Part shown: one piece after another, positions 1-64,000 of the stretch
Layout of the letters: each line of letters starts with the position of its first letter
Position numbering within the stretch: the first letter of the stretch is position 1
IMG/VR virus record: IMGVR_UViG_3300028832_000096
Source of the DNA: a virus
Taxonomy: Duplodnaviria; Caudoviricetes
Strand: one strand, 5' to 3'
Length of the DNA: 64,000 nucleotides
The notes under the pieces: generated by a model
The model's database searches: none
What the model was told of the DNA's origin: nothing
The model's input: only the letters and a program-made list of their open reading frames with translations
Program-made: the position numbers and the translations under genes

Positions 1-371
1 AGGCTGATAAGATCTTTTGGACCTAATCTTAAGAACCCTAATGTTTGTTCATATTCATCAAGTTGAATTACATTTATCCTTATGTATTGAGCATAAGTAG
101 TAATGTTGAAGTAAATATTCATTTCATAGATATCTTCTTCGATACCATGAAATTCTTTTTCATATCGCTTCATTGCTTTTCTGACTTTTGGGTCAACTTG
201 ATATAATAATGTCGTATATATAATGTACTCATTAGGCGGTTCTTCTACTTTATATACACCTGTGAGGTTTTTTGCTAAAAATTTACCTAACCGCTTTACT
301 TGCGAAGGCAAAGGTAAGCGGTTATAGTATTCATCATTATTAGCAAATTTCTGTTTAGCAAAGATTTTCAC
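1..371 (-). CDS. Hypothetical protein (partial, runs off window start)
   Basis: Read manually: GTG at 371 preceded by GAGGT; open frame MKIFAKQKFANNDEYYNRLPLP... to window edge. Confidence 0.7.
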   Translation of the reverse strand, partial: MKIFAKQKFANNDEYYNRLPLPSQVKRLGKFLAKNLTGVYKVEEPPNEYIIYTTLLYQVDPKVRKAMKRYEKEFHGIEEDIYEMNIYFNITTYAQYIRINVIQLDEYEQTLGFLRLGPKDLIS

Positions 372-400
372 TTATTTTATACCTCTATATAAATATAAGT

Positions 401-1669
401 TTATTCACTTAAATCTTCCCAAGTACCTTGATTATCGTCATACTGGAAAACATGTGCTTCTTTAACCCACTGTCCTATATCTGCGTGATAACGCCATACA
501 TACTGTGAGCCATTTTCCCATCCAGGTTTGTTAGGGTCATATTTATGAGTAGGATAAGGTTTCCACTTAGCATAGATAGTAGTATCTACCGGTGTTTCTA
601 ATTGAGTAACTATAGGTTGTGTGCAAGCTGAATCGTAGAACCAACCTTTGAACATATAGCCGCTTCGAACAGGAACAGGCATCTCAGATACAAGCAGTGT
701 AGCGTTGCCATAAACTGCGTAAAGTGTTAAACCGGTATCAGTTACAATGTTATCTTGATTGTATCTGTAATCCGGAACAGTTGCAGAAGGGCTGGAGTTT
801 TCTGTATATCCTAATTTTTCTGCAGGTTTAGCAACAGATGCAGGATATGTAGGTATCAATGAACTATCACCATAATTATAAGTTATAGTAACATAATGTT
901 CATCAGGTTCTGCAATAGTCGAGCCCCACTGGAATGTTGCATTACCCCACTGAGCGTAGAAGGTTACATTACCTGCAGTATTATAGCTATCTCCAGGACT
1001 ATAAGACGTACCGGTATCATCAGCTTGTGTATTCCAGTGCAAAAATTCTCTAGGAGCGCTAAGATTAGTTGAACTACTTGCAGGTTTAGATGTGTAATAA
1101 GTATTTGCAATTTCAAATGTAGGACCCGCTGCAATGGTAAGCGGATGTATATTTGAAAATGATGCAGGACCAGGTAAGTTAGATACTGGAGCACCGTCAC
1201 TATTAGCATCATATGTAGCTGTATACGGTGTTTCATATGTAGGTATAGATAATGTTAAAGTCTTTATATGAGTGTAGGTGCCCGAAGCATTGAAGCAGTA
1301 TTTATTACTGTGCATGCAATTCTTCCTACTTTTTACATAGAATTTAACAGTGGTAGTACTACTTGTTGAAGTAAATGAACCTGTAGGATTATACGCGTTT
1401 AATTTACTCCAATTTTTATCATTAACTTCCTTGGATGCTATTTTCTGTTTAGAACCGTCATTTACTGCAATATAAGACCATATCTGATAACCATAATAGC
1501 TGTCAGAATGGGTTGTTTTGGAACCCGTAACTTTCCAAGATACTGTAGAACTTCCCTCATTTCGAGTGAATGTTATAGTAAATTTTGAAGTAATTGTAGG
1601 CGAGCTACTGCAATTTGCAATACCTGAACCATGTATCTTCTGGCTAACGCTGTGAGATATACTTGCCAT
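401..1669 (-). CDS. Virion-associated protein with InlB B-repeat (Flg_new)-like domains
   Basis: Motifs FLHWNTQADDTGTSY...TFYAQW and PVRSGYMFKGWFYD...TIYAKW typical of Listeria-Bacteroides repeats. Confidence 0.65.
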   Translation of the reverse strand: MASISHSVSQKIHGSGIANCSSSPTITSKFTITFTRNEGSSTVSWKVTGSKTTHSDSYYGYQIWSYIAVNDGSKQKIASKEVNDKNWSKLNAYNPTGSFTSTSSTTTVKFYVKSRKNCMHSNKYCFNASGTYTHIKTLTLSIPTYETPYTATYDANSDGAPVSNLPGPASFSNIHPLTIAAGPTFEIANTYYTSKPASSSTNLSAPREFLHWNTQADDTGTSYSPGDSYNTAGNVTFYAQWGNATFQWGSTIAEPDEHYVTITYNYGDSSLIPTYPASVAKPAEKLGYTENSSPSATVPDYRYNQDNIVTDTGLTLYAVYGNATLLVSEMPVPVRSGYMFKGWFYDSACTQPIVTQLETPVDTTIYAKWKPYPTHKYDPNKPGWENGSQYVWRYHADIGQWVKEAHVFQYDDNQGTWEDLSE

Positions 1670-1672
1670 TTA

Positions 1673-3754
1673 TTATTCCCAACCTATACCAATTGAACCA
1701 TCAGGGATAGGGCCTGTAGGTGCTGTTGAAGATATATACAATCTTAAACCGTTGTTAAACTCGATGAATTGAGTTCCTACCTTGACAGATGAACCTGCTT
1801 TAAATTTTGCTAAATTAGTATCATTTTCTGTACCATTCTTATCAGCAGTGATTTCGATATCATACGGAGAAGCTCCGCCGCTACGAACAACTACTTTATT
1901 AGAAGCAACACCTGTCAATGTGTTGTCAATTGTTCCCTCATCAAGTTTATTGATACCGATAGTATTGTTAGATTGAAGTTCTCTACCTACATTGTGAAGT
2001 TTTGTTCCAAGAACATCTATCTTCTTTCCTTCGTATAATGCTTGTAATAAATCGCTCCAAGCAATATTTTCTGCAGGGCCTTTAACAATAACATTAGGAG
2101 AAGAACCTGTTAAATCATAGGAAGTACCTGTGGTATCTGATAAAGCTACGAAGTTTGCAGATACACTACCTACTGTCAATCTTGCTTGAGCATTACCTGT
2201 AGGAGCGCTTCCTAAATATGTTAAAACTGCAGTACTTGACCAGTTATTTACGTTGTTGTCTCCGCCTTTAACAAAAGCGAAAGTATTAGTTGATGTGTTA
2301 TTGTAAATAGCAAAGTTATTAGGCATCTGCGTTTTGTAATTGTATGCCTCTGTACTATTTGTAAATCCTTTAACCGTTCCAGGAGCTGCTGTATCTAATG
2401 GAATAAGTGTGTTAGGACCAGATGCTGTAACTTTCGCAGCATAGAGGGCAGGAGGGAAGAAGTTAGCATTACTAGGTTCAGATTGACTTGCTTCGTTTTG
2501 AATCTGTGCAGCAGTCATTCCAGGATACCAAGCAACAAGTGTATTAGAACTATCACTGCTACCTAATGTAACTTCACTTACAGATATAGGAAGTGTTGAA
2601 GACGAATAGTGCTGCTTGTAGTAGTCATCAAGGTCAATAGAGTTAAAATCAATAATAGAATTAGCCCTTACTTTGCTATCTTTAACTTTATAAATGCTTA
2701 TACCGTCAATTTCGTATGAAGGGTCTGTACCTTCATATGCTATATCTGAAGGAAGTGTCCTCTTTAAAGACGTGATTAAACTGTATGCAGAACTAGGAAC
2801 ACTAAATACAATTTTGCTTGCCCACGGAATAATTTCGGGTCCAAGCATACCACCATCTGCCCACTCGTTGTGCTCAATATCAGTAGAGCCGCCAAAGCTG
2901 TAGCCCTCGCTAGTTTCTGTAGCAAAACCGGAAAGACTTTGGAGAATGCGCTTATTAGTAAATCCTGTAAGGAGAATTAAAACGTCATTAGTAAGTGTAG
3001 CGGTAACGTACAATCTTACTACTGTAGACGAATTATTGAAATTTGGGTCAATATCTTTCTCCGGATTACCAGGTGCATCATATCTATATGTTACAACGAT
3101 ATTGGTTCCAGATTCAGGTGCTTCATCAAACACAATAGAATGTGTAGCTTCTTCATATGTATAATCTGTTGTACTTGTTTCATCTTCGTATACAGAAATG
3201 ATTTCAAGAGCATCATATTGCAATACAAAGGTTGTTTGTTCACCAGTACCTGTAAACGGTTGAGAATTAGTTTCTGCTCTTGCTATCCAATTAGCTTCTG
3301 AAGTATAAACAATACCTTCGGGAATTTTAAGGAACTCCGCTAATGAATTTCTGTAATCTGTATAGTCAGCAATAGTATCTACCTGAGGAGGTACATCAGT
3401 ATTACTAGGAGACGCATCACCATCATTCTGAATAAGCGGACCATAAGAAATAACCTTATTAGCCCAAGTATTTGTTTCATCCCAACTGCAAGTTCCTATA
3501 AATGGATTAGCAACAATTAAACCTGCGGCAGACAGATTTGAGCCTTGAGGAAGCGGAAAATCTTTAATACCTGCGGCAGTACCTTGAGGAACTCTAAGTA
3601 TCATAGAAGCACCTGAGCCTATCATAGACGCAAGCCACTTGTTTTCATCAGGAATTTCGTTTTCAGGTACTCCATTGCCTAAAGAGTTACGCAGGAATAT
3701 CTCCCATGCAGATAAACCAACAACTCTACCTTCATTATAAATTTCTTGTGGCAT
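1673..3754 (-). CDS. Putative tail/baseplate structural protein
   Basis: 693 aa, Ser/Thr/Gly rich; FTGTGEQTTF...FDEAPESG module shared with next gene; C-terminal ISSTAPTGPIPDGSIGIGW tail-fibre-like end. Confidence 0.55.
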   Translation of the reverse strand: MPQEIYNEGRVVGLSAWEIFLRNSLGNGVPENEIPDENKWLASMIGSGASMILRVPQGTAAGIKDFPLPQGSNLSAAGLIVANPFIGTCSWDETNTWANKVISYGPLIQNDGDASPSNTDVPPQVDTIADYTDYRNSLAEFLKIPEGIVYTSEANWIARAETNSQPFTGTGEQTTFVLQYDALEIISVYEDETSTTDYTYEEATHSIVFDEAPESGTNIVVTYRYDAPGNPEKDIDPNFNNSSTVVRLYVTATLTNDVLILLTGFTNKRILQSLSGFATETSEGYSFGGSTDIEHNEWADGGMLGPEIIPWASKIVFSVPSSAYSLITSLKRTLPSDIAYEGTDPSYEIDGISIYKVKDSKVRANSIIDFNSIDLDDYYKQHYSSSTLPISVSEVTLGSSDSSNTLVAWYPGMTAAQIQNEASQSEPSNANFFPPALYAAKVTASGPNTLIPLDTAAPGTVKGFTNSTEAYNYKTQMPNNFAIYNNTSTNTFAFVKGGDNNVNNWSSTAVLTYLGSAPTGNAQARLTVGSVSANFVALSDTTGTSYDLTGSSPNVIVKGPAENIAWSDLLQALYEGKKIDVLGTKLHNVGRELQSNNTIGINKLDEGTIDNTLTGVASNKVVVRSGGASPYDIEITADKNGTENDTNLAKFKAGSSVKVGTQFIEFNNGLRLYISSTAPTGPIPDGSIGIGWE

Positions 3755-3767
3755 TTATCTATTCTCC

Positions 3768-5855
3768 TTAAGTATTCTGAATAAGATATTTAATTGCATC
3801 TATTACAGTAGTTGCTGTCCATTTAGTTTCGTCAAAATCACCTGTAGTTGCAGAAGTACATCTGTATAACTTCATTTCATCTACTGCATCCGATGTACAG
3901 AAAGAACCAACTACATAACTTGTAGACGTATCATATGGTTCAGCAATGTACTTACTGTCAATCATAGAATCTAAATCAGCGTAGATGCCGGACAACTGCC
4001 CATTTACATAAGTAGATGTATAATCAACAACTGCATCATTAGTAGGTAATGCATCTGGATTATACGCAGTGTTTGCATGCATGTATGTAATCTCAATAGA
4101 GTCTCCAGCACTCGGAGCTGTATTGAATATAATTGCATCGTCATCAGCATTAAGTGAGTAGTCTGTATCAGGAATATCTACATCATTTACTGTAACTGAA
4201 ATAATGTTAGTTGCAGCATAATTCAAATCAAATGTTGTAGTTGTACCATCACCTTCGGCAGTTACTGTATCTTGAACATCTCCAGGTTCAATAGAAGCTG
4301 CAGTAGTTGAACCACAGGCATTACCTACAGGATAAGATACACCATTGACTAAGAATGATTTATTAGACAATGTTTGGGAATCAGCTAAGTTAACAACTTC
4401 TCCACCATTACTAAATATTTTGTGATTCTGAATATATACAGAAGAATCTGAATATGTTTGTACGCCTGCGCTATCTTGTGTAGCTGCAGCTACAAGATAA
4501 AGCGAAGTAGCGGCACCAGAATATGTACCGGAACCTGCAGTATTGAGAGTATCGACAGCAGCTGTCCAAGTACCGTCGCCTCTTAAGTAATAACCAGTCT
4601 GTGCATTTGTAGGCTTAGGAACAAGACCATTGCTTGATGTACTAAATGGACCTACCCAAGTACCGTCGCCTTTCAATACTTTATCAGCACTTGCCCCTGA
4701 TGCAGGAACAAGGCCATTTACAAGAGTGCCCCCAGTACCATATACAGGAATTGTTGCCCAACTAGCATCACCCCTTAAAAATTTAAGTAAAGGGTCAACT
4801 GTAGATAATTGCGGAGCTAAACCGGGTGCTGTAGTCGAAACTACAGTATATGCAGGAAGTGGAATAGGATTTCTAGTATTACCATTACCTAAAACTAATA
4901 ATAACTCATTAGTTGTATCATTAAATGAAGCATTTACAACATAGTTGTCATCAATTGTAAGGTTATTTCTATCAGCGATTGCTTTTTGGGCTAACGGAAT
5001 TGTAAAATTGCTAGCCTGTATCCAACCAGTACCTGACAACAAGAGTCCAGTGTTGTCCGAAGGTGTCGTAGTATTTGTTCCAGGAACTAATCCAGCAACA
5101 TTTGAAGTGTATACTTGATATTCTGTATTATTAGCTTTTATTGTATTAGAACTTCCATCGCCTTTGGTAAATGTAATAAGTGTACAATTATCAGAAATGT
5201 CAGTAGAACCAGATGCACTGAAGATATAACTTGTTGTAGCTTCACCAGGCTGCTGAGTAACAGGATTATAACTGTACCTTGCGTAATCTGATAACCCAGC
5301 ACTAGTAGCAGTATTTGCGCTACCTGCGGTATCTGCTTTACCTTCAAGATTTGCATGAATCTTTTTAGACGGTGTAATGTAAATATCATCAGAAAGTTTG
5401 ATTAAGGTTCCATGTTCATCATCCGCAGATGTAGAGGCAACTAAATAAGCCCTATCTTGGAGCGCAGTTACTTTCTCTGTAAATACTTGTACATCATGGA
5501 AGTTATTGAAGATTTCGTAGTAACCGGCATTAGCGTCCCAGCAATAACCATTGTATAGATTAACTGTTCCGCCTTCACCATCAGGTATTTCAACCGGATT
5601 ACCTTCGCCATCTAATGCTTTAACTACAAAGATTGTAGTAGGTTCTCCTGGATGCTCTAAATCTACTACAGGTAAACTTGCTACAAACCTAATGCTACTT
5701 GCATGTCTGCGAACTAATTCACCAGATTCTGTAGGTAAATCATAATAGAACCCATCAGTATCATAGGTTGCAACTATATTACCGGCCTTAATAGGAATTG
5801 TATCTAATTCGTCATATGAAACGAAGTAATATTTTCTGGGATAACTTGCATCCAT
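3768..5855 (-). CDS. Putative tail fibre protein
   Basis: Repeated GLVP...(F/Y)LRGDG(T/S)W fibre motifs; C-terminal YDTSTSYVVG...LYRC carbohydrate-binding-like module. Confidence 0.7.
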   Translation of the reverse strand: MDASYPRKYYFVSYDELDTIPIKAGNIVATYDTDGFYYDLPTESGELVRRHASSIRFVASLPVVDLEHPGEPTTIFVVKALDGEGNPVEIPDGEGGTVNLYNGYCWDANAGYYEIFNNFHDVQVFTEKVTALQDRAYLVASTSADDEHGTLIKLSDDIYITPSKKIHANLEGKADTAGSANTATSAGLSDYARYSYNPVTQQPGEATTSYIFSASGSTDISDNCTLITFTKGDGSSNTIKANNTEYQVYTSNVAGLVPGTNTTTPSDNTGLLLSGTGWIQASNFTIPLAQKAIADRNNLTIDDNYVVNASFNDTTNELLLVLGNGNTRNPIPLPAYTVVSTTAPGLAPQLSTVDPLLKFLRGDASWATIPVYGTGGTLVNGLVPASGASADKVLKGDGTWVGPFSTSSNGLVPKPTNAQTGYYLRGDGTWTAAVDTLNTAGSGTYSGAATSLYLVAAATQDSAGVQTYSDSSVYIQNHKIFSNGGEVVNLADSQTLSNKSFLVNGVSYPVGNACGSTTAASIEPGDVQDTVTAEGDGTTTTFDLNYAATNIISVTVNDVDIPDTDYSLNADDDAIIFNTAPSAGDSIEITYMHANTAYNPDALPTNDAVVDYTSTYVNGQLSGIYADLDSMIDSKYIAEPYDTSTSYVVGSFCTSDAVDEMKLYRCTSATTGDFDETKWTATTVIDAIKYLIQNT

Positions 5856-5883
5856 TTGTGTACCTCACAATTATCCTTTACAT

Positions 5884-5918
5884 AAAATTATGTAGTGATA
5901 GTAATACCACTACATAAT
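5884..5918 (-). terminator. Intrinsic terminator hairpin after the amidase operon
   Basis: 11-bp inverted repeat ATTATGTAGTG/CACTACATAAT followed by T-tract on minus strand. Confidence 0.6.
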
Positions 5919-5923
5919 AATTA

Positions 5924-5929
5924 AAGGTT
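5924..5929 (-). promoter_or_regulatory. Putative late promoter motif AACCTT (first of 11 intergenic copies)
   Basis: AACCTT plus AT-rich tract at 5924, 8264, 13527, 19525, 26785, 30988, 33344, 41857, 42837, 44886, 50128, each upstream of a gene or structured RNA. Confidence 0.6.
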
Positions 5930-5953
5930 AGTGAAGTTGTGTGTTAGCTGTTA

Positions 5954-6184
5954 TCAATCTTTAAACTTCGGAATATGATTCGCAGCTTCAATCGCTTCAA
6001 TTCTTCTTTTTAACATTCCGTTTTCTTTAGATAGCTCTGCGTTATCTTTTATGATTTTCTCATTGTTTTCCTCTGCATCATAAAGTTGGTCTTTTAAGTT
6101 GCAAATTTCATGGAAATTGATTAAACGCATAACAAGTGCGCCTATTGCTATTCCAAGTATGCCCATCAGTAATTTAATTCCCAT
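5954..6184 (-). CDS. Small membrane-anchored coiled-coil protein
   Basis: N-terminal hydrophobic helix then heptad-like region; AAGGAGG RBS. Confidence 0.65.
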   Translation of the reverse strand: MGIKLLMGILGIAIGALVMRLINFHEICNLKDQLYDAEENNEKIIKDNAELSKENGMLKRRIEAIEAANHIPKFKD

Positions 6185-6196
6185 AAAACACCTCCT

Positions 6197-7684
6197 TTAC
6201 AAATTAGAATTTGGGATAGTATACATATAATCCCAAGGCATTGCATATTCAATCTGTCGTGCTATCGCAAATACTCTATCATCTTTATATCTAGGAGCGA
6301 TTACTTGCATACCGATAGGCAGTTTTTCATTAGACATACCGATAGGAACTGACGCTGCTGGAAATCCAATCATATTCTCTAAATAAGTATAAGCAAAGCC
6401 AATGAGCGGGTCTATAGCAACTCCATTTATGTTATCAGGGCCTTTTGTATTGTTGTTTGTTCCATTTTTAGGATTCAAGCAACCTGCTATCGGTGAAATG
6501 ATAATATCATAATCCTCAAATATATTACAATGAGCATCTAAAATATCTGTTCTGATTTCATGGAACTTTCTATAATCCATCATTGTAGATGCAAAAGCAA
6601 TACTATCCCAGTAAATGAATTCTTCTGGAAGGTCATCTGCATGTTCTCCAATTAAGTCGAAACCGTTACGCTTTGCTAACGCGTTGTCGATAGATGAATC
6701 TACGCTAATTCCTCTTAACCAGGCCTCTTCCATTTCTCTAGGAGTGTAATGGAAATCAAAATGAACTTCCTCTACAATGTTCCCAAAATTTTTGAGCACC
6801 TCTATTGTTTTAACAAACTCTGCTTCAATTACAGGGTCAGGATGAGGGAAGATATCAAAATTATATGTGTAACCTATACGGTAGTGCTTATCACGGAGCA
6901 TCTTGTTTTTATCTAGTATATTATCAACCAAATGCTCAGGAGTGATTACACTAATCGGGTCTCTAGGGTCATGCTTTATCATTTCGGCAAGTACTGTTGC
7001 AGAATCGTCTACTGTTCTAGTTATCGGTCCACCACAACAATAGGGGTGTGTAGCTGTCCAAGCATCGGGTCTGCATACACTAGGAACAAGTCCCGCAGAA
7101 GGTTTATGGCCGAAGCAACCGCACCAAGCAGAAGGAATTCTAATAGAACCACCAGCATCTCCACCTTCAGCAATAGCCATCATTCCAGAACCTACAGCAG
7201 AAGCACTGCCACCAGAACTTCCACCAGAATTATATTCTGTGTTAAACGGAGTAGATGTAGGACCATACATTTTATTATCTGTGGTTCCTCTGAAACCAAA
7301 AGCAGGAGCATTTGTTTTACCTATTACTATTGCACCAAGATTCTCCATTGCTTTGCAGATTTCTGAATCATAAGCATCTACAGCTATAAGAGATTTAACT
7401 CCTCCATGTGAATTTGTCCAACCTTCTTTACTAGGTAAGAAATCTTTGAGTCCAACAGGAACTCCGGCTAAAGGACCTACATAGATTCCTTTTTCCAGTT
7501 TATCTTCAATCTTCTTTGCCGCTAATCTAGCTTCATTAAATTTAGTATATACAATCGCATTAACTTTAGGATTAATCCGATTAATCCTTGCTTCATATTG
7601 GTCAAGAATTTCTGTAGGAGTTATCTCCTTATTGTTGACCATATTTCCTAATTCTAATGCTGAGCAATAAAAAATATCCTTCAT
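6197..7684 (-). CDS. Amidase signature family enzyme
   Basis: GLKD, GGSSGGS and GGSIRIPS motifs (Lys-Ser-Ser triad); start reassigned to ATG 7684 with AAGGAG RBS. Confidence 0.9.
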   Translation of the reverse strand: MKDIFYCSALELGNMVNNKEITPTEILDQYEARINRINPKVNAIVYTKFNEARLAAKKIEDKLEKGIYVGPLAGVPVGLKDFLPSKEGWTNSHGGVKSLIAVDAYDSEICKAMENLGAIVIGKTNAPAFGFRGTTDNKMYGPTSTPFNTEYNSGGSSGGSASAVGSGMMAIAEGGDAGGSIRIPSAWCGCFGHKPSAGLVPSVCRPDAWTATHPYCCGGPITRTVDDSATVLAEMIKHDPRDPISVITPEHLVDNILDKNKMLRDKHYRIGYTYNFDIFPHPDPVIEAEFVKTIEVLKNFGNIVEEVHFDFHYTPREMEEAWLRGISVDSSIDNALAKRNGFDLIGEHADDLPEEFIYWDSIAFASTMMDYRKFHEIRTDILDAHCNIFEDYDIIISPIAGCLNPKNGTNNNTKGPDNINGVAIDPLIGFAYTYLENMIGFPAASVPIGMSNEKLPIGMQVIAPRYKDDRVFAIARQIEYAMPWDYMYTIPNSNL

Positions 7685-7737
7685 TATGTTCTCCTTAAAT
7701 GAAATATAAAAGAGTGGGCAGTATATGTCCACTCTTT

Positions 7738-7746
7738 ATAACGATT
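7738..7746 (-). promoter_or_regulatory. Putative early/middle promoter motif AATCGTTAT (first of 11 copies)
   Basis: Exact 9-mer at 7738, 11974, 12885, 33225, 41059, 41815, 42794, 45862, 50146, 51954, 57681, at gene boundaries in one orientation. Confidence 0.75.
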
Positions 7747-7762
7747 TTTATTTTAGTAAATG

Positions 7763-8224
7763 TTACAGCGTTCCTTTGTAAGCAAGATAGCATTCTGCAT
7801 CATATTCATCTAAATCATATGTATCTACATCTGGACCATATGCATCGTAGAGCTCCTTGCCGTAGCGAATCATTGCTTCTGGTGACCAATCTTCGTCGTC
7901 CCATTCGTCATCATAAAAGTAATTTCTTCCGATTCGGATTACGTCATCAGTTACATCGCATAACTCGTTGCCGACCACAAGACCTAAGAATTCATCATCA
8001 TTGAGTAATGAAATGATGTGATAAAGTTCACCATAACCTTCATCTGTAAATGAGCCTGGCTCGTCTGCATATCTTGTCTGATAGACACGCCATACCTGAT
8101 AATCCTCATATCCAGGAGGAAGTAACTGTGCAGTTAACTCTTCAGAATCATATGTTCCAAAACTAGAGGTAATATCTTTATAACACCTCTTTATAATTTT
8201 CTCCATTTTTTCTTGTCTGTCCAT
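7763..8224 (-). CDS. Acidic hypothetical protein
   Basis: Start moved to ATG 8224 (GAGG RBS, no overlap with folE); preceded by AACCTT motif. Confidence 0.65.
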   Translation of the reverse strand: MDRQEKMEKIIKRCYKDITSSFGTYDSEELTAQLLPPGYEDYQVWRVYQTRYADEPGSFTDEGYGELYHIISLLNDDEFLGLVVGNELCDVTDDVIRIGRNYFYDDEWDDEDWSPEAMIRYGKELYDAYGPDVDTYDLDEYDAECYLAYKGTL

Positions 8225-8267
8225 AAGTAATTCCTCTGATAATTTAGAATATCGTAATAAATTAAGG

Positions 8268-8894
8268 TTATCGAACAGATGATAAATGGAGCTCTTGTAC
8301 CTTGCCTTCAATCTCTTTACGTGCATCTGAGTCTTTGCGCAGCGCTGGTGATATGAAGGTTGCATCAGTTAATCCTTCGGACCTAGAACCTCTAGCACTT
8401 ACACAGCAATGATTCATTACAGAACGAACATAAACTCGGTTTGAACCTGTAGCTAACTGGATACATTTTGCAATATCTGCGTTAAGTTTTTCTTGAAGCT
8501 GAAATCTTTTAGCGCACATATCAACTATTCTAGGTATCTTGCTAAGTCCAATAACTCTATAACCTTCAGAATCATCTTTCCGATTCCAATATTCAGGAAT
8601 GTAAGCAACATAAACAGTTCCACTCATACTAGCCATATGGTGTTCGCAATGACTATAAACATTTTTTACTTCCTTAATTACAATTGAATCGTAACTTACA
8701 TTGAAATCTTTTCTAAACATTTTTGCGATTTCATCGTTAGTATAATCTTCGCCTTCAAGAAGTTCAGCCCAATACTTCGCTACTCGCTTAGGAGTTTCTT
8801 TGAGCCCTTCCCTTTCTACATCTTCACCCAAAGCAATAAGGAGATTTTTAACTGCCTCCTCTACCTTAGGCATATCAAGATTCTTATAACTCAT
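8268..8894 (-). CDS. folE: GTP cyclohydrolase I
   Basis: REGLKETPKRVAK, HCEHH, IGLSKIPR, LQE and CVSARG motifs; start at MSYKN. Confidence 0.92.
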   Translation of the reverse strand: MSYKNLDMPKVEEAVKNLLIALGEDVEREGLKETPKRVAKYWAELLEGEDYTNDEIAKMFRKDFNVSYDSIVIKEVKNVYSHCEHHMASMSGTVYVAYIPEYWNRKDDSEGYRVIGLSKIPRIVDMCAKRFQLQEKLNADIAKCIQLATGSNRVYVRSVMNHCCVSARGSRSEGLTDATFISPALRKDSDARKEIEGKVQELHLSSVR

Positions 8895-8895
8895 G

Positions 8896-9273
8896 TTATG
8901 CCTCCCAAGGATAAACAATCCATTTATTTTCTTTATATCGCATGAAGTAATCAGGAACTACGCAACTTGCTGTATTGTAATACATAGATGCAATCTTATA
9001 ACCTTTATTAGCCCAAGCTTTCGCAGTATCACCAGTGTCAATGATATCATCTACAACTAAACAGCCTTTCTGTGGAGCACCTAAGAAAGGCAAATTGTAC
9101 TTGTGAGATATAATAACTGCAAAGATTAATCCACCTCTAGGCGGACCATATACGCCTGTAAAGTTAGAACTAGAAATAAGAGGTTCTAGTAATGTGATAA
9201 AGGCATCGACATCATCCCAAGTTACTTTAACCTTTTCGACTGTCATATCACGCAAATCTCTTTCGTTTTCCAT
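8896..9273 (-). CDS. Type I phosphoribosyltransferase (xanthine/guanine PRTase-like)
   Basis: PRGG loop, PRPP-binding LVVDDIIDTGDT, C-terminal WIVYPWE. Confidence 0.85.
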   Translation of the reverse strand: MENERDLRDMTVEKVKVTWDDVDAFITLLEPLISSSNFTGVYGPPRGGLIFAVIISHKYNLPFLGAPQKGCLVVDDIIDTGDTAKAWANKGYKIASMYYNTASCVVPDYFMRYKENKWIVYPWEA

Positions 9274-9275
9274 GA

Positions 9276-10022
9276 TTAAACTCCTTGTTTATTACCCCAG
9301 ACTAATGTATGAATCTGAGGTAATATGTAAACATTTTCAAAATTGCTAGGGAATTGATTAATTCTATTTAACAATTCTTCATAATCAGATAAAACTCTAT
9401 CGCGAATAGATTCTTTAGTATCTACATCTGAATTACCTACGCTAAGATATAATCTAAGATTGATATTGTTATCTCTTTTATTTGTAAATTCATTTACGAA
9501 ATTTGCATAGTTTCTTGCAAATGTTATATCCTCTGCATTAAATACCGGAATCTTAATAGCAATAGTACGATTACTTTGATTATTGTTATTAATAAATTCT
9601 GTAATAGTATCATAAGTATCTAGCATACCGCTCGAAGGCGCTTTAGGACTAAATACTATTGTATCAATCATAGTTAACCAATCAGGAATTAAATCTCCTT
9701 GTGTTTCTATATCAACTAATATACCAAATGCCTTTAATTTGAATAATACATAAGTGAAATCATATAAACAGGGATTGCCTCCTGTAAGTACTATATGTTT
9801 ACAATTATCAGTAAGGCATTTATGAATAAGCAGCTGTGCAAGCGTTTCGGGTTCATATTGAATTACTTCACTTGCATTTCCATTCCAAGTATATTTACTA
9901 TCACACCAAGAACATTTAAAGCTACATCCCTTTACACGGACAAAGATGCATCTTGCACCTACATTAGGCCCCTCGCCTTGCAACGTAGGGCCAAATATCT
10001 CTACAATAGGAATTTTGCTCAT
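9276..10022 (-). CDS. queE: 7-carboxy-7-deazaguanine synthase (radical SAM)
   Basis: EIFGPTLQGEG, CxxxCxxCD (CSFKCSWCDS), TGGNP, LPQIH. Confidence 0.93.
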   Translation of the reverse strand: MSKIPIVEIFGPTLQGEGPNVGARCIFVRVKGCSFKCSWCDSKYTWNGNASEVIQYEPETLAQLLIHKCLTDNCKHIVLTGGNPCLYDFTYVLFKLKAFGILVDIETQGDLIPDWLTMIDTIVFSPKAPSSGMLDTYDTITEFINNNNQSNRTIAIKIPVFNAEDITFARNYANFVNEFTNKRDNNINLRLYLSVGNSDVDTKESIRDRVLSDYEELLNRINQFPSNFENVYILPQIHTLVWGNKQGV

Positions 10023-10387
10023 CAGTCCGGCTTCCTTTCATATGTAGCTATGTTTCCTTCGCTTTCCTGAACATCTACTCTACAACAATATCCTACATCG
10101 CAAAGTTCGTCTACTTTATCGCAAATCCACTTAGCAATATTTTCTGCAGTAGGGTTGATACCTGGAAGCAAATCATTAAGATATCCATGGTCTAAGAATC
10201 CATGAATTTCTTTCTTAACTTTTGCAAAGTCAACAATCATTCCATATTCTGTAAGCTTGTCAGCTTCGCAGTAAACTGTTATATACCAGTTATGACCATG
10301 AAGGCCTTGGCACTTTGATTCATAAGGCAGTGAAAGCTGATGACTGCCTGCAATTTCCATACGCTTGCTAATTCTCCATCTTTCCAT
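10022..10387 (-). CDS. queD: 6-carboxytetrahydropterin synthase
   Basis: CQGLHGHN, MIVDF, LDH, PTAENIA, ESE motifs. Confidence 0.93.
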   Translation of the reverse strand: MERWRISKRMEIAGSHQLSLPYESKCQGLHGHNWYITVYCEADKLTEYGMIVDFAKVKKEIHGFLDHGYLNDLLPGINPTAENIAKWICDKVDELCDVGYCCRVDVQESEGNIATYERKPD

Positions 10388-10390
10388 GGA

Positions 10391-11089
10391 TTAGTCCTCC
10401 TCATACTGAATAGGGTCTGTAGTATTGTTTGCTTTAAATGCTGCAATTCTATCTATGCAAGTTCCGCACTTTCCGCAGGCTTTATCTCCGCCTTCATAAC
10501 ACGACCAAGTTAATTCATAAGGAACATTCAAACTAAGCCCTGTTTTTACTACTTCTGATTTATTCATGTTAACCAGCGGAGCAACTACTCTTACTTTACC
10601 ATATGTTCCGATAACAATTGCAGTATTCATTGCTGAAGTAAATTCTTCACTACAATCGGCATAAGCTCTACCTGCGGCGTCATCTGCATGAGCGCCTAAA
10701 TAAATATCTACATCGTCATTAGGATAAATAGATTGAGCAAGAGCCGCTACAGCTGAAAGCATGAGGCCATTTCTAAAAGGAACATAAGTGCTAACTTTAC
10801 CTTCACCATTCTGTGCAATCTGGTCTGCATAACTCTGCTCAGGTATATCTTCAGTACTGTGAGCAAGTAATGAACAATTACTATACTGCAAAACATTTGA
10901 AAGGTCTAAAACATAATGATTTACTCCATAGTATTTTGCAATCTTATCTGCACATTCGAGTTCTTTAGAATGTCTTTGACCATAACTGACAGATACAGTG
11001 CTTACATTTTCTTTACCTAAACTCATAGCAAGGGCAACACAAGTAGTTGAATCTACTCCGCCGCTTGATAATACTAATGCTTTTTTCAT
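10391..11089 (-). CDS. queC: 7-cyano-7-deazaguanine synthase
   Basis: SGGVDS, YGQRH, TYVPFRN, YADC, TWSCY...CGKCGTC. Confidence 0.95.
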   Translation of the reverse strand: MKKALVLSSGGVDSTTCVALAMSLGKENVSTVSVSYGQRHSKELECADKIAKYYGVNHYVLDLSNVLQYSNCSLLAHSTEDIPEQSYADQIAQNGEGKVSTYVPFRNGLMLSAVAALAQSIYPNDDVDIYLGAHADDAAGRAYADCSEEFTSAMNTAIVIGTYGKVRVVAPLVNMNKSEVVKTGLSLNVPYELTWSCYEGGDKACGKCGTCIDRIAAFKANNTTDPIQYEED

Positions 11090-11404
11090 TTAATCCTCCT
11101 TTTCATATAATTCTGGAAACGCTAACATGATTAAATCTTCAATTCTATGATAAGTATCTGTCTGGCCATAGTATCCTGGTTTATATCTCTTATGAAGATG
11201 ATATACTGGAGACCCAGTTTTCTTACTATACCTACAAGGTCTAATTATTCTGGATTTATAATGTACTTCATGAATATCGCACTTGTGCGTTTTACCGTGA
11301 ATTCTGCTTCGAGTAACTACACGGCTAACACTTCTGACTCTGCCTATATTAGATACTTCATAAAGATTTTCATAATTAGGAATAGGACGCCAGACTTCTT
11401 TCAT
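11090..11404 (-). CDS. NUMOD4 domain protein (no HNH domain visible)
   Basis: EVWRPIPNYENLYEVSNIGRVRS NUMOD4 signature. Confidence 0.75.
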   Translation of the reverse strand: MKEVWRPIPNYENLYEVSNIGRVRSVSRVVTRSRIHGKTHKCDIHEVHYKSRIIRPCRYSKKTGSPVYHLHKRYKPGYYGQTDTYHRIEDLIMLAFPELYEKED

Positions 11405-11411
11405 ATTGACC

Positions 11412-11915
11412 TCACATATCAAATCTTATAGCACGATTACTTGCATCTCTGAGGGCGTCAAGCTGACGAGATTTTGCGTAATCTGCATAATCAAACTTAG
11501 GATTAGCCCAATTGACGAAAGGAAATATACTAATACCTCCTCTAGGTGAGAAAATACCTCTTACTTCGATGTACTTTGGGTCCATTAGTTTAATGAGGTC
11601 TTTCATTACGATATTCATACAGTCTTCGTGGAAATCACCATGGTTTCTAAAAGAGAAAAGATAGAGTTTAAGCGATTTACTTTCTACCATGTTTTCATTA
11701 GGAATATAGCTAATAATTACTTTAGCAAAATCAGGCTGGTGTGTCTTCGGACAAAGACTTGAAAATTCATAAGCATCAAAACTTACAACATAATCATTGT
11801 CCTGATGTTTGTTGATAAATGTTTCAAGTACTTCAGGGCAATAATCTGTAGGATACTTTGTATTCTGATTTCCGAGCAGTGATACATTACCGAGTTCTTC
11901 AGTATTTCTTGACAT
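11412..11915 (-). CDS. queF: NADPH-dependent preQ0 reductase (type I)
   Basis: [11 protein letters not shown] catalytic Cys/Asp, ESKSLKLY QueF motif, FHE, PRGGI. Confidence 0.95.
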
Positions 11916-11935
11916 ATGATTCTCCTTGTGAAAAA

Positions 11936-11970
11936 TTAAAAGGTGTAACCTATAAATATAGATTACACCT
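11936..11970 (-). terminator. Terminator upstream of queF (candidate riboswitch expression platform)
   Basis: Minus strand AGGTGTAATCT...AGGTTACACCT followed by TTT. Confidence 0.65.
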
Positions 11971-11991
11971 ACTATAACGATTATTCGTGTT

Positions 11992-12047
11992 GTGTAACCT
12001 GTTATTTTTGTTTAATGAGGGGCTGTCAAGGTAGTTACAAAACCCTC
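11992..12047 (-). ncRNA. Putative preQ1-I-like riboswitch aptamer no. 2 (transcriptional, upstream of queF operon)
   Basis: Stem GAGGG/CCCUC, loop UUUUGUAACUACCUUGACAGC, A-rich tail AUUAAACAAAAAUAAC, then AGGUUAC able to pair with loop GUAACU; loop resembles aptamer no. 1. Confidence 0.55.
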
Positions 12048-12055
12048 TAAAATAT

Positions 12056-12781
12056 TTAAGCAGCTTTATGTGCGTCGATATAAGCTTGACCTACTTTCTC
12101 CTTATCCCATCTACGAACAATTACAAGTCCAAGAGGCGAGAAAATAAGTTCTGCAATAAGCTCAAACAAACCGCCGAGAATAGCTGTTCCTACGCAAGTA
12201 AGAATAGGAAGCGATGTACCCCAATAGATAGGAGCAAAGATGCAATAAACACCTGCGATAAACAAGAAGTTATCAATGGCCTGACCTACAAATGTCGAGC
12301 CCCAACTTCTCATGAAGAAAGCAATACCACTATCTGGATTCTTCTTAAATAACTTGCCGATAGCTGCATTAAGCAAACTGTTGATAATTCCTGAAACAAC
12401 AAATGCTACTGTAGAACAAAGTACGATAAACCAAACACTACCAAAGATATAATTGAATTCGGTGTAAGGGTCTTGAGTAGGAATTGCAGCTACAATTGCG
12501 AGGAATACTACAGCAAAAAGATTGCCTACAGCAGAAAAGATGTTGAGCATGATTGAAGCTCTTGCACCAAATCTCTTTGTTACTGTGTCCATGCAAAGGA
12601 ACGGAAGCCAAGAAAGAATAAATCCACCAGTTACTGCAACATTAAAAGCATTAAAGATAATCTTACTAGCAGCCAAGTTCATAAGAACTGTACCAAGAAC
12701 AAATGCTACTGTTACAAGAGCGGGGATGTTATTCAACAGCAATTTATAGTCCGCTATCAAAGACTTTGTTTTTGAAACCAT
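12056..12781 (-). CDS. yhhQ: Queuosine precursor transporter (YhhQ/VUT family)
   Basis: Multiple TM helices; MNLAASK, D..T..FG...S and RS.GST.VGQ.IDN motifs; adjacent to que genes. Confidence 0.85.
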   Translation of the reverse strand: MVSKTKSLIADYKLLLNNIPALVTVAFVLGTVLMNLAASKIIFNAFNVAVTGGFILSWLPFLCMDTVTKRFGARASIMLNIFSAVGNLFAVVFLAIVAAIPTQDPYTEFNYIFGSVWFIVLCSTVAFVVSGIINSLLNAAIGKLFKKNPDSGIAFFMRSWGSTFVGQAIDNFLFIAGVYCIFAPIYWGTSLPILTCVGTAILGGLFELIAELIFSPLGLVIVRRWDKEKVGQAYIDAHKAA

Positions 12782-12790
12782 GGTTTGATT

Positions 12791-12855
12791 CCTCCTTAAA
12801 ATATAGTTTTTATTTGTAAAGCGGAGGATGTCGTAAGGAAGTACGAACTCCGCTG
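12791..12855 (-). ncRNA. preQ1-I riboswitch (translational, upstream of transporter)
   Basis: AGCGGAG-UUCGUACUUCCUUACGACAUC-CUCCGCU-UUACAAAUAAAAACUA...AAGGAGG; UUCG loop start, terminal C, A-rich tail; loop CUUCCUU is complementary to the SD. Confidence 0.75.
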
Positions 12856-12902
12856 ATTACCAAAAGGAATAGTATATCTATACTATAACGATTCAGGAAT
12901 TA

Positions 12903-13484
12903 TTAAACTTCTCTAATGAGCCAACAGGTACCATCATCGGAAGGACCAATCTGGAATTCAATACCATCAATTTTTACATTCCAAGAAGTCCAACTACCAC
13001 CCCTACCTGTTCCAAAATACTTACCACCGAGGTCAGCAAGCAAATCATCAATAAACGCTATCAAAGCATCACGGCTTCTATCATCAGGAGATACATGAAT
13101 TCCGTCATCTTGTGTATCATAATATAAATTAGTTGAATCAAGATAATTTTCAATCTTTGATGTAACAGCATCTGCGGTTTCAACTTCTTTAGTATAGTTA
13201 TCAGCCTGCTCTTTGAAGTAAACAAGATTGCTTTGAAGCCATTCAAGAATTAAATCAATTTTTTCGTCAAAATCAACGATGCCTTTTTTCTCAGCGAGGC
13301 CTTCCCAAACATGTTTAATATATTTAGGATTATATGATTGAATATCACAAGCATCAAGTTCTGCTTGATTTTCGCATCTAGCCACAGTTCTAATGTCCTT
13401 GCGGATAGCAGCTACTTGTGCAGGCATACCCTGCGCTTGAGTTCTTCTATATGATTGTCTAGCAGATTTGATATACTTTTTCAT
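12903..13484 (-). CDS. Hypothetical protein with MKKYIKSA leader (possible internal virion protein)
   Basis: AAGGAG RBS, AACCTT motif upstream. Confidence 0.75.
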   Translation of the reverse strand: MKKYIKSARQSYRRTQAQGMPAQVAAIRKDIRTVARCENQAELDACDIQSYNPKYIKHVWEGLAEKKGIVDFDEKIDLILEWLQSNLVYFKEQADNYTKEVETADAVTSKIENYLDSTNLYYDTQDDGIHVSPDDRSRDALIAFIDDLLADLGGKYFGTGRGGSWTSWNVKIDGIEFQIGPSDDGTCWLIREV

Positions 13485-13540
13485 GATGTGCTCCTTACAT
13501 AGAATTACTAACTTATACTAGAATATAAGGTTATGATGGT

Positions 13541-13768
13541 TTAAGTGTTAAGCTCAGGCTCAGGTTCAACATGCGTGAAGCATTCGTTCTTTACAGGGAA
13601 ACCATGGTCATCAATAATAGCAACAGCATGAATAGGCACAGAGCTTACTACTGCACTTGAGCATACAGTATAGAATTGTTGTTCTGCTTGTGGGAGGTTG
13701 TCATACTGATTGACAATATTTGCCGTCGTTCCTGCGGTGGTCTGTAATTCGATTACAAGGTAGTTCAT
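13541..13768 (-). CDS. Small phage protein at end of tail module
   Basis: AAGGAG RBS; follows tail genes. Confidence 0.7.
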   Translation of the reverse strand: MNYLVIELQTTAGTTANIVNQYDNLPQAEQQFYTVCSSAVVSSVPIHAVAIIDDHGFPVKNECFTHVEPEPELNT

Positions 13769-13787
13769 AATTTTGTTCTCCTTTATG

Positions 13788-15602
13788 TTAATCTTTTATG
13801 TACTGAATTGTTAATCTATTTACCTGACATGCAGCATCTCTGGAATTGTAGAGGTCAATTTTTCTCTTATCAGATACATTTGTCTGTATTCCTACAAATT
13901 TCCACAGACCGAATACCTGACCTGATGCACTCCAATAAAATGCTTGTCCGTCAATAGCATTTATACTTACATCACTGATAGTAACACAGCCATAGTTCCA
14001 AGAATTTGCGGCTACAGAAATATCGGATGAAAGTACAATGGTTTTCTCATAAATGGGTCTGCCATCTATCCAATAACCAACAATTTGTTCTGTATCAGAA
14101 TATATATGCGGAAGAATTACGCCATTGTCAGTTTCGTTTGGTTTAGCTTTTATCAAACCGCCTACAAATAACTGATTATTAGCATCTGGAATTCCATTTA
14201 TGGCAACCGAACGAGTTAATCTATCGACAAACATTATCGGAATGCCCTTACCTATAGTTAGAATATATTCGGTCTTATCGTTGCTAGTATATTCATCCCA
14301 TATAAGAACCTGAATTTCCCACTCTTTAGTATTATCAAGTCCTTCAGGAGGGTTTAAATATGTAGCAGTCCCGCTAGTTATTGTGCCGTCCGAAGTCCAA
14401 ACAGAAGTATCTTTCTGTCTATGGCTCGCACTGATATACATAGTATTTGTATTTAATACTGGTGAAATATTACCATTAACAGTAAGCGCCGTTGCGTTTT
14501 GGAAGTTACCATCACGAACTGCTGTACAATTAGCTGTCGGATTAGTCCAAGACTGTATCGGAATATCAATTGCTTGAGTTGCAGTATTGCCTCTACTATC
14601 TGTAACTGTTACTGTCGCTGTATAAGTTCCTGCTACATCAGGATTTGTAAATGTAACATTTCCAGAACCGTCTGGAGTATAGTCATTACCATTGATATTC
14701 AAATTATATGAAGAAATACTGGCGGATTTCTTTGCAGTAGCAGTTGCAGTATGAATTTGAAGTGTACTTTGTTTCTGAACTATTATTTGATTACTTCCGG
14801 TTCTCGAAACTGTAGTTGCATTAGTATCTTGGAAAGTAATGCCATTTGGAGTAGGGTTAGCATCTACAATTTCCATAGTAGCAGATTTTGTTTGCGTATA
14901 ATCTGTCGAATCTATAGTTGATTGCAACTCAAATGTTATTGGAAGAGAATTAGAACTAGGGGCTGATGCTAACATGCTGCTGATATTAGCTGCAGTAAGT
15001 GTAGATGACGTAAATGTGTATGGTGAATCAGATGCGTCATCTTGTAATGTAACCCAACTAGTATATTGGTCCACACTACTTGTATTAGTCCATTTTATTC
15101 TAAGTTTAAGGTCAGTAGCTAATCCTGCGGGGTTTGAAAATGTTACTGTAGGATAGCTCTCATCAGTAAAATTTGTTGCTGAATCTATAAGAGCACATCT
15201 ATCAATATGTTTTAAAGTATAAGATGCTTTACCATCTTGTGCCTTGTCATCAGATGACCAGTATATGTTTGCCTGGGCAGACATTGAAACAGTTTTTGTA
15301 CCATCTGTACCATGTGTAATGGTGAGTGTGCCTGTTTTCTTATATTTACCACCCCCATACATATTGAATTTAGAAGTAGTATTTACAACTTTTGTACCGT
15401 TGATTTTAACTATTACTTTATAGCAGGTTATATAATAACCTGACGACATTGTACCATTTGATTTTACGGTCCAGTTAATAGTAGTCGTATTATTTGCAAT
15501 ATTTTGAGATTTTATTGACCATGAAACATTTAGACCAATAGTACCTGAACTACTTGTCGAGTACTTACTAGTATTAAAACTACCATTTGTTACTTCAGCC
15601 AT
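13788..15602 (-). CDS. Siphovirus-type minor tail protein (DUF859-like)
   Basis: N-terminal WSIKSQNIANNTTTINW, HGTDGTKT, VTVTDSRG; C-terminal YSDTEQIVGYWIDGRPIYEKT module. Confidence 0.6.
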   Translation of the reverse strand: MAEVTNGSFNTSKYSTSSSGTIGLNVSWSIKSQNIANNTTTINWTVKSNGTMSSGYYITCYKVIVKINGTKVVNTTSKFNMYGGGKYKKTGTLTITHGTDGTKTVSMSAQANIYWSSDDKAQDGKASYTLKHIDRCALIDSATNFTDESYPTVTFSNPAGLATDLKLRIKWTNTSSVDQYTSWVTLQDDASDSPYTFTSSTLTAANISSMLASAPSSNSLPITFELQSTIDSTDYTQTKSATMEIVDANPTPNGITFQDTNATTVSRTGSNQIIVQKQSTLQIHTATATAKKSASISSYNLNINGNDYTPDGSGNVTFTNPDVAGTYTATVTVTDSRGNTATQAIDIPIQSWTNPTANCTAVRDGNFQNATALTVNGNISPVLNTNTMYISASHRQKDTSVWTSDGTITSGTATYLNPPEGLDNTKEWEIQVLIWDEYTSNDKTEYILTIGKGIPIMFVDRLTRSVAINGIPDANNQLFVGGLIKAKPNETDNGVILPHIYSDTEQIVGYWIDGRPIYEKTIVLSSDISVAANSWNYGCVTISDVSINAIDGQAFYWSASGQVFGLWKFVGIQTNVSDKRKIDLYNSRDAACQVNRLTIQYIKD

Positions 15603-15615
15603 ATATGTTCCTCAC

Positions 15616-16578
15616 TTATGTACCGACTACTCCAACAAGAGCTATGCCGTCATTAACTACAATATCGCTACTATTAGTTATTGTAATCGGTATAAAATCA
15701 ATCTTATCCCCGATTCGAAGTTTATCTTGAACTATACAATTTTTTATTCTAAACTCGTCGCCTACTACTCGGAATAGTTGTGTATTGTTTGCATCATAAC
15801 CTGCAAAGAAAACATTATTGTCAAATCTAACATAGGGGCGAGCATTTCCAGAACCTGAACCATAGAACTTAACTCCTAAGTTATTCATAAGTGCAATAAC
15901 ATCACCTTGTTCATTTTGAAGCTCAATAGTTCCGAATTGGTCGTTTAATCCGCCTCTAACAAGTTTACCGCCGTTTATCATTGCAGCAGTAAAATTAGCT
16001 ATAGTAACTTGAGCAGCATTCAAAGTACCTGAAGTTAGAAAATCTGCAACTCCATGACCATTAGAATCAATTATTGTAGTATATTGGCCACCATAGCCGG
16101 TACTTGAGAATCCAAATCCTGATGTGCCATTAAATCTCCATACCTTTGTGGTAGTTGCATTTATGTCGGGGTTATTAGTAACCAGAATCTCATTTGGATT
16201 ACCATCAGCGTCTAATCGCAAAATTACTGTACCATTTGCATTACCTGTAATTACTTCAGAAACTTCGGCTAAACGCTCATCTAAAACCGCTGGAGTTATA
16301 GTAGTTACCGCATTTTCCCAATCGTCTTCATCGAAAGAACCAGAAGCTTTGTCAGTAATACAACATGCAATATTATCTTCAGTAGTCCATAAATCGCCTT
16401 TAGAATATGGAGGAGTAGGTTGGATTAAAAATACGCGGGTTCCTGTACTTGCTATATTATTCCAAAGGTATTTTTCTCCCGTTGTTACAAGAGAAGTAGC
16501 AGTACCACCGCTTTCAGCAGGCAGGCTTTGATAGGTAGAACCTATATAATCTACATTATTTTTAACTATCTTGCTCAT
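15616..16578 (-). CDS. Tail tip/host-specificity-like protein
   Basis: QPTPPYSKGDLW and NEILVT...KVWRFN..GFGFSSTGY motifs typical of siphovirus tail spike C-termini. Confidence 0.6.
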   Translation of the reverse strand: MSKIVKNNVDYIGSTYQSLPAESGGTATSLVTTGEKYLWNNIASTGTRVFLIQPTPPYSKGDLWTTEDNIACCITDKASGSFDEDDWENAVTTITPAVLDERLAEVSEVITGNANGTVILRLDADGNPNEILVTNNPDINATTTKVWRFNGTSGFGFSSTGYGGQYTTIIDSNGHGVADFLTSGTLNAAQVTIANFTAAMINGGKLVRGGLNDQFGTIELQNEQGDVIALMNNLGVKFYGSGSGNARPYVRFDNNVFFAGYDANNTQLFRVVGDEFRIKNCIVQDKLRIGDKIDFIPITITNSSDIVVNDGIALVGVVGT

Positions 16579-16594
16579 AGTTCAGCTCCCTCGA

Positions 16595-17179
16595 TTAATC
16601 ATTAGTTATAAATACTATTGAATGTCCTACAACTGATGTAGCTGCTACAGTAATGCTACTTCCCATATTGCGCAAATTAAAATTTCCGTCGCTCTGCAAA
16701 TTAAGTCCTATTGCAGCACCACTATAGTAAGAAGTATTTTGTATATTATCAATAGGTAGAGGTCCTCCAGACAGTACTCCTACAAAACCATTGGCGCCAT
16801 TTGCAACTGCTGAACCATTACCATTAAAAGTTATACGTATCTGAACAATATGCCCTACTTTATATGCATTGAGTTCAGAAAGAACCCAGTTTCCGCTAGA
16901 TTTAGTAACAGTATATAGATTTGATATATCCTGAACTGGAGCAGTTATAGTACCAGTGGCTTGAATATTAGTGGCTTGAATATTAGTAGTTGATAGTATT
17001 TGTGAGCTTGGGTTATATTTGAGCGTAGAACTCTTTCTAACCCCCTCAGTTCTTGAGGTATTATCGGCAGTCCCGCTTAAAAGAACTTCATAATTAGCAT
17101 CATTATTAGTTCCTGTTTGAGTAACTTTATTATCACTACTATTTGAATAGGATATGCCGTTTTTTATTATCTTTGTCAT
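16595..17179 (-). CDS. Short tail fibre/receptor-binding protein
   Basis: C-terminal domain clearly paralogous to C-terminus of 17196-19496. Confidence 0.65.
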   Translation of the reverse strand: MTKIIKNGISYSNSSDNKVTQTGTNNDANYEVLLSGTADNTSRTEGVRKSSTLKYNPSSQILSTTNIQATNIQATGTITAPVQDISNLYTVTKSSGNWVLSELNAYKVGHIVQIRITFNGNGSAVANGANGFVGVLSGGPLPIDNIQNTSYYSGAAIGLNLQSDGNFNLRNMGSSITVAATSVVGHSIVFITND

Positions 17180-17195
17180 AATTTGCAATCATCCT

Positions 17196-19496
17196 TTAAT
17201 CATCGGTTATAAATGTTCCTGTAAATATTACTTCCTGTGATTCTGAAAAGGTTGCGCTCGCTACCAAGTTTCTACAAATAATAGCACCTGTTGCTGTGAT
17301 ATTCATACCTTGAATAGTGCTTCCAATAAAGGTCCATAATTTTGCCTCAACTATCGGTAATGCTCCTGCCGTAATATTTCCTACAAAGCCGTTGCTCCCT
17401 GCAGATACAGCTGAGCCGTTACCTTTTAAAACAAAATTTGCAAATATGATATTCCCGCACCTGTGAGCCTCTATCCTTTTAACACTCCAGTTTCCGCTTG
17501 TTTTGGTAATCGTGTATTGACTTGAAATATCCTGAACAGACATTGAATTACATTCAATGCTATTAGCAGACATACTGGAAGCAGATAAAGTATGCGTAGC
17601 AGATACAGAACGAACATGGAGTGTAGTATTTTGAGTGCTGTTTCGCCAAGTATGAGTATCAGAATCATACATAAGCAACTGACCACTAGATGGGTTGATA
17701 ATATCAACATCAGTAAGGTCATTGATAACTACTGCATTACTATCTCCGACATCCGTAATAAAATATGTAACTGCAGGGTCTTTGTACGAAAGGGCGTTGT
17801 ATTGTGCTTGTGTACCTTCCCATACTTGAGTCTTGTTAATCCAACTTCCGCTACTATATGTAAGAACTTGATTATTTGCCGCCGATGAGATATTTACGTC
17901 AGTTATAGAGTTCAATGCAGGTTTATTACTCAAATCGTTGAAACTTCCTGAAGTGGCAACTGTAGCTAATGAGCTATTTACCCAAGTAGTTCCATTATAT
18001 TTGAGGACCTGATTATTGCTAGGAGAAGATATTGATACACTAGATAAATCGCTAAGAGCTGGAGTATCTAATGTTGTATTTACCCACTTTGAACCATTAT
18101 ATCCCAACACCTGATTTCCAGCAGGGGAAGATATAATTACGTCACTCATACTTGCTAAAGCATAAGTAGGAGTAGATGGTGCATCTGTTATGTAGTAAAT
18201 TGTATCTGCGGGCTTTGAAGATAATGCATTATATTGAGCTTGCGTACCTTCCCAAATCTTTGAGCTGATAGTAGTGCCACTGAAAGATATTCCTGTACCT
18301 GCGGAATAAGTCGTATCAGTGAACTTTGCATCAGACGGTACTGACTTTGCAATAGTGTATCCACTGGATTTTATTCCCCCAGTTGTACCATCAGTAGTAA
18401 TGACCTGACCAGAAGTAGGTGTTGCAGTAAACACGCCGACAGCTGCGGTGTTATTCCAAGAAGTTCTATTAGCATCAGACTGCATTATGAACATTCTAGG
18501 TTCAGTCCTATCTACACCGATAGCTGTAGCGCCGCCAACATCAGAACCGTTATAGTTATCCATATACAGCCAGTTTTTATAGTGACTGTCCCCTGCTACA
18601 GTAGCATTTGACATTAAGAACCCTGCTCGGTTTGTTCCAAAGTAATTTGGAGGCTGCTGACCACCATTCGCAGTATATATGCCATAAACAGTATTTGAGT
18701 ATGTTGCATAAGGTGTTGTAATTGACTGCACGGAACCACTGGACGGCGTAAGTGTAACAGTAGTACCTGAAGTACCAAGTGTATATGTTGTATCTGAACC
18801 CCCTGGAGGAGTTTGCCAAGTACCATCCTCACGGAGATACTTTGTTGTACCTGAACCAGTACCAAGTGCCGTCTTTACATTAGTTGCGTTTACAATGTTC
18901 TTTACGGCTCGTCTGTGATAAGATGTCGTTGTCGTACCGCCGCCAGCATATTGAGCAACAAGATAATCGTCTTGCTGGGCAGGGGATGAACCCTCGCCCA
19001 AGCCATTAATCAGCGATGATAAACTTATAGACTGAGCTGAACCGCTTGACGGCGTGAGCTTAACGCTTTCACCATCTCGCGTCATGCTATAAGTTGTATT
19101 GGTATCATAATTTGCGTCAGCTATCCAACGGTCATCTGTTATTGCAGAACCACCGGAAGTAATGGAACCGGCAGGATGATAAGTCATCAGGATATTACAG
19201 CCTGCACCATAATGCGTAGTCAGCCTACCGGTATTGTAATAGCAGTTCTTAGCTCCGGTAGTTGTGCCATCAGATAGTGTGAGGTTAAGCGTGGCATTAC
19301 CACTGCCATTAAACGGCAGATAGTACATGATAGTAAGACCATCATAAAGAGCAGGGATAGGAATAGCTCCCGTCCATGAGCCGGTAGCACCCGTCTGTGT
19401 ACCTTTTACATAGTACACACCATTCCTTGCATTTCCGTTAATAGGATTAAGAAATCGGGATGAACCGGTTACAATAAGGTTATTAAGCTGTGCCAA
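17196..19496 (-). CDS. Tail fibre protein
   Basis: YLREDGTW, WEGTQAQYNAL x2, L.DV.ISSP.NNQVL.YNG..WVN repeats. Confidence 0.75.
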   Translation of the reverse strand: MAQLNNLIVTGSSRFLNPINGNARNGVYYVKGTQTGATGSWTGAIPIPALYDGLTIMYYLPFNGSGNATLNLTLSDGTTTGAKNCYYNTGRLTTHYGAGCNILMTYHPAGSITSGGSAITDDRWIADANYDTNTTYSMTRDGESVKLTPSSGSAQSISLSSLINGLGEGSSPAQQDDYLVAQYAGGGTTTTSYHRRAVKNIVNATNVKTALGTGSGTTKYLREDGTWQTPPGGSDTTYTLGTSGTTVTLTPSSGSVQSITTPYATYSNTVYGIYTANGGQQPPNYFGTNRAGFLMSNATVAGDSHYKNWLYMDNYNGSDVGGATAIGVDRTEPRMFIMQSDANRTSWNNTAAVGVFTATPTSGQVITTDGTTGGIKSSGYTIAKSVPSDAKFTDTTYSAGTGISFSGTTISSKIWEGTQAQYNALSSKPADTIYYITDAPSTPTYALASMSDVIISSPAGNQVLGYNGSKWVNTTLDTPALSDLSSVSISSPSNNQVLKYNGTTWVNSSLATVATSGSFNDLSNKPALNSITDVNISSAANNQVLTYSSGSWINKTQVWEGTQAQYNALSYKDPAVTYFITDVGDSNAVVINDLTDVDIINPSSGQLLMYDSDTHTWRNSTQNTTLHVRSVSATHTLSASSMSANSIECNSMSVQDISSQYTITKTSGNWSVKRIEAHRCGNIIFANFVLKGNGSAVSAGSNGFVGNITAGALPIVEAKLWTFIGSTIQGMNITATGAIICRNLVASATFSESQEVIFTGTFITDD

Positions 19497-19538
19497 GTTA
19501 TATTACCTCCGCTATATAATAGAAAAGGTTATAATAAG

Positions 19539-20099
19539 TTAGAGTTCGTAGAATTGATTGGATAGCATATACCCTTTTCCGATTTTTGAATTGTCTAATC
19601 CGTTTATATATTCTGTCATTTCTGTGGACTGTGCTATACCCTGCTTATTGATGTTTGATTGATTAGATAAAGGGATTACTCGGCTATCAGCTCTATAATA
19701 TACGGGGGTTGAAGTCCAATAATACGCATCGAAATCCCTTACAGATTTAGATTTATCCGTAACATACTGAACATGTTGAAATCCCTTATTTGACGCTCCC
19801 GTTATGACAGCAGAATCATTGTAAGTTCCGTCAGTATAATATAATCGAAGCCCACAAGGTCGGCATACCCCATCATATATACAATCATCACCATCTATCC
19901 ATAAATCAATGATATATTGAGTATTTGCAATAAACTCATTTCGTAAAATATAGCTTTCATCCCCGTAATTTTTATAAAAAGGTTCAGGTCTAATATCCAT
20001 AGCCCATATACCATTCCTCAAAACATACTCACCAACCCCAACATATCTTGGTTTGGTATTATATTTAGCAACATTTTCGGTTGTGAATATATTACACAT
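19539..20099 (-). CDS. Hypothetical virion protein
   Basis: 186-aa ORF in tail cluster. Confidence 0.55.
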   Translation of the reverse strand: MCNIFTTENVAKYNTKPRYVGVGEYVLRNGIWAMDIRPEPFYKNYGDESYILRNEFIANTQYIIDLWIDGDDCIYDGVCRPCGLRLYYTDGTYNDSAVITGASNKGFQHVQYVTDKSKSVRDFDAYYWTSTPVYYRADSRVIPLSNQSNINKQGIAQSTEMTEYINGLDNSKIGKGYMLSNQFYEL

Positions 20100-20104
20100 T
20101 ACCC

Positions 20105-21895
20105 TTAAACCTCATTAAATTCATATGCGTACATATTACCTGATTTATCTATACTTGCACTCACCTGATACAACTCTTTTATGTCATCTGCGGATAAGGC
20201 TGTTGCATAGATTCTGAAATCTGACATATTGCCTTGATAGTTTTGTGATGATACATCGCGCCAAGAACCGATAAAATAGTCCCCTAGGGGAATATTTGCA
20301 GAACTGCCTGAAGACGCAAGTTCTCCGTTTACATAAATCTTGTTATCAGATGTCGTATGCACAAAAGTAAATAAAGTCCATTCATTAAACGCATAGGAAC
20401 CTGTATTCTTACCCCAATTCCATGCGACATAGACAGGATTAGTTTCGGCCGCATTTCGAGCTTCCAACTCAAAACCGCTAGGGCCTCCGAATATTGTCTG
20501 ATAGCCTTTTGAACCAATAGCCGTCTTATACGTCCATACTGAAATAGTATAATCAGTTTTACTTGCGGTCGTGATACCAAGCATAGCGTTAAATGGAATC
20601 TTGATAGCATTATCCGTTCCGTTGAAATTCGTACTTACTGAATATCGGGCAGTATTTGAATCTACAGTTTGGGTAGTATTGATTTTTCCATGATAATTAT
20701 ATCCGCTACTGTCATATATCGTAGTATCGTTATACCCCATAGCGGAATATTGGGCATCAGATGAATTAGGTAGCCAAGGAGTTGCTTTATCGCCTTTTTC
20801 TAATTTAAGATATTTCCAATGAACTGTCGATAATCCTTGCGAAAATGCGGAAAGATAAAAATTTACCGAAGAACCACTTGTATAAGAAGGTACCTCAAAA
20901 GTGTACTCAAATCTTATCCAAGTATCTTTTACTACGGCTGATGATGACGGTGTATAAAATCCCGTATCACTTGTAGATGTTGACGCACCCCAACGGATAA
21001 ACATATTAGCCTGAACTGCATAAGTTTCATTAGAGGGTATTCTGTAATATCCACTCATAGTAAATTTATCACCCGTTGCCCAAGAACTTACTAATGAAGT
21101 TATTGCACTATGCGTAACAAATGTCCTTGATGTAGTTGTGGTATCGGTTCTTTTTGATATAAGATACGGAGTGCCATTTTCGTTGCCGACAGATACTAAA
21201 CCACCCCAATCTGAAGTTCCATTATATCCCGAAGAATTGGTGAGGATATTATCACAACCTCTACCTGAACCATTCAAAGTATAATGAGCTACTAATCCTT
21301 GTGAGAGCAATTTTATCTGCTTTGCAGATAGGCACTCATCGTATAAACGGAAGTCATTATAGCAAGCACCTGAACCACCAGTAGATGTTGTATTGATATC
21401 ATCATAAGAACGGCCATCTATCTGGATATTTAATCGCCCTTCAGGTTTTGCAGTAGTAACAGTACCATATCTTACTTTTGCACCATTTATATACAAAGAT
21501 ACCGTATTACCATCATAAGTGGCAGCTAAATGATACCAAGTATTTGTAGAAAATGAGAAGCTGTAACTATATGAACTACTTGGACCATTTACACCTACAT
21601 TCAAAGTGGTATTACTTATTATTGAAAAATAGATTTGACAATCATCACTTGTCTTTATATTTTTACAAAAGATTATATTATTGTACTGACCAAAAGATGA
21701 TGCTTTATACCAAGTTGCAACACTCCAAGCATTAGCTAATATATCAGAATTTAGATGCCAACCTATATGCCCACAAGAACAACCACCTAACTTACCATCA
21801 GTGTAAGTAAGATTAGATATTGAATATTTAGGTAGATTTAATAATCCTTGGTTATCTGCATTACCTAAAAATGGCAGCCATATTTGTAATGACAT
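20105..21895 (-). CDS. LamG/concanavalin A-like domain virion protein
   Basis: Two LamG-like domains (TWYHLAATYDG...LYING; DFRIYATALSADDIKELY) flanking a CBM-like domain (LKLEKGDKATPW). Confidence 0.75.
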   Translation of the reverse strand: MSLQIWLPFLGNADNQGLLNLPKYSISNLTYTDGKLGGCSCGHIGWHLNSDILANAWSVATWYKASSFGQYNNIIFCKNIKTSDDCQIYFSIISNTTLNVGVNGPSSSYSYSFSFSTNTWYHLAATYDGNTVSLYINGAKVRYGTVTTAKPEGRLNIQIDGRSYDDINTTSTGGSGACYNDFRLYDECLSAKQIKLLSQGLVAHYTLNGSGRGCDNILTNSSGYNGTSDWGGLVSVGNENGTPYLISKRTDTTTTSRTFVTHSAITSLVSSWATGDKFTMSGYYRIPSNETYAVQANMFIRWGASTSTSDTGFYTPSSSAVVKDTWIRFEYTFEVPSYTSGSSVNFYLSAFSQGLSTVHWKYLKLEKGDKATPWLPNSSDAQYSAMGYNDTTIYDSSGYNYHGKINTTQTVDSNTARYSVSTNFNGTDNAIKIPFNAMLGITTASKTDYTISVWTYKTAIGSKGYQTIFGGPSGFELEARNAAETNPVYVAWNWGKNTGSYAFNEWTLFTFVHTTSDNKIYVNGELASSGSSANIPLGDYFIGSWRDVSSQNYQGNMSDFRIYATALSADDIKELYQVSASIDKSGNMYAYEFNEV

Positions 21896-21906
21896 AAAGC
21901 TACCCC

Positions 21907-23826
21907 TTATGTAAAGACGAAATCTATTGCTTGGGTTGTCGAATTATACTGCATTGTCGCAGAACCTCCACCGACCTGAACGCTCTTTGTAGTCAAGACA
22001 CCGTTTGTTGCATAGACTTCATTGTCGGAATAAGTCTGAGGATTAGCCGCTTGGGATGTGGCACCGATAAGGAATATCTTTGATGATGTATCGGTAGAAC
22101 CCGCAGTATTCTTGGTGTCGGGCGGTGTAGCCCAATTTCCAGCGTTATTAAGATAAGTAGTCGTAGAACTACCTAATTGAGGTCCGTTTGTAACAGTATT
22201 TGTGCCGTTAAACTTTGTAAGATATCCTGACGTGCCAGAACCTGTGATGTTGTTAGCAATACTTGGGGTTACTGTCACAGTCTGAGCTGAACCTCCTGAC
22301 GGAGTAACTGTGAACCCATTCGTGCCATTTGCAAAAGTATAGGTTGTATTATTATCAGGGACAGTAACTGTTCCTAATGAATCACCGTTCTTGTTTTTCA
22401 GAGTAATTGTATGGTCGGATATACTAAAAGAGTTCGCATAAGTCGCTTTGATGTTGTTTCCGCTTTCATCTTGTGTTGCTTTAGTTGCAGAACCAGCAGA
22501 AGTCGCATAAGGAGCAGTCACGCTCTGAGCCGTACCGCCCGTAGGAGTAAGTGTAACATTGTTACCTGAGGTTCCGAGCGTATATGTTGTATCCGTAAAC
22601 ACAGCATTACTTGGGACACTCTTATTTACTGTGTATCCATTTACAGTCCTTGCATCATTAGCAATTTGAATCAACCTACTGCCATCATACCTATACCAAG
22701 GATTTTCCTCATAAAGGGTTATACGGCAATATGATGTGGTGCTGTCATAACAACCGCCGATAAGAACATAAACTTTTCCCGTTGTATTCGGGGTTTGTGT
22801 CCACCATGTTGAATCCAAATAGAACAGACCATCAGAAGTATTGATGGTGCCTACAAGATATATTGGAGTATATGGCGTCAAACAATTAGCTGTTAGCGTT
22901 GTATTCAAACAATACCTTGAATCAAAAGCACTCATGGTCTTGTAGATATTACCCCAGCCATCAATATTAGTATTTGGGTTGCGATTAGTATTTGAGTAGT
23001 AGATACATCCGCCCACACGGAATCCGTTAGTATTTGCTATTTTTGTGCCTGTTGTACGATTGCTATTGGTAGCTGTTCCATCCGTAGCAGTACAGATATT
23101 CTGATAAGTGCCATTACCATCTTCCATCATCAAAGATGTCTGCCAAATACCTTTTGAACCTGTTTTACCTGCAAAATATGTTATCCTGTTTTCAATGGTA
23201 TCGGAATCTCCACTTTCTTGAAGACCTCTGTCAACTGCATTTATGGCACTTATACCGTTATAGTTAGTTGTACCTGTGCCTGTCCAACTTGCCCATTTTA
23301 CAGGCGTGTCAAGAATGGTAACCGTACAGTTTTCACACTCATAATAATCGACTTCAAAAGTACGATAATAATTTGAATTTTGATAATTAGAACCATAACG
23401 AATAGAAATTCCGATAGCGTGTCCATAGCCTGCATCAAAACCAGCCTTCTTTAAAGGATACGCTGTAATGTAGTAGTGAGCAGTATCTTGCCTTTCATTC
23501 CAATTTGCATATATAATTCCGTCAGACCTCCCACAAAGGGTTGACCAAGTATAACTATGATAACTTGAATAACTCGGACAAAAAGAATGAACCTTGAATT
23601 TTACTCTCCAAGGTTTATACCATTCATCAGGTTTAACTGACATAAAATACCAAGTCGAATTATCATATGAATCATTTGTAGAATAGTAGCTTGTACTTGC
23701 GTAGGTCTTATGAACCAAAGGCACTATGTCTGATTCATAGTGCCTATGGTCACTTCTTGCCTGCGTATTATCTTTAATATCGACAGTAGTATTATTAGGT
23801 AATGTTAAGTGTGAAAGGTTTGACAT
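21907..23826 (-). CDS. Tail fibre-like protein
   Basis: Thr/Gly-rich fibre motifs (KSVPSNAVFTDTTY, NTAGSTDTSSKIFLIGA) shared with other fibre genes. Confidence 0.7.
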   Translation of the reverse strand: MSNLSHLTLPNNTTVDIKDNTQARSDHRHYESDIVPLVHKTYASTSYYSTNDSYDNSTWYFMSVKPDEWYKPWRVKFKVHSFCPSYSSYHSYTWSTLCGRSDGIIYANWNERQDTAHYYITAYPLKKAGFDAGYGHAIGISIRYGSNYQNSNYYRTFEVDYYECENCTVTILDTPVKWASWTGTGTTNYNGISAINAVDRGLQESGDSDTIENRITYFAGKTGSKGIWQTSLMMEDGNGTYQNICTATDGTATNSNRTTGTKIANTNGFRVGGCIYYSNTNRNPNTNIDGWGNIYKTMSAFDSRYCLNTTLTANCLTPYTPIYLVGTINTSDGLFYLDSTWWTQTPNTTGKVYVLIGGCYDSTTSYCRITLYEENPWYRYDGSRLIQIANDARTVNGYTVNKSVPSNAVFTDTTYTLGTSGNNVTLTPTGGTAQSVTAPYATSAGSATKATQDESGNNIKATYANSFSISDHTITLKNKNGDSLGTVTVPDNNTTYTFANGTNGFTVTPSGGSAQTVTVTPSIANNITGSGTSGYLTKFNGTNTVTNGPQLGSSTTTYLNNAGNWATPPDTKNTAGSTDTSSKIFLIGATSQAANPQTYSDNEVYATNGVLTTKSVQVGGGSATMQYNSTTQAIDFVFT

Positions 23827-23859
23827 TAGCCTATCTCACTCCTCTTAGTTGATTTAATA

Positions 23860-24924
23860 TTAAGAACCAGTATAAGGAGTAACAACCTTTGTAACTGTTC
23901 CATCTGTCTTTGTACCTTGCGTAACAGATGTCGTCTTGTCGTAATTGACATCGACCTGATACTTCTTGGGGGTGTAAGCACCACCAGTTGCTGTTGCCGA
24001 GATGTTACCAGAACCAGAAATAGAACCTGTACCTGCTGTAACCTGAACGCCTTTGACATCAATATATACATCTGTACCAGTAAATGTAGGTGTTCCTGCA
24101 GAATAAGAACCATCGCCAGTTTTTACTGTAACATCTGATGTCGTAATGGAAGCACCTGTTGCTACAGCAAGCTGCCTAAATGAAAGTGTTTCTGTATTCT
24201 GTGTATAGGTCATATAAGTTACTGCACCGGTAGCTGCTGTTGAACTCGGGTCAGATGATGTAACTCCCGTAACAACTGTTTTACTTGTAGGATTTTTAAC
24301 AGTTGTTGTAGAACCTGCAGAAGATAGTGAAATAGTAGGAGCAGATACTGAACCTGCAGGAGTATAGTTCTTTGTCTTACCGGAAGGAATTGTTGTTGTA
24401 GAAGTTACCGGATAATCTTGCGAACTTGTATTATGAGTAGATGTACCTGTAACGCTTGCAGTACCTGAAATTGTCGGCTGAGTAAATGTACCAGTAACAG
24501 CTAAGTTACCATTAGCACTTTCTGTAATATTTACTGTTGCAGCTGTACTTGTAGAGTTAGGTGTAGGATTACCATAAGATACTGTAGGAACTGTAACACG
24601 GCCCTCATCTACAAATGCGAAGGCCCCAAGTCCCTCTTTACCTAAATGAGCCCACGTAGCTCCATCATAGATAAATTCGTCGGTACCATCGAATACAAGG
24701 TCACCAGAATTTGCAGCAACAGATTTATGGCTATTACCATCAATAATTTCTACTGAACTTCTTGTATCTCCATCTGTAAGATGTGTATATGTACTACCAT
24801 CTACATAAAGTTTACCGATATAGGATACGCCACCGGCTATTGCACTTCGTGCGTATGCGTCCTTGATTTCAAGTAAACTACCATCGGGCATCTCGACTTG
24901 CGAGATATATTTAGGGTCTGGCAT
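23860..24924 (-). CDS. Thr/Ser/Gly-rich virion fibre protein
   Basis: YTPAGSVS...PTFTGT repeats; paralogous to 28153-28959. Confidence 0.65.
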   Translation of the reverse strand: MPDPKYISQVEMPDGSLLEIKDAYARSAIAGGVSYIGKLYVDGSTYTHLTDGDTRSSVEIIDGNSHKSVAANSGDLVFDGTDEFIYDGATWAHLGKEGLGAFAFVDEGRVTVPTVSYGNPTPNSTSTAATVNITESANGNLAVTGTFTQPTISGTASVTGTSTHNTSSQDYPVTSTTTIPSGKTKNYTPAGSVSAPTISLSSAGSTTTVKNPTSKTVVTGVTSSDPSSTAATGAVTYMTYTQNTETLSFRQLAVATGASITTSDVTVKTGDGSYSAGTPTFTGTDVYIDVKGVQVTAGTGSISGSGNISATATGGAYTPKKYQVDVNYDKTTSVTQGTKTDGTVTKVVTPYTGS

Positions 24925-24938
24925 TATCTAATTCCTCC

Positions 24939-25322
24939 TTAATTTGAAAATATTACTCTTTCTAAATCTCTTATATAAAAACAAGTTACTTTATTGTTCC
25001 AATCTGTTCTCTCTTGCTGAGTTATGTGCCTTACAGTATCATTTATATGGTCTGCATACATCTGGTCTGTAAAAGGTAAATCTGCTAATCTAGTTTCTCC
25101 ATCGCCTACTTTGAAACCTGCTATTAATCTACCGGCAGGGTCTGTACCCCAGTCCGAATAAATATATACGCAACCACTTTCAGTAATCAGGTCAGGTTTT
25201 GCATCCCAATTTGCAGTAGTATCGTAATATACTTTAGATTCCTGAGTTATATAATGCTTTAGTAATTCATCATATAACTGTAGGCCATGTTTGTCTAGAT
25301 ATTGTATTTTAGGGTCTGGCAC
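24939..25322 (-). CDS. Virion protein with KVGDG fibre-base module
   Basis: GFKVGDG...LADLPF; paralogous to C-terminus of 28972-29757. Confidence 0.65.
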   Translation of the reverse strand: MPDPKIQYLDKHGLQLYDELLKHYITQESKVYYDTTANWDAKPDLITESGCVYIYSDWGTDPAGRLIAGFKVGDGETRLADLPFTDQMYADHINDTVRHITQQERTDWNNKVTCFYIRDLERVIFSN

Positions 25323-25333
25323 GGTTTGCCTCC

Positions 25334-26746
25334 TTATTCAAATAATCCATATATGAATGAATCTGGTATAGGTTCAAATCTATCAGATATTACATTATTA
25401 ATTATAGAAGGTAATTCTAAAATTAGGTTAGTAATTTTATTATCTAACCAAGTTATCTTTTCATCAACATAGCTTTCAGTAGCGAATCTTACTTTCTGTG
25501 TTATTATATCTCTAACTACAGTGTAATCTGTGATAGAGGTTTCTGTAAGTACTTCAATCTGGATAGTTTCTTGACCAGATACAAATGCAATATGGTCAAT
25601 ATCTGTATGTTGCGAGGTTTCGTCATTAGAACAGATTCTGTAATATCCCTTAACACGATACAGACCTTCGTCTAATCTTGAGAGAATTATAGGACGTTCT
25701 TCTGTTCCTTCAACTTCAGGTATGCCTCCGCTAGACGAACCGCCCCAATCTACCTTATCCCAGGTCTGCGTTGATATATTCCAAGAATAGTATCCAACCA
25801 CTCCGCCGACATCATTAACACGAACAAGTTTACCATCGACTAATTTCTTCTTATCAAGATTATCGCGCTGTTCTATTGTATCGACAGTAATGAAACATCT
25901 CTTGATAACTTCTGCATCTGCAACTGTAAACGGTCTTGTATAATTAACAACTTTACCATCATACAATTCAGAGCCTTGTGTCTTGATGACATCAAGACTG
26001 CATAATGTTAAATCTACAACTGATACAGGGAGAATTTCTCCATTAAGTATAGACTCAAAGTACCAACCGAAGCTTTGGGAATTTTCATATATGAACCAAC
26101 CGGCATGGACAATCCATTTGATATTAGGTCTATTAGAAATCTTTACAATATCGCTATCGTATATCCTAATATCTGTTCCAGGAATAACTAGGAAGTTATT
26201 CTCTGTAGGAGTTTCCATATCCTGGAGAGTAGGACGAAATTCAGAAGTACCGAGTACTTGTTCCTTTACAACTGTCGATAAATCAATTTCAGATAAAGGA
26301 ATTATTGACCTATCTTCTAATGAGATAAAATACCAGCCATTTTCATTCTTATTATCAAATGAATACCAACCGTGTTTTGCCACGAGATTTAATCCAGATG
26401 GCGTAGTTACTATATCACTAACATAAATCTTGGTATCAGTAGCTTCGCAATATAGATAATTAATTTCTGCAGGTTGCTCAGGAGTTGCTTCAGGTTCAGG
26501 CCTAACTGCGGTCGACTGTTGATTGAGCTCTTTTGATATAGTCCTGATATCGACTAAATCTATAGGAAGAACTGTTTTATCTGATGAGATAGATACAAAG
26601 TACCAACCATTTTTCTGCGCTTTACCTAACTTATACCAACCAGTTTTAGCTATCCACTTACTTTCAGGGTATGTGGATATTGATACAACATCATTAGGAT
26701 ATATCTTTGTATCGGTTTCTTCGCAGTATAAGAAGTTTCTTGCCAT
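25334..26746 (-). CDS. Hypothetical protein with three copies of a ~60-aa GW-rich domain
   Basis: Repeats TKIY.SD.V...W....GW......GWYF.S; AACCTT motif upstream. Confidence 0.7.
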   Translation of the reverse strand: MARNFLYCEETDTKIYPNDVVSISTYPESKWIAKTGWYKLGKAQKNGWYFVSISSDKTVLPIDLVDIRTISKELNQQSTAVRPEPEATPEQPAEINYLYCEATDTKIYVSDIVTTPSGLNLVAKHGWYSFDNKNENGWYFISLEDRSIIPLSEIDLSTVVKEQVLGTSEFRPTLQDMETPTENNFLVIPGTDIRIYDSDIVKISNRPNIKWIVHAGWFIYENSQSFGWYFESILNGEILPVSVVDLTLCSLDVIKTQGSELYDGKVVNYTRPFTVADAEVIKRCFITVDTIEQRDNLDKKKLVDGKLVRVNDVGGVVGYYSWNISTQTWDKVDWGGSSSGGIPEVEGTEERPIILSRLDEGLYRVKGYYRICSNDETSQHTDIDHIAFVSGQETIQIEVLTETSITDYTVVRDIITQKVRFATESYVDEKITWLDNKITNLILELPSIINNVISDRFEPIPDSFIYGLFE

Positions 26747-26788
26747 AGGTATCCTTGTATATAAAGGTATTATATTAAATATACAAGG

Positions 26789-27433
26789 TTATGAATTTTC
26801 AGATACCGATACTATTTCAGGTTCATCTGTGAAAAGATTAAATGATACAGATATACTATCACCAGCTTCTAATTTAATAGGTGTAGTAAGTGTTTCTTTG
26901 ATAAGTAGGAAGTCTGCAGTCTTGTATGAACCATGCCAAGCAGTTGCATTATTGTAATAACAATGAGTAAATAATGCTAATTCATCGATAGTTATAGATG
27001 TAGATGAATTATTTTGTAATGTTCCAGTTATAGGGTAATTATATACATCTGCATTTGCACTAGATGAAGACGTGTAGACCATACATATACGTAAATTATC
27101 TGGTATATTTCCTAAAGAATAATCAGGTTCATTATCTATACTCTGACCACCCATTATAAAGAAATTACTACCAGAGTTACCAGCAGAACCATTATTATCG
27201 GCTCGTATTTGTGCATAAGTATAATATGAACCAACACCATAAGAAGCGTGAGAAGTGTATTGAGCAGTATATACAGAATAAAATAAACAGTCTCCTTGTG
27301 TCCAATCTAAATTGTCTTGCACACCAGTATAACCAGTAACATCGGTTAAATTTTTAATAAATGGTTTATAACTACTTCCCGTAGAACCTTTAGAAAATAA
27401 TCTCATCAGCTTTCTAAAATTATTATGTATCAT
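26789..27433 (-). CDS. Hypothetical virion protein
   Basis: NNSSTSITIDELAL...L.KETL..PI.LEAGDS baseplate/tail-associated style. Confidence 0.55.
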   Translation of the reverse strand: MIHNNFRKLMRLFSKGSTGSSYKPFIKNLTDVTGYTGVQDNLDWTQGDCLFYSVYTAQYTSHASYGVGSYYTYAQIRADNNGSAGNSGSNFFIMGGQSIDNEPDYSLGNIPDNLRICMVYTSSSSANADVYNYPITGTLQNNSSTSITIDELALFTHCYYNNATAWHGSYKTADFLLIKETLTTPIKLEAGDSISVSFNLFTDEPEIVSVSENS

Positions 27434-28140
27434 ACGCTTGTTACCTCCACAGAATAATTTAATTGGCCCTCCGTATTTAAGTGACCGTTAGCATACATTC
27501 TGTATATCGGAGGTTCTCCAGACGATGGAGATTCTGGTACCCAACTATATACAGGCTCATTATCTACTATAGTTACATTTAAAACATAATTACCTGCAGC
27601 TGTAGGCAATGTAGGGACAGCAGGTACTGCTGCTATTGCGTCATGTACTGCACCAGAAGTAATTAACTTTGTACTACCAGAAGTTACAGTACTATCGTAA
27701 TCGGCAGCTAAAGTTATGGAGCTGTTAGTTTCACTCTCTACAAAACTGCTTGTAAGGTTATCTCCCGCAATTACCTTCGAGAAAGTATTTCTTACTGTTA
27801 CTGTCCATTTATTAGCATTAGTTAATTTATATACATATACCTGATTGCCTTGTTGAGAATCAGTATGCTTGTTTACGGAACGATAGTACTGGAACTCTAC
27901 ATTTGTAGGGTTAGTCATATCTGTAACATAAGCCATGAATGCTAATCGAGTTTGAGAACCAGTAGCGGGGTTACTGTTAGAAGAAGCTCGACAATATATT
28001 ACACAGTTATTCTGATATGCAGTCATGAAATCAGTCCAGGTGGAAAGACCATAGCGAAGAATGACCATCCTTGCTTTAGCATCTTTTATTTCATATTCTT
28101 GATTATCGCCTGGAAGAACAATTTTAGATATATCAGCCAT
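27430..28140 (-). CDS. Putative fibre-associated protein
   Basis: N-terminal ISKIVLPG...YEIKDAKAR module; DSTVTSGSTKLITSGAV fibre motif. Confidence 0.6.
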   Translation of the reverse strand: MADISKIVLPGDNQEYEIKDAKARMVILRYGLSTWTDFMTAYQNNCVIYCRASSNSNPATGSQTRLAFMAYVTDMTNPTNVEFQYYRSVNKHTDSQQGNQVYVYKLTNANKWTVTVRNTFSKVIAGDNLTSSFVESETNSSITLAADYDSTVTSGSTKLITSGAVHDAIAAVPAVPTLPTAAGNYVLNVTIVDNEPVYSWVPESPSSGEPPIYRMYANGHLNTEGQLNYSVEVTSV

Positions 28141-28152
28141 GTATCTATCCTA

Positions 28153-28959
28153 TTATGTAGCGGGGTTTACTGTATGTGTTGCTTGTGTTCCTGTGAATGT
28201 TTGAGCTGCCGCTGTTCCTGAAATAGTTCCTGAAGTTGCGGAACCTGTAAATGTAAGTTCTGCACCAGTACCAGAGAATGAAGGGTCGGTTACCGTATCA
28301 ACACCAGTTGCTACAGATACGCTAGATACTGTAGGTACTGAACCTGCGGTGATTGTAAGTACTTCATTTGTTACAGTATAAGTAGGCATTGAGCCTGCAT
28401 CGGTTACACTTCCAACACTTCCACTTGTAAGTGTTACGGCTGTTCCTGAAATGCTACCAGCAGGAGTATAATTAGCTGTTCCGCTACCTACTCCTATTGT
28501 TCCAGACGGCGTAACTGAACAAGTACCTGTAACTTCACTAGATGCATTAGTTCCAGAAGGTGTAATTGTAACAGTACCTGTGTCTACAAAAGCAAATGCT
28601 TTTAATGTTCCGATACTACCACCAAATTGTTGCCAAGCTGTCCCATTGAAAATAAATTCATTAGCATTGCTATCCTGGACAATATCTCCACTTACAGCAG
28701 TAACGCTCTGACCGTTGATTGTAATCGGGTTAGTCGTTGAGCCATCTTCAAGTGATGTTGTCGTAATACCTAACCAATGTGTAGCATTTGAAAGAGCAGA
28801 TATCGCTGTTTCTGCATCAGATAATCGCTTTTCAGCACCCGAAGTAGAACCATCACCAATCCAATCCCTTACATCTTCATCTTTGAAGTAGTAAGTATTG
28901 CCACTAGGTAATGTAATTTCTTTTACTGTTGGCGTTAATGTCCAAGTAATTGCTGACAT
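28153..28959 (-). CDS. Thr/Ser/Gly-rich virion fibre protein
   Basis: Paralogue of 23860-24924 (SGD.V....EFI..G..W...AFAFVD.G.VT). Confidence 0.65.
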   Translation of the reverse strand: MSAITWTLTPTVKEITLPSGNTYYFKDEDVRDWIGDGSTSGAEKRLSDAETAISALSNATHWLGITTTSLEDGSTTNPITINGQSVTAVSGDIVQDSNANEFIFNGTAWQQFGGSIGTLKAFAFVDTGTVTITPSGTNASSEVTGTCSVTPSGTIGVGSGTANYTPAGSISGTAVTLTSGSVGSVTDAGSMPTYTVTNEVLTITAGSVPTVSSVSVATGVDTVTDPSFSGTGAELTFTGSATSGTISGTAAAQTFTGTQATHTVNPAT

Positions 28960-28971
28960 AATCTGTTCTCC

Positions 28972-29757
28972 TTATCTTGTTGTAAATATTATATGCTGCG
29001 AATTTTGTGGGTCTATATAACACCTTACTTTTTCATTCCAAAATTCTCGTTCTGCTTGTGTTATATGTATTGCTAAGTTCATTATATGTTCTGCAGACTT
29101 TTCATCTATAAAAGGCATATCTATAAGATATGAGGTTCCATCACCTAATTTAATTCCTGGAATGAGATTACCTGAACCATCGCTATCGTGGTCGCTGTAA
29201 ACATAAACGCTACCTCTTGTAGATATGAGTTGAGGTTGCGAATTCCAGTAACTTGTAGTGCCATAAAATACTTCTTTATCTCCACCGGAACCAAAATTTA
29301 CTTCATCCCAAGTTTTAGAATTAGTATTCCAAGCATAATATACAGCAGAACCACCATAATCATTTACTCTAACTAATCGGCCATTAGTCAATTTATTCTT
29401 ATCTAAATTATCCCTTTGAGCTATAGTATCTACAGAAATGAAAGTCCTATTAAGTGTCTCTACATCTTCTTGTGTAAATACTGTAGTGTAGTTAACTACC
29501 TTGCCGTCATGATAAGTTGAACCTTGAGTTTTTGAAGTAGCTAAAGATACGGTAGTTAAATCTACATAAGATACCGGAAGGGTTTCACCGTTGTGTATTG
29601 CAGAAAAGTACCAATCATGAATTTGAGAATTTTGAAAGATAAACCATCCATAGTGTACTACCCACTTAACATTAGGGCGATTAGTCATAACCACTAAATC
29701 GCTGTCATATAACCTAATATTAGTACCTGGAATAACTATAAACTTCTTTTCAGACAT
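28972..29757 (-). CDS. Virion protein: GW-rich domain fused to KLGDG module
   Basis: N-half near-duplicate of the middle of 25334-26746; C-half paralogous to 24939-25322. Confidence 0.7.
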   Translation of the reverse strand: MSEKKFIVIPGTNIRLYDSDLVVMTNRPNVKWVVHYGWFIFQNSQIHDWYFSAIHNGETLPVSYVDLTTVSLATSKTQGSTYHDGKVVNYTTVFTQEDVETLNRTFISVDTIAQRDNLDKNKLTNGRLVRVNDYGGSAVYYAWNTNSKTWDEVNFGSGGDKEVFYGTTSYWNSQPQLISTRGSVYVYSDHDSDGSGNLIPGIKLGDGTSYLIDMPFIDEKSAEHIMNLAIHITQAEREFWNEKVRCYIDPQNSQHIIFTTR

Positions 29758-29782
29758 AATCAACTTATATATCTCTTCATAA

Positions 29783-30121
29783 TTACCATCTTAACTTACG
29801 CTTAAATCCTTCACTCCGCAATTCTAATTCGGCTAATTCAGAATCAGTAAGATTCATGTAGTCACCAAAGATTTCTTCCCAAAGGTTCGGAGCAACTTTT
29901 CTAAAATCGTAACCTTTACCTATGGTAGAACTTCTAAAGCCGCCTAAAACTCGGTTATCGACACTAAAAGAATCACCTATAGCTTGTTGTTGCAGTATTG
30001 ACACCAATTCAGATTTCAAATCTGCATAAGGCATTGTCTTATAATCTTTGTTATAACATACTTTTATATAAAACTCTTTCAGTCGATTATAATCATGTGT
30101 TGCTCTAATATATTTCTTCAT
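29783..30121 (-). CDS. Hypothetical protein with MKKYIRAT leader
   Basis: ORF translationally coupled to upstream gene. Confidence 0.65.
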   Translation of the reverse strand: MKKYIRATHDYNRLKEFYIKVCYNKDYKTMPYADLKSELVSILQQQAIGDSFSVDNRVLGGFRSSTIGKGYDFRKVAPNLWEEIFGDYMNLTDSELAELELRSEGFKRKLRW

Positions 30122-30714
30122 TAAATCATTCCCTCATCTTTCATAAATTTCATATCGGCTTCTTCATCCCATTCGACTAAATATTCGTCATTATTTAGTT
30201 CGAGGTAGTCTTCGTTAAGTTCTCTATCGTCAATTCTAAACGCGTATGAATTTGCGCTATTAATATCATCAAAATATTCAGAACCTTCATTGCTATCTAG
30301 TGGTGCATATATTCCACTCTGTGCATCGAGTATGTAAACTTCGTCATTATCGTTAAGTGCTAAAAATTCATGCCCACCAGAACTTTCTGCCCAGTTAACA
30401 TGAACATAAAAGCGGGAACCATTACCACATTTTTCTAATGATTCTTTTAGCTTTTCAGCGGTTAAATCTGAAATTATATCAGAATTGTTTACAATTGCTA
30501 TAGGGTCAACCTCAAAGATAGGGTCTCTAGGTGAATATACTGCACGAGGTGTTGCATCTATTCCCCTTAATCTCTGTTCAGCTGCCCAAGTACATAACAT
30601 ACAATTCTGATTTCCTACAGGTTCTTTTGCGAGTAAATCAGATTTCTGCGATATGTATTTTGCAACTCCTTGCGGGGTTGTATCTATTGTGGTAGCCTTA
30701 ATGAATATCTTCAT
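30121..30714 (-). CDS. Papain-fold toxin-like (Tox-PL/glutamine deamidase-like) protein
   Basis: NCMLCTWAAEQRLRG ... GGHEF ... YILDAQSG gives a Cys-His-Asp triad in Tox-PL arrangement. Confidence 0.7.
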   Translation of the reverse strand: MKIFIKATTIDTTPQGVAKYISQKSDLLAKEPVGNQNCMLCTWAAEQRLRGIDATPRAVYSPRDPIFEVDPIAIVNNSDIISDLTAEKLKESLEKCGNGSRFYVHVNWAESSGGHEFLALNDNDEVYILDAQSGIYAPLDSNEGSEYFDDINSANSYAFRIDDRELNEDYLELNNDEYLVEWDEEADMKFMKDEGMI

Positions 30715-30718
30715 GAGA

Positions 30719-30952
30719 TTAGCCTGTTGTTATAATATAGATATCGTCTAAATCTATCTTGAAGATAGGTTTAATTTCTTGTCCGCTTTCAGCTTCAAGA
30801 TACCAACCGCATACTGAGCGGTTACCTCCAAAGGAGTACCAGCCGAATCGTACTATCCAAACTTTAGCATTGAATCGGCCTATCTGAATTTTATTTCCTG
30901 GAGATATAGTTGTATTAGCATTAGGAACTTCTAATGTCATCTGTGTTGCCAT
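30719..30952 (-). CDS. Stand-alone GW-rich domain protein
   Basis: VPNANTTISPGNKI...WIVRFGWYSFGGN...GWYL, the domain repeated in 25334-26746. Confidence 0.7.
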   Translation of the reverse strand: MATQMTLEVPNANTTISPGNKIQIGRFNAKVWIVRFGWYSFGGNRSVCGWYLEAESGQEIKPIFKIDLDDIYIITTG

Positions 30953-30999
30953 AGTAATCTCCTTGATATTTGTATTTAATATGATTAAAGGTTGAATAC

Positions 31000-31037
31000 A
31001 GTAAAAACCTCGCCAAGTTCATTGACGAGATTTTTAC
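31000..31037 (-). terminator. Intrinsic terminator after ligase
   Basis: Minus strand AAAAATCTCGTCAA...TTGGCGAGGTTTTT. Confidence 0.7.
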
Positions 31038-31062
31038 CAAGAAGATAAGATATGGATAGAAG

Positions 31063-32958
31063 TTAGATGTTAAATTTAGCCCTAAATTCAGCTTCTGTGA
31101 GCTTAGGTATTCCGAGCTTGTCGGCCTTAGCATTCTTTGATGAACCAGAATTAGGATTATCTGTAATAAGGTACTGCGTATCTTTCTTCATATCATCAAG
31201 AACAAAGCCGTGTTCATTCAGAAGTTTTTCAAACTCTTTACGACTGATACTAAGTGAACCGGTTATTGCTACCTTAATTCTGTCATTATTTGAAGATTCA
31301 CTATCAAATACTATATTTTCTTTTATATATTTCAACCTCTTGAACTTATCTGAATGTCTAGCGATTGATTCTGCATTTGCATTGCCGAGTTTGTATGCAA
31401 GGTTATCAGGAATTTCTCCATCAATCAACTTGTCGATATCTTCAGGATAATGCGAAAGTAAATCAGCGGTAGCATCCCCAAGGCGAGGAATATTAAGGGC
31501 TTTGAGAGCAGATACTGCAGATACCTTATTGTGTCTCAGACCTTCGAGCATATTTAAGAAGAGATTGTATTGTGCACCCTCGCCAGGAAGACCAATTCCG
31601 ATAGAATAGAATCCTTCTATTGAAAGTTCAGAACCTGTAGTATTTGCCCATTCTTCAAAGAACTTGAGCTTAAGGGTATCACCAAGACCGTCTGTAGGGG
31701 CAATATTACTACACCATACAAGCAAGTCCTGAATCTGACTATCTTTGCAATCGGGATTAGGGCACTTAAGATGCACTCCGTCCCAAATCAATTCAGCGTC
31801 GCAACAAGGACAAACTGTAGGAAGTTCTGAAGTTGCAGGGATTACAGTTTCTTCGATTTTGGGAATTACCTCGCCACTCCTTGTTATTTTTATCTTTGCT
31901 CCGACACCCCACTTCTTATCAATAACCATTTTAGCGTTGCATCCAGCAGCTCTACTTACTGTAGCTCCTGAAAGTCTAACAGGCTCTACGAGAACTGTAG
32001 GGACAAGATATTTTGTTTTACTAAGGTTCCATTCAATACCTCTGATTACTGTTTCCTTAGTTTCTGCAGGGAACTTAAATGCAGTTGAATCGTAGTCTAT
32101 ATAAGCTCCGACATTCTGTGATACAAACTTAATATTATTAGAGGTAATAACAATTCCATCAGCAGGATACTGGTTGTACCAGCTATCTCTACATACTTTC
32201 ATATCATTCATGAACTGAGTATCATCAGTATAGGTGATTCCACCTATAGGTACTACATTGTCTTCTCCATAATTAGTTATAAGCCAACTATGCATTGATT
32301 GATAATCAGAAAAAGGATAAAGAGGGAATGGATATGACTGCATAGATTCAATGCCAATCACTCTATAGGTGATAATATCTAAATACTTAAGGTCATCGCT
32401 AACCTCGTTCATTCCCATTAATCCTGCAGTGCTATTTCTAGCGTTTTCTGCATTTTCTCTAGTAGCTGAAAATTCATCGAACTTTGCAAAGGACATAAGA
32501 ATTTCTCCTCTTACTGCTCCGGTGAATTCTTTATCGGCTATCTGAAAATAACTAGGAGCGATTTTCTTAACCTTATTAGTGATGTCGATTCCGATGTTAT
32601 CACTTCCTCTAGTTAAAGCCTGATACATGATGCCATTTCTATAATACATTACGCAGCTTATACCATCTAACTTAAGAGATGTGCATACTGCGATATTTCT
32701 AAGTGACTTAGGAAATTCATTCCAATCGTGGCACTTAGGCAAACTTCCTACTATTCCATATCTGTGCTGAAATTTCTGACCTGAAGTAAGGTTCACATCA
32801 TATCCATGACCAACACCAAGCAATGGTGAGTTAGGATTTTCAGCTCTTTCCTCTTCGAGCAATGCATCAAACTCTGCATCTGTAAGAGGAGATGTTCCGT
32901 TTGAATAATAGGCCTGTGATGCCTTCTTGATAAGTTCCTGTCTTGATACGCTATCCAT
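31063..32958 (-). CDS. ligA: NAD-dependent DNA ligase
   Basis: Domain Ia YY...TDAEFD, KLDG, TRG, VRGE, DGIV, AFKF, RSGEVIPK, Zn finger, C-terminal BRCT. Confidence 0.93.
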   Translation of the reverse strand: MDSVSRQELIKKASQAYYSNGTSPLTDAEFDALLEEERAENPNSPLLGVGHGYDVNLTSGQKFQHRYGIVGSLPKCHDWNEFPKSLRNIAVCTSLKLDGISCVMYYRNGIMYQALTRGSDNIGIDITNKVKKIAPSYFQIADKEFTGAVRGEILMSFAKFDEFSATRENAENARNSTAGLMGMNEVSDDLKYLDIITYRVIGIESMQSYPFPLYPFSDYQSMHSWLITNYGEDNVVPIGGITYTDDTQFMNDMKVCRDSWYNQYPADGIVITSNNIKFVSQNVGAYIDYDSTAFKFPAETKETVIRGIEWNLSKTKYLVPTVLVEPVRLSGATVSRAAGCNAKMVIDKKWGVGAKIKITRSGEVIPKIEETVIPATSELPTVCPCCDAELIWDGVHLKCPNPDCKDSQIQDLLVWCSNIAPTDGLGDTLKLKFFEEWANTTGSELSIEGFYSIGIGLPGEGAQYNLFLNMLEGLRHNKVSAVSALKALNIPRLGDATADLLSHYPEDIDKLIDGEIPDNLAYKLGNANAESIARHSDKFKRLKYIKENIVFDSESSNNDRIKVAITGSLSISRKEFEKLLNEHGFVLDDMKKDTQYLITDNPNSGSSKNAKADKLGIPKLTEAEFRAKFNI

Positions 32959-32969
32959 ATTGTTCTCCT

Positions 32970-33200
32970 TTATAAATCTCTTATCTGGTTATCTAAATCT
33001 AATATAATTTCTACATACATCAGCAATTCGTCTGAGGGAGTGCTGCTCCAAGTGTCATCTGCAATTCTATAAGCAACTTCAAGTATTCTAAAAGCACCTC
33101 TGTGATTTAAGTGTATTATTTCATCTTTGCGCGGAATCACCGATGATTCGTATCGAACGAAAGGATTTTCATATCTATCGCAAATAACGATATTAGCCAT
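32970..33200 (-). CDS. Hypothetical protein
   Basis: AGGAGG RBS; AATCGTTAT motif upstream. Confidence 0.7.
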   Translation of the reverse strand: MANIVICDRYENPFVRYESSVIPRKDEIIHLNHRGAFRILEVAYRIADDTWSSTPSDELLMYVEIILDLDNQIRDL

Positions 33201-33239
33201 TTCTTATGTCCTCCTATATGTACTATAACGATTCGCAAT

Positions 33240-33332
33240 AAAATATCTCGCAAGTAGATGGGAACTTGCGAGATATCGGCGCAGGAGGTCTGAACCATAA
33301 ATGTCACAGCTATTTGGGTTCATATGTGACTG
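33240..33332 (-). ncRNA. Putative small RNA: H-type pseudoknot, CCUCCU and terminator
   Basis: Downstream of AACCTT (33344); interleaved stems GUCACA/UGUGAC and UGAACC/GGUUCA; 13-bp terminator stem; no ORF. Confidence 0.45.
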
Positions 33333-33350
33333 CAATAATAATTAAGGTTG

Positions 33351-35150
33351 TTAAATCAGAATCATTATATCTCTGGCTTTTTCACAGTCCTTAACTCCTG
33401 CGAACACAAACTGAATATCAGTTAACTGACGCAGTGCAGTAAATGTGCTTTCAATAGATTCGGAATCCAGATGGTCAAACATATCGTCACAGAGCATCAA
33501 CTTGAGTGGTGATTTGTTATTATGTGTAATACATATCATTAATGCAAGTGTGTAAAGGCACTTTTCACCGGACGACAACAAGTCATAAGGAATATAGATA
33601 CCATCTCTGATTAGTCCAAAGCTGAAAGAATTCGCTTTGTTAGATATATTGAAATGTGCTTTGAGCTTGTCGTTTCCATACATCTGCTGAATATAGCCGG
33701 TCATTGTTTTTGCTAGTTCATCAAACGGTGCTATCATGAGTGTAGTCTGCAAGCCGTTAGTATCTGTTTTCTTAACCCAGTTTGCTAATGCCTGTCCTTG
33801 CAATTCTGCTTCAAACTTCAACTTTGTTATAGTGTCGATAGTTTCGTTGTACTTGATGTTTGCTTCAAGCTTTGTTTTGCTATTAGTGAGATTAGTTATT
33901 TCTATGTCTAAGTCCATAACAGACTTTTCTGTGTTAGGCTTCTGAGGAAGGTCTCCCATTGTCTTCTGAATAGTTACTAACCTGTTCCAAGTTGTCTGGA
34001 AGTCCTGAATCTTAGATTCGGTTTGCCTAATGCTTATCTGAATTGAATTCAGTTCTGTATTCAATTTGTCTAATTCTGCACTAGACTCTAACATAGCTGC
34101 TTTTCGCTCAACTGCTTCATTGCGTAATACATCAATTTTGTTAGCAATGGATTTACATTCTTCCTTAGTGTAAGGACATACTCCCTTGCTGTTGATTATA
34201 GAAGTGGAAGCCTGGTCCAATGCTTTACTTGCAGCAATTTCATTATTCTTTTCAGCGACCTTAGCGGAAATTGTAGAATACTGCTGCTTCAATTCAGCAA
34301 GTGAAAGCGTAAGTGAATCATATCCGTTCTTGCCTCCAAGGTCATTGATGTCCTTTTCAAGTCGAGCATACTCGTCTTTAGCAGCTCTAGTAGCATTCTC
34401 CGCTGATGTATACTTAATTAACTGGTCTCTGATTGCATTAAGCGAAAGCAAATTAGATTCAATCTCCTGAAGATTTGTAGGACCTACATAATCATCATAA
34501 TAGATGAGGGAATCTATTGTGTTTTGCAACCTCTGCAATTCTGACTTGTTGAATGACTGCTCTGCTTTGAATTTTTCATTAGCAGCAATTACCTGGTCAA
34601 GAACGCTATCACTTGGCAGGTCTTTAATAAGTCCCATACCATAATCAATGATTTCATCTCTATCTTGGAAGTTACAATCAAGTATACTTTCAGTAAGAAT
34701 CTGATGCCAATCTATTGAACCATTTGATGTAGGCAAAATGTTTTTGATAAAGTATTCTTTTAGCTTATTAGCGGTCTGCCCTACAAATTCATTAAAGTTG
34801 AAAATAGGAATTTCAAGTTCAGAAATAACATCAATAAGGTTAAAATCACTAGGAATTGTCGAAACCTTAGTAGCCTTTTCGTCAATAGCTCTTTCAATAA
34901 CAACATCGTTGTCATTAGCTGATAATGTAAGGCGAACTACTATCTTTCTTCTAGGTGAATGTCTCAGTAATGCTTCTCTTGAATTCTTAGCTGTTCCTGG
35001 AATATATCCAAGCAAAGCAAGCTGAATTGCTTGCAATACTGTAGATTTTCCAACACCATTGCGACCAAATAAATAAGCAATATCACCAAATTGATACGTC
35101 TTATTGACCGCATTGTGTAAGCCGTCTATATAAATTGATTTGATTTTCAT
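33351..35150 (-). CDS. SbcC/Rad50-like SMC ATPase
   Basis: Walker A GRNGVGKS, long coiled coil with central CPYTKEEC, LSSGE signature, CDD...HLD. Confidence 0.85.
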   Translation of the reverse strand: MKIKSIYIDGLHNAVNKTYQFGDIAYLFGRNGVGKSTVLQAIQLALLGYIPGTAKNSREALLRHSPRRKIVVRLTLSANDNDVVIERAIDEKATKVSTIPSDFNLIDVISELEIPIFNFNEFVGQTANKLKEYFIKNILPTSNGSIDWHQILTESILDCNFQDRDEIIDYGMGLIKDLPSDSVLDQVIAANEKFKAEQSFNKSELQRLQNTIDSLIYYDDYVGPTNLQEIESNLLSLNAIRDQLIKYTSAENATRAAKDEYARLEKDINDLGGKNGYDSLTLSLAELKQQYSTISAKVAEKNNEIAASKALDQASTSIINSKGVCPYTKEECKSIANKIDVLRNEAVERKAAMLESSAELDKLNTELNSIQISIRQTESKIQDFQTTWNRLVTIQKTMGDLPQKPNTEKSVMDLDIEITNLTNSKTKLEANIKYNETIDTITKLKFEAELQGQALANWVKKTDTNGLQTTLMIAPFDELAKTMTGYIQQMYGNDKLKAHFNISNKANSFSFGLIRDGIYIPYDLLSSGEKCLYTLALMICITHNNKSPLKLMLCDDMFDHLDSESIESTFTALRQLTDIQFVFAGVKDCEKARDIMILI

Positions 35151-35364
35151 TCGGTACCTCCGTCAATTTGAACTGTGTTGTAAAATTAGTGCCACAAAAC
35201 TTGCAACTACCACTACCATATTTAAGCTCTAACTGACCTCCACATTTAGGGCAGGTCATAGCGTACACTTCAACTACTTCGCACTGAAGCTTATACCGCT
35301 TACCGTCAGGAGTGCATACTGTATTAATGTAACCGTCAAATTCTTTACCATCTTTATCAATCAT
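35101..35364 (-). CDS. Small Zn-ribbon protein
   Basis: CPKC...CKFC. Confidence 0.6.
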   Translation of the reverse strand: MIDKDGKEFDGYINTVCTPDGKRYKLQCEVVEVYAMTCPKCGGQLELKYGSGSCKFCGTNFTTQFKLTEVPNENQINLYRRLTQCGQ

Positions 35365-35681
35365 CTTAGTACATCCTCAATAGGCAGACCTACGCGAATA
35401 CCGCAATTAGGACAAAATTTAGAACCTCTAGCTGCGTTAGCTTTTTTACATTTAGGACAGATATACTGAGTCCCACCTCTGTCTGTTTTAACTACCTCCC
35501 AAGATAGCCAAGTACTATTTACAGCATCGTTCATCTTTTTCCAGCAGTCATCACAAGCTGTATAGATAGGACCTATGCTATCTAATACTAAAGGAGCTAA
35601 TCCTTTACAGTAACCGATACAGTGATAATATGAATTAAGCTTTAACTCAGTGTGACAATAATCACAATGTATAGCAATCAT
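35361..35681 (-). CDS. Zn-ribbon protein
   Basis: CDYC, CDDC, CPKC, CPNC. Confidence 0.65.
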   Translation of the reverse strand: MIAIHCDYCHTELKLNSYYHCIGYCKGLAPLVLDSIGPIYTACDDCWKKMNDAVNSTWLSWEVVKTDRGGTQYICPKCKKANAARGSKFCPNCGIRVGLPIEDVLR

Positions 35682-35842
35682 ATACTACCTCCGTGATTGT
35701 TTTTGGTTGGAATACTTCTACCCAACTCATCAGCAAGCTCCTTGCACTGCTTTTTAAATTCTTCAGGGTCACTGCTTGCCTTATTGCCGGTCAAGTATTC
35801 ATAGAGTTCAATTCTGAAAGCCTCATCAGCATCTGGATACAT
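35678..35842 (-). CDS. Small hypothetical protein (not in ORF track)
   Basis: MYPDADEAFRIELYEY... 54 aa, coupled at both ends to neighbours. Confidence 0.55.
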   Translation of the reverse strand: MYPDADEAFRIELYEYLTGNKASSDPEEFKKQCKELADELGRSIPTKNNHGGSI

Positions 35843-36168
35843 TATGCTACCTCGTTGTATAATCTAACTTTACTTCTATCTTTATTAAACTCTAAAAACA
35901 TATGTGTTTCAGGGTCATGCAGTGTAATTGTAGAATAGTCGTCCAAGATAATGTTATTGTCCAATCTAACAAAACGATTCAAAGGAATCATAACATTATT
36001 TATTTTGAACCAGGTCATATTAAGTTTGTCGGAATCACTGTTATAGTTGTCTGCAAATTCAGCGAATCTATTTTTTCTAGATACGATAGTATACTCTACA
36101 GAATTCCATCTGCTAGCCCGCTCGAATTTTCTGCCACTATTTCTTTCAACAAGAACTTTACCCAACAC
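35842..36168 (-). CDS. Hypothetical protein
   Basis: AGGAGG RBS. Confidence 0.65.
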   Translation of the reverse strand: MLGKVLVERNSGRKFERASRWNSVEYTIVSRKNRFAEFADNYNSDSDKLNMTWFKINNVMIPLNRFVRLDNNIILDDYSTITLHDPETHMFLEFNKDRSKVRLYNEVA

Positions 36169-36179
36169 AAGTTACCTCC

Positions 36180-36803
36180 TTAGTCACCAAATGTGCCTTC
36201 CATGATAGTGAGATTAATCCCGCGATGAATAAGTGTTTCCCAATCGCACGCAATAAATACTGCACCACCCTGACTGTTTCTCCTTATATCTAATTCTCCG
36301 ATAGATGTATCGTATCTGAGCATATCAAAGAAATCTTCTTCGTCTTTAAATGTTCTTGAAGACAACTGGTCTTTGATGTAATTGAACAATTCTACTGTTC
36401 TTATAACACCGACTGTACACTGAATTAATCCATTTACAGGAAATACATAGGCCTGTATAGTCCAAGTAGGATACATATCTCCATTCTGTATAGCTAACAG
36501 ACGCTTTTTTAATTCTGTATCAAAATTACCTCTATCTGTCAAAGCCCTAACAGTAAACGTATGCCAACAAGGACCATGCTGAATTCTGCTTGCAATTCCT
36601 TGAACTGTTTGATGCTGCTTGTCGATAGTTACCATATCAATTCCAGCAAACTGGTCCATCTTTGCTTTCAAGTCATCGCTATCTCCTTCGCAAACAACTA
36701 CATATGAATCTTTTGGGTCAAACATACCTGAATCATATAACTGCGGTTCTACATACTTTTGAAAATCTGCTGTAGCAGCTGTTAACTTATCTAATGTAAA
36801 CAT
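36180..36803 (-). CDS. Hypothetical protein (possible restriction-endonuclease-like fold)
   Basis: GID...GIASRIQ pattern only weakly suggestive. Confidence 0.55.
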   Translation of the reverse strand: MFTLDKLTAATADFQKYVEPQLYDSGMFDPKDSYVVVCEGDSDDLKAKMDQFAGIDMVTIDKQHQTVQGIASRIQHGPCWHTFTVRALTDRGNFDTELKKRLLAIQNGDMYPTWTIQAYVFPVNGLIQCTVGVIRTVELFNYIKDQLSSRTFKDEEDFFDMLRYDTSIGELDIRRNSQGGAVFIACDWETLIHRGINLTIMEGTFGD

Positions 36804-36811
36804 CTATCACC

Positions 36812-38410
36812 TCAAAACCATTTGGCTATCTTATACACATATAAACGATTCTTAGCTCGTGTAATCGCTACATAGTAAAGATTACTCATCTCTTCACTGC
36901 TGTCGATTTGGAATGAATACGAACCAACATTCATAACGAATACATTATCATATTCCAGACCCTTTACAGAGTGTATAGTTCCTACATAAAGCTCAGACGA
37001 TTTGATTTCGGTAGCAGTTTCTTTGATATAATCTAAGAAATCTCGTCCAAACAATTCTTTATCTGGAACAGCGATACCTTTTACTTTAAGTAATTCCTCA
37101 GCTTCTTTAATCTTCTTAGCAATAGGCTTCGGGTCAGTTGCAATTGTTCTCAACTTGTTTATTTTCTTAGCATCGCTATCTATCTTAGTATTGTTGCCAT
37201 AAGTCTTAAGGAACCAATTGATGTCAGGAGCGCGCTGTGCTGATAACCTGATATACTCACCATACTTGTTAGATGTAAGATAGGAAGCTAACCAACCAAT
37301 CATGTATTCATCTGAAACAGCGCATTCAAGTAGATGTACTGTTTTAGTGTCTCGGCTTGAAGTATATTCGACATCATTTTTATTAAGATAAGAAGTTACT
37401 TCACTAAGCTCTTTATTAGTTCTTACAAGAATTGCAGAAGTTCCTGAAAGATTAGAAAGTTCTTTTAATACATCATCAATGCTATCTGTATTAATTGCTT
37501 CATATCTAGAAGGACCATCGACTATCTTAGTTACTACCTTTTCACCATCTCTAGTTCCTTTCATCTCAATGCGGTAAGAATCATCAGCATAACTTGCACT
37601 GAATGTATTTGCAAATTCACATATCTGATTTGTGGAACGATAGTTAGTGAAGAGTGTTATTTTCTCCCAACCTTCACTTCCTGAAAGGGCCTTGATATAG
37701 GTATTATCAGTGCCGCGGAAAGAATAAATGTTCTGCAAAGTATCTCCAACGAAGAAGAAATTTGTATCAGTAAATGAATTAAGGAACTTAATCTGATGTG
37801 CATCTGTATCCTGGAACTCATCTACAAATATGTATTTATACTGCATCTTGTAAGGTTTTGTAGAAATATGGTCAGCAGCAAACAGGTCTGCAACCTCACT
37901 ATTGAGTTTGTCAAATGTTATCAAGTTATCTTGACGAAGCAATCTGTAAACTGCTTTATCAAACAACTCAGCTTGGAACTGTTCCTTCTTAGACAACGCA
38001 TCTCTATGTGCTAACTGGTCGGAAGATAAAGTAATCTTGCACTGTGCTTTTGCTTTTTCAATTATCTCTTTTTCTTGAGCTTCCGATGCAATGTCCGGAA
38101 TACTCTCATAACCTAATCCAGAACGAATTGCAGGGTCTTTGCAAACAATTGAATAGCAGAATGAGTGAAATGTCCTGAATTCAGGCGTTAGCTGACCTAC
38201 ATGCTTAGTTTCGTATCTTTCACGCATCTCAGCACCTGCAGCATTTGTAAATGTTAACGCCAAAATAGCAGATGGAAGAACTCCATCGTCAACTAACTTA
38301 GATATTCTTTCGAGAAGAGTGAAACTTTTTCCGGCACCTGCTCCTGCCAAACAAAGTATTCTATCTGACTTAGAATTTATCGCCTGTAATTGTTCTTTAT
38401 TTGCGCCCAT
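36812..38410 (-). CDS. UvrD/Rep family SF1 helicase
   Basis: AGAGAGKS, LTFTN, TFHSF, VDEFQD, VGD..QNIYSFRG, NYRS, TIHSVKGLE, YVAITRA. Confidence 0.93.
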   Translation of the reverse strand: MGANKEQLQAINSKSDRILCLAGAGAGKSFTLLERISKLVDDGVLPSAILALTFTNAAGAEMRERYETKHVGQLTPEFRTFHSFCYSIVCKDPAIRSGLGYESIPDIASEAQEKEIIEKAKAQCKITLSSDQLAHRDALSKKEQFQAELFDKAVYRLLRQDNLITFDKLNSEVADLFAADHISTKPYKMQYKYIFVDEFQDTDAHQIKFLNSFTDTNFFFVGDTLQNIYSFRGTDNTYIKALSGSEGWEKITLFTNYRSTNQICEFANTFSASYADDSYRIEMKGTRDGEKVVTKIVDGPSRYEAINTDSIDDVLKELSNLSGTSAILVRTNKELSEVTSYLNKNDVEYTSSRDTKTVHLLECAVSDEYMIGWLASYLTSNKYGEYIRLSAQRAPDINWFLKTYGNNTKIDSDAKKINKLRTIATDPKPIAKKIKEAEELLKVKGIAVPDKELFGRDFLDYIKETATEIKSSELYVGTIHSVKGLEYDNVFVMNVGSYSFQIDSSEEMSNLYYVAITRAKNRLYVYKIAKWF

Positions 38411-38855
38411 TAGGGACCTCCAACTTCATTAATGCTCCGCAGTTTTCGCACTTTGGAGTATATCCTTCTTTATCTGTAGTATAATGAGTTCCACAACAAG
38501 GGCATACATATTCTCTTACAAGAGGATTGGTTACTTGTGCATCATCTTCAGGCGAACCTTCTTTAAGATAGTAATCTACCTCTGCGTGAAATCTATTAAC
38601 AATAACATCTATTGGCGCATCGCCAAATGTAAATTCTCTACCGTCAATTGCAAAAGAGAGTTTTACAGGTGCGTGGTATATTACATCTAATAACTGCCCA
38701 CGTTCACCTCGTATAGGTTCCTCATACAAATCTTTATAAGCTAAACAATATAACCCATCGATTGAATAATCTGAGCAAACATCCTTGATATAAAATCCTT
38801 TATATTTCAAGTTACGCCAATTTATCGTTCTTATAGAGTTGTCAAATACATTCAT
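38397..38855 (-). CDS. Hypothetical protein with C-terminal Zn ribbon
   Basis: CPCC...CENC. Confidence 0.65.
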   Translation of the reverse strand: MNVFDNSIRTINWRNLKYKGFYIKDVCSDYSIDGLYCLAYKDLYEEPIRGERGQLLDVIYHAPVKLSFAIDGREFTFGDAPIDVIVNRFHAEVDYYLKEGSPEDDAQVTNPLVREYVCPCCGTHYTTDKEGYTPKCENCGALMKLEVPNGRK

Positions 38856-38857
38856 TA

Positions 38858-39169
38858 TTATGCCTCAAACCCTGTTTTGCTATTGAATAATTCTGTATAG
38901 TTACTAACGATATAGTACGACCTATTTTCTTCAGGTTCGTAATATCTTGAACCGGGTGCGCTTCCATATATCCAAGTTCTTGCAACAATGCTATAAGGCC
39001 ATCTATTTGCAAGCTCAAAATCATTAAATGTAACAAGTGGAGGGTCACAGGTCTGCATAACATTGCTGTCCAGATTACGAGGATAGTTATCAAGAAACTT
39101 GTCAAACTCCTCTTTAGTTACTCTAATTTCATTAGGCTCTGCAGTATAAAACAATTTCCTATCTAACAT
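38858..39169 (-). CDS. Hypothetical protein
   Basis: Fits gene packing. Confidence 0.6.
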   Translation of the reverse strand: MLDRKLFYTAEPNEIRVTKEEFDKFLDNYPRNLDSNVMQTCDPPLVTFNDFELANRWPYSIVARTWIYGSAPGSRYYEPEENRSYYIVSNYTELFNSKTGFEA

Positions 39170-39170
39170 A

Positions 39171-39356
39171 TTAATCCTTTTTATTATTTGTAATATTTAA
39201 AGACAATAAAAGTATATCATAACACTTGGTACAGCAATGTGCAGTGATATCGGGAGTATCACCAAAATCACTATCGATATGTATTGTGAAATATAATTTA
39301 TGTCGCGTGGTTCTTTTTAATTCTTCACCACATAAAATACAAACTGCATTATTCAT
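39171..39356 (-). CDS. Small Cys-containing protein
   Basis: CILC...CCTKC. Confidence 0.55.
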   Translation of the reverse strand: MNNAVCILCGEELKRTTRHKLYFTIHIDSDFGDTPDITAHCCTKCYDILLLSLNITNNKKD

Positions 39357-39361
39357 AATAT

Positions 39362-40018
39362 TTAGTTTTCCTTTTTAATACCTCGCATCTTATCTTTGGT
39401 CTTCCTAGAATTTAAGATATATTCCTTGTAGTCCTCATAGGAATTAAACTTGAGCTCTTTTCCGCTGGTTATGTTAATGTTAACGATTCTATCATCGTTA
39501 CACCATTCATAATTGTTTGCAGCAATTACTACATATAAATCAACATTGAAGCGTTCTTTAGCATCAGGAATAACTACATCTAGAAATAGCCCTTTGATTT
39601 CTGCTATCTCGTCTACTGACATACCAGAATCAATCGCATCTAAAAGCAGAAAAGCGGGTTTGTCCTTATTTTCTTTAAAGAACGACGGAAGGGCAACAAC
39701 GACTTTTTCAAGTCCGCATACAATTCGTTCACCTTCAGAAGATAAGACCATTCTCGCAAGCCCATAGATATCGTCATCGACATTAAGCATGCGGTCCATT
39801 AACATTGAACCGCCCTGTCTTCTATCATTATATGTGTAATACTCAATATTAGCTTTGCGTAACTGCGGAACTAAGAAACAATCTATTAAGGTTGATTTAC
39901 CGCTTCCATTGCAACCAACTAAACTAGTAAGGCCAGGACGCAGAATAAATTCCTTGCGGCTATACAACTTCATATCATCAAAAGGTTTAGTATGAACAGT
40001 TATTTTGAATTCAGTCAT
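39362..40018 (-). CDS. ABC/AAA-type ATPase
   Basis: GCNGSGKST Walker A, SSEGE, LLLDAIDSG Walker B. Confidence 0.8.
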   Translation of the reverse strand: MTEFKITVHTKPFDDMKLYSRKEFILRPGLTSLVGCNGSGKSTLIDCFLVPQLRKANIEYYTYNDRRQGGSMLMDRMLNVDDDIYGLARMVLSSEGERIVCGLEKVVVALPSFFKENKDKPAFLLLDAIDSGMSVDEIAEIKGLFLDVVIPDAKERFNVDLYVVIAANNYEWCNDDRIVNINITSGKELKFNSYEDYKEYILNSRKTKDKMRGIKKEN

Positions 40019-40223
40019 TGTCTTTTTCCTCTAATCCAGTTATTTCATAATCATATAGCTGAAAATCGCTTCTACAATAACCTTCGCCTTCTATCATAAG
40101 ACATCTTGCGTGCTCTCTTTGTTCTGCATTAAACGAAGTATACTGAGCTATGCTGAAAGCAATTTGAAGTCTAAGGTCAGGATTATCAACATTCTTATAC
40201 CGCTCAATTATTATTCCCTTCAT
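40011..40223 (-). CDS. Hypothetical protein
   Basis: Gene packing, RBS. Confidence 0.55.
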   Translation of the reverse strand: MKGIIIERYKNVDNPDLRLQIAFSIAQYTSFNAEQREHARCLMIEGEGYCRSDFQLYDYEITGLEEKDND

Positions 40224-40240
40224 CTGCCATGCAGTACTCC

Positions 40241-40474
40241 TTATTCTAAATATATTGATGTAAGTAGTTTCCAGACAAACTGTAAAAGGCTCATAACTAA
40301 GAAGAATAGAGCTAATGCTTCAGTATAACCTATTACTTCGGCAAGTACACACCAAAGCACTGTTATCACTAATGCAGAAACAATCTCTACAGGGTCATAG
40401 GTTTCATCCATGCGGGGACTGTTTATAGGTTCAGCTGTGATGTCAAATTTGAATATCTTTTTCATATCAATCAA
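40241..40474 (-). CDS. Small two-TM membrane protein
   Basis: Two hydrophobic segments. Confidence 0.55.
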   Translation of the reverse strand: MIDMKKIFKFDITAEPINSPRMDETYDPVEIVSALVITVLWCVLAEVIGYTEALALFFLVMSLLQFVWKLLTSIYLE

Positions 40475-40697
40475 ATATGTCCATTAGCTTTTCTATCAAC
40501 GGAATTTCTCTACCCCACACTGAATAGAAATCATATCCGCTAATACCTAAGCGAGATATTTCAGAACAAGTAATTACAACTTCATGAGTATAACTATATA
40601 CTCTAGCAATATCTTCTGCGTTATGCTTTCCAAAATAGGTTCCTATAAGCTGGAATTCAGGCTTGTTAGCCATATAAGAATCTGAATACATAGGCAT
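40467..40697 (-). CDS. Hypothetical protein
   Basis: Coupled to neighbours. Confidence 0.55.
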   Translation of the reverse strand: MPMYSDSYMANKPEFQLIGTYFGKHNAEDIARVYSYTHEVVITCSEISRLGISGYDFYSVWGREIPLIEKLMDIFD

Positions 40698-41038
40698 TAA
40701 AGATACATCATATCGAAAAGGTCCTGAGTGTATGTAAAGAGCTTCTTGTAGGATTTATTCTGCATCTTATACACTCTGTGCGTGCTCCGTGTGAACTTTG
40801 TCATTACTATGCGGTGCTTATAAGCCCAAGCACTCAAGCAGACAAACGCAGGATAGAATATCCTTCTGATGTAATTGAAATTGATTATGCAAACTGCAAG
40901 GACAAGAGATACAAACCAAACAAGAAGGAAAGGCTTTGTATATGTCCACCATTCAGCGCATTCTTTGATTCCAGATACCGCCAGGCCTGCGATAGCTGAA
41001 ATAGTTCCCAATGTGTAAACAATGATTTTCTTTACCAT
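40697..41038 (-). CDS. Membrane protein
   Basis: Two to three hydrophobic segments; GGAGGTG RBS; AATCGTTAT upstream. Confidence 0.65.
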   Translation of the reverse strand: MVKKIIVYTLGTISAIAGLAVSGIKECAEWWTYTKPFLLVWFVSLVLAVCIINFNYIRRIFYPAFVCLSAWAYKHRIVMTKFTRSTHRVYKMQNKSYKKLFTYTQDLFDMMYL

Positions 41039-41077
41039 ATTATTCACCTCCACTGTATATAACGATTCTGATTTTAT

Positions 41078-41776
41078 TTAATAATCTCCAGCCGCTAACT
41101 GGTCTGCAAACTGTGTAAGAATAACAAGTGGAATCTTATTTCCACATCTATTCAAATCATTAATGTCGTATGAAGTTACATCATAAGTATACATGTGCCA
41201 CCTAATTGCGGCCATTTCATCAAATGAAAGATTTGTAAGCGGAGTTGTACAAAACTGTGAAAGCATCATGAGGGACTGAGGTCCATGACCTAATCCAAGA
41301 TACTTATCGCTACACTTATACGCTAACTTTTCTTCCCAAAGCTGAGTCTTAGGATTCTTCTCATTCTTAATATATGATTCATATTTACCTATCTTACACC
41401 AATCATGGGTAAGTGCTACAAGTGTAGCTGATGCAATAGCAACCTTCTGAAAACTCTTTAGAGCATGCAGCTCTATCATCTTGTTGTAAACTTTAAGGGA
41501 ATGTAACAGAAGTCCTCCGTGAAAAGACTCATGATACTTTGTAGAAGCTGGTCCAGTATAAAAATCATTTGTTCTAAGCCATTCAATGATTGCTTTGATT
41601 GTAGGTATGACTTTTTCATATTCTGCATTATTTGCTCTCAAAGCAATAGAACCTGCAATAAGACTTTCATAGATAGAAATTCGAGCCTCTTGATGGTTAT
41701 TAACAATGTCCTGTTCCTGCCCTACCATTGCGATATACTTAGGCATATCAACAGCTAAGTTATCTAGATTAATCAT
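41078..41776 (-). CDS. HD-domain phosphohydrolase
   Basis: PASTKYH...GGLLLHS...LTHDWCK...GHG...AIRWHM...AD. Confidence 0.85.
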   Translation of the reverse strand: MINLDNLAVDMPKYIAMVGQEQDIVNNHQEARISIYESLIAGSIALRANNAEYEKVIPTIKAIIEWLRTNDFYTGPASTKYHESFHGGLLLHSLKVYNKMIELHALKSFQKVAIASATLVALTHDWCKIGKYESYIKNEKNPKTQLWEEKLAYKCSDKYLGLGHGPQSLMMLSQFCTTPLTNLSFDEMAAIRWHMYTYDVTSYDINDLNRCGNKIPLVILTQFADQLAAGDY

Positions 41777-41782
41777 AAAAAT

Positions 41783-41830
41783 CCTCCTGAATCGTATTGG
41801 ATGTGGTGATGTATATAACGATTCAGGAGG
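41783..41830 (-). promoter_or_regulatory. RBS-sequestering hairpin with promoter motif in its 5' arm
   Basis: CCTCCTGAATCGT...ACGATTCAGGAGG 13-bp stem; 3' arm holds the HD gene SD, 5' arm overlaps AATCGTTAT. Confidence 0.7.
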
Positions 41831-41860
41831 CTGCTATAAGTATGTACTACATATACAAGG

Positions 41861-42577
41861 TTAACTACATTCTGAGCACCATTTACAATGGCATCTAGTG
41901 TCTTTCAGGAAATAGTTATTGTAGTGTTTATACTTTTTGAATCGACTGGGACTGCCCTGCCTATAAGATATTGAATTAAAGTTCATCACATTATGAGGAA
42001 TCTCATTATTATGAACCATTCGATATGCTAACAGTATCGCTAATTGAGCTTTTTTGTCATTTGCATTTCCGTGAATTTCTGTTTTCTTTTGTCCTCGCAT
42101 TGTAAACTGGCCACCTTGATACATTACTTTTTTAATTGTATCAGGATACTGTTTACAATATTTCCTATTCCACACTACAGCCGCTACTAATATTTTGTCC
42201 TGCATTTTTGGACCTGCTTCACGATTAACTAATTTGACAAAGGTCTTGAAGGTATTCTTATTCATATGAAGCAGTTTTGCCTTTTGCTTCAATGAAAGCG
42301 CGTTAAGTTCGCTTTCAGTCATTGTGTAGATTGTTTTCTTAACCGGTGCTTCAATTTCATCCGGAAGGTCTGCAACAAGTTCTGCAGAGTTCTCATGTCT
42401 CGTGTTTTCTTCTAATTTTTTGTTACTTTCACTATATTTGCTACCATCTTCGTCAACACAACTAATTTGATAAGATATTATAGTACGGTCTAACCTTTCT
42501 GGGGGTTGTGGTGCTTTTACTATGGCAACAAACATCGGAAATACTGCCAATAGTTCTAGAACAGTATTAAACATCAT
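41861..42577 (-). CDS. SleB/Hydrolase_2 family cell wall hydrolase
   Basis: LVNREAG...VAAVVWNR...YPDTIKKVMYQGGQF; N-terminal hydrophobic anchor. Confidence 0.8.
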   Translation of the reverse strand: MMFNTVLELLAVFPMFVAIVKAPQPPERLDRTIISYQISCVDEDGSKYSESNKKLEENTRHENSAELVADLPDEIEAPVKKTIYTMTESELNALSLKQKAKLLHMNKNTFKTFVKLVNREAGPKMQDKILVAAVVWNRKYCKQYPDTIKKVMYQGGQFTMRGQKKTEIHGNANDKKAQLAILLAYRMVHNNEIPHNVMNFNSISYRQGSPSRFKKYKHYNNYFLKDTRCHCKWCSECS

Positions 42578-42630
42578 AGTTCTCCTTTTGTAATAAAGTG
42601 TGTGGAAATAGGGAGGAAAGAAAAAGAAAA

Positions 42631-42826
42631 GCCATTTATTCGACTAGGAGCAAAGAAATAAATGGCGAAAGACTTTACTCGAAAGTTCGCTTTATTTTCA
42701 CGGAGCGTAACTCATGGTTACATAATACACAGAGCGAACTTACAAGAGCTGTTGCTATTGGCACACGTATGCCTGAACCATGTGCCATAGAATATAACGA
42801 TTCAATTAGCGATAAAAGGCAGCTCT
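42631..42826 (-). ncRNA. Unknown structured ncRNA, copy A
   Basis: Pseudoknot and long hairpins conserved with compensatory changes in copy B (49812-49980). Confidence 0.65.
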
Positions 42827-42854
42827 GTAATTAGTTAAGGTTTTGGCTGTATTT

Positions 42855-44453
42855 TCAAACCTCATATTTACATTTATTTGGGAACTTTTCTTCAAGCAAT
42901 TTAAGTAATTCTTCGCGTGTCTTTTTATAATCTTTCACTTTATCTGAGTCATTTAAACAAACTACCTGTAACATATCACTAAATAATGCCCTACGTATAT
43001 CCGTCATACTTTCGTGCATATCTATGTACATGTAACCACAGATGTCATTAACATAATTGTCTGTGTAATATTCATAATAAGGATAAATATATTGGTTCAG
43101 ATTCTTAGGCATTCTAAGCCTAGAAACGCTACGCTCTATCGCAGCTTTGCAAGCTTCACCGACAATTTCCGTTGTTGACTTACGCATAGGCATGATGCCA
43201 TGTTCAGGGCATATTAACTTACCAACAGGATACTTTTCTTTGTGGAAGGTGTTAGCAATTAAATCTAAACCATTTCGACAATGAACTCTATACAGGTTGT
43301 TAGTAGGATAGGACTCATGACGTAAGAAGTCGATATGCGGTTTACCATCAGTAAAAAAATCTCCAACAACTAATGGATTTATTGGAAACATATCATCGTT
43401 GAAGTACAAGAAATATTCTGATAGGTCAGGAATGTTATACAAGAAACATTCGATAGTGCAACTATTGAATGTAGGCAAAAACTGAGCAGGTATGAAGTCC
43501 CTATGGTAAACAATTTTAACATTTTCTTGATTAAGCCATTCAGGCGCTTGACTTTCACGAGCGAGGAGAAGTATTACATTTCGGACAAAAGGCATGTTGT
43601 CTGAAATACTTCTAAGTAAATATTTCAATGAACCCCAATCTCTAAATCTTACATTGCTTACTGTATAGATACCTGTAGTGGTTGTATAGTCCTTCATCCA
43701 CAATTTGTCTCTAGCATTTACATAAGGAATAACAACATCAATATCAGATATATCGCTACCTTCATAATGCTGTCGTTGTGTTGCTTTGATTAAAGCAGAA
43801 GTATATCTCCGCATGTAATTCCAGTTGTAAATTTGTTCTTTTGCCCAACTAGAAGGACATTGTCCAGGACCTACATACTTGAACGAAGTTTCAGTCACAC
43901 AGTCCTTTGGAAAATCAAACGCTTTATCTGGAAATTGCTGAAAACACATTGCAACAAACAAATCGTCTTCAAAGCCTTGACTGATTTCTGGATTCATGTC
44001 AGGCATATCAATTTGACTGTATATCTCCTTTGATACAGCAAGTAGCATCAAAGGGCATGCGGTATGTCGTATAACACCTATACCGCCAGGATGATTATCT
44101 ATTTCTGAAAGGTATATAGACGGGTCATCACACTGAATCATACCGTCATCATCTAGCATTATAAGATAATCATAATTTGATTTAATAAACTGTTTTCTAA
44201 GCTCTCTGCGTGCTCCTAGTATTCCGAGTTTATCATATCTTAGAATTTTCAGTTTGTTTTTAATTTCAGGTGGTTGATAGTCTTGCCAATTCTGAGCAAT
44301 TATTAGAATATCAACTTCCGGCCATAATTCCGAGAGCTTACATAGTAATTCGGAACATCTCCTACTTCTCTCACGACGTGTTTCAATATGATACTCAGTA
44401 TCATTGTTAGGGAAGTAAGATACAATTCCGAATACTTTCTTAAGTGATTGCAT
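42855..44453 (-). CDS. GT-A-like domain fused to Stealth family hexose-1-phosphate transferase (paralogue 1)
   Basis: YLIMLDDD; CR1 IDVVIPYVN; CR2 RF...LKYLLRSI...LPTFNS..IE...FLYFNDD; CR4 VCLND. Confidence 0.85.
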   Translation of the reverse strand: MQSLKKVFGIVSYFPNNDTEYHIETRRERSRRCSELLCKLSELWPEVDILIIAQNWQDYQPPEIKNKLKILRYDKLGILGARRELRKQFIKSNYDYLIMLDDDGMIQCDDPSIYLSEIDNHPGGIGVIRHTACPLMLLAVSKEIYSQIDMPDMNPEISQGFEDDLFVAMCFQQFPDKAFDFPKDCVTETSFKYVGPGQCPSSWAKEQIYNWNYMRRYTSALIKATQRQHYEGSDISDIDVVIPYVNARDKLWMKDYTTTTGIYTVSNVRFRDWGSLKYLLRSISDNMPFVRNVILLLARESQAPEWLNQENVKIVYHRDFIPAQFLPTFNSCTIECFLYNIPDLSEYFLYFNDDMFPINPLVVGDFFTDGKPHIDFLRHESYPTNNLYRVHCRNGLDLIANTFHKEKYPVGKLICPEHGIMPMRKSTTEIVGEACKAAIERSVSRLRMPKNLNQYIYPYYEYYTDNYVNDICGYMYIDMHESMTDIRRALFSDMLQVVCLNDSDKVKDYKKTREELLKLLEEKFPNKCKYEV

Positions 44454-44478
44454 TGTTAACTAAGGAGTTCTCCTAGTG

Positions 44479-44835
44479 TTACTCCTCTTCCTCGGGATAA
44501 TCTTTAATTATCCATCTGAGAAGCTGAGTTGTGTCCTTATTGCAAAGCGGGCAGATGCCATTGATGCTATCAACTTCCTGCTCAGATGCAATCATAGCTG
44601 AAATGAAAATACCTTTGCAGTTATCGCATTCTGCGATAAGATGGTTTACAATATTGTTATCGACGTCAATAGCAACGTCATCTTCCTCAATATTTTCGCC
44701 CTCTTCAATAGCTTCCTCTTCTTCTACGTCTTCACCAATAGTTTCCTCAGGTGCATCCATTACGTCATCAAAGAGAGACTCGTCTTCTGAAAAGTCGTCA
44801 TCCGCAGCAAAAATAGGTCTTTTTGTAATCTTCAT
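44479..44835 (-). CDS. Acidic Zn-finger protein with MKITKRPIFAA leader
   Basis: Asp/Glu tract then CDNC...CPLC; GGAGG RBS; AACCTT upstream. Confidence 0.7.
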   Translation of the reverse strand: MKITKRPIFAADDDFSEDESLFDDVMDAPEETIGEDVEEEEAIEEGENIEEDDVAIDVDNNIVNHLIAECDNCKGIFISAMIASEQEVDSINGICPLCNKDTTQLLRWIIKDYPEEEE

Positions 44836-44892
44836 TTGTTATGCCTCCATACATACTGAACCAATCAGTTAGGATAATTGTATAAAAGGTTA

Positions 44893-45816
44893 TCAAACTG
44901 CAACTACTCTATTGAAAATCTGATTAAGTGCTACAGAAAGAAGTGTAGTATTTACAAACATTGCGTCTGCTGTAGGCTTACGCTGACTTACATGATGAGT
45001 AAGATAATCGGCCGCACCGTTGATAACACCCCAAGCGGTTCCATTGAAGTTCTGATTGTCATCACTCTTGTAGCATGAAAGGAACTCCGCTCTGTTCATT
45101 TCAAAGTTAGTTACCTGACGATTAGTCATCTTCTCAGGGTCATACTTGAATACTTCGTTGAAAATCTTGATAATCTGGTCCTGAGAAATCTTCTTCTTAG
45201 CAAGCTCCTCGGCCGTATCTTCAAATGTAGACATATAAGTTGCTACATCATGCATCATGTTTCTTGCAGTAACAAGCCTTGTATCCATCTTAGACGAATG
45301 AACGATTCTTACTGTGTTAGATGCTTCTCTGAAAGCAAGGTTAAACTGATTCTGGCAAACAATTCTCAAAGGAGAAATTGTAGCTTTGACGGAATTCATA
45401 CCGTCATGAGAATTCTGGAATATGATATAAGGAGTGATAGCATCACCAAGAAGTGTGATATCAGGAATCTTAGCGATAATGTAAACAAGGCCTTTAGTGC
45501 TTCCATTAGAAATTTCGCCTGCTTTAACATACTGGAAACCTTCGTTGTCGTTTCCGATATAGTCGATAAAGTTGAAGGCGTCTCTATTCTGGCAGATTTC
45601 GTACTTAGATGAAACTGCGTTGTAAACAAAGCCAGTAGACTCATTAACAGTAAGAACCTTATCCGGATAGTCGTAATAAGTTTCACCGTCAGGTCCAAGA
45701 TACTTGATACCTTTCTTAATGACATTGTAATTCAGCCCTGCTGCATTGAGGACTTCTTCAGAAGTCTTGCAAGCTGAAATGTCGGTTCCGATTGATGCAA
45801 AAGTTGATGTACGCAT
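44893..45816 (-). CDS. DUF932/DUF945 family phage/plasmid-like protein
   Basis: VSSKYEICQN..AF, NSHDG, P.RIVCQN, GTAWG..N...DY..H. Confidence 0.85.
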   Translation of the reverse strand: MRTSTFASIGTDISACKTSEEVLNAAGLNYNVIKKGIKYLGPDGETYYDYPDKVLTVNESTGFVYNAVSSKYEICQNRDAFNFIDYIGNDNEGFQYVKAGEISNGSTKGLVYIIAKIPDITLLGDAITPYIIFQNSHDGMNSVKATISPLRIVCQNQFNLAFREASNTVRIVHSSKMDTRLVTARNMMHDVATYMSTFEDTAEELAKKKISQDQIIKIFNEVFKYDPEKMTNRQVTNFEMNRAEFLSCYKSDDNQNFNGTAWGVINGAADYLTHHVSQRKPTADAMFVNTTLLSVALNQIFNRVVAV

Positions 45817-45930
45817 ATTGATGCCTCCTTTAGATGAGTGTATTTTTCTTCTACATCGTACATAACGATTCAAATGATACTAAAAATAAAAGAGGCCTAG
45901 TGGCCTCCTTTAATATAAATACATACATAA

Positions 45931-46068
45931 TTATTGCTGAGGTTCAGCCGGTTTTTCTTTGATACATCTGCCTAATACACAAGTATGACGATACAAATCT
46001 TTTGTTATTTTTTCGCTATAATGATACTGGCATTTCTTGCAGTCATCTGTGAATAATTTATTGTTCAT
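45931..46068 (-). CDS. Small Cys-rich protein (not in ORF track)
   Basis: MNNKLFTDDCKKCQYH... 45 aa followed by GAGGCC hairpin at ~45890-45910. Confidence 0.4.
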   Translation of the reverse strand: MNNKLFTDDCKKCQYHYSEKITKDLYRHTCVLGRCIKEKPAEPQQ

Positions 46069-46327
46069 AGAATGTGTTGAATTCACTAGTAACCGCACCA
46101 TCTTTCATTGCTGCTTGATAGATTTCGCAACCATCTTCTTCTGCGATATAAGCAGCTAAGAATGTATCTAAATCATTTGCTTTAGTATGTAAAGTTGTTT
46201 TATGGGCTTCCCAGTAAGAGTTTAACCAATCACCGGAAACTACAAAATTGACTTCTCCAATAGGGTCATCGGAATCTTTGGTATAAATCCACATTCTATT
46301 TAATTCATACTCAAATTTGACAGTCAT
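46058..46327 (-). CDS. Hypothetical protein
   Basis: AGGAG RBS. Confidence 0.65.
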   Translation of the reverse strand: MTVKFEYELNRMWIYTKDSDDPIGEVNFVVSGDWLNSYWEAHKTTLHTKANDLDTFLAAYIAEEDGCEIYQAAMKDGAVTSEFNTFYEQ

Positions 46328-46341
46328 AGAAATCTCCTGTA

Positions 46342-46785
46342 TTAGGCTTCATCAGATTTAACTGAAACATCGTCTGCTATTTCTTCGGGCTCACTTGCAG
46401 GTTCTGGTTTACGAGATACTAATATGTGGGCGGCTGTAAGAAGATAAGCACAATACATATTGATATCAAATGTGTTTCCAGGTTTAATAGATGCAAACAG
46501 CATCTTAGCAGCATTTGTTGTCATTTCTCCTAAAGTCATTCCATTAGGAATTTTTACATCTTCAGGAATACCGAGGATAGTATCAACTAAATCTACTTCA
46601 GCATAACTGCAAGCGTAGATTACAGAATGATAAAGAGAAATGACATCTCCGTTATTTTGAAAGTTTGCAAGTTCAATCATCGCACGACGGCCAGATGCTT
46701 TCTGCTCGTTGCTAATGAAATTGCCCTCATCGTCTTTGATTGCATCAGGCATGTAAGGAATGAGCATGTCGTAAAAAAGTTCCAT
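46342..46785 (-). CDS. Hypothetical protein
   Basis: AGGAGG RBS. Confidence 0.7.
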   Translation of the reverse strand: MELFYDMLIPYMPDAIKDDEGNFISNEQKASGRRAMIELANFQNNGDVISLYHSVIYACSYAEVDLVDTILGIPEDVKIPNGMTLGEMTTNAAKMLFASIKPGNTFDINMYCAYLLTAAHILVSRKPEPASEPEEIADDVSVKSDEA

Positions 46786-46808
46786 AGTGTCCTCCTATTT
46801 ATTAAATA

Positions 46809-48638
46809 TTATTTAGTGTTTCCAAACAAAATCTCAAATAATTCAGGATTATTCTTAAATGACAATTTATTATCGACTATATACTTTGCAATTCCGTCTT
46901 TGTCCTGAATTAATTTATATACTTTCTCATCTACGGTATCTTTAGTAATGATGCTGTAGATGTTTACAGTACTATTAGTACCTGCCCTATGACATCTGTC
47001 TTCTGCTTGCTCCATCGTGGCAGGGTTCCAAGGTAAGTCGTAGAATATTACATTATTTGCAACAGTAAGTGTATGTGATACTCCTAATGCTCCGATAGTA
47101 CCTATCATGATTTTGCGCTCAGGGTCTTGTATAAACTGGTGTTTCTGCTCTTCTCTATCATTTGTATTAACACCAGTATAACAACAAATGTTCTTATGAT
47201 ACAAAGCAAGAAAGCGATAAATAGTCCTGAGCGACTCAACCCAGTTAGAAAATATTACAACTTTCTCACCGCTCGAAACAATTGTATCTACTAAGTCCAG
47301 CAATCTTGTCATTTTAGAGTTCTTAGTTAGATATGCTCTATCAATTTTAAGAGATGTATCAACTAATTCGGGACTTCCATTTACTTGGCGAAGTTTCAAT
47401 AACCGAACCATAGGATTAACTGCGGTCAATATTTCTTCTCTATGCGCTTTAGTATCAGCTAATACTTCTTCATAGAGTTTTGCTTGATAAGTAGTATTTT
47501 CAACATATTCAATTGTATGTATTTTAGGCGGAAGGTCTAATACATCTTTCTTCAATCGTCTTAGCATATTATTCTGCAAGAGATGTTTAAGTTGCGGGAT
47601 ATTCTTATACGCAATTATATCGTGATTACCGAAACCGCCATATACACAGAAATTCTGACACCACAACTGATAATTGTTAAATGTATGACCATCTACAAGT
47701 TTAAGCGGAGTAAATACATCTGTAGGTTTGTTTACAATAGGTGTGCCGGTCATAGGTAACCAAAGAATCTTAGACCCTTCAGTATCCTTTTTCAACTTAA
47801 GTACTTGACGGCCTTGTTTAGAAGAGGGAGAAATTCCTCTATGACATTCATCTAAAATAACCATCCCGATATAACCTTTGTTGAAAAGTTTTGTAAGCTG
47901 CTCTCTAAACAGATAATGTCTGTCTTTGCGCATGTGTAAAACTTCAACATTTGTTACTAAAAAGAAAGGAAGCGGTGGTTGGTCCTTCTTTCCATACATA
48001 TGGCCACAAATCAAATCATCTAACTTCTCTTTACTGCCACCATCATATCTTACAGTTCCATCACGCTTCAGGCGAGAACCTAAAAGATAAGGTACTTCTT
48101 GTCCATTAGAATGTTTCTTGATGTCCTCTATCCAGTTAAATTTAGCTGAGTTTACACAAGCAATAATTAAACAGTGTTTTATTTTATTAACTTTGCGATT
48201 ATACAATGCAAGATTCATCGCTTGCAAGGTCTTTCCAAGACCAGGTTCATCTGCAAGTATGAACCCGCTAAACAGACCTCTATTCTGTCTATCGATAGAA
48301 TACCGCATAAAATCAAGCTGATGATTAAATAAATGATAACCATCTTGAACACTTAGCGGTACTTTAGATAAATCAATATTAGGAATTGCAGATTCTGGTG
48401 TAGCATCAATATTAGCGTTTTGATTTATATGCTCAGCAGAATAAACTTGAAGTTGATTTTCATATTGCGAACCACGCAGTTGTGAAATTAAGAAACCTAA
48501 TCTGTCAAGTGGAATAGTCCAATACTTATTATCGTTATCCCATCTACGACCCGGAACGCTTTTTATAATATAAAGCAATTGCGGGTTATATGGAAATCTA
48601 ATAATATAGACATCTTGATTTTGTACTGCAGTTATCAT
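46809..48638 (-). CDS. SNF2 family helicase with HARP-like N-terminus
   Basis: ILADEPGLGKT, LDECH, MTGTPIVN, MLRRLK, KVVIFS, WNP...QAEDRCHRAG. Confidence 0.92.
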   Translation of the reverse strand: MITAVQNQDVYIIRFPYNPQLLYIIKSVPGRRWDNDNKYWTIPLDRLGFLISQLRGSQYENQLQVYSAEHINQNANIDATPESAIPNIDLSKVPLSVQDGYHLFNHQLDFMRYSIDRQNRGLFSGFILADEPGLGKTLQAMNLALYNRKVNKIKHCLIIACVNSAKFNWIEDIKKHSNGQEVPYLLGSRLKRDGTVRYDGGSKEKLDDLICGHMYGKKDQPPLPFFLVTNVEVLHMRKDRHYLFREQLTKLFNKGYIGMVILDECHRGISPSSKQGRQVLKLKKDTEGSKILWLPMTGTPIVNKPTDVFTPLKLVDGHTFNNYQLWCQNFCVYGGFGNHDIIAYKNIPQLKHLLQNNMLRRLKKDVLDLPPKIHTIEYVENTTYQAKLYEEVLADTKAHREEILTAVNPMVRLLKLRQVNGSPELVDTSLKIDRAYLTKNSKMTRLLDLVDTIVSSGEKVVIFSNWVESLRTIYRFLALYHKNICCYTGVNTNDREEQKHQFIQDPERKIMIGTIGALGVSHTLTVANNVIFYDLPWNPATMEQAEDRCHRAGTNSTVNIYSIITKDTVDEKVYKLIQDKDGIAKYIVDNKLSFKNNPELFEILFGNTK

Positions 48639-48744
48639 TAATTACACCTTGTACTACCTTGAGATTTAAGCGAGATTTAATTTTTGCTAATTTACTACAT
48701 AAAGTATAGTAAATCTATAATAGCGCCTTAGCTCGCCTAAGTTA

Positions 48745-49398
48745 TCACCAAACGAAGCTATGGTTAAATTCTTCGCCATTATCAATGATGATATCTTGTG
48801 CTGTGCAGCTCTTATTTATTACTGCGAGGAAATAAATCCAATCGGCTGCTTCATCTGAAGTAGCCCATTTATGCAATGGCGTCATACTCATTATCTTATT
48901 CCATTTCTTAGTGTCATTAATTACATTCCAGTTAACAGGAGATAAAACACCGCCAAAACTTAAACTATTGCAAGTAGCGCCATACTTAGCAATTTCTTTC
49001 GCTGTGTATTTTGTATAAGCAATTACGCCACCTTTGCTTGCTACATACTCACCAAAATCTGCACCTGTTGTTCCAGAAGCAGCTGCTTGATTAACTACTG
49101 ATTTAATATCTTTGTTATTGAGTGCATACTTTTCAGTACAGTTGATTAGACCTCTAAGGTTTACATCAATATCAGTTTCCGTACCTTGCACACCTGCATT
49201 GTTGATTAATATATTTACTTCTTTAATATCAGGGAGTTCGTCTTTCTTGGAAACATCAGCAACTACATGCGTATAGTTATCATCAATGATGTTAGACGGA
49301 GCTACATCAATTCCGATAACTACATGACCCTCTGATAAAAACTTAATAGCAGTTTCTCTGCCCATTCCGCGAGATGTGCCGGTTATTACTACGTTCAT
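48745..49398 (-). CDS. Short-chain dehydrogenase/reductase
   Basis: TGTSRGMG, INNAG, YVASK. Confidence 0.9.
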   Translation of the reverse strand: MNVVITGTSRGMGRETAIKFLSEGHVVIGIDVAPSNIIDDNYTHVVADVSKKDELPDIKEVNILINNAGVQGTETDIDVNLRGLINCTEKYALNNKDIKSVVNQAAASGTTGADFGEYVASKGGVIAYTKYTAKEIAKYGATCNSLSFGGVLSPVNWNVINDTKKWNKIMSMTPLHKWATSDEAADWIYFLAVINKSCTAQDIIIDNGEEFNHSFVW

Positions 49399-49408
49399 AA
49401 GTAACTCC

Positions 49409-49702
49409 TTAGTTAGGTAAAATCAATTTTGATTTCTTGAGGAGGGCCTGGTGAACAAGTCCTTCTAATCTCCTTAATGCTTCTGCATCATAATCTTGAA
49501 GCGCAACTGCAATCTTATCATTAGTTTCAGGCAAACAGAGGCACTTACATCCATTGTCCTGACAATAACTAATTAAATCTTGCAATGCGTCTGATGTCAT
49601 ATCAGGGTCTTTTGTTGAATCATATGTAACGAAGATAAATTCACCTTCCTCACACTTGATTAGTTTCTTCAATACGTCGTTGTTGATTTCTTGTATTTCC
49701 AT
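49409..49702 (-). CDS. Hypothetical protein
   Basis: AAGGAG RBS. Confidence 0.7.
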   Translation of the reverse strand: MEIQEINNDVLKKLIKCEEGEFIFVTYDSTKDPDMTSDALQDLISYCQDNGCKCLCLPETNDKIAVALQDYDAEALRRLEGLVHQALLKKSKLILPN

Positions 49703-49729
49703 AAGTAACTCCTTATAGTAAATCTATTT

Positions 49730-49803
49730 TGGCTGAGGTACGTGGAGTCGAACCACGATTCACAGAGTCAAAGTCTGCTGTACTACCGTTATACGATACC
49801 TCA
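49730..49803 (-). tRNA. tRNA-Gln(UUG)
   Basis: TGAGGTA acceptor stem, anticodon loop CTTTGAC, GGTTCGACTCC T arm, encoded CCA. Confidence 0.92.
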
Positions 49804-49811
49804 GTATATGA

Positions 49812-49980
49812 CTACTTATTCGACAAGGGATACAGAATAAGTAGACGAAGACTGTATCCGAAAGTTCGCTTGAGGTTTTCTCGGAGCACATACCGGAAAT
49901 TACAGAGCGAGCTTACAAGACCTGCATGTCTGAAACTCTCCCAACAAGGAGTTACACCTTGTAAGCGTTTGCCTGGGAGA
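49812..49980 (-). ncRNA. Unknown structured ncRNA, copy B
   Basis: Homologous to 42631-42826 with covarying stems; ends a few nt before tRNA-Gln 5' end. Confidence 0.65.
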
Positions 49981-50154
49981 TATATAAATTGCCTTTTGAA
50001 ACAAGATAGGGTGGTGGTTGTCTTTCGTAATTGTTCCTTGCGAAACTATCTTGTAACTTTAACCGGCAGCTCAATAGAATATTCATGAAAGGCGAGAAGA
50101 GCTTCGGAGGGCAACTATTCACTTGTAAAGGTTCAGATACATTACATAACGATT

Positions 50155-51744
50155 CTAATTTTCATACTTGCATTTTTCAGGAAATTTAGTTTCAAATATA
50201 GAAACCAATTCTCGCTGAACTGTATCATAATCGGCTACTGTTCCCATATCATTTATACAAACAATGCAAATATGTTTGCTATTTAATATTATATGACGAA
50301 TATTAAATAAGTTGTCATCAATTTCAGTATACACATAAGGGCAAAAATCATCAATGTAGTTACCTGTGAAGAATTGATAGTAATGATAGACATACTGATT
50401 GATGTTTTGCGGTGCTCTAGTTTGTGTTATGCTCTTTTCCAATACATCCTTTAGGGACTTGAATACATTCTTTACGCTAGATTTTAACATAGGCATAGCG
50501 CTGTGTTCAGTAACTATCAATTCGTTTTCATCATAATTAGGTAAATTGAGCATTGTTGTAATTGCGTTTATACTAGACCGACATTCCCAACTAAATGCAT
50601 CTTGTGATTCTAAATTACTATGCTCTTTAAATTGCAATAAGGGCTTTTCATCTACAAAGAAGTCAGACGATACCATATCATCTATCGGAAAAATATCATC
50701 ATTGAAATATATAAATTTCTCTGATAGTCCTTTGATATTAGATAAGAATGCTTCTATTGTGCAGCTATTGTATGTAGGTAGAAATTTTTCTGGTATGAAG
50801 TCTTTGTGGTAAACTATTGTAACATTAGTAATCCATTCAGGTACTTGGGTTTCATCTGAAACGATTAGTACAACATTGCGTACAAAAGGCATATATCTAT
50901 CTATACCTCTTAATAAATACTTCAGCGTGTTCCATGACCTAAATCTGTTAGAATATAATTCTGATTGTTTAGTATTTTTGATATATGCTTCTTGCCATCC
51001 AGATTTAGACGAATCTACATAAGGAATTACAATGTCGATGTCTTTCTCGTTGCTACAAGGAGCTCTTTTGTGTTTAACAGCTTGAATATATGCATTAGAT
51101 ATACAGTTCATATAGTTCCAATCAAGCTGAATATCATCTAACCAAGTAGAAGGACAACTATGATTTGGTTTATAAGAAAGGTCTGAAATACAGCCTTTAG
51201 TGAAGTCAAATGCTTTATTAGGAAATAACGCAAAACAAGATTCGGCAAATACTACATCGCCAAATCCTTCGCATTTTTCTGCATCAATATCTGGATAATC
51301 GATTAGGCTATAAATAGATTTAGAAATAGCTAAAAACGTCATAGGATGTCCTATGCGACGAACTAATCCAACCCCATCAGGGTGGTTATCAATTTCTTTA
51401 ATATAAACCGAGGGGTCTTTGCATGATATAACAGTATCGTCATCTAACATAATTAGATAATCGTATTCTGATTCTAAGAACTCCTGCCTGAGTACTTTTC
51501 TTGCACCTACTATACCAAGCCGTTTTATCTTAGAATTAACTATGCGAAGTTTGTTTTGTATTTTTGGAGGTTTATAATCTTCCCAATTCTGTGCAATTAT
51601 AATGATGTCGATAGTAGGCCATAAACTGCTCAAAGATAAAAGCAATTCGGAACATCTCTTTGTCCTTACACCTCTAACATACTTATGGTAATCAGTATCT
51701 GGGTCTGGAAAATAAGAGATTATTCCGAATACTTTCTTAATCAT
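50155..51744 (-). CDS. GT-A-like domain fused to Stealth family hexose-1-phosphate transferase (paralogue 2)
   Basis: Same architecture as 42855-44453: KVFGI.SYFP, YLIMLDDD, IDIVIPYVD, LPTYNS..IE, YFNDD, VCIND, FPEKCKYE. Confidence 0.85.
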   Translation of the reverse strand: MIKKVFGIISYFPDPDTDYHKYVRGVRTKRCSELLLSLSSLWPTIDIIIIAQNWEDYKPPKIQNKLRIVNSKIKRLGIVGARKVLRQEFLESEYDYLIMLDDDTVISCKDPSVYIKEIDNHPDGVGLVRRIGHPMTFLAISKSIYSLIDYPDIDAEKCEGFGDVVFAESCFALFPNKAFDFTKGCISDLSYKPNHSCPSTWLDDIQLDWNYMNCISNAYIQAVKHKRAPCSNEKDIDIVIPYVDSSKSGWQEAYIKNTKQSELYSNRFRSWNTLKYLLRGIDRYMPFVRNVVLIVSDETQVPEWITNVTIVYHKDFIPEKFLPTYNSCTIEAFLSNIKGLSEKFIYFNDDIFPIDDMVSSDFFVDEKPLLQFKEHSNLESQDAFSWECRSSINAITTMLNLPNYDENELIVTEHSAMPMLKSSVKNVFKSLKDVLEKSITQTRAPQNINQYVYHYYQFFTGNYIDDFCPYVYTEIDDNLFNIRHIILNSKHICIVCINDMGTVADYDTVQRELVSIFETKFPEKCKYEN

Positions 51745-51931
51745 TCCTTGGAACTATTTCAAGTCCTTCTATAGCTGCCCATAATTTAGCAGCGGATTCT
51801 TCAGATAAATCTACAATAATAGATGTAGCAGTCACAAAATCAGATTCTGTAGTAAAAGGTTTCCAAGTTTTGCCATCATCGCTAGAATAAAATAAATTGC
51901 TGTTGGATTCGTCATTATCTTTGGGATTCAT
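51737..51931 (-). CDS. Small protein with SSDDGKTW motif
   Basis: GGAGGTG RBS; AATCGTTAT upstream. Confidence 0.6.
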   Translation of the reverse strand: MNPKDNDESNSNLFYSSDDGKTWKPFTTESDFVTATSIIVDLSEESAAKLWAAIEGLEIVPRND

Positions 51932-51960
51932 ACTAGCACCTCCGATGCATACAATAACGA

Positions 51961-52665
51961 TTAAATATCATTAAAAAGATTAAATCCTGTGTCTTTTGAT
52001 ATGCTTTGAATATAATCATTTACAGCATCTCGCTCTTCCTTAGTGGCATCTCTGCCGTTAGGAATGACTTCGTCAGGATTCTTCAACTCGCCTGCTTGCC
52101 ACTTCCACATAATGCTGCCTTCACGTTTAGACCTATATACATATAAGGGCTTACAAAGTCTACACTGAGTATGCGGAGTTGCTCGTAACTTTTCTTGGAA
52201 TGGAACATCGGTATGATGAACTCTAGTTTCATCAAAGAATGGAACTATTTCTTGACGATAAATCGCTTTCCAAATTGCTCTAGCAGTAGGGTGAATTATT
52301 ACTACATTTTCATCAAAATCAACCCAGTCAAACAAGATTTCATCTGCTAGGTCTTTATCAATAGCGTCAATAAGTTCTTCGATGTAGTTCATCATTATCA
52401 TATCGTCGCTATCGATGAATCCTATATATTTACCTTGGGCTTCTTCTATTCCTACATTCCAAGCTGCACAAGCGCCTTGATGCTTCATAAAGTGAAGTAT
52501 ATGAATATTTGAACAGTCAAAAACATCTAATCTATCTTCGTTACAACCATCATCCACCAAAATAACTTCAACCTCGTCTGTTATTTGAAGTTGAAGTTCT
52601 TTTAACAACTTTACTGTGTATTCATAGGTGTCGTAGTATGGAATTATTAGTGAGAGTTTAATCAT
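51961..52665 (-). CDS. Glycosyltransferase family 2
   Basis: LSLIIPYYD, EVILVDDG, G...A.N.GI, YIGFIDSDD. Confidence 0.88.
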   Translation of the reverse strand: MIKLSLIIPYYDTYEYTVKLLKELQLQITDEVEVILVDDGCNEDRLDVFDCSNIHILHFMKHQGACAAWNVGIEEAQGKYIGFIDSDDMIMMNYIEELIDAIDKDLADEILFDWVDFDENVVIIHPTARAIWKAIYRQEIVPFFDETRVHHTDVPFQEKLRATPHTQCRLCKPLYVYRSKREGSIMWKWQAGELKNPDEVIPNGRDATKEERDAVNDYIQSISKDTGFNLFNDI

Positions 52666-52999
52666 GTTGCATCTCTGCCCCGCATTTCGGACAATAGGGG
52701 TATCCTTTCATAAACATCCCGCGTGAAAACAATGTTAAACAGTTACTGCACTTAAAACGATACCAAGATTCATCCGTATCAAGGTCTATCCACTCGCCTT
52801 GCGGTCTTTCGTTATAATGAACATAGTTAGAATAATCGTGGCAATCAACGCACTCTCGCTCATTTCCCATATTCTTACAAGCATTACAACTAAATACTGT
52901 CGGGGCATTGTCGATAGCATCAACAATATCCTTACTCCAAATATTGCGTTCTTTGAAATCCGCTTTCAAAGCATCACGGCTTATAAGGTCGTTGTTCAT
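52658..52999 (-). CDS. Mosaic small protein (DLISR/IDNAPTV plus Zn ribbon)
   Basis: MNNDLISR, IDNAPTV, RPQGEWI, CxxC pairs. Confidence 0.7.
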   Translation of the reverse strand: MNNDLISRDALKADFKERNIWSKDIVDAIDNAPTVFSCNACKNMGNERECVDCHDYSNYVHYNERPQGEWIDLDTDESWYRFKCSNCLTLFSRGMFMKGYPYCPKCGAEMQHD

Positions 53000-53268
53000 T
53001 TCGCACCGCCTTTCATTGAAGCTCGCCTTTTTTGTTGATACTCACGCATATAAGCCTTTTTCTTTTCTTTACGAACAACCTCTTTTTCTTCGTCAATAAG
53101 CATTTTCTTGCCACACATAGGGCAGTAATTAAAGGCAGGTTCTGTACCCTCGTTTGTTATTGTTTCAAAACCGCATTTAGGGCATTCGTATGTATCTCCC
53201 TCCCAATCGGTCAAAACATATTTCCAAAGTTTGTGCGTGCTTGCCTTTCCAAATTCAACTAATGTCAT
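52996..53268 (-). CDS. Zn-ribbon small protein
   Basis: CPKC...CPMC; KGGAK end. Confidence 0.6.
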   Translation of the reverse strand: MTLVEFGKASTHKLWKYVLTDWEGDTYECPKCGFETITNEGTEPAFNYCPMCGKKMLIDEEKEVVRKEKKKAYMREYQQKRRASMKGGAK

Positions 53269-53566
53269 TGTCTATTGCCCTAAACCTTTCCGCTAAATAT
53301 GCAAGAATTAGATTTCTTGTGCTATCCATTGTAGGGTCAGATAGCGGTATTTCTGCTATATCAGTTAAAATGTTGTCTTTTTCTTGTTGGGTCATTTTTG
53401 TTCTCCTCTCATATCCGCTCCGCAGTTCGGGCAATAGTTGTAATTATTTTCTTTTGGTGTCCCTTCCATTAACACAAATGCGTCTTTACAAACTGAACAT
53501 TCATAATATTCGTCTGAAATGAAACTATCTGTATAAGGGTCATATCTATTCATTCTACTCCGCCTT

Positions 53567-53728
53567 TCATATCAGCTCGCCATTGAGATAATCGATGAAT
53601 GTTTTAGGGTAATTATCATCAATAAATTCCAAAGCCTTGATAGCAAGGTTAAATGCTTCTTTGGTATCTTCATACGGACAGCCTGCAAGCCACTTTTGAA
53701 TTTCCTTTATTGCTTCTTCATTTGTCAT
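53567..53728 (-). CDS. MTNEEAI-family small protein
   Basis: Start reassigned; EAFNLAIKAL motif. Confidence 0.6.
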   Translation of the reverse strand: MTNEEAIKEIQKWLAGCPYEDTKEAFNLAIKALEFIDDNYPKTFIDYLNGELI

Positions 53729-54254
53729 TTTCCGCACCGCCTTTCTTATATGGTTCGGGTAATGGTTGCCAAGCCAACATTTTTGGTTCAAAATCGTGAT
53801 TTGCTATGATTCCGCTTGAATGTGCCACTACCATTTGTTCATTTTCTAAAAATACAAGATAAAAATCTTCTTTTTCAGGTAATCTCTCACTAACAGGTAT
53901 CCACTCGCCTTTTGGTCTTTCGTGTTCGGCAACATATTTTGCAAACTGATTTAATACTTCGGGAGAGATATACGGTTCAACTGCCGGAGTATTGTCGATT
54001 AGTTTCAGAGCATACCTCAAACCTAATGCCCATTTTTCATCAATAGGCATTTCAGTTTCAACTATCTCTTCTATCTTCTTTTTCAAAGATTCACGGCTTA
54101 TAAGGTCACCTTTTGCTTCCGACAATGAAAAACTATCTGTCGAATATTCATATAAGTCGTTTCCGTCTCTGTAGTATCGGAGAATTAGCTTCATTTCTCG
54201 TAATGTCGATAAATCAACACTATCGGGAATTGTTAAAATAACTTGTTTACTCAT
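53718..54254 (-). CDS. Mosaic protein with DUF551-like C-terminus
   Basis: DLISR, WIPVSERLPE...AWQPLPEPY. Confidence 0.7.
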   Translation of the reverse strand: MSKQVILTIPDSVDLSTLREMKLILRYYRDGNDLYEYSTDSFSLSEAKGDLISRESLKKKIEEIVETEMPIDEKWALGLRYALKLIDNTPAVEPYISPEVLNQFAKYVAEHERPKGEWIPVSERLPEKEDFYLVFLENEQMVVAHSSGIIANHDFEPKMLAWQPLPEPYKKGGAENDK

Positions 54255-54413
54255 TTTCCGCACAACCTTTCTTTATCTCAACCAGCGGACATTTACATTG
54301 TCTTTTTGTAGTAGTTATTCCTTCATGAGTAAACAAACATTCATTCCAATATTTAGGTCGAACAACAAAAGGACATTCGATACAATTTTTAGGCATTGGA
54401 ATATCAATTTGTA

Positions 54414-54821
54414 TCATTCCATACCGCCTTTCCAGTCTGAATACCAGTCTAAATAGTTGATTACAGCATCTTTGAACTTATAATCTGGTAGATGTTTAGA
54501 ACAACGCCTTTTCTCGAATAACTCTTTTGTTTCTGTTACATAAACCTCTAAAATGCCAGCTTCTTCATAGTACACAAAATATAGGGGTAAATTTTTCTTT
54601 ATAGCTGTATCTCTACATTCCGTAATGAATGGTTCTTCTATTTCTTCAGATGCCGGGGCATTTTTAATGGTATTCAGCCAATAAGAATTACAAGCGTTCC
54701 AAGCTTTAGCATAGATACGGTCTTTTGTTGTTCGATACTTTGTATCACGAACAATCTTCTCGTTCATAAATTCGGGTTTGGCATTTATCAAAGCCTCCCG
54801 GTTAATAAGGTCATTGTTCAT
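54414..54821 (-). CDS. Mosaic small protein, paralogue of 60559-60942
   Basis: Shared C-terminal PFITECR...YSDWKGG. Confidence 0.7.
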   Translation of the reverse strand: MNNDLINREALINAKPEFMNEKIVRDTKYRTTKDRIYAKAWNACNSYWLNTIKNAPASEEIEEPFITECRDTAIKKNLPLYFVYYEEAGILEVYVTETKELFEKRRCSKHLPDYKFKDAVINYLDWYSDWKGGME

Positions 54822-54936
54822 TCCGCACCACCTTTCTGTTCGCTTTCATATCCATAACAAACAGTTCCTTCGCACTCTCCGTTGTGAATACAAGTGGTGC
54901 AAATTGGTGTTGTTTCATTATAGTTAGACAGTATGC

Positions 54937-55128
54937 TCATTCCGCACCGCCTTTCATTTCTTCCTCACTTTCTTTCATAAGCCAACCGATACTGATTGAC
55001 CATACGGCAAAATTGATGAACAGATAGGTTTCGCCAAAAGAATGTGATAAACAACTTCCAAAACTCCAAGCACCTTCAAAATGTTTATCAACTTTAACAC
55101 CAAAGCCATAGTTTGATTTTTCGTTCAT
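54937..55128 (-). CDS. Small hypothetical protein
   Basis: KGGAE end with junction repeat. Confidence 0.6.
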   Translation of the reverse strand: MNEKSNYGFGVKVDKHFEGAWSFGSCLSHSFGETYLFINFAVWSISIGWLMKESEEEMKGGAE

Positions 55129-55409
55129 TCCGTATCATCATCCATTTCATCTAAAAGTCCACCGCACTCTACTACTACGGGAAGAATAAACTGCTTTGCC
55201 CTATTCCGCATATCTTTGCCTTCAGGATTAGCGGAGCCATCAGGATACACTTCTCTGCACTCATCAACATCTTTGTTATACATAATAGATGCTATGAAAG
55301 CATATAAATCCTCACCTTCTTCAAACTGAAATACCCGGTCTAAATAGGCTTGAAGTTTGTCGAACCTATCTTCCAGAGTAGTTAGTAGTTCCTTGTTATA
55401 GTGTGTCAT
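55125..55409 (-). CDS. Hypothetical protein
   Basis: AAGGAG RBS. Confidence 0.65.
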   Translation of the reverse strand: MTHYNKELLTTLEDRFDKLQAYLDRVFQFEEGEDLYAFIASIMYNKDVDECREVYPDGSANPEGKDMRNRAKQFILPVVVECGGLLDEMDDDTE

Positions 55410-55622
55410 TCTTCTTCTCCTTTATGCAATTCGTCGTGAATAGCCTTGAACGGAGATATTGTTGGGGCATTAGCAAGTTGTGATTGACTTATTGCTAATT
55501 TTCCGTCTTTTGTCATACAGTCCGGGTATAGTTTATCGGCGTCAATTAACCTCATGTCTGCTCTCCTTTATGCTCTCTTGCATATTCTTCCCTATGACTT
55601 GTGCAAGTCATTATTCTTCATC

Positions 55623-56054
55623 TCATTTATTATATCGAGCTTTAAGTTGGGTTATAGGAGTATTTAAGTCATCAAGGTTCTTATATATGCAATCCATTAA
55701 ATCTAATGCTAATAATTCTATGATGTATTCATCATAAATATCCCTTGACTGTAATCTGAATACTGGCAGACCTATATCTTCCTGAAAGAGGTTCGGGTCG
55801 CCTGTATCAAAACAGAGATTCCAATGAAATTCGTGATTCATACAAAAATGCAAAAACTTATAAACAGTTTCTAATTTATCAAACTTTAACCATATATGGC
55901 AGTGGCTCTTACCATGACCACAACAACTTTCGGTAGTTTCAACGCCTTCGATAGCGTTTAATGCCACACACAAATCCCTAATCGGGTAATCAATTTCCCA
56001 ATATGGGATATTTTCAGGACACATACTATCATCAAAATTTCTTATCATATACAT
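55623..56054 (-). CDS. Hypothetical protein with TTESCCGHG motif
   Basis: GGGAG RBS; T..SC.GH motif. Confidence 0.65.
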   Translation of the reverse strand: MYMIRNFDDSMCPENIPYWEIDYPIRDLCVALNAIEGVETTESCCGHGKSHCHIWLKFDKLETVYKFLHFCMNHEFHWNLCFDTGDPNLFQEDIGLPVFRLQSRDIYDEYIIELLALDLMDCIYKNLDDLNTPITQLKARYNK

Positions 56055-56207
56055 ATCTCCCTATTATTTAATCATTTTTTCTTTGTTCTTCCTGATATTC
56101 AACTCTATGACTTGTGCAAGTCATACCATAATGATTAAGAGGACAGTCCTCACACTTTTCTGTTGGACACGGAGACTGCATTAAATTTAAATTTCTTACA
56201 TCTAACA

Positions 56208-56507
56208 TTATTCTTTATCTCTTTTATGTAATTCATCGTGAATAGCCTTGTAGGGTGATATTGTCGGAGCATTGTTGATAATGTCTTTTACGGCTTCACA
56301 ATCAAAAACCGCAAATTCATTGTATTCGTCTAATTCTTTTAACAAAGCACTACGGCTAATTAAATCATCTGTTGAGTTGTAAGGTATGCCGTTGGCGATA
56401 ACTTTATCTATTTGACTTGGATAAAGTTCTTTTACCGCGTCTTTACAAGCCTCATAGTATTTCTCGTCAACTTCGATTATCAACTTAATTTTCTTTATCA
56501 TTCTCAT
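56208..56507 (-). CDS. Mosaic small protein (KLIIE.. plus DLISR)
   Basis: DLISRSALL, INNAPTI. Confidence 0.65.
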   Translation of the reverse strand: MRMIKKIKLIIEVDEKYYEACKDAVKELYPSQIDKVIANGIPYNSTDDLISRSALLKELDEYNEFAVFDCEAVKDIINNAPTISPYKAIHDELHKRDKE

Positions 56508-56724
56508 TCCGTATCACCTTTTCTTCCTTAAACGCAAACACCACATCAAACCCTGCCCAATCATGCATCCATTTAGACATCTCTTGCATTGTCGCTAACA
56601 CTTCCGTTGAAGATAGACCACGGCACCCATAGCCTACGGCACGACTATCTTCTGTGGTAATGCTATAATATAGACTATCTACTACTGTAATATCGAATAC
56701 AACAGGTCTTTCACTATCTGGCAT
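56485..56724 (-). CDS. Hypothetical protein
   Basis: GAGGTG RBS. Confidence 0.55.
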   Translation of the reverse strand: MPDSERPVVFDITVVDSLYYSITTEDSRAVGYGCRGLSSTEVLATMQEMSKWMHDWAGFDVVFAFKEEKVIRNENDKEN

Positions 56725-56750
56725 ATCAACCCACCTCACAATCTATCTCA

Positions 56751-57122
56751 TTAAAAATCGGGATATATTAATCTCGGATTGATTTCGCTGCTATTGACAA
56801 GCATATAGGTCATTCCACAATGCTTACAGGTCATAGTACCCTTGTCAATTACACCACCGCAAGATTTGCACTGAAGAGCTATGATTGTCTGGCTCGGCAT
56901 ATTTGAAAAATCTGCGTGAATAGTACCTGAAGTAGTTATTACGGAATTCAAAGGGTAGCCAGAATCTTTTATAAGAAGTTCTGAAGGGTCTGCACAAGAT
57001 ACAAGTGGCTGTTCTAAAGCAATCTCCATAGCTTCCTTAAATGCCTTGGCAGATTCTTCAGTAGTAGATGCTGTTAATGCAAAAACATCTTTTAGCTGAT
57101 TAACATCGATTAAATCTAACAT
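56751..57122 (-). CDS. Zn-ribbon protein
   Basis: CKSC...CKHC. Confidence 0.65.
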   Translation of the reverse strand: MLDLIDVNQLKDVFALTASTTEESAKAFKEAMEIALEQPLVSCADPSELLIKDSGYPLNSVITTSGTIHADFSNMPSQTIIALQCKSCGGVIDKGTMTCKHCGMTYMLVNSSEINPRLIYPDF

Positions 57123-57133
57123 ATCAATCTACC

Positions 57134-57493
57134 TCACTTCATATCATCAATATAGTAATAATAGTCATAAAACTTATTGTTATATTTCACCCAATCTTTC
57201 TTTGACTGATATAACTTAACATCTGTTCCTAATTTCTTGCTGAAATAATTAAGAAGGTACTCAATAGGCTTTTTGAAAAACGGCGAATTAGGGTCACTTA
57301 TAACAATTTCTACTCTATCTTCGTCACCATCATCTAAATATCCGTCATAACTCTCCGCCCAAATAAATTTGCCCATTTTTTTAGTTATATTAAAAAGCAA
57401 ATCATCAAGTTCATCAGTCCATATAAGGTCAAGTACAACAACCCTTGTGTCATAATTAAGTCTGATTGCTTCCTTATATTTTAGATTAGTCAT
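57134..57493 (-). CDS. Hypothetical protein
   Basis: GAGGT RBS. Confidence 0.65.
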   Translation of the reverse strand: MTNLKYKEAIRLNYDTRVVVLDLIWTDELDDLLFNITKKMGKFIWAESYDGYLDDGDEDRVEIVISDPNSPFFKKPIEYLLNYFSKKLGTDVKLYQSKKDWVKYNNKFYDYYYYIDDMK

Positions 57494-57706
57494 ATCACTC
57501 TACCTCACTTTCATCATCAGCCACTACTTCACCATCAATAATACAATCTGCTATATTTACTCCATAAGGCAAGTGCCCTCTCTGAACAGTAAAGTTGTAA
57601 ACTTCATCGGGTATTTCAATTATCAATTTCATAAGTTATTCTCTCCTTTTGGATTCTTGATATGTTGTACTTCACTTATTATAACGATTCTGATTTTAGT
57701 ATAAGT

Positions 57707-58006
57707 TTAGTCATCTTCAGAATCCCTTATACAATGTAATCCTTCTTGGCAAGTATCAGTCTTATGAGGACATTCATAGCACCGACCATGTTCATTGGAA
57801 GATGCTGATATATAAATATCAAACTTCGGCGGAGTATAATCTGTATCAGGTTCAGCCTTCCCTAAATCTAATGAAATATCAGCTATATTGGTCATGAGTA
57901 AATTTTGTTGACGTTCGGATAATTTCAAAAATCTCTGCACGTCAAGGCATTTGCTCATCAAAAGGACAGTTTCTTCTAACAGTTTAATTCTTTCGGAGTT
58001 TGTCAT
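57707..58006 (-). CDS. Hypothetical protein
   Basis: AAGGAG RBS, coupled start. Confidence 0.65.
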   Translation of the reverse strand: MTNSERIKLLEETVLLMSKCLDVQRFLKLSERQQNLLMTNIADISLDLGKAEPDTDYTPPKFDIYISASSNEHGRCYECPHKTDTCQEGLHCIRDSEDD

Positions 58007-58191
58007 TTGACGTCTCCTTTCATATTAGATAAACAAGTACCTGCGAAAAAGCAGTAGTGTTTTAATTCAGGATTTACTTCGCCTTGATTGATGTGGTAAA
58101 ACTTGCACTTCTTGCATTCTTCGTTATCCATTAGTTTTGCCAATTCGACGCAATTATCCATATCAGCTATTGGACCTCTTTTTAATGACAT
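58003..58191 (-). CDS. Small Cys-rich protein
   Basis: CKKCKFY; KGDVK end supplies next RBS. Confidence 0.55.
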   Translation of the reverse strand: MSLKRGPIADMDNCVELAKLMDNEECKKCKFYHINQGEVNPELKHYCFFAGTCLSNMKGDVK

Positions 58192-58345
58192 TTAGCAAAT
58201 CATCCAATTTTTCTTTTGATATTCTTTTATCTACCCATAAGCCTTCCCTATATCCGGTCTTTTCAGCTGCCTCATCATAAAGGATAAAATCAAGAGAATA
58301 CTTCCCATCTTCCTTATAGATTTTAATGTTTGCTATTTCATCCAT
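58163..58345 (-). CDS. Hypothetical protein
   Basis: Gene packing. Confidence 0.5.
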   Translation of the reverse strand: MDEIANIKIYKEDGKYSLDFILYDEAAEKTGYREGLWVDKRISKEKLDDLLNVIKKRSNS

Positions 58346-58721
58346 ATTATTCTGTATCACCTCTCATATCTGTATTGTTATATACAGGAATACCTAAAAC
58401 TTTCATTTGATATACAAAACAATATTCCATCTTACAGTTTGGAAAAATACACTCCGATACTTCATCACTATTTTCAAAATGACCATTCATAACACACTTT
58501 GTTTTGCTCATTCCGTACCTCTTCTGCTATCTTTAATTAAAAAATCCAACCCACAACAAAGCAACAATTCAGCATTTGCCTTATCATAATTACCTATCTT
58601 GTATGCTTTACGACAAACAGAATAAGGTAATTTATATTTGTAGTGGAGTTCTCCGATATCATTATTTCGCTTACTCATTTGGTGTCACCTCATATCTACA
58701 CCGCAGTAACTGAAAAAATTT

Positions 58722-58943
58722 TCACCGATTTCGCCACATTTCGCCTGTCATGCTTTTCAGCCTTGCCGTTTCATTTGCCATATCTGAATATAAAAGACTT
58801 AATCTTTCGTTTTCTTTCAAAGCCTTTATTGCAAGGTCAAGAGCTTCATATTCTCGTCTATCAGTTAAAGTAACATTCATATCCTCAACTTCGTGTAAGG
58901 TGATTACCCGTTCAAGCCACTCGATTGCTTCTTCGTTAGTCAT
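58722..58943 (-). CDS. MTNEEAI-family small protein
   Basis: EALDLAIKAL motif. Confidence 0.65.
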   Translation of the reverse strand: MTNEEAIEWLERVITLHEVEDMNVTLTDRREYEALDLAIKALKENERLSLLYSDMANETARLKSMTGEMWRNR

Positions 58944-59187
58944 TATCTGAACCTCGCATATCTGCTCCGCAGTTTTTACAAAAGTCTGTAAAATCTAAAC
59001 CAATTATTTCTCCTAATGGTGTTGTCCTAAGCGACCTCTTATGACAAACAGAACACTCTCCTGAATGATGCCACTGACCTTTTGGTTTTTGTGGTTCATA
59101 CTCATAGCATTCAAAATCATCAAGAAATGCAGCACCTGTTTTAATGTCGTGGCACACATCACCGTGAATACAAGTATCACACTTCAT
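58936..59187 (-). CDS. Zn-ribbon small protein
   Basis: Start at MKCDTC; PKGQW...CKNCGADMRG. Confidence 0.6.
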   Translation of the reverse strand: MKCDTCIHGDVCHDIKTGAAFLDDFECYEYEPQKPKGQWHHSGECSVCHKRSLRTTPLGEIIGLDFTDFCKNCGADMRGSDND

Positions 59188-59188
59188 T

Positions 59189-59404
59189 TTAAACTCCATA
59201 GATATGCGGTATGCATTTTTCAAAATATTCTTCACAAGTATATTCATCAATGATTTCTTTTGTGATAATTCTTTCATGAGAACCATTATATTTCACAAAC
59301 CAGCGAATAGATACAACAACATCTGTTTTTGCTAATTCAAATGCTTGCTTAATATCATCCAACTTAGGCGTATTATCTATCCAAAACGATTTAATTTCAT
59401 TCAT
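59189..59404 (-). CDS. Hypothetical protein
   Basis: AGGAG RBS. Confidence 0.6.
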   Translation of the reverse strand: MNEIKSFWIDNTPKLDDIKQAFELAKTDVVVSIRWFVKYNGSHERIITKEIIDEYTCEEYFEKCIPHIYGV

Positions 59405-59419
59405 TTTGTATCTCCTGCA

Positions 59420-59608
59420 TCACCTGTCTCCATCTTCAAGAAACTTTAAAAAGTTCTCTCTGTTTCCAAAAATGGTATAGATTACATAATCAGCACAAAT
59501 CTTAATAGCCCTTTGCGCTTCGGGCGTTAATGAATTCTTATTGCAGTTATCTTTGCAGTCTTTCCCGTGAAATAACAGGTTCTCAAAATAATGTTCTTCG
59601 TTGCTCAT
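59420..59608 (-). CDS. Hypothetical protein
   Basis: GGAGG RBS. Confidence 0.6.
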   Translation of the reverse strand: MSNEEHYFENLLFHGKDCKDNCNKNSLTPEAQRAIKICADYVIYTIFGNRENFLKFLEDGDR

Positions 59609-59802
59609 TTCGTACCTCCTCTTATGTTTGTTTTGTTATCTGCATAATATGGTAATTCTTGTAATTGCTGTGTTTGATTATCGTACACCAAAGTGTAACT
59701 GTGAGAGTTTCTTCCACAATTATTACAATGCCAATGTTGACCGCTTGTATCAAAATATTCATTAACTATTGGTGAGTCACAACGAGGACACCTAAATATC
59801 AT
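59605..59802 (-). CDS. Zn-ribbon small protein
   Basis: CPRC...CNNC. Confidence 0.6.
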   Translation of the reverse strand: MIFRCPRCDSPIVNEYFDTSGQHWHCNNCGRNSHSYTLVYDNQTQQLQELPYYADNKTNIRGGTK

Positions 59803-59967
59803 TTCGTATCACCTCTCATATCTGTTCTTTTGAAAATTCCATTGGAGGATACTTATCGCAATCGTGAAAATAAGCAAAACTATCATAGGTTTTTGTCGAA
59901 TGTGTAGCGTGCCTTTCACAATCAGTATTAGGACATTTACTATATGCGCAGAATGTTATATCTTCAC

Positions 59968-60165
59968 TCATTTATTATCACCTTGCTCAAACCACTTTGA
60001 AAGACTTTTCCTACACTCATTACATAAATCGAGTTTTACATCACCATAAGGGTGCATATCTTTCCAAAGAACAAATCGCCACCAATTCTCTTTATAATCA
60101 GAGTCATCGAGGAAAGTAATTTCATATAACTTCCCACACCTATCGCATTGTTTAGCACTTCCCAT
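59968..60165 (-). CDS. Zn-finger small protein
   Basis: Start at MGSAKQCDRC; DLCNEC. Confidence 0.6.
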   Translation of the reverse strand: MGSAKQCDRCGKLYEITFLDDSDYKENWWRFVLWKDMHPYGDVKLDLCNECRKSLSKWFEQGDNK

Positions 60166-60562
60166 TTTCATCACCTCGCATATCCGCCCCGCAGTTCGGG
60201 CAGTAATTCCGCTTATCATGAATACTTTTCAAACTAAACCCACACTTGTTACAACCCCATACCATACGAGGGGTTTCTTCATCATCAAATAGTTCTTCTC
60301 TCTGAACCCACTCGCCTTTCGGCCTTTCTACGCCTAGCATTCGAGCAGTATCAAACAACTTCTTGCTTGACTGATATAATTCTTCTCTCTTTCGTTCAAT
60401 TTCTTCATCAACGGCTACTGTCGGTGCATTGTCGATTATTGCTAATATAGTTCCGCAACAATTCCATTTTGCAATATCAATATCACAATTTTTATTCCAT
60501 TGTATCTGATACTGTTCTATTTCCTTTTTCAAAGCGCTACGGCTGATTAAATCGTTGTTCAT
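60152..60562 (-). CDS. Mosaic small protein (DLISR/IDNAPTV plus Zn ribbon)
   Basis: MNNDLISR...RPKGEW...CPNCGADMRG. Confidence 0.7.
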   Translation of the reverse strand: MNNDLISRSALKKEIEQYQIQWNKNCDIDIAKWNCCGTILAIIDNAPTVAVDEEIERKREELYQSSKKLFDTARMLGVERPKGEWVQREELFDDEETPRMVWGCNKCGFSLKSIHDKRNYCPNCGADMRGDENGKC

Positions 60563-60957
60563 TCCGCACCGCCTTTCCAGTCTGAATAATCATCTAAATA
60601 ACGGGTTACAATCTCCTTGAACTCATAATTCGATAGGTGTTTGGAACAATGTCTTTTCTCAAACAACTCTTTTGTTTCTGTTACATAAACCTCAAAAATA
60701 CCGTTTTCTTCATAATATATAAAGTACAAAGGTAAATTCTTCTCTATGGCTGTAGCTCTACATTCAGTGATGAATGGTTTTTCCATTTCATTAGCTGCCG
60801 GGGCAGTATCGATAATATCTAATACTTCTTCCGTAGGAATAGTTTTTCTGCCCTTGCTATACGGGTGATAGTATTTCTCTCTGACAAAAAACTGTTCTAT
60901 CGCCTCTTTCATATACTTACGGCTGATTAAATCGTTGTTCATTCCGCACCGCCTTTC
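60538..60957. repeat. 40-bp exact direct repeat flanking one gene
   Basis: TACGGCTGATTAAATCGTTGTTCATTCCGCACCGCCTTTC at 60538-60577 and 60918-60957. Confidence 0.85.
60559..60942 (-). CDS. Mosaic small protein, paralogue of 54414-54821
   Basis: Shared C-terminal ~70 aa. Confidence 0.7.
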   Translation of the reverse strand: MNNDLISRKYMKEAIEQFFVREKYYHPYSKGRKTIPTEEVLDIIDTAPAANEMEKPFITECRATAIEKNLPLYFIYYEENGIFEVYVTETKELFEKRHCSKHLSNYEFKEIVTRYLDDYSDWKGGAE

Positions 60958-60962
60958 TGCTC

Positions 60963-61148
60963 TTATGCGATATGAAAATTAAAGTGTTCTACTATTTTCT
61001 CAACACATTCATTACATATATCAAGAGTCCCACGATATTTTCTGCTACTTTTCAATTCAACAGTTACAAATTGTGAATATCCATCTTCGTCATAACAGTC
61101 CCTAATGTTTATTTCCTTTTTACAAATATCACAAGTAATTTTTCTCAT
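60963..61148 (-). CDS. Zn-finger small protein
   Basis: CDIC...DICNEC. Confidence 0.6.
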   Translation of the reverse strand: MRKITCDICKKEINIRDCYDEDGYSQFVTVELKSSRKYRGTLDICNECVEKIVEHFNFHIA

Positions 61149-61489
61149 TATCCCACACCACCTTTCATCATCTTTGCACCGCAGTTAGGGCAATAATCAC
61201 TTAAATGTTCATAGTATTCGTAATCGTATTCATTATAATCAGCTTCGTGATGACACAAAGAACAATGATGTTCACCATAATTATTGCTTATCCACTCACC
61301 TTGCGGTCTTGAATAATTGGCTTTTCCATCAATTATTGCTTGTCTATAACCTTCTTTGAAATCAGGTAAAGGTACTGTCGGGGCGTTGTCGATAGCATTT
61401 AGAATTGCATTATCAAGTTCTGTGCCACTATAAACTAATATCAGTTGCGATATATGCTCTTTCAAATCGTCTAAATCACCTAACCTCAT
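61148..61489 (-). CDS. Mosaic small protein (IDNAPTV plus Zn ribbon)
   Basis: RPQGEWI...CPNCGAKM. Confidence 0.7.
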   Translation of the reverse strand: MRLGDLDDLKEHISQLILVYSGTELDNAILNAIDNAPTVPLPDFKEGYRQAIIDGKANYSRPQGEWISNNYGEHHCSLCHHEADYNEYDYEYYEHLSDYCPNCGAKMMKGGVG

Positions 61490-61638
61490 TCTGTTTTACC
61501 TCTACTCTATCCTTTAATGCTTGCATAGCGATTTCCAAGGCCTCAATATAGTGCTTATCAAAATCGAGCCGTTTCATAAGTGTTTTAACAGGACTTAAAT
61601 ATCGGAGTGCTTGCTTATCTGTCATTCCTTATCACCTC

Positions 61639-62139
61639 TCATACGTCCATTTTCGCTCCGCAGTTAGGACAAAAATTAAAATGAGTTGCACCGTTCCAAA
61701 AACCACAAATAGTACACTTAAACATGTCGATTGTGATGCTGTGTTCTTCGTCTTTTATCCACTTGCCTTGTGGTCTTGACGTAGCTATTCCATCTGACAG
61801 CCCATTAAAATAAGCGGTTCTATAAGGGAAATATTCACTTCCACTTATATCAACTGTCGGGGCATTGTCGATAACAAGCCCTAACATTTGCATACTAATT
61901 GAATAGTCAATTTGATGTTCTATACAAAACTCTTTTGTATATTGAACACTATCAATTTGTTCTTTCAAGGCTGCACGGTTGATAAGGTCGCTTGTAGTTT
62001 TTTCATAAGGCTTGCCGTTGCGTATTGCATTAATTACATTACTTTGTATTGTTTTGGTGTTACCTCTAAAACCGCCAACAAACGTCAAGTCTTTTATAAA
62101 CTCCAAGTCTTTTTCAGGAATATCAATTACAAGTTTCAT
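61639..62139 (-). CDS. Mosaic small protein (MKLVIDI, DLINR, Zn ribbon)
   Basis: Three shared modules. Confidence 0.7.
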   Translation of the reverse strand: MKLVIDIPEKDLEFIKDLTFVGGFRGNTKTIQSNVINAIRNGKPYEKTTSDLINRAALKEQIDSVQYTKEFCIEHQIDYSISMQMLGLVIDNAPTVDISGSEYFPYRTAYFNGLSDGIATSRPQGKWIKDEEHSITIDMFKCTICGFWNGATHFNFCPNCGAKMDV

Positions 62140-62157
62140 TCCATATCACTCCTTATA

Positions 62158-62367
62158 TCAATCTGCCTCGGCCCTTGTATTGTAATTAGTGCCTATAAGC
62201 ACTTCAGGATTAGCGTCTTTATAAGTAAAAAGTTCAACGGAATCTCTTGTTGCATAATACCCACTAACATACATATCAGTATTATGTAGTATTACCTTTG
62301 CATTCTGAGGCATATCCTGAAGTATCTCAATTAAATCGGCTACAGACAGCCATTGGTTCTTTTTCAT
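62158..62367 (-). CDS. Hypothetical protein
   Basis: AAGGAG RBS. Confidence 0.6.
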   Translation of the reverse strand: MKKNQWLSVADLIEILQDMPQNAKVILHNTDMYVSGYYATRDSVELFTYKDANPEVLIGTNYNTRAEAD

Positions 62368-62576
62368 AAAGCCATCTCCTTTATTAAGGCATAATCCATC
62401 TGTATCGGTTTATTACATATCGGACATAGCCGGTTGTTATACCAATCGGCACAGCCTTCAGTCGGCTCAGAACAAGGTATTCGAGTTAAGGGGTTAAATC
62501 CTAATCGGCAGGAAGTAAATGCCCAATGTGAATTACATGTGCCGGGTCGGTATATCCACTTACAATAATCTGACAT
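62364..62576 (-). CDS. Small Cys-rich protein
   Basis: CPICNKPI. Confidence 0.6.
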   Translation of the reverse strand: MSDYCKWIYRPGTCNSHWAFTSCRLGFNPLTRIPCSEPTEGCADWYNNRLCPICNKPIQMDYALIKEMAL

Positions 62577-62578
62577 AA

Positions 62579-62890
62579 TTAGTGCTCCTTATCAGCTGCA
62601 AGTACAACAGGTATCTCATCTCTGATATTCTCATATAATTTATAACGAATCCAACATCCGCTATCCCACTTCTGAAAATTAGTATCAGTTTCAAAGGCTG
62701 CGTGATACATCTTGCTATCTAATAAATCTCCATCTACCAGCTTACCATGTCCTTTTGGAAGAACAGTACCAGATTCTACTGCCTTGCGGAAAAATAAATC
62801 TTCAGAATTAGCATAATCTCCAGCATCATTTGATGCATGGGACATAATCCAGTTATATCTACCTTCCTCTATATCAATTACTATTTTCAT
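62579..62890 (-). CDS. MKIVID-family small protein
   Basis: LPKGHGKLVD motif shared with 62896-63198. Confidence 0.65.
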   Translation of the reverse strand: MKIVIDIEEGRYNWIMSHASNDAGDYANSEDLFFRKAVESGTVLPKGHGKLVDGDLLDSKMYHAAFETDTNFQKWDSGCWIRYKLYENIRDEIPVVLAADKEH

Positions 62891-62895
62891 AATTA

Positions 62896-63198
62896 TTACT
62901 CCTTATCTGCTGGGATTATTACAGGTGCGGCATCTACACGAAATCTGCTTATAACTCCAAAATCACAATTTTGACAGGTAAAATCATACTCTGGCGGACA
63001 ATCTTTAACATTATTAGGGCATCTATAGTATGCTAATTTACTGCGGTCAATTAAATCTCCGTGGCCTTTAGGTATAATTGTCGCAGTTTGAAATGCTTCT
63101 GTTATGACTTGGTCTAACTTATCATGTTGAATAGCATACAAACCACCATGATATATAGCGTTGAAATCATCTGCTGGAAGTTCAATTACTATCTTCAT
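62896..63198 (-). CDS. MKIVIE-family small protein
   Basis: IPKGHGDLIDR...APVIIPADKE. Confidence 0.65.
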   Translation of the reverse strand: MKIVIELPADDFNAIYHGGLYAIQHDKLDQVITEAFQTATIIPKGHGDLIDRSKLAYYRCPNNVKDCPPEYDFTCQNCDFGVISRFRVDAAPVIIPADKE

Positions 63199-63212
63199 TC
63201 TTATATTACCTC

Positions 63213-63470
63213 TTATAATATTAGTGCTATTCTACAACGAATGTTGTCTATTTTAAGTAATTCAGGTGTATTGCAAGGTATTCCAACCCATAATCTGCGA
63301 GCTTGTTTATAACAGCCTATTGCGAATTTTCCGGCTATATCTTTATCACCTTCAGATATTGTAACTTGGCACCAAGGAACAGTGAAAACTCCTGCGGGTG
63401 CTCGAGACCTTCTTATAGGGACATAATATCCTTTAGCATTCTTAATTACTTCAAGCCAATTATCGCCCAT
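63213..63470 (-). CDS. Hypothetical protein
   Basis: GAGGT RBS. Confidence 0.55.
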   Translation of the reverse strand: MGDNWLEVIKNAKGYYVPIRRSRAPAGVFTVPWCQVTISEGDKDIAGKFAIGCYKQARRLWVGIPCNTPELLKIDNIRCRIALIL

Positions 63471-63672
63471 TTTTAGCTACCTCAATCTCACCCATAAGAA
63501 TTAGAGATTTTATGCCGTGACCATATTTTCTATATTTTTCTATTTCGTCTTCACGAATTAAGAAAGTACCTTTGCCAACATCTAAATAAGTATCTGTTTC
63601 TTCACACCAAACTGTATCGTGCATGCAATTTGTGTATTGCACGAATTCTATCGCATATACTTTCATCCTCAT
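63460..63672 (-). CDS. Hypothetical protein
   Basis: Start at MRMKVY, AGGAG RBS. Confidence 0.55.
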   Translation of the reverse strand: MRMKVYAIEFVQYTNCMHDTVWCEETDTYLDVGKGTFLIREDEIEKYRKYGHGIKSLILMGEIEVAKNGR

Positions 63673-63965
63673 TTGGAATCTCCTTTCATGTAAGCGCCGC
63701 ACTGGTCGCAATAATGACGACTAAACCAATAGTTCTTTTGCGGAATTGTTGATGAAAACAGATAAGTTTCGCAATGACAATTAGAACATTCGCAACCAAA
63801 ATGGTCAGGATACTTATTTTCTATCCAATGACCTTGATGTTTTTCTAGTGTTGCTATTGCAAGGTCTATGGCTATTTTACGCTGTTCATCAAACCATTCA
63901 TCACCGCCACTGATATATTTCTCTTTTATCGCTTGTAGCCACTTTGCTGCTTCTGAGTTAGTCAT
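63669..63965 (-). CDS. MTNxEA-family protein with Zn ribbon
   Basis: AIDLAIATL, CSNC...CDQCGAYM. Confidence 0.65.
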   Translation of the reverse strand: MTNSEAAKWLQAIKEKYISGGDEWFDEQRKIAIDLAIATLEKHQGHWIENKYPDHFGCECSNCHCETYLFSSTIPQKNYWFSRHYCDQCGAYMKGDSK

Positions 63966-64000
63966 GATACAGGCCTCCTAATGAAATGACCGCATTCTGT

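Follow-up and report, generated by a model that had tools for sequence, protein, structure and literature searches.

The minus strand is the coding strand for every gene in the region considered here, as judged from the ORF list of the window, by which we mean the whole 64-kb stretch of phage DNA that was analysed and that derives from a bovine gut metagenome. Along this strand, a copy of the promoter-like motif AATCGTTATAGTA is followed by a leader element (E1), a yhhQ-type transporter gene, a second element (E2), another copy of AATCGTTATAGTA, an intrinsic terminator and an operon starting with a queF-like gene. The features of the locus are the following:

12893-12881, minus strand: promoter-like motif AATCGTTATAGTA located 5' of E1, an exact 13-mer of which the window contains three copies
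12854-12791, minus strand: E1 leader aptamer, with stem AGCGGAG/CUCCGCU, the 21-nt loop UUCGUACUUCCUUACGACAUC and an A-rich tail
12798-12791, minus strand: Shine-Dalgarno (SD) sequence UAAGGAGG of E1, complementary to the loop sequence CUUCCUUA
12781-12056, minus strand: yhhQ-type (Vut_1) gene for a 7-deazaguanine precursor transporter (Pfam PF02592, E=7e-21)
12058-12056, minus strand: yhhQ stop codon TAA, 8 nt 5' of E2
12047-12043, minus strand: 5' strand GAGGG of the E2 stem P1 (from the sequence, a compensatory change in relative L001 and family covariation)
12042-12022, minus strand: E2 loop UUUUGUAACUACCUUGACAGC, 21 nt, of which UUUUGUA, CCU and GA(C/A)A are family-invariant (alignment A3)
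12022, minus strand: closing C of E2, which occupies the place of the preQ1-I specificity cytosine and does not vary in alignment A3
12021-12017, minus strand: 3' strand CCCUC of the E2 stem P1 (sequence, family alignment and covariation)
12016-12001, minus strand: A-rich tail AUUAAACAAAAAUAAC of E2, the L3 equivalent, which fits the family tail consensus
12000-11992, minus strand: putative switching strand AGGUUACAC, a 9-mer complementary to the terminator 5' arm GUGUAAUCU
11982-11970, minus strand: second copy of the promoter-like motif AATCGTTATAGTA, which ends next to or within the base of the terminator stem
11970-11941, minus strand: intrinsic terminator hairpin of 13-14 bp, with arms at 11970-11957 and 11954-11941 (terminator scan, inverted repeat and MFE)
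11951-11943, minus strand: repeat of AGGUUACAC within the terminator 3' arm (repeat finder)
11940-11931, minus strand: U-rich tract UUUAAUUUUU (terminator scan)
11927-11922, minus strand: SD sequence AAGGAG of queF, read from the sequence
11915-11412, minus strand: QueF-like gene (Pfam QueF, E=6e-32)

The terminator arms are followed by UUUUAAUUUUU and then by the SD sequence and ATG of queF. The order of the operon is queF-(NUMOD4)-queC-queD-queE-(PRTase-like)-folE, and its que and folE assignments are based on Pfam matches (QueC, PTPS, Radical_SAM and GTP_cyclohydroI). The 110-aa ORF located between queF and queC (11090-11422, minus strand), which overlaps the end of queF by 11 nt, contains a NUMOD4 domain and is homing-endonuclease-like; a similar ORF is located directly 3' of yhhQ in the related contig L003. 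The 125-aa ORF in the queE/folE interval (8896-9273, minus strand) shows a weak match to the phosphoribosyltransferase domain (E=1e-4, below the Pfam cut-off), a function outside the canonical preQ0/preQ1 route. Two ORFs 3' of folE, after an unannotated ORF of 200 aa, a gene encoding a GatA-like amidase is present (6197-7732, minus strand; Pfam Amidase, E=4e-86), which has its own promoter motif and a hairpin upstream. In contig L025, a sequence resembling the N-terminus of this amidase is found 3' of yhhQ, and the enzyme may be involved in further processing of a 7-deazaguanine derivative. One RNA run yielded a single 176-nt contig, located inside queF (11736-11911); such contigs do not show RNA ends.

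A first-pass annotation, made from the sequence alone, had described a stem, a loop, a tail, a repeat and a promoter-like motif directly after the transporter gene. Read on the minus strand, all of these sequence statements are correct, and the 146-nt region folds into a structure that was equalled by none of 200 shuffled sequences (z = -3.45). E2 had further been regarded as a second copy of the aptamer type present in the yhhQ leader. This view is borne out by the family alignment and by an HMM of one subfamily (the U-subfamily) built from 21 leader elements of other phages, excluding the window sequence and the E2 copies. Screening the 64-kb window with this HMM gave E2 (12047-11998) as the top match (E=5e-11) and E1 as the second (E=0.021). 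Because a model derived from other phages ranks it first, E2 is a genuine member of the family, and its resemblance is beyond chance. High scores were also obtained with covariance models (CMs), namely 65 bits for E2 with CM R1 and 64.5 bits for E1 with CM R2, each element being part of the training set of the model concerned; R1 also retrieves further family members on which it was not trained.

E2 is conserved at the same place in two related IMG/VR phages, L001 and L002, whose transporters share 69-71% identity with YhhQ of the window; the aptamer, the tail and AGGUUACAC are almost unchanged in them. The A-rich tail is identical in L001 and near-identical in L002, and the 25 nt formed by the tail and AGGUUACAC are the same in the window and L001, though the YhhQ proteins of these two are only ~71% identical. 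Stem P1 is GAGAG/CUCUC in L001 versus GAGGG/CCCUC in the window, i.e., one compensatory change. A search of IMG/VR with the pattern CAAAAATAA..GGTTACAC returned only the contigs of L001 and L002, which were both already known.

Relatives of the two elements were gathered by protein searches anchored on the transporter (IMG/VR and metagenomes), by searches anchored on QueF (IMG/VR) and by a DNA pattern search that is blind to gene context. The protein-anchored and pattern searches placed E1 and E2 in a single RNA family of ~50 distinct elements. The family is characterized by a G/C-rich stem of 5-9 bp that is variable in sequence yet always complementary, a loop of 12-29 nt (21 nt in E2) that begins with UU(C/U), contains CCU and ends with C, and a tail such as A(U/C)AAAUAAAAA(C/U)(U/A)A that is followed by AAGGAGG and a start codon. 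Two subfamilies can be distinguished, one with the loop UUUUGUA..CCU..GA(C/A)ANC, to which E2 belongs, and the other with the loop UUCG(U/G)A..CCU..AAUC, which includes E1; R2, the CM of the E1-type subfamily, connects both phage subfamilies at 26-27 bits. In all identified cases but two among the ~50 members, which are from gut and rumen phages apart from one in Streptococcus phage Dp-1, the gene located 3' of the element encodes a Vut_1/YhhQ or a QueF-like protein. The exceptions are the element at L022:594, which precedes a 152-aa ORF that has no Pfam match, and that at L021:544, which is followed only by an ORF of 50 aa. The association also holds for the five members of IMG/VR that were found by the context-blind pattern only and that have both the stem and the A-rich tail (L239, L241, L248, L287 and L295), all of which precede Vut_1 genes.

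Stem P1 is supported by covariation. Double changes were found for all five base pairs in one subfamily, where every cell of the alignment is paired as compared to 36-62% when the partner strand is slid, and for four of five pairs in the other subfamily; these statistics are inflated, since members were collected via a stem filter or a CM, and the complete pairing is partly by construction. A candidate inner helix, UGU/ACA or UUCG/CGAA, was rejected, since G16 does not change although its supposed partner is either C or A, and the version of the C-subfamily shows no variation.

Among the searches made, the family was seen only in phage contigs, and those of bacterial genomes were shallow. No element was found with R1 in 151 Clostridia genomes, for which 37 candidates were scored per genome. 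In genome contigs, all 120 of the matches listed for the loose pattern AGTTTTGTA..CCT..GAMA fail the filter for stem and A-rich tail, an outcome that says little about absence from bacteria.

The copy number and placement of the element shift quickly among related phages. The metagenomic relative L021 contains three intact copies and a degenerate-looking, E2-like copy (544-617, 1131-1188, 2002-2055 and 2160-2223): one is located ahead of a tiny ORF, one on each side of yhhQ (that on the 3' side is the degenerate-looking one, which scores 32.5 bits with R1) and one ahead of queF. In L022, the yhhQ leader (1130-1200) has the family tail UACAAAUAUAUUAAAAACAGGAGG and a 7-bp stem, ACACAGG/CCUGUGU, followed by a loop that does not start with UU; this leader is a further variant that the family filters missed.

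Downstream of E2, the terminator scan identified a 13-bp stem with four G-C pairs and a T-run (11970-11931), and an equivalent hairpin plus U-run is present in L001 and L002. The repeat (A)GGUUACAC, 8-9 nt in length, occurs both in the tail of E2 and in the terminator 3' arm, at a distance of 48-49 nt in all three phages. The partner of both repeat copies is the terminator 5' arm, which is GUGUAAUCU in the window and GUGUAGCC in L001 and L002. For each of the three phages, the predicted MFE structure of the nascent RNA, before the 3' arm has been made, contains P1 together with an antiterminator helix formed by the tail and the 5' arm, and the predicted MFE structure of the full-length RNA contains the terminator. 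Thus, the folding predictions recover the terminator and the mutually exclusive antiterminator that had been proposed for the window, and they do so also for L001 and L002. As GGUUACAC is invariant among the three phages, the antiterminator helix shows no covariation.

The terminator-coupled form is seen in three related phages only. The other family members are translational, with an SD sequence and an ATG directly after the tail. This agrees with the earlier proposal of two different expression platforms at this locus: E2 is coupled to a terminator, and the loop sequence CUUCCUUA of E1 can pair with the SD sequence UAAGGAGG. In L088 (564-700), an aptamer is followed by an SD sequence, a very short ORF, an intrinsic terminator and queF, and folding indicates that the SD strand can pair into the terminator region; L088 may, according to this prediction, be a second, independent terminator-coupled member.

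The first-pass annotation had also suggested a pseudoknot between the loop sequence GUAACU and the tail. This register does not hold up, as it is broken in L001, where the loop has GUAUCA; the corresponding complementarity, UGUAAC/GUUACA, is present in the window and L002. A plausible family-wide register pairs CCU of the loop with AGG of the tail, and in E2 the tail sequence AGG(U) is complementary to (A)CCU of the loop, which would form the putative helix P2. In a longest-helix test across the family, loop-tail pairing was not above controls (6.0 bp versus 5.7 bp for shuffled loops).

The motif AATCGTTAT had been taken for a phage promoter, and its distribution in the window argues in favour of this. 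About 13 copies, with the consensus (A/T)TCGTTAT(A/G), are present on the coding strand; the clearest ones are intergenic and located just 5' of ribosome-binding sites, which begin 4 to ~45 nt downstream. In relatives, the motif is found 20-25 nt 5' of E1. The E2 copy is the only one that has a TTGACA-like hexamer with four of six matches, GTTACA, and this hexamer is part of the switching strand; the remaining 12 copies have one to three of six matches, and a four-of-six match occurs at ~15% of random positions. Judging from these sequences, the motif behaves like a phage promoter that has no -35 box.

The motif, in the form (G)AATCGTTAT(A/G), repeatedly precedes or lies in a strong hairpin with a U-run (7690-7760, minus strand; 41780-41860; 42740-42800; and 3' of yhhQ in L023). 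At window position 7745, it is followed by the hairpin GAGUGG..CCCACUC UUUUAUAUUU, and at 41822 it is part of a 13-bp stem that also pairs with AGGAGG of the next gene. This looks like a general design of the phage, in which promoters are nested in terminators or in hairpins that include a ribosome-binding site. At E2, a transcript starting a few nt downstream of the motif would have a truncated 5' arm and would thereby bypass the terminator; with a start no more than 3-4 nt away, the hairpin would stay largely intact. Since yhhQ and queF carry identical 13-mers, E2 could control only the read-through share of the transcription of the queF operon. The proposed gating of the biosynthesis operon by E2 would apply to this share and not to all of the synthesis.

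Taken together, we consider it fairly probable that E2 functions as a transcription attenuator and that it belongs to a phage-borne offshoot of the preQ1-I riboswitches with an enlarged loop. According to this model, the yhhQ mRNA would extend at its 3' end into E2. At low levels of the precursor, which would be preQ1 or possibly preQ0, the tail strand AGGUUACAC would pair with the terminator 5' arm once this has been made, and the resulting antiterminator would block the terminator, so that RNA polymerase could read from yhhQ into queF-queC-queD-queE-folE. When the precursor is abundant, the aptamer would be stabilised by P1, by docking of the A-rich tail on P1 and by the loop CCU/tail AGG pairing; it would then hold part of the switching strand, so that the terminator would form and read-through would end. 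In E1, the same aptamer type would hide the ribosome-binding site of yhhQ. Expression of the synthesis operon that does not depend on the ligand probably comes from the promoter-like motif at the terminator base, and E2 would tune this operon rather than fully gate it. The supply of the DNA-modification base would then probably be throttled at two levels. The observations comprise the anatomy of the sequence, the membership in the family, its conservation, the link to particular genes and the alternative folds as predicted. We infer the ligand, as well as ligand-dependent termination, from gene context only, and the direction of switching, the pseudoknot and the start site of the promoter are likewise parts of the model.

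A different explanation, which appears unlikely, is that the hairpin is an insulator, i.e., a constitutive terminator of yhhQ in which the next promoter is nested, and that E2 is a decaying duplicate of E1 that has no regulatory output. The layout of motif followed by hairpin does occur without an aptamer (window position 7745 and L023), yhhQ is followed by an ordinary terminator in most relatives, a separate promoter motif serves the queF operon, and L021 contains a degenerate-looking, E2-like copy. However, an insulator does not account for the 8-9-nt repeat that creates the antiterminator and is found at a fixed spacing in each of the three phages. Decay is also at odds with E2 itself, which retains all family-invariant positions, scores like working leaders with R1 (a model trained on it) and with the independent HMM, shows a compensatory change in P1, and has a tail that is 100% conserved across phages whose proteins are ~70% identical.

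The relation of the element to the preQ1 class I riboswitches was examined in terms of both the Rfam models and the defining features. Screening the whole window with Rfam at the gathering thresholds revealed only a tRNA and no preQ1 model, and the matches obtained besides the tRNA at low thresholds are chance matches. RF00522, RF01054 and RF02680 (preQ1-I, -II and -III, respectively) gave no match to E2 or E1 at E<=10 in slices of 1.4 kb, 76 nt and 91 nt. RF00522 has a gathering threshold of 39 bits, and bacterial leaders used as a positive control scored 46-51 bits with it. On phage records, RF00522 produced weak matches of 9-12 bits; among those mapped, only that in the leader of L015 (10.3 bits) is on a family element, and two weak matches in the record of L001 fall outside of it. 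RF00522 also misses the relatives and the leader of Streptococcus phage Dp-1, a family member described below. In the opposite direction, R2 aligned one of four canonical bacterial preQ1-I aptamers in homologous register, weakly (20.6 bits, E=0.035) and only with loop gaps of 2+7 nt and a tail gap of 7 nt; this aptamer scores 51 bits with RF00522. Because RF00522 recognises neither element, including at E<=10 in slices of 76-91 nt, the family is not a recognisable member of RF00522; from its sequence features, it looks like an enlarged-loop offshoot of preQ1-I. Of the earlier claim of a second, cryptic preQ1-like riboswitch, the parts that stand are that E2 is of the same aptamer type as E1 and is coupled to a terminator; the scan with the Rfam class I model, which had been proposed as a check, is negative.

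The features that define class I are UU after P1, C before the 3' strand of P1, an A-rich tail and then AGG (PMC11625349). In the phage elements, UU(C) likewise follows P1, its 3' strand is preceded by C, and an A-rich tail leads into AGG. Two further criteria for preQ1-I membership are a compact aptamer (a loop of ~11-13 nt and ~34 nt overall) and the base that precedes the specificity C, which is U in type I and A in types II and III. In the phage family, E2 has G at this place, E1 and the majority of the C-subfamily have U, and part of the U-subfamily has G or C.

These features bear on the possibility, which we consider quite unlikely, that the family is a riboswitch for a ligand other than preQ1, such as preQ0 or another 7-deazaguanine intermediate, or that the enlarged loop forms a different pocket. 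The failure of the Rfam preQ1 models, a loop about twice the canonical size and, in E2 and some of the U-subfamily, a closing C preceded by G or C instead of U or A would fit such a ligand, as would the facts that YhhQ is reported to prefer preQ0 (PMC10622847) and that preQ0 is the substrate of QueF. Conversely, the UU that flanks the class I pocket, the closing C and the A-rich tail are all retained, preQ0 as well as preQ1 is bound by known aptamers of class I (PMC10622847), and the association with QueF, the enzyme that makes preQ1, fits end-product feedback.

It is very unlikely that GGTTACAC is a DNA-level, -35-like box of a queF promoter and the stem-loop a protein-binding or mRNA-stabilising structure at the 3' end of yhhQ: GTTACA is indeed located 16-17 nt 5' of TATAGT/TATATA in all three phages, with a sigma-70-like score of 9 of 12, but the other 12 motif copies are at background level for a -35-like hexamer, so that the conservation of GGUUACAC is not accounted for by a -35 role, and neither is the identical copy inside the terminator 3' arm or the family tie of the stem-loop to the leaders of yhhQ and queF.

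The preferred reading, attenuation by a preQ1-I-like aptamer, had been placed in the first-pass annotation within a probable DNA-modification pathway. Streptococcus phage Dp-1 (NC_015274; L349 in our collection), whose DNA contains dPreQ1 (PMC6884629), has a member of the RNA family at nt 76-125, directly after the first annotated promoter and before gp1, which is QueF-like; the record of Dp-1 has no riboswitch annotation at this position. The Dp-1 operon encodes QueF-like, QueC, QueD, QueE, FolE and QueT proteins and a transglycosylase. No DpdA/TGT gene was found in the 64-kb window, and a tblastn search of it with Dp-1 gp7 was negative. A search of complete relatives with the Pfam TGT domain (PF01702) had suggested that these also have no DpdA, and this result was discarded as a false negative, since Dp-1 gp7 finds homologues there. 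They are present in three complete relatives (E=1e-45 to 1e-51), tens of kb away from the que clusters. Because of these homologues, a role in DNA modification is likely for the lineage on sequence grounds. The pathway claim is thus supported at the level of the relatives, which encode a Dp-1 gp7-like transglycosylase, and not by the window, where DpdA was not found.

According to a review, phage genomes seldom contain riboswitches (PMC5473149). We found no description of a preQ1-type switch on phage 7-deazaguanine clusters in the searchable literature or in Rfam 15. New in the present locus are a terminator-coupled copy that is intercistronic and stands in tandem with a translational one, and a nested promoter. 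In a broader proposal, put forward tentatively, gut, rumen and streptococcal phages would own an undescribed variant or subclass of preQ1-I that controls the supply of a DNA base. It would have been redeployed twice on one mRNA, as a translational switch for import and as the first intercistronic, terminator-coupled switch for read-through into the synthesis genes, with a nested promoter such that only read-through is metabolite-gated. If confirmed, phages would regulate a DNA-hypermodification (anti-restriction) pathway by direct sensing of a metabolite, the smallest riboswitch fold known would gain in range of sequence and structure, and the locus would be a natural case of one aptamer type with two outputs in one transcription unit. 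The idea is directly testable because Dp-1 is culturable, is known to contain dPreQ1 in its DNA and has a family member in its leader.

Among the known systems, Dp-1 resembles the window phage in that it encodes QueF-like, QueC, QueD, QueE and FolE proteins plus a precursor transporter, with the same RNA family in the leader. It differs in having one translational copy that heads a single operon, and QueT instead of YhhQ, whereas the window phage has two copies with different outputs. The E2 arrangement also resembles that of the transcription-terminating B. subtilis queC leader, in which the 3' segment of the aptamer doubles as the antiterminator strand against an intrinsic terminator (PMC11625349). 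In that leader, the ligand stabilises docking of the 3' segment and thereby keeps it out of the antiterminator.

With the type III preQ1-I riboswitch of the E. coli yhhQ leader (PDB 8fza), the phage family shares the control of yhhQ and the UU after P1, and in type III the whole SD sequence is buried by a pyrimidine-rich loop, as proposed here for E1 and most family members (PMC10622847). Type III, which is found almost exclusively in Gammaproteobacteria, has a consensus that is smaller and more stringent than that of any other type (PMC10622847). The phage loop is much larger, and E2 has no SD partner at all.

Canonical preQ1-I aptamers, of which CGUGG-UUCGAAACCAUC-CCACG-CAAAAAAACUAAGGAG is an example, are close to the phage elements, type 1 especially. 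Both have in common a G/C-rich P1 of 5-7 bp, UU(C/U) after its 5' strand, C before its 3' strand and an A-rich tail followed by a short 3' segment that is able to pair with the loop. They also share the genes alongside, which are for the synthesis and import of preQ1; E2 sits between yhhQ and queF. The differences are that the phage loop, in this comparison, is 18-29 nt (21 nt in E2) versus 11-12 nt in the canonical aptamers fetched, that the phage tail is about twice as long, and that the closing C of E2 is preceded by G and not by U or A, so that the pocket may differ. Finally, E2 is intercistronic rather than located in a 5' leader, and it has a promoter-like motif inside its expression platform.

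Follow-up and report, generated by a model that had tools for sequence, protein, structure and literature searches.

A probable expanded class I preQ1 riboswitch variant preceding a YhhQ-family transporter gene in a rumen-type phage

The transporter leader and its surroundings

The 64-kb stretch of viral DNA analysed here (the window) has, in the intergenic region preceding a transporter gene, a hairpin followed by an A-rich tail. A first-pass annotation made from the sequence alone had read this hairpin as a class I preQ1 (preQ1-I) riboswitch that sequesters the Shine-Dalgarno (SD) sequence of the transporter gene. Metabolite riboswitches are seldom reported in phages (PMC9004378), and no description of preQ1-type switches in phage 7-deazaguanine clusters was found in the literature searched. 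The question raised by the locus is whether the hairpin is part of a preQ1-responsive element, and if so, of what kind.

The element extends from position 12854 to 12791 of the minus strand, to which all coordinates below refer, and is composed of a stem, a 21-nt loop, an A-rich tail and the SD. In the stem, P1, the 5′ strand AGCGGAG (12848-12854) forms 7 bp with the 3′ strand CUCCGCU (12820-12826), and the last G of the 5′ strand (12848) belongs to the invariant closing G-C pair. The whole loop, UUCGUACUUCCUUACGACAUC (UUCG...CAUC, 12847-12827), is made up of L1, UUCGUA (12842-12847); an anti-SD segment, CUUCCUUA (12834-12841), which represents the 5′ strand of a putative pseudoknot helix, P2; and L2, CGACAUC (12827-12833). 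The full tail reads UUAC-AAAUAAAAACUA-UAUUUU and is followed by the SD; L3 (12799-12819) consists of UUAC, the A-rich tract AAAUAAAAACUA (12815-12804) and part of the spacer (UAUUU), and 6 nt separate AAAAACUA from the SD. The sequence UAAGGAGG (12798-12791) forms both the SD, with AAGGAGG (12797-12791) as the SD proper, and the 3′ strand of P2, and 9 nt lie between the SD and the AUG at 12781-12779. Complementarity between CUUCCUUA and UAAGGAGG amounts to 8 bp, including one G-U pair, with a duplex energy of -9.9 kcal/mol. All parts named in the first-pass annotation, i.e., the 7-bp stem, the UUCG...CAUC loop, the A-rich tail and a loop segment able to pair with the SD, are present on this strand.

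The order of features in the intergenic region is the stop codon of ORF 12903-13484, the motif AATCGTTAT (12885-12893), a 14-nt palindrome, the hairpin, the tail, the SD and the AUG. The motif is situated 30 nt 5′ of P1. It has 11 exact copies in the window, against a chance expectation of 0.74, and none of 100 shuffles reaches 11; all copies are on the minus (coding) strand and are intergenic, before an SD and ATG. The element does therefore lie just downstream of a recurrent phage motif, as had been stated, and in the relatives L001, L002, L051, L058, L069, L071 and L099 it is likewise preceded by an (A/T)TCGTTAT motif. We consider AATCGTTAT to be promoter-like. The palindrome, AGUAUAGAUAUACU (12871-12884), is perfect and is found between the promoter-like motif and the riboswitch candidate, and it has no conserved counterpart in relatives.

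Being G+C-rich, 7 bp long and some 50 nt past a stop codon, the hairpin may also be a mere terminator or 3′-end stabiliser of the upstream gene (12903-13484), with the remaining features due to chance, and the fold z-score is only -2.3. However the hairpin is followed by UUUACAAAU (UUUACAAAUAAAAAC) and not by a U-run, whereas a true terminator is found in a second element described below (11970-11930). In addition, the promoter-like motif is placed between the stop codon and the hairpin, and the loop and tail are conserved with the downstream gene, whereas upstream genes vary among loci. A terminator function is thus highly improbable.

The gene downstream of the element encodes a YhhQ/Vut_1-family transporter of 241 aa (12056-12781; Pfam PF02592, E 7e-21). 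YhhQ is a predicted preQ0/preQ1 importer according to literature cited in PMC10622847, and the text cited there gives its preference as preQ0. Pfam and PHROG matches show that the order after the leader is yhhQ, queF (11412-11915), an HNH/NUMOD4 endonuclease gene (11090-11422), queC (10391-11089), queD (PTPS; 10022-10387), queE (radical SAM; 9276-10022), an ORF for a PRTase-like protein of 125 aa (8896-9273) and folE (8268-8918), followed by an amidase gene; the operon part after yhhQ covers 8268-11915. The que cluster region 6197-11422 also holds a 200-aa ORF without a family, besides the 511-aa amidase. Elsewhere in the window there are genes for tail proteins, an endolysin and a helicase, and every gene lies on one strand. 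The earlier placement of the element in a phage genome, before a transporter gene, is borne out by these genes and by the PF02592 match. The source is a large rumen-type phage with a preQ1-type 7-deazaguanine cluster, and its nearest relatives are found among IMG/VR contigs (38-200 kb) and metagenome contigs of rumen type.

A similar gene set, with the transporter gene beside the biosynthesis genes, is found in Streptococcus phage Dp-1 (queF-C-D-E, folE, queT and DpdA), and the window QueF is 65% identical to that of Dp-1. The transporter of Dp-1 is QueT, which has no match in the window by tblastn, and its leader is 50 nt long without an annotated riboswitch, whereas the window has YhhQ. A tblastn search of the 64-kb window with Dp-1 DpdA did not reveal a DpdA/TGT gene; for this reason a DNA-modification purpose of the cluster is presumed.

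Comparative evidence for the stem, the core bases and the loop-SD helix

Related loci were gathered by transporter protein similarity alone, from IMG/VR, metagenomes and two Eubacterium genomes. A leader of the window type is present in approximately 33 of the 43 distinct YhhQ-homologue upstream regions that are long enough to judge. In the Eubacterium genomes the transporter is 39-40% identical to that of the window and has a shorter version of the window leader; a captured host operon is suggested as the possible origin.

Twenty-seven leaders were aligned with MAFFT without regard to structure (alignment A3). The inner six pairs of P1 are paired in 162 of 162 cells, with compensatory changes in five of the six pairs, and it should be noted that these stem statistics come from elements chosen by a parser that demands a perfect stem, the sister subtype described below being the independent test. 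Slid controls show 32-59% pairing as compared with 100% at P1, and RNAalifold applied to A3 returns a single helix, identical to P1. Examples of the compensatory changes are CCGCAG/CUGCGG, CCGCUG/CAGCGG, CCGGAG/CUCCGG, UCACGG/CCGUGA and GAGAAG/CUUCUC.

Several single-stranded positions are invariant in the same alignment. These are the UU after the P1 5′ strand, the UC before the 3′ strand, which is the end of L2 (27/27), and four tail adenines, with AAAAC in all 27 sequences; the UU and UC are U7, U8, U26 and C27 of the element. The closing G-C pair of P1 is also found in 27 of 27, and the C of L1 in 24 of 27. By comparison with the Carnobacterium antarcticum (Can), Bacillus subtilis (Bsu) and Thermoanaerobacter tengcongensis (Tte) structures (PMC11625349, PMC8752633), C12827 is a candidate for the "specificity" base that would pair with the ligand. 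The lengths between these conserved bases are more variable: the loop, 21 nt in the window element, is 15-29 nt in relatives, and the spacer from AAAAAC(U/C)A to the SD ranges from 0 to ~15 nt among members, with 6 nt in the window element. The element is more than a chance arrangement, as the leader, with compensatory stem changes, is kept in dozens of related loci. The window's own subtype is rare in IMG/VR, since a strict pattern for it gave one true match and 18 stem-less chance matches (n = 19).

Two further observations concern leaders in this collection. A metagenome contig has an extra copy of the element (L050:595-651, 24.6 bits with the covariance model R1 described below) about 550 nt 5′ of its yhhQ leader. 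The bacterial YhhQ homologues L036-L039 have a distinct conserved leader, UCCUG-UCGUAAAACAAAAC-CAGGA-CUAC followed by a terminator, which has no Rfam match.

The pairing between loop and SD also co-varies. In 38 elements, the mean duplex energy of a loop with its own SD flank is -6.04 kcal/mol, compared with -5.38 ± 0.17 kcal/mol for permuted combinations, and none of 5000 permutations is as good. Compensatory A-U to G-C swaps in P2 are seen among close relatives, e.g., CCUUA/UAAGG in the window element, L064 and L058 as opposed to CCUUG/CAAGG in L059. Other P2 variants are CUUUGA/UCAAAG (L048), UUCCUUUGA/UCAAAGGAA (L066), UCCAA/UUGGA (L082, L086, L088), UCCUA/UAGGA (L020) and CUGUU/AACAG (L050). 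The earlier proposal that the enlarged loop pairs with the transporter SD is thus sustained by the 8-bp duplex and by the permutation test, and the data support an H-type pseudoknot in which P2 would bury the SD.

Two other pairings were considered. A P2 at the canonical position, formed by the nt immediately after UUC with the CUA or ACC of the tail (GUA/UAU, GGU/ACC or GU/AC), was not adopted because its register differs between subgroups and several members have no such pairing. A hairpin inside the loop (CGUA/UACG in the window element) can be drawn in many members at positions that do not align, and is possibly, at most, a feature of the apo state.

A second element before queF and the sister subtype

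Between the yhhQ stop codon and queF there is a second element (11930-12047), which belongs to a sister subtype. Its order is GAGGG-UUUUGUAACUACCUUGACAGC (the loop)-CCCUC-AUUAAACAAAAAUAAC, with a tail that ends in AAAAAUAAC, and its P1 pairs GAGGG (12047-12043) with CCCUC (12021-12017). Further downstream are an antiterminator strand, CAGGUUACAC (12001-11992), a terminator hairpin (11970-11941, -15.8 kcal/mol) and a U-run (11940-11930, UUUUAAUUUUU after the hairpin), and then the queF SD. When the RNA is folded only as far as the 5′ arm of the hairpin, P1 and a 9-bp antiterminator are formed, the latter from AGGUUACAC and GGUGUAAUCU. The loop is able to pair with AGGU/GUUACA of the antiterminator strand, and a ligand-stabilised P2 would by this pairing free the terminator. 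The same layout is repeated in L141:4751, L145:3880 and L164:928.

A copy of AATCGTTAT lies inside the second element (11982-11974), between the antiterminator strand and the terminator, and this placement is conserved in L141:4751-4870, L145:3880-4000 and L164:928-1050. Transcripts starting at this copy might be short of part of the terminator and thereby escape the feedback.

The sister subtype was searched for in IMG/VR with a pattern that fixes only the single-stranded bases and the closing pair and is otherwise blind to P1. There are 47 distinct matches, and 44 of them have a covarying P1 of 5-9 bp, with 3-6 pair types per position; the strict pattern mentioned above, with 18 stem-less matches out of 19, serves as a comparison. 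Among the 43 scored for the ORF that follows, 22 precede a YhhQ-like gene and eight precede queF, and several of the remaining 13 ORFs look like mis-picked start codons. The C before the P1 3′ strand in these matches is not independent evidence, since it is part of the search pattern. In the sister tail, U stands where the window's subtype has C, and the position 5′ of the specificity C is occupied by C, G, U or A.

In the sister subtype, members with a 3′ partner other than an SD have correspondingly changed loops, as in AACCUU/AAGGUU in transcriptional copies and CUCAU/AUGAG in L165. The P2 permutation test is not significant in this subtype, where it is uninformative because anti-SD and SD are nearly invariant. 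R1, a covariance model built from the window's subtype, picks up sister-subtype members that were outside its seed, with E values of 3e-4 to 8e-3; thus the two subtypes are related.

In the complete 159-kb phage G004 three copies are present, two of them in tandem before the que operon; in the tandem (L105:1376-1564) the first aptamer leads to a terminator/antiterminator and the second to an SD. At L121:6726, L130:3132, L145:1616, L155:6126 and L176:2609, the SD that would be under control of the switch opens only an ORF of 8-18 codons. A hairpin after the short ORF is found in at least L121, L130 and L176, with a U-run in L130 and L176, and this layout may represent a leader peptide or translation-coupled attenuation.

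Relation to known preQ1 riboswitches and the proposed control

A search of the window with the Rfam preQ1 model, RF00522, gave no match at the gathering score of 39 bits, nor at E≤10 with cmscan of 401 nt or 77 nt around the element, and in this respect the first-pass assignment is not upheld. The models of preQ1-II (RF01054) and preQ1-III (RF02680) also do not match the window element, even at E≤10. No riboswitch family was detected by Rfam scans of the whole window, of the 401 and 77 nt, or of 71 nt of the second element, and scans of 19 + 11 related loci reveal only tRNAs. RF00522 likewise gives no match at the homologous elements of phage relatives, and its score with the compact phage element L020 is 10.3 bits. 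The compact leaders of bacterial orthologous transporters score only 18-21 bits, which is below the threshold but among the best matches in their genomes. RF00522 with its 39-bit cut-off is thus too narrow for this lineage, and the miss is not decisive.

The best Rfam score at the element is that of the uncharacterised GP20-a motif (RF02991), with 13.3 bits against a cut-off of 47.2 bits, over 12788-12862, from the stem through the UUUAYAAAUAAAA tail to the SD. This identity was dismissed as low-complexity similarity of tail and SD.

R1 does not match the compact bacterial preQ1-I-like leaders, and in 151 genomes from the order to which Eubacterium uniforme belongs it has only three matches. 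The class I link is therefore drawn from the core bases held in common, from the architecture and from the gene context. Because the RF00522 test fails and R1 misses the compact bacterial forms, the element is filed as a variant of class I; plain membership in RF00522 was dropped, and the element is better named an expanded variant.

The lack of a covariance-model match to any riboswitch family, together with the weak GP20-a similarity (~13 bits) and the low complexity of A-rich tails and anti-SD loops in an AT-rich phage, would be in keeping with a pseudoknot or hairpin that occludes the SD without a ligand, giving fixed low translation, an RNA thermometer or a phage-protein operator, with a convergent likeness to preQ1-I. 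But the invariant single-stranded bases fall exactly at the ligand-contact positions of class I, and the link to yhhQ and queF is tight across many unrelated phage contigs. Moreover the transcriptional version has the same aptamer on a different platform, a common trait of metabolite riboswitches that a simple SD mask would hardly account for. We regard a ligand-independent mask as quite improbable.

The closest similarity is to type I preQ1-I riboswitches, whose marks are UU after P1, UC before the P1 3′ strand, and a conserved C and UA in the tail, and which bind two stacked preQ1 ligands cooperatively (PMC8752633, PMC11625349). With the Can type I riboswitch (RF00522; PDB 8fb3), the element shares the closing G-C of P1, the UU, the UC and an A-rich L3 followed by C-U-A, and the UUC of its L1 corresponds to U6, U7 and C8 of type I (PMC8752633). 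In this respect the first-pass match to class I aptamers can be retained, as the element has the class I, type I pocket signature of UU after P1, UC before the 3′ strand, the closing G-C and an A-rich tail with C. The predicted translational OFF logic on a queuosine-precursor gene is common to both as well.

Differences from type I are chiefly those of size. P1 has 7 bp (5 in type I), the loop 21 nt (~12 in type I) and L3 ~22 nt (8 in type I), and the element thereby exceeds the compact class I dimensions of ~34 nt, with a loop of ~10-14 nt and an L3 of 6-8 nt. The SD is located 6 nt past CUA, whereas it abuts CUA in type I, and its pairing partner is a segment inserted in the loop, not the nt right after UUC. 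Compared with the solved aptamers, the 5′ strand of P2 is displaced by the conserved GUA-containing L1, and a spacer lies between the A-tract and P2. The sequence marks of type I are present, but a P2 at the canonical position (GUA/UAU, GGU/ACC) is inconsistent across members. Since the loop and L3 are far larger, the pocket geometry of the solved structures may not transfer to the element.

Type III riboswitches, from E. coli and other gamma-proteobacterial yhhQ leaders (PDB 8fza, PMC10622847), resemble the element in the regulated gene, the UU after P1 and a variable-length linker from P1 to a conserved poly-A. In type III a loop CCU pairs by Watson-Crick pairing with the AGG of the SD and the whole SD is buried; in the element a pyrimidine-rich loop segment would likewise bury the whole SD. 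However the loop of type III is the smallest in the class and AC stands before its P1 3′ strand, whereas the element has the largest loop and UC. In type III and the sister subtype P2 comes immediately after the poly-A, which is not so in the window element, and type III occurs in Pseudomonadota, the element in phages of gut or rumen Firmicutes-like hosts.

Type II is represented by Tte and by Bsu queC, and compact leaders of the bacterial orthologues (L041, L044, L045 and L047) are Tte-like, with AC and CAAAACAAGG. These leaders stand at the equivalent place before the orthologous bacterial transporter genes. The second window element has a terminator/antiterminator choice, as in Bsu. The window elements differ from type II in that UC or GC takes the place of AC and that L1/L2 and L3 are of much greater size.

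An alternative that keeps the fold and the SD sequestering is that the effector is preQ0 or another phage 7-deazaguanine derivative, or that two stacked ligands are bound, in which case a distinct pocket would make the element a new class. The UU, UC and tail C form the two-ligand signature of type I, the sister tail U and the variable base before the specificity C hint at differing pockets, the preference of YhhQ in the text cited above (PMC10622847) is for preQ0, and none of the Rfam models for the three preQ1 classes detects the element. Yet with queF in the operon preQ1 is produced, the core bases coincide with those reading preQ1 in the solved structures, and as a rule class I aptamers accept preQ0 as well as preQ1 (PMC10622847). 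A different effector or stoichiometry is accordingly judged improbable.

The best explanation, and in our view the likely one, is a translational OFF switch on the importer gene that senses preQ1 or preQ0 and is an expanded offshoot of class I, with a transcriptional OFF switch for the biosynthesis genes as its counterpart. To our knowledge all preQ1 switches are OFF switches; the OFF direction is favoured for this reason and because both platforms are wired accordingly.

In the mechanism envisaged, transcription probably starts just 3′ of AATCGTTAT, and P1 (7 bp) would form in the nascent leader. As preQ1, or the preQ0 from which it is made, rises in concentration in the infected cell, it would be bound at the top of P1, where it may be held by the closing G-C, the UU and UC, and the adenines and C of the A-rich tail docked in the P1 groove. 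Docking of the tail would stabilise P2 between CUUCCUUA and UAAGGAGG, and with the SD of yhhQ buried, translation of the importer would drop. In the second element the P2 partner overlaps the antiterminator, and ligand binding would let the terminator form before queF-queC-queD-queE-folE. Together the two elements would exert feedback on the 7-deazaguanine precursor pool, presumably for modification of phage DNA.

A bolder interpretation, to which we give only limited credence although it is less doubtful than the alternatives above, is that the leaders make up a riboswitch class of their own, centred on phages. In such a class the segment inserted in the loop would add a further helix, formed with the SD or the antiterminator, next to a pocket like that of type I. 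Two ligands, or a 7-deazaguanine intermediate specific to the phage, may be read by this pocket, and a promoter would be nested in the second switch. If this is true, the nested promoter would allow the phage to set the timing of DNA hypermodification without dependence on the feedback.

On the preferred interpretation of an expanded class I variant, the phage appears to control by feedback both the import and the synthesis of a DNA-modification precursor, and to do so with two versions of one aptamer, translational and transcriptional. Dozens of family members occur in uncultured phages and are undetected by Rfam 15, and a dedicated model would improve the annotation of phage DNA-modification operons. 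As natural "expanded" class I aptamers, its members may serve to study which insertions in loops and linkers are tolerated and whether the two-ligand mode survives them.

Follow-up and report, generated by a model that had tools for sequence, protein, structure and literature searches.

A tRNA-linked non-coding RNA family with a double-pseudoknot fold in rumen and gut phages

Two intergenic regions in a 64,000-nt stretch of tailed-phage DNA (the window; IMG/VR record IMGVR_UViG_3300028832_000096) hold similar sequences that an initial annotation described as two copies, A and B, of an unrecognised pseudoknotted non-coding RNA, and the locus raises the question of what this RNA is and what it is likely to do. 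Each element listed for the two copies was found at its noted place. A 19-mer occurs twice in the window, in both copies, against 0.01 occurrences expected by chance, and the stems differ yet pair, as had been claimed: between A and B five stem pairs are altered on both sides while the linkers are identical. Judged on their sequences, A and B are paralogues of one RNA family. The extents needed some correction, since the spans 42631-42826 and 49812-49980 hold for the copies, whereas family-wide homology is shorter (42626-42752 and 49806-49925); likewise, the segments called invariant are present in both copies, but CGTWTGCCTG and TTTTCWCGGAGC are shared by A and B only and not across the family. 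The parts of the two copies are as follows.

42626..42752, minus strand: conserved core of copy A, 127 nt (R1 and R2 matches of 161 and 106 bits), running P0a, L1', Pa, P0b, variable inner hairpin, Pb, UC linker, S2a, L1, S1a, S2b, L3, S1b
42749..42752, minus strand: A, 5' strand of P0, ACAG, pairing with CUGU at 42729-42732
42733..42741, minus strand: A, 5' strand of hairpin P, AAGUUCGCU, pairing with AGCGAACUU at 42683-42691
42692..42728, minus strand: A, variable insert between P0b and Pb, a small hairpin GUAAC/GUUAC plus GCUCCGUGAAAA
42673..42680, minus strand: A, 5' strand of the pseudoknot stem S2, GAGUAAAG, pairing with CUUUGCUC at 42648-42655
42667..42672, minus strand: A, U-rich loop L1, UCUUUC
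42657..42666, minus strand: A, 5' strand of S1, GCCAUUUAUU, pairing with AAUAAAUGGC at 42631-42640
42641..42647, minus strand: A, loop L3, CUAGUCG, 7 nt, ending in the invariant UCG
49806..49925, minus strand: conserved core of copy B, 120 nt (118 and 115 bits with the two models), parts in the same order as in A
49922-49925 with 49902-49905, minus strand: B, strands of P0
49906..49914, minus strand: B, 5' strand of hairpin P, AAGCUCGCU, pairing with AGCGAACUU at 49862-49870 with a C.A mismatch
49852..49859, minus strand: B, 5' strand of S2, GGAUACAG, pairing with CUGUAUCC at 49828-49835
49836..49844, minus strand: B, 5' strand of S1, CUACUUAUU, pairing with AAUAAGUAG at 49812-49820

A covariance-model search, the check that the initial annotation had asked for, was carried out with two models (R1 and the final model, R2). 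It recovered seven further distinct members in related phage contigs, bringing the total to nine (73-161 bits against the two models, 73-130 bits against R2), with covariation above that of shuffles; no additional match above noise emerged from the ~1.5 Mb searched. The RNA is still recognised by no known family, as Rfam returns only the neighbouring tRNA-Gln. In the window and five related loci, tRNA alone passes the gathering threshold of Rfam 15, whose families include riboswitches, small ribozymes, tmRNA, pRNA, GOLLD/ROOL and raiA; at E<=10 the best matches in both intergenic regions score 12-24 bits against thresholds of 38-65. An Rfam hint to BMV3_UPD-PK1 (17 bits, E=0.69) is noise and maps to sequence beyond the core. 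Within the element no cloverleaf or tRNA-like domain is detected by ARAGORN or by the Rfam tRNA model, which call the adjacent tRNA genes only, and nothing pointing to a role in packaging was found. A protein-coding remnant was rejected: ORFs overlapping the element have no Pfam match at E<=1, and the gaps in the A/B alignment are 8, 2 and 1 nt long, not multiples of three. The family is a structure-constrained non-coding RNA held by no catalogue.

Its fold comprises two consecutive H-type pseudoknots, PK-A (P0 with P) followed by PK-B (S2 with S1). The pseudoknot first drawn, whose stem1 and stem2 are S1 and S2, is confirmed in its interleaving, with both helices covarying. To it is added a new 5' helix, P0, which interleaves with hairpin P ahead of the S2/S1 knot and, being a further covarying helix, makes the pseudoknot a double one. 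In PK-A, 3-6 bp of P0 are interleaved with the 9 bp of P, in which a C.A mismatch is conserved and the inner hairpin varies; in PK-B, S2 (8 bp) is interleaved with S1 (9-11 bp), and the UC linker between the two pseudoknots is invariant. Covariation was computed on alignment A7, with nine sequences and 31 pairs, of which 95.7% are paired. Compensatory double changes occur in 14 of the 31 pairs (37 cells), and the covariation score of 0.426, compared with 0.192 for shuffled alignments, is reached by none of 500 shuffles; in a control with slid partners pairing falls to 36-53%.

The helices contribute to this signal in different ways. P0 (helix 1) is 97% paired with double changes in two of its four pairs, and by eye reads GUCG/CGAC in L065 and GCAG/CUGC in L215. 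Hairpin P (helix 2, nine pairs) has the consensus AAGYUCGCU/AGCGAACUU; its pair 13/112 is GC in five sequences and AU in four, pair 18/107 is CG, UG or UA, and position 15/110 is the C.A mismatch in seven of the nine. All eight pairs of S2 (helix 3) are formed in all nine sequences (100%), half of them with compensatory changes, and six of the ten pairs of S1 (helices 4 and 5) show double changes, the junction-adjacent U-A pairs being invariant while the distal pairs covary freely. The insert between P0b and Pb ranges from 31 to ~63 nt, with differing inner hairpins. L3 fits C-W-W-G-U-C-G in seven members and reads UUGAUCG in L078a and UUUAUCG in L215, so that the UCG end is common to all nine.

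A family of ~190-200-kb rumen and gut phages, uncultivated and with Firmicutes-like genes, has a repertoire of tRNA-linked non-coding RNAs that includes this one. For seven of the nine members a tRNA or tRNA-like unit on the same strand is no more than ~35 nt away. In five members 8-10 nt separate the end of the 3' pseudoknot from the 5' end of a tRNA, namely tRNA-Gln(UUG) in four cases (copy B, L078a, L205a and L211) and a tRNA-like unit in the fifth (L065); L078b and L205b begin ~30 nt after tRNA-Gln, and L019 begins 35 nt after tRNA-Leu. A single tRNA in L078 is flanked by two copies of the RNA. The settings in other phages are varied: beside tRNA-Gln or tRNA-Leu, within ORF-free RNA arrays, or before a cell-wall hydrolase gene. 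The element is optional in the family, with 0-2 copies per genome, and is missing from the same loci in close relatives; it is therefore dispensable, which speaks against an essential role. In the window the cores are flanked by the following features, an exact AATCGTTAT motif accompanying both copies.

42794..42802, minus strand: promoter-like motif AATCGTTAT, 42 nt upstream of the A core
42760..42786, minus strand: hairpin GGCACA...UGUGCC between this motif and the A core, probably the 5' end of the transcript, to judge from the position of the motif
42600..42630, minus strand: pyrimidine/U tract UUUUCUUUUUCUUUCC..., directly 3' of S1 in A
50146..50154, minus strand: promoter-like motif AATCGTTAT, directly after the Stealth stop codon and 220 nt upstream of the B core
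49926..50145, minus strand: non-coding 'Y' unit upstream of the B core, after the promoter-like motif
49804..49811, minus strand: 8-nt spacer UCAUAUAC from S1 of B to the tRNA 5' end
49730..49803, minus strand: tRNA-Gln(UUG) with encoded CCA, directly downstream of B (ARAGORN; Rfam 59.3 bits)

Compared by eye, the 'Y' unit forms a structured unit of its own with a homologue at L211:840-993; the two have the blocks GCCCUCCGA, CGGUUAAAG and CAAAAGGCAAWUUAUAU in common. The U tract is terminator-like in the A-type copies only, namely A and its orthologue L215, which has UUUUUCUUUUGUUU at the same site; the remaining members have no U tract.

Family, fold, positions and absence from catalogues are matters of observation; from them we infer how the RNA may be transcribed, processed and stabilised, whether it holds a triplex, and any action in trans. 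We tentatively favour, at a little under an even chance, the reading that A and B, as a pair of paralogous genes or modules, give rise to an RNA of ~125-150 nt that is released along with tRNAs as a nuclease-resistant small stable RNA. Phage promoters would transcribe it together with the tRNAs and other RNA units, from which it would be freed as a discrete species. For five of the nine members the geometry fits a 3' end generated by RNase P, which would cut where the tRNA begins, 8-10 nt downstream; in A-type copies a U tract follows S1 instead. For A, the reading as a discrete unit draws on the promoter-like motif 42 nt upstream, the 5' hairpin and the U tract past S1. The AU-rich 3' pseudoknot would then cap the 3' end against 3' exonucleases, and the invariant single-stranded CUUGU, the UCG loops and the C.A mismatch would form a probable surface for contact with a partner.

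Such a cap may include a triple helix, with the U-rich L1 running along the major groove of S1 and candidate U.A-U triples on invariant U-A pairs. L1 starts U-[C/A]-U-U-[U/C] in all nine members and U-N-U-U-U in eight, and the S1 pairs 138/165, 139/164 and 144/162 are invariant U-A. In B alone, position 5 of L1 is a C and the pair 137/166 is C-G, a combination that would give an isosteric C+.G-C triple, while position 2 of L1 (C or A) would make no canonical triple. The U.A-U triplex is possible, as judged from this invariance and a single covarying event.

The most serious alternative, which is nonetheless unlikely, is that the double pseudoknot remains attached to its neighbouring transcript as a cis-acting leader or punctuation module. 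There it would either stabilise the RNA, by capping the 5' end of the hydrolase or 97-aa mRNA that follows or the 3' end of the message that precedes, or direct the processing of the polycistronic precursor. Four of the nine members stand directly before a protein gene (a hydrolase in A and L215, a 97-aa gene in L078b and L205b), and such positions fit a leader equally well. The distance to the RBS is 10-50 nt in A, L215, L078b, L205b and L019 (10 nt for the 97-aa gene in L078b and L205b; ~40 nt to a small ORF in L019), the element always lies in a same-strand polycistronic context, no separate promoter lies between copy A and the hydrolase start, and the order RNA-then-hydrolase is kept in two phages whose hydrolases are 71% identical. 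However, the downstream partner varies between tRNA, tRNA-like unit and three unrelated ORFs, the RBS is never within the fold, and relatives that lack the element have these genes too; the strong conservation of the single-stranded loops, moreover, suggests that the element is specifically recognised and is no generic stabiliser.

Two further readings are improbable. One sees the element as a ligand-sensing riboswitch or attenuator, in which a triple-helix-type pseudoknot binds a small molecule as in SAM-II or preQ1-II, and formation of S1 plus the U tract in A-type copies would stop transcription ahead of the hydrolase gene. The U-rich loop over an AU-rich stem, the succession of S1 and U tract in A and L215, and the presence in relatives, downstream of their tRNA-Gln locus, of a gene for AdoHcy hydrolase would suit such a device; yet no expression platform is conserved (the U tract is missing from seven of nine members, and in no member is an RBS sequestered), in several cases a tRNA comes next, L078 has a copy on either side of one tRNA, and the Rfam riboswitch models give no match even at E=10. 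The other, equally improbable, takes the RNA for a self-cleaving ribozyme of a new class, which would cut the phage polycistronic RNA beside tRNAs. Small ribozymes are common in phage DNA, and the element has the kind of pattern seen in Twister and HDV-like ribozymes, in that its double pseudoknot is compact, its junction nucleotides (UC, UCG, CUUGU) are invariant, a non-canonical C.A is conserved and a peripheral hairpin varies; against this, known ribozyme models give no match, no cleavage site is indicated, RNase P and RNase Z already account for processing beside tRNAs, and ~130 nt exceeds the size of most small ribozymes.

The RNA is most likely read on the minus strand. The initial annotation had favoured this strand by context and called the G-U evidence mixed, and both statements stand: in all nine members the RNA points the same way as the tRNAs, ORFs and RBSs next to it, while 264 of 276 cells are paired in the sense and 260 of 276 in the antisense orientation, so that pairing itself barely favours the minus strand. 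That the functional strand is instead the plus strand, the element being an antisense RNA or a DNA/ssDNA structure, is very improbable. With pairing nearly equal and folding z-scores similar on both strands, the frequent C.A at P position 4 would there become a G.U wobble. On the sense strand C.A mismatches are concentrated, seven of ten in one column, and G.U pairs are spread over seven columns; the perfectly paired S2 would on the plus strand gain four mismatched cells in three columns and P0 five. An antisense unit would also need its own promoter, in the face of nine out of nine copies co-oriented with tRNAs and genes, and the promoter-like motif upstream is specific to the minus strand, where all 11 exact copies in the window lie, the majority with an RBS and start codon 15-40 nt downstream.

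A Stealth_CR2 protein does precede both copies, as annotated, but the suggestion that the RNA is partnered with these glycosyl-phosphotransferases (the two paralogues in the window are 48% identical), or is leftover homology of a duplicated Stealth-plus-3'-flank segment, has the slightest chance of all and is largely refuted by distribution: no such RNA lies behind six Stealth orthologues (L006, L007, L008, L216, L217 and L218; 58-69% identity), none of the seven members elsewhere adjoins a Stealth gene, and leftover homology fails to account for 14 compensatory pairs.

Small stable RNAs inside the tRNA clusters of phages T4 and T5 offer a precedent for the preferred reading as a discrete RNA. 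T5 RNAIII, RNAI, RNA1, RNA2H, RNAIV, RNA2 and RNAX and T4 rnaC/rnaD (species 1 and 2 RNA) are non-coding, ~100-170 nt long and, as here, found within or next to phage tRNA genes that have the same orientation, and their function is likewise unassigned. According to the record annotation, the T5 RNAs rnaIII and rnaX abut the 5' ends of tRNA-His and tRNA-Arg, and rna2H lies 20 nt from tRNA-Ala. There is, however, no homology in sequence or structure and the host phages are unrelated; R2 has no match at the annotated stable RNAs of T5 (20000-69000) and T4 (68000-77000), the single match in these regions (10.8 bits, E=0.54) falling at a terminator region. The element described here differs further in being optional and in occurring also away from tRNAs.

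In topology PK-B resembles the triple-helix H-type pseudoknots of telomerase RNA, SAM-II and preQ1-II, which have a 5' stem, a U-rich loop 1 and an AU-rich second stem; both also have U-A pairs that do not vary and a helix junction with hardly any nucleotides. It differs from them in having no Rfam match, no expression platform and a loop 3 that is CUUGUCG rather than A-rich. Tandem H-type pseudoknots directly before a tRNA-shaped element are found in the 3' UTRs of TMV and BMV as well; these, however, are RNA viruses of plants, in which the elements act in translation and replication. The 3' module of MALAT1 and MEN-beta consists of an ENE triple helix followed by the tRNA-like mascRNA, which is cut by RNase P (PMC8457004, PMC4836648). 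The phage RNA would follow the same logic, with a compact structure in which a U-rich strand would lie over an A-rich tract and, next to it on the 3' side, a tRNA-shaped substrate of RNase P that would define the 3' end. The eukaryotic module uses a stem-loop ENE to clamp an A-tract at the extreme 3' end, whereas the phage element has an H-type pseudoknot with a putative triplex, a tail of 8-10 nt and genuine tRNAs downstream, and the relation, as far as such a likeness goes, is one of analogy, not homology.

The two related RNAs that the initial annotation had picked out, with stems that differ in sequence yet keep pairing, belong to a family of double-pseudoknot RNAs that is real and backed by covariation. 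The family appears to be undescribed, and no account of it turned up in a literature search. Every listed stem and linker is present in copies A and B, and a shared 19-mer occurs exactly twice in the window against 0.01 expected. Rfam recognises tRNA alone at gathering thresholds and noise only at E<=10. Because gap lengths in the alignment of A with B are 8, 2 and 1 nt and no Pfam family matches the ORFs that overlap the copies, the region is non-coding. All window genes around the two copies lie on the minus strand:

41861-42577, minus: 238-aa Hydrolase_2 cell-wall hydrolase
42626-42752, minus: core of copy A, in the 277-nt gap between the hydrolase and Stealth genes
42855-44453, minus: 532-aa GT-A/Stealth protein (sugar-transfer enzyme)
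49409-49702, minus: 97-aa protein of no known family
49730-49803, minus: tRNA-Gln(UUG)
49806-49925, minus: core of copy B, in the gap between tRNA-Gln and the second Stealth gene
50155-51744, minus: 529-aa Stealth paralogue

Beyond the tRNA-Gln of copy B follow the 97-aa ORF, a short-chain dehydrogenase (SDR) gene and a SNF2 helicase gene. Among INPHARED phages, blastn found no match to the window and tblastn none to the Stealth protein; many relatives of the window proteins occur on contigs of ~190-220 kb in ENA, Logan and JGI metagenome assemblies, and among these records are some with a rumen-type sample label or with a place in a Clostridia or Bacteroidales bin. In some relatives of 46809-48638 an intein carrying an endonuclease (HNH or DUF559) splits the SNF2 helicase gene, and in some an AdoHcy hydrolase gene lies between the SDR and helicase genes; the window has neither there.

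Covariance-model searches, seeded with A, B and the near-identical relative L005, covered loci around homologues of Stealth and of the 97-aa neighbour together with matches from degenerate pattern scans. They yielded seven further distinct members, at related phage loci (L-numbers):

L019:123-269: one member, 35 nt 3' of tRNA-Leu
L065:1080-1229: one member, within an ORF-free tRNA/RNA array
L078:7597-7723 and 7833-7967: two members (a and b), either side of tRNA-Gln
L205:140-274: one member, with a further copy's 3' end at L205:1-30, either side of tRNA-Gln
L211:994-1122: one member, 9 nt 5' of tRNA-Gln
L215:4892-5027: one member, on a contig in a Clostridia MAG

The L215 member is an orthologue of copy A, in which the pyrimidine tail is kept and followed by the hydrolase at 71% identity. 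This 17-kb contig (JAZLCB010000067.1), which carries the phage hydrolase, a tRNA-Gln, an ORF of SNF2 length and the RNA, is probably phage DNA that ended up in the bin of a bacterial genome, and that bin may be a hint of the host. L078 is a complete 200-kb IMG/VR phage with no copies beyond the two listed. It was the sole find of the tighter IMG/VR patterns; scans of IMG/VR DNA with blocks invariant between A and B gave only chance matches within coding regions (L001, L002, L004), and at least 120 stretches matched one over-loose pattern, where 80 loci among the matches listed were scanned and none fitted the model. In L008, an unfiltered model search of the ORF-free array found no divergent copy above noise. 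Two segments, GCUCCGWGAAAA and CAGGCAWACG, were rejected as family motifs, being common to A and B only.

The fold was counted on a nine-sequence alignment (A7), with a structure specified by the analyst. Its 31 pairs are 95.7% paired, with changes to both partners in 14 of them (37 cells). Covariation scores 0.426, compared with 0.192 in shuffled alignments (0 of 500 shuffles as high), and sliding the partners by 1-3 columns lowers pairing to 36-53%. The stems of the initial annotation contribute six compensatory pairs in S1 (10 bp), two in hairpin P (9 bp) and four in the interleaved S2 (8 bp), which is paired in all cells of the nine sequences. An additional helix, P0, forms between 3-6 nt directly 5' of a YUUGU loop and the nucleotides right after the 5' strand of P, with strand pairs among members of ACAG/CUGU, GCCG/CGGU, ACGG/CCGU, GUCG/CGAC and GCAG/CUGC. 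Since P0 interleaves with P, the RNA consists of two H-type pseudoknots in a row, with an invariant UC between them. The conserved loops are a 7-nt NNYUUGU, a 7-nt L3 that ends in UCG in all members and a U-rich L1; a variable insert of 31 to ~63 nt with unrelated hairpins separates P0 from the 3' strand of P. Pair four of P (A7 columns 15/110, corresponding to window positions 42738/42686 in A and 49911/49865 in B) is a C.A mismatch in seven of the nine members and U-A in copy A and L211; its neighbouring pairs are invariant. The mismatch may serve as a recognition point or form an A+.C wobble by protonation. A nested alternative helix in some MFE folds, L1' (CUUGU)/S2a, reaches 7 bp in L078a and 3-4 bp elsewhere without covariation, and was treated as incidental. 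GUCGAA is complementary to the T-loop of the window tRNA-Gln (UUCGAC), but L078, whose T-loop is UUCAAAU, lacks this match, which was therefore dismissed as a coincidence.

The recurrent neighbour of the RNA is a tRNA. The last S1 pair lies 8-10 nt 5' of tRNA-Gln in B, L078a, L205a and L211, and 8 nt 5' of a tRNA-like unit in L065, while L078b and L205b are placed ~30 nt 3' of tRNA-Gln, with their ends ~10 nt short of the 97-aa gene's RBS. The RNA is optional in the phage family. L203 and L204 have tRNA-Gln and a 96-aa gene without it, and the RNA unit found upstream of copy a in L078 directly abuts the tRNA in L204. The unit before tRNA-Gln in both L078 and L204 reads ...GGUAGUAACAGUCYURGGUGAACYGGCAAGCCGAUAUGUGCCCAAUGCUUUUA. 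ORF-free arrays of 1-2.5 kb in relatives (L078:5506-7985, L008:1-2260, L065:780-1660) contain a few tRNAs and unmatched units that are apparently structured RNA; Rfam finds tRNAs only in them. Elsewhere in L078, at 2896-2976 beside tRNA-Leu, ARAGORN predicts a tRNA whose anticodon has four bases (tttc); it may be frameshift-suppressor-like or unusual.

The 97-aa protein, whose gene is almost always directly 3' of a phage tRNA-Gln and 5' of an SDR gene, keeps 63-83% identity across more than 70 clusters, with C17, C47 and C54 invariant and C52 nearly so. It was rejected as an RNA-binding partner: it is also found without the RNA, and the confidence of its AlphaFold2 model (mean pLDDT 64.8) is too low to support a fold search. 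A 511-aa amidase-signature enzyme was likewise rejected as a phage GatA linked to tRNA-Gln, scoring 210 bits against the NCBIfam gatA cut-off of 481. Its gene adjoins FolE, QueE and QueC in a 7-deazaguanine gene set (6197-12781, minus):

6197-7732, minus: amidase-signature enzyme
8268-8918, minus: FolE
9276-10022, minus: QueE
10391-11089, minus: QueC
12056-12781, minus: queuosine-precursor transporter

In the most likely reading, the RNA would be a discrete small stable RNA freed from tRNA-containing precursors, the 3' end being cut by RNase P in tRNA-linked copies and formed by the S1 hairpin and a U tract in A-type copies. Copy A also comes with its own promoter-like motif and 5' hairpin. 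A plausible alternative, to which we give a minor share of the probability, is a leader or stability module acting in cis. In composition the 3' pseudoknot resembles triple-helix pseudoknots: L1, with the pattern U-N-U-U-U, would lie parallel to the A-rich 3' strand of S1, and the S1 U-A pairs facing L1 are invariant while distal S1 pairs covary. Copy B alone has C at the fifth L1 base and C-G at the matching S1 pair, a single event that, judging from sequence, would keep an isosteric C+.G-C triple. A more elaborate reading, distinctly improbable as a whole, would combine a MALAT1-like triple-helix pseudoknot before a genuine tRNA with an exonuclease-proof 3' end made by RNase P and a long-lived regulatory or decoy RNA, or else see a new self-cleaving ribozyme class punctuating tRNA/ncRNA operons. 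A new self-cleaving ribozyme is also an unlikely rival by itself, as is a riboswitch, against which speaks the lack of an expression platform.

The minus strand is very likely the functional one. Pair counts (264 vs 260 of 276 cells) and MFE z-scores do not decide the strand; the initial preference for minus holds on context. The nine members all have the orientation of the tRNAs, ORFs and RBSs next to them, and a promoter-like motif, AATCGTTAT, is confined to this strand, with 11 exact copies in the window (~0.5 expected; first bases 57689, 51962, 50154, 45870, 42802, 41823, 41067, 33233, 12893, 11982 and 7746). Were the plus strand functional, the perfectly paired S2, and also P0, would gain scattered C.A mismatches. 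The motif, usually followed by TA-rich bases and then an RBS and start codon 15-40 nt on, has the look of a promoter specific to the phage, its -10 being extended (AATCG-TATNNT). Its distance from the downstream core is 42 nt for A and 220 nt for B. These 220 nt (49926-50145, minus) are another conserved non-coding unit with a counterpart at L211:840-993, sharing GCCCUCCGA, CGGUUAAAG, CAAAAGGCAAWUUAUAU and a closing UGCC/GGCA helix; Rfam matched no family to it.

The partnership with the Stealth enzymes (48% identical to each other) that the initial annotation had proposed is contradicted by the distribution of the RNA: in six loci with Stealth orthologues (L006, L007, L008, L216, L217 and L218) the next gene begins 14-184 nt on and none has the RNA, and the association is specific to the window genome.

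By context, the closest precedent is found in the stable RNAs of the T5 and T4 tRNA clusters, whose function is left unassigned by annotation. The final covariance model (R2) does not match them, so the likeness is one of kind and not of family. To our knowledge, the T4 and T5 RNAs have gone unexplained for decades, and the present family offers a second, independent system for asking what stable phage RNAs do. Large phages hold kilobases of ORF-free, tRNA-linked sequence that are blank in current catalogues, and the relatives examined here have arrays of 2-2.5 kb with no Rfam match besides tRNAs; the family is a well-defined, covariation-backed unit of this dark matter. If it is only a dispensable leader module, it would be a modest addition to the orphan phage RNA motifs. 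Its arrangement is similar in logic to the MALAT1 ENE and mascRNA (PMC8457004), and if the 3' pseudoknot is an RNase P-matured, triplex-capped end, it would provide a bacterial-virus parallel to the MALAT1 mechanism.
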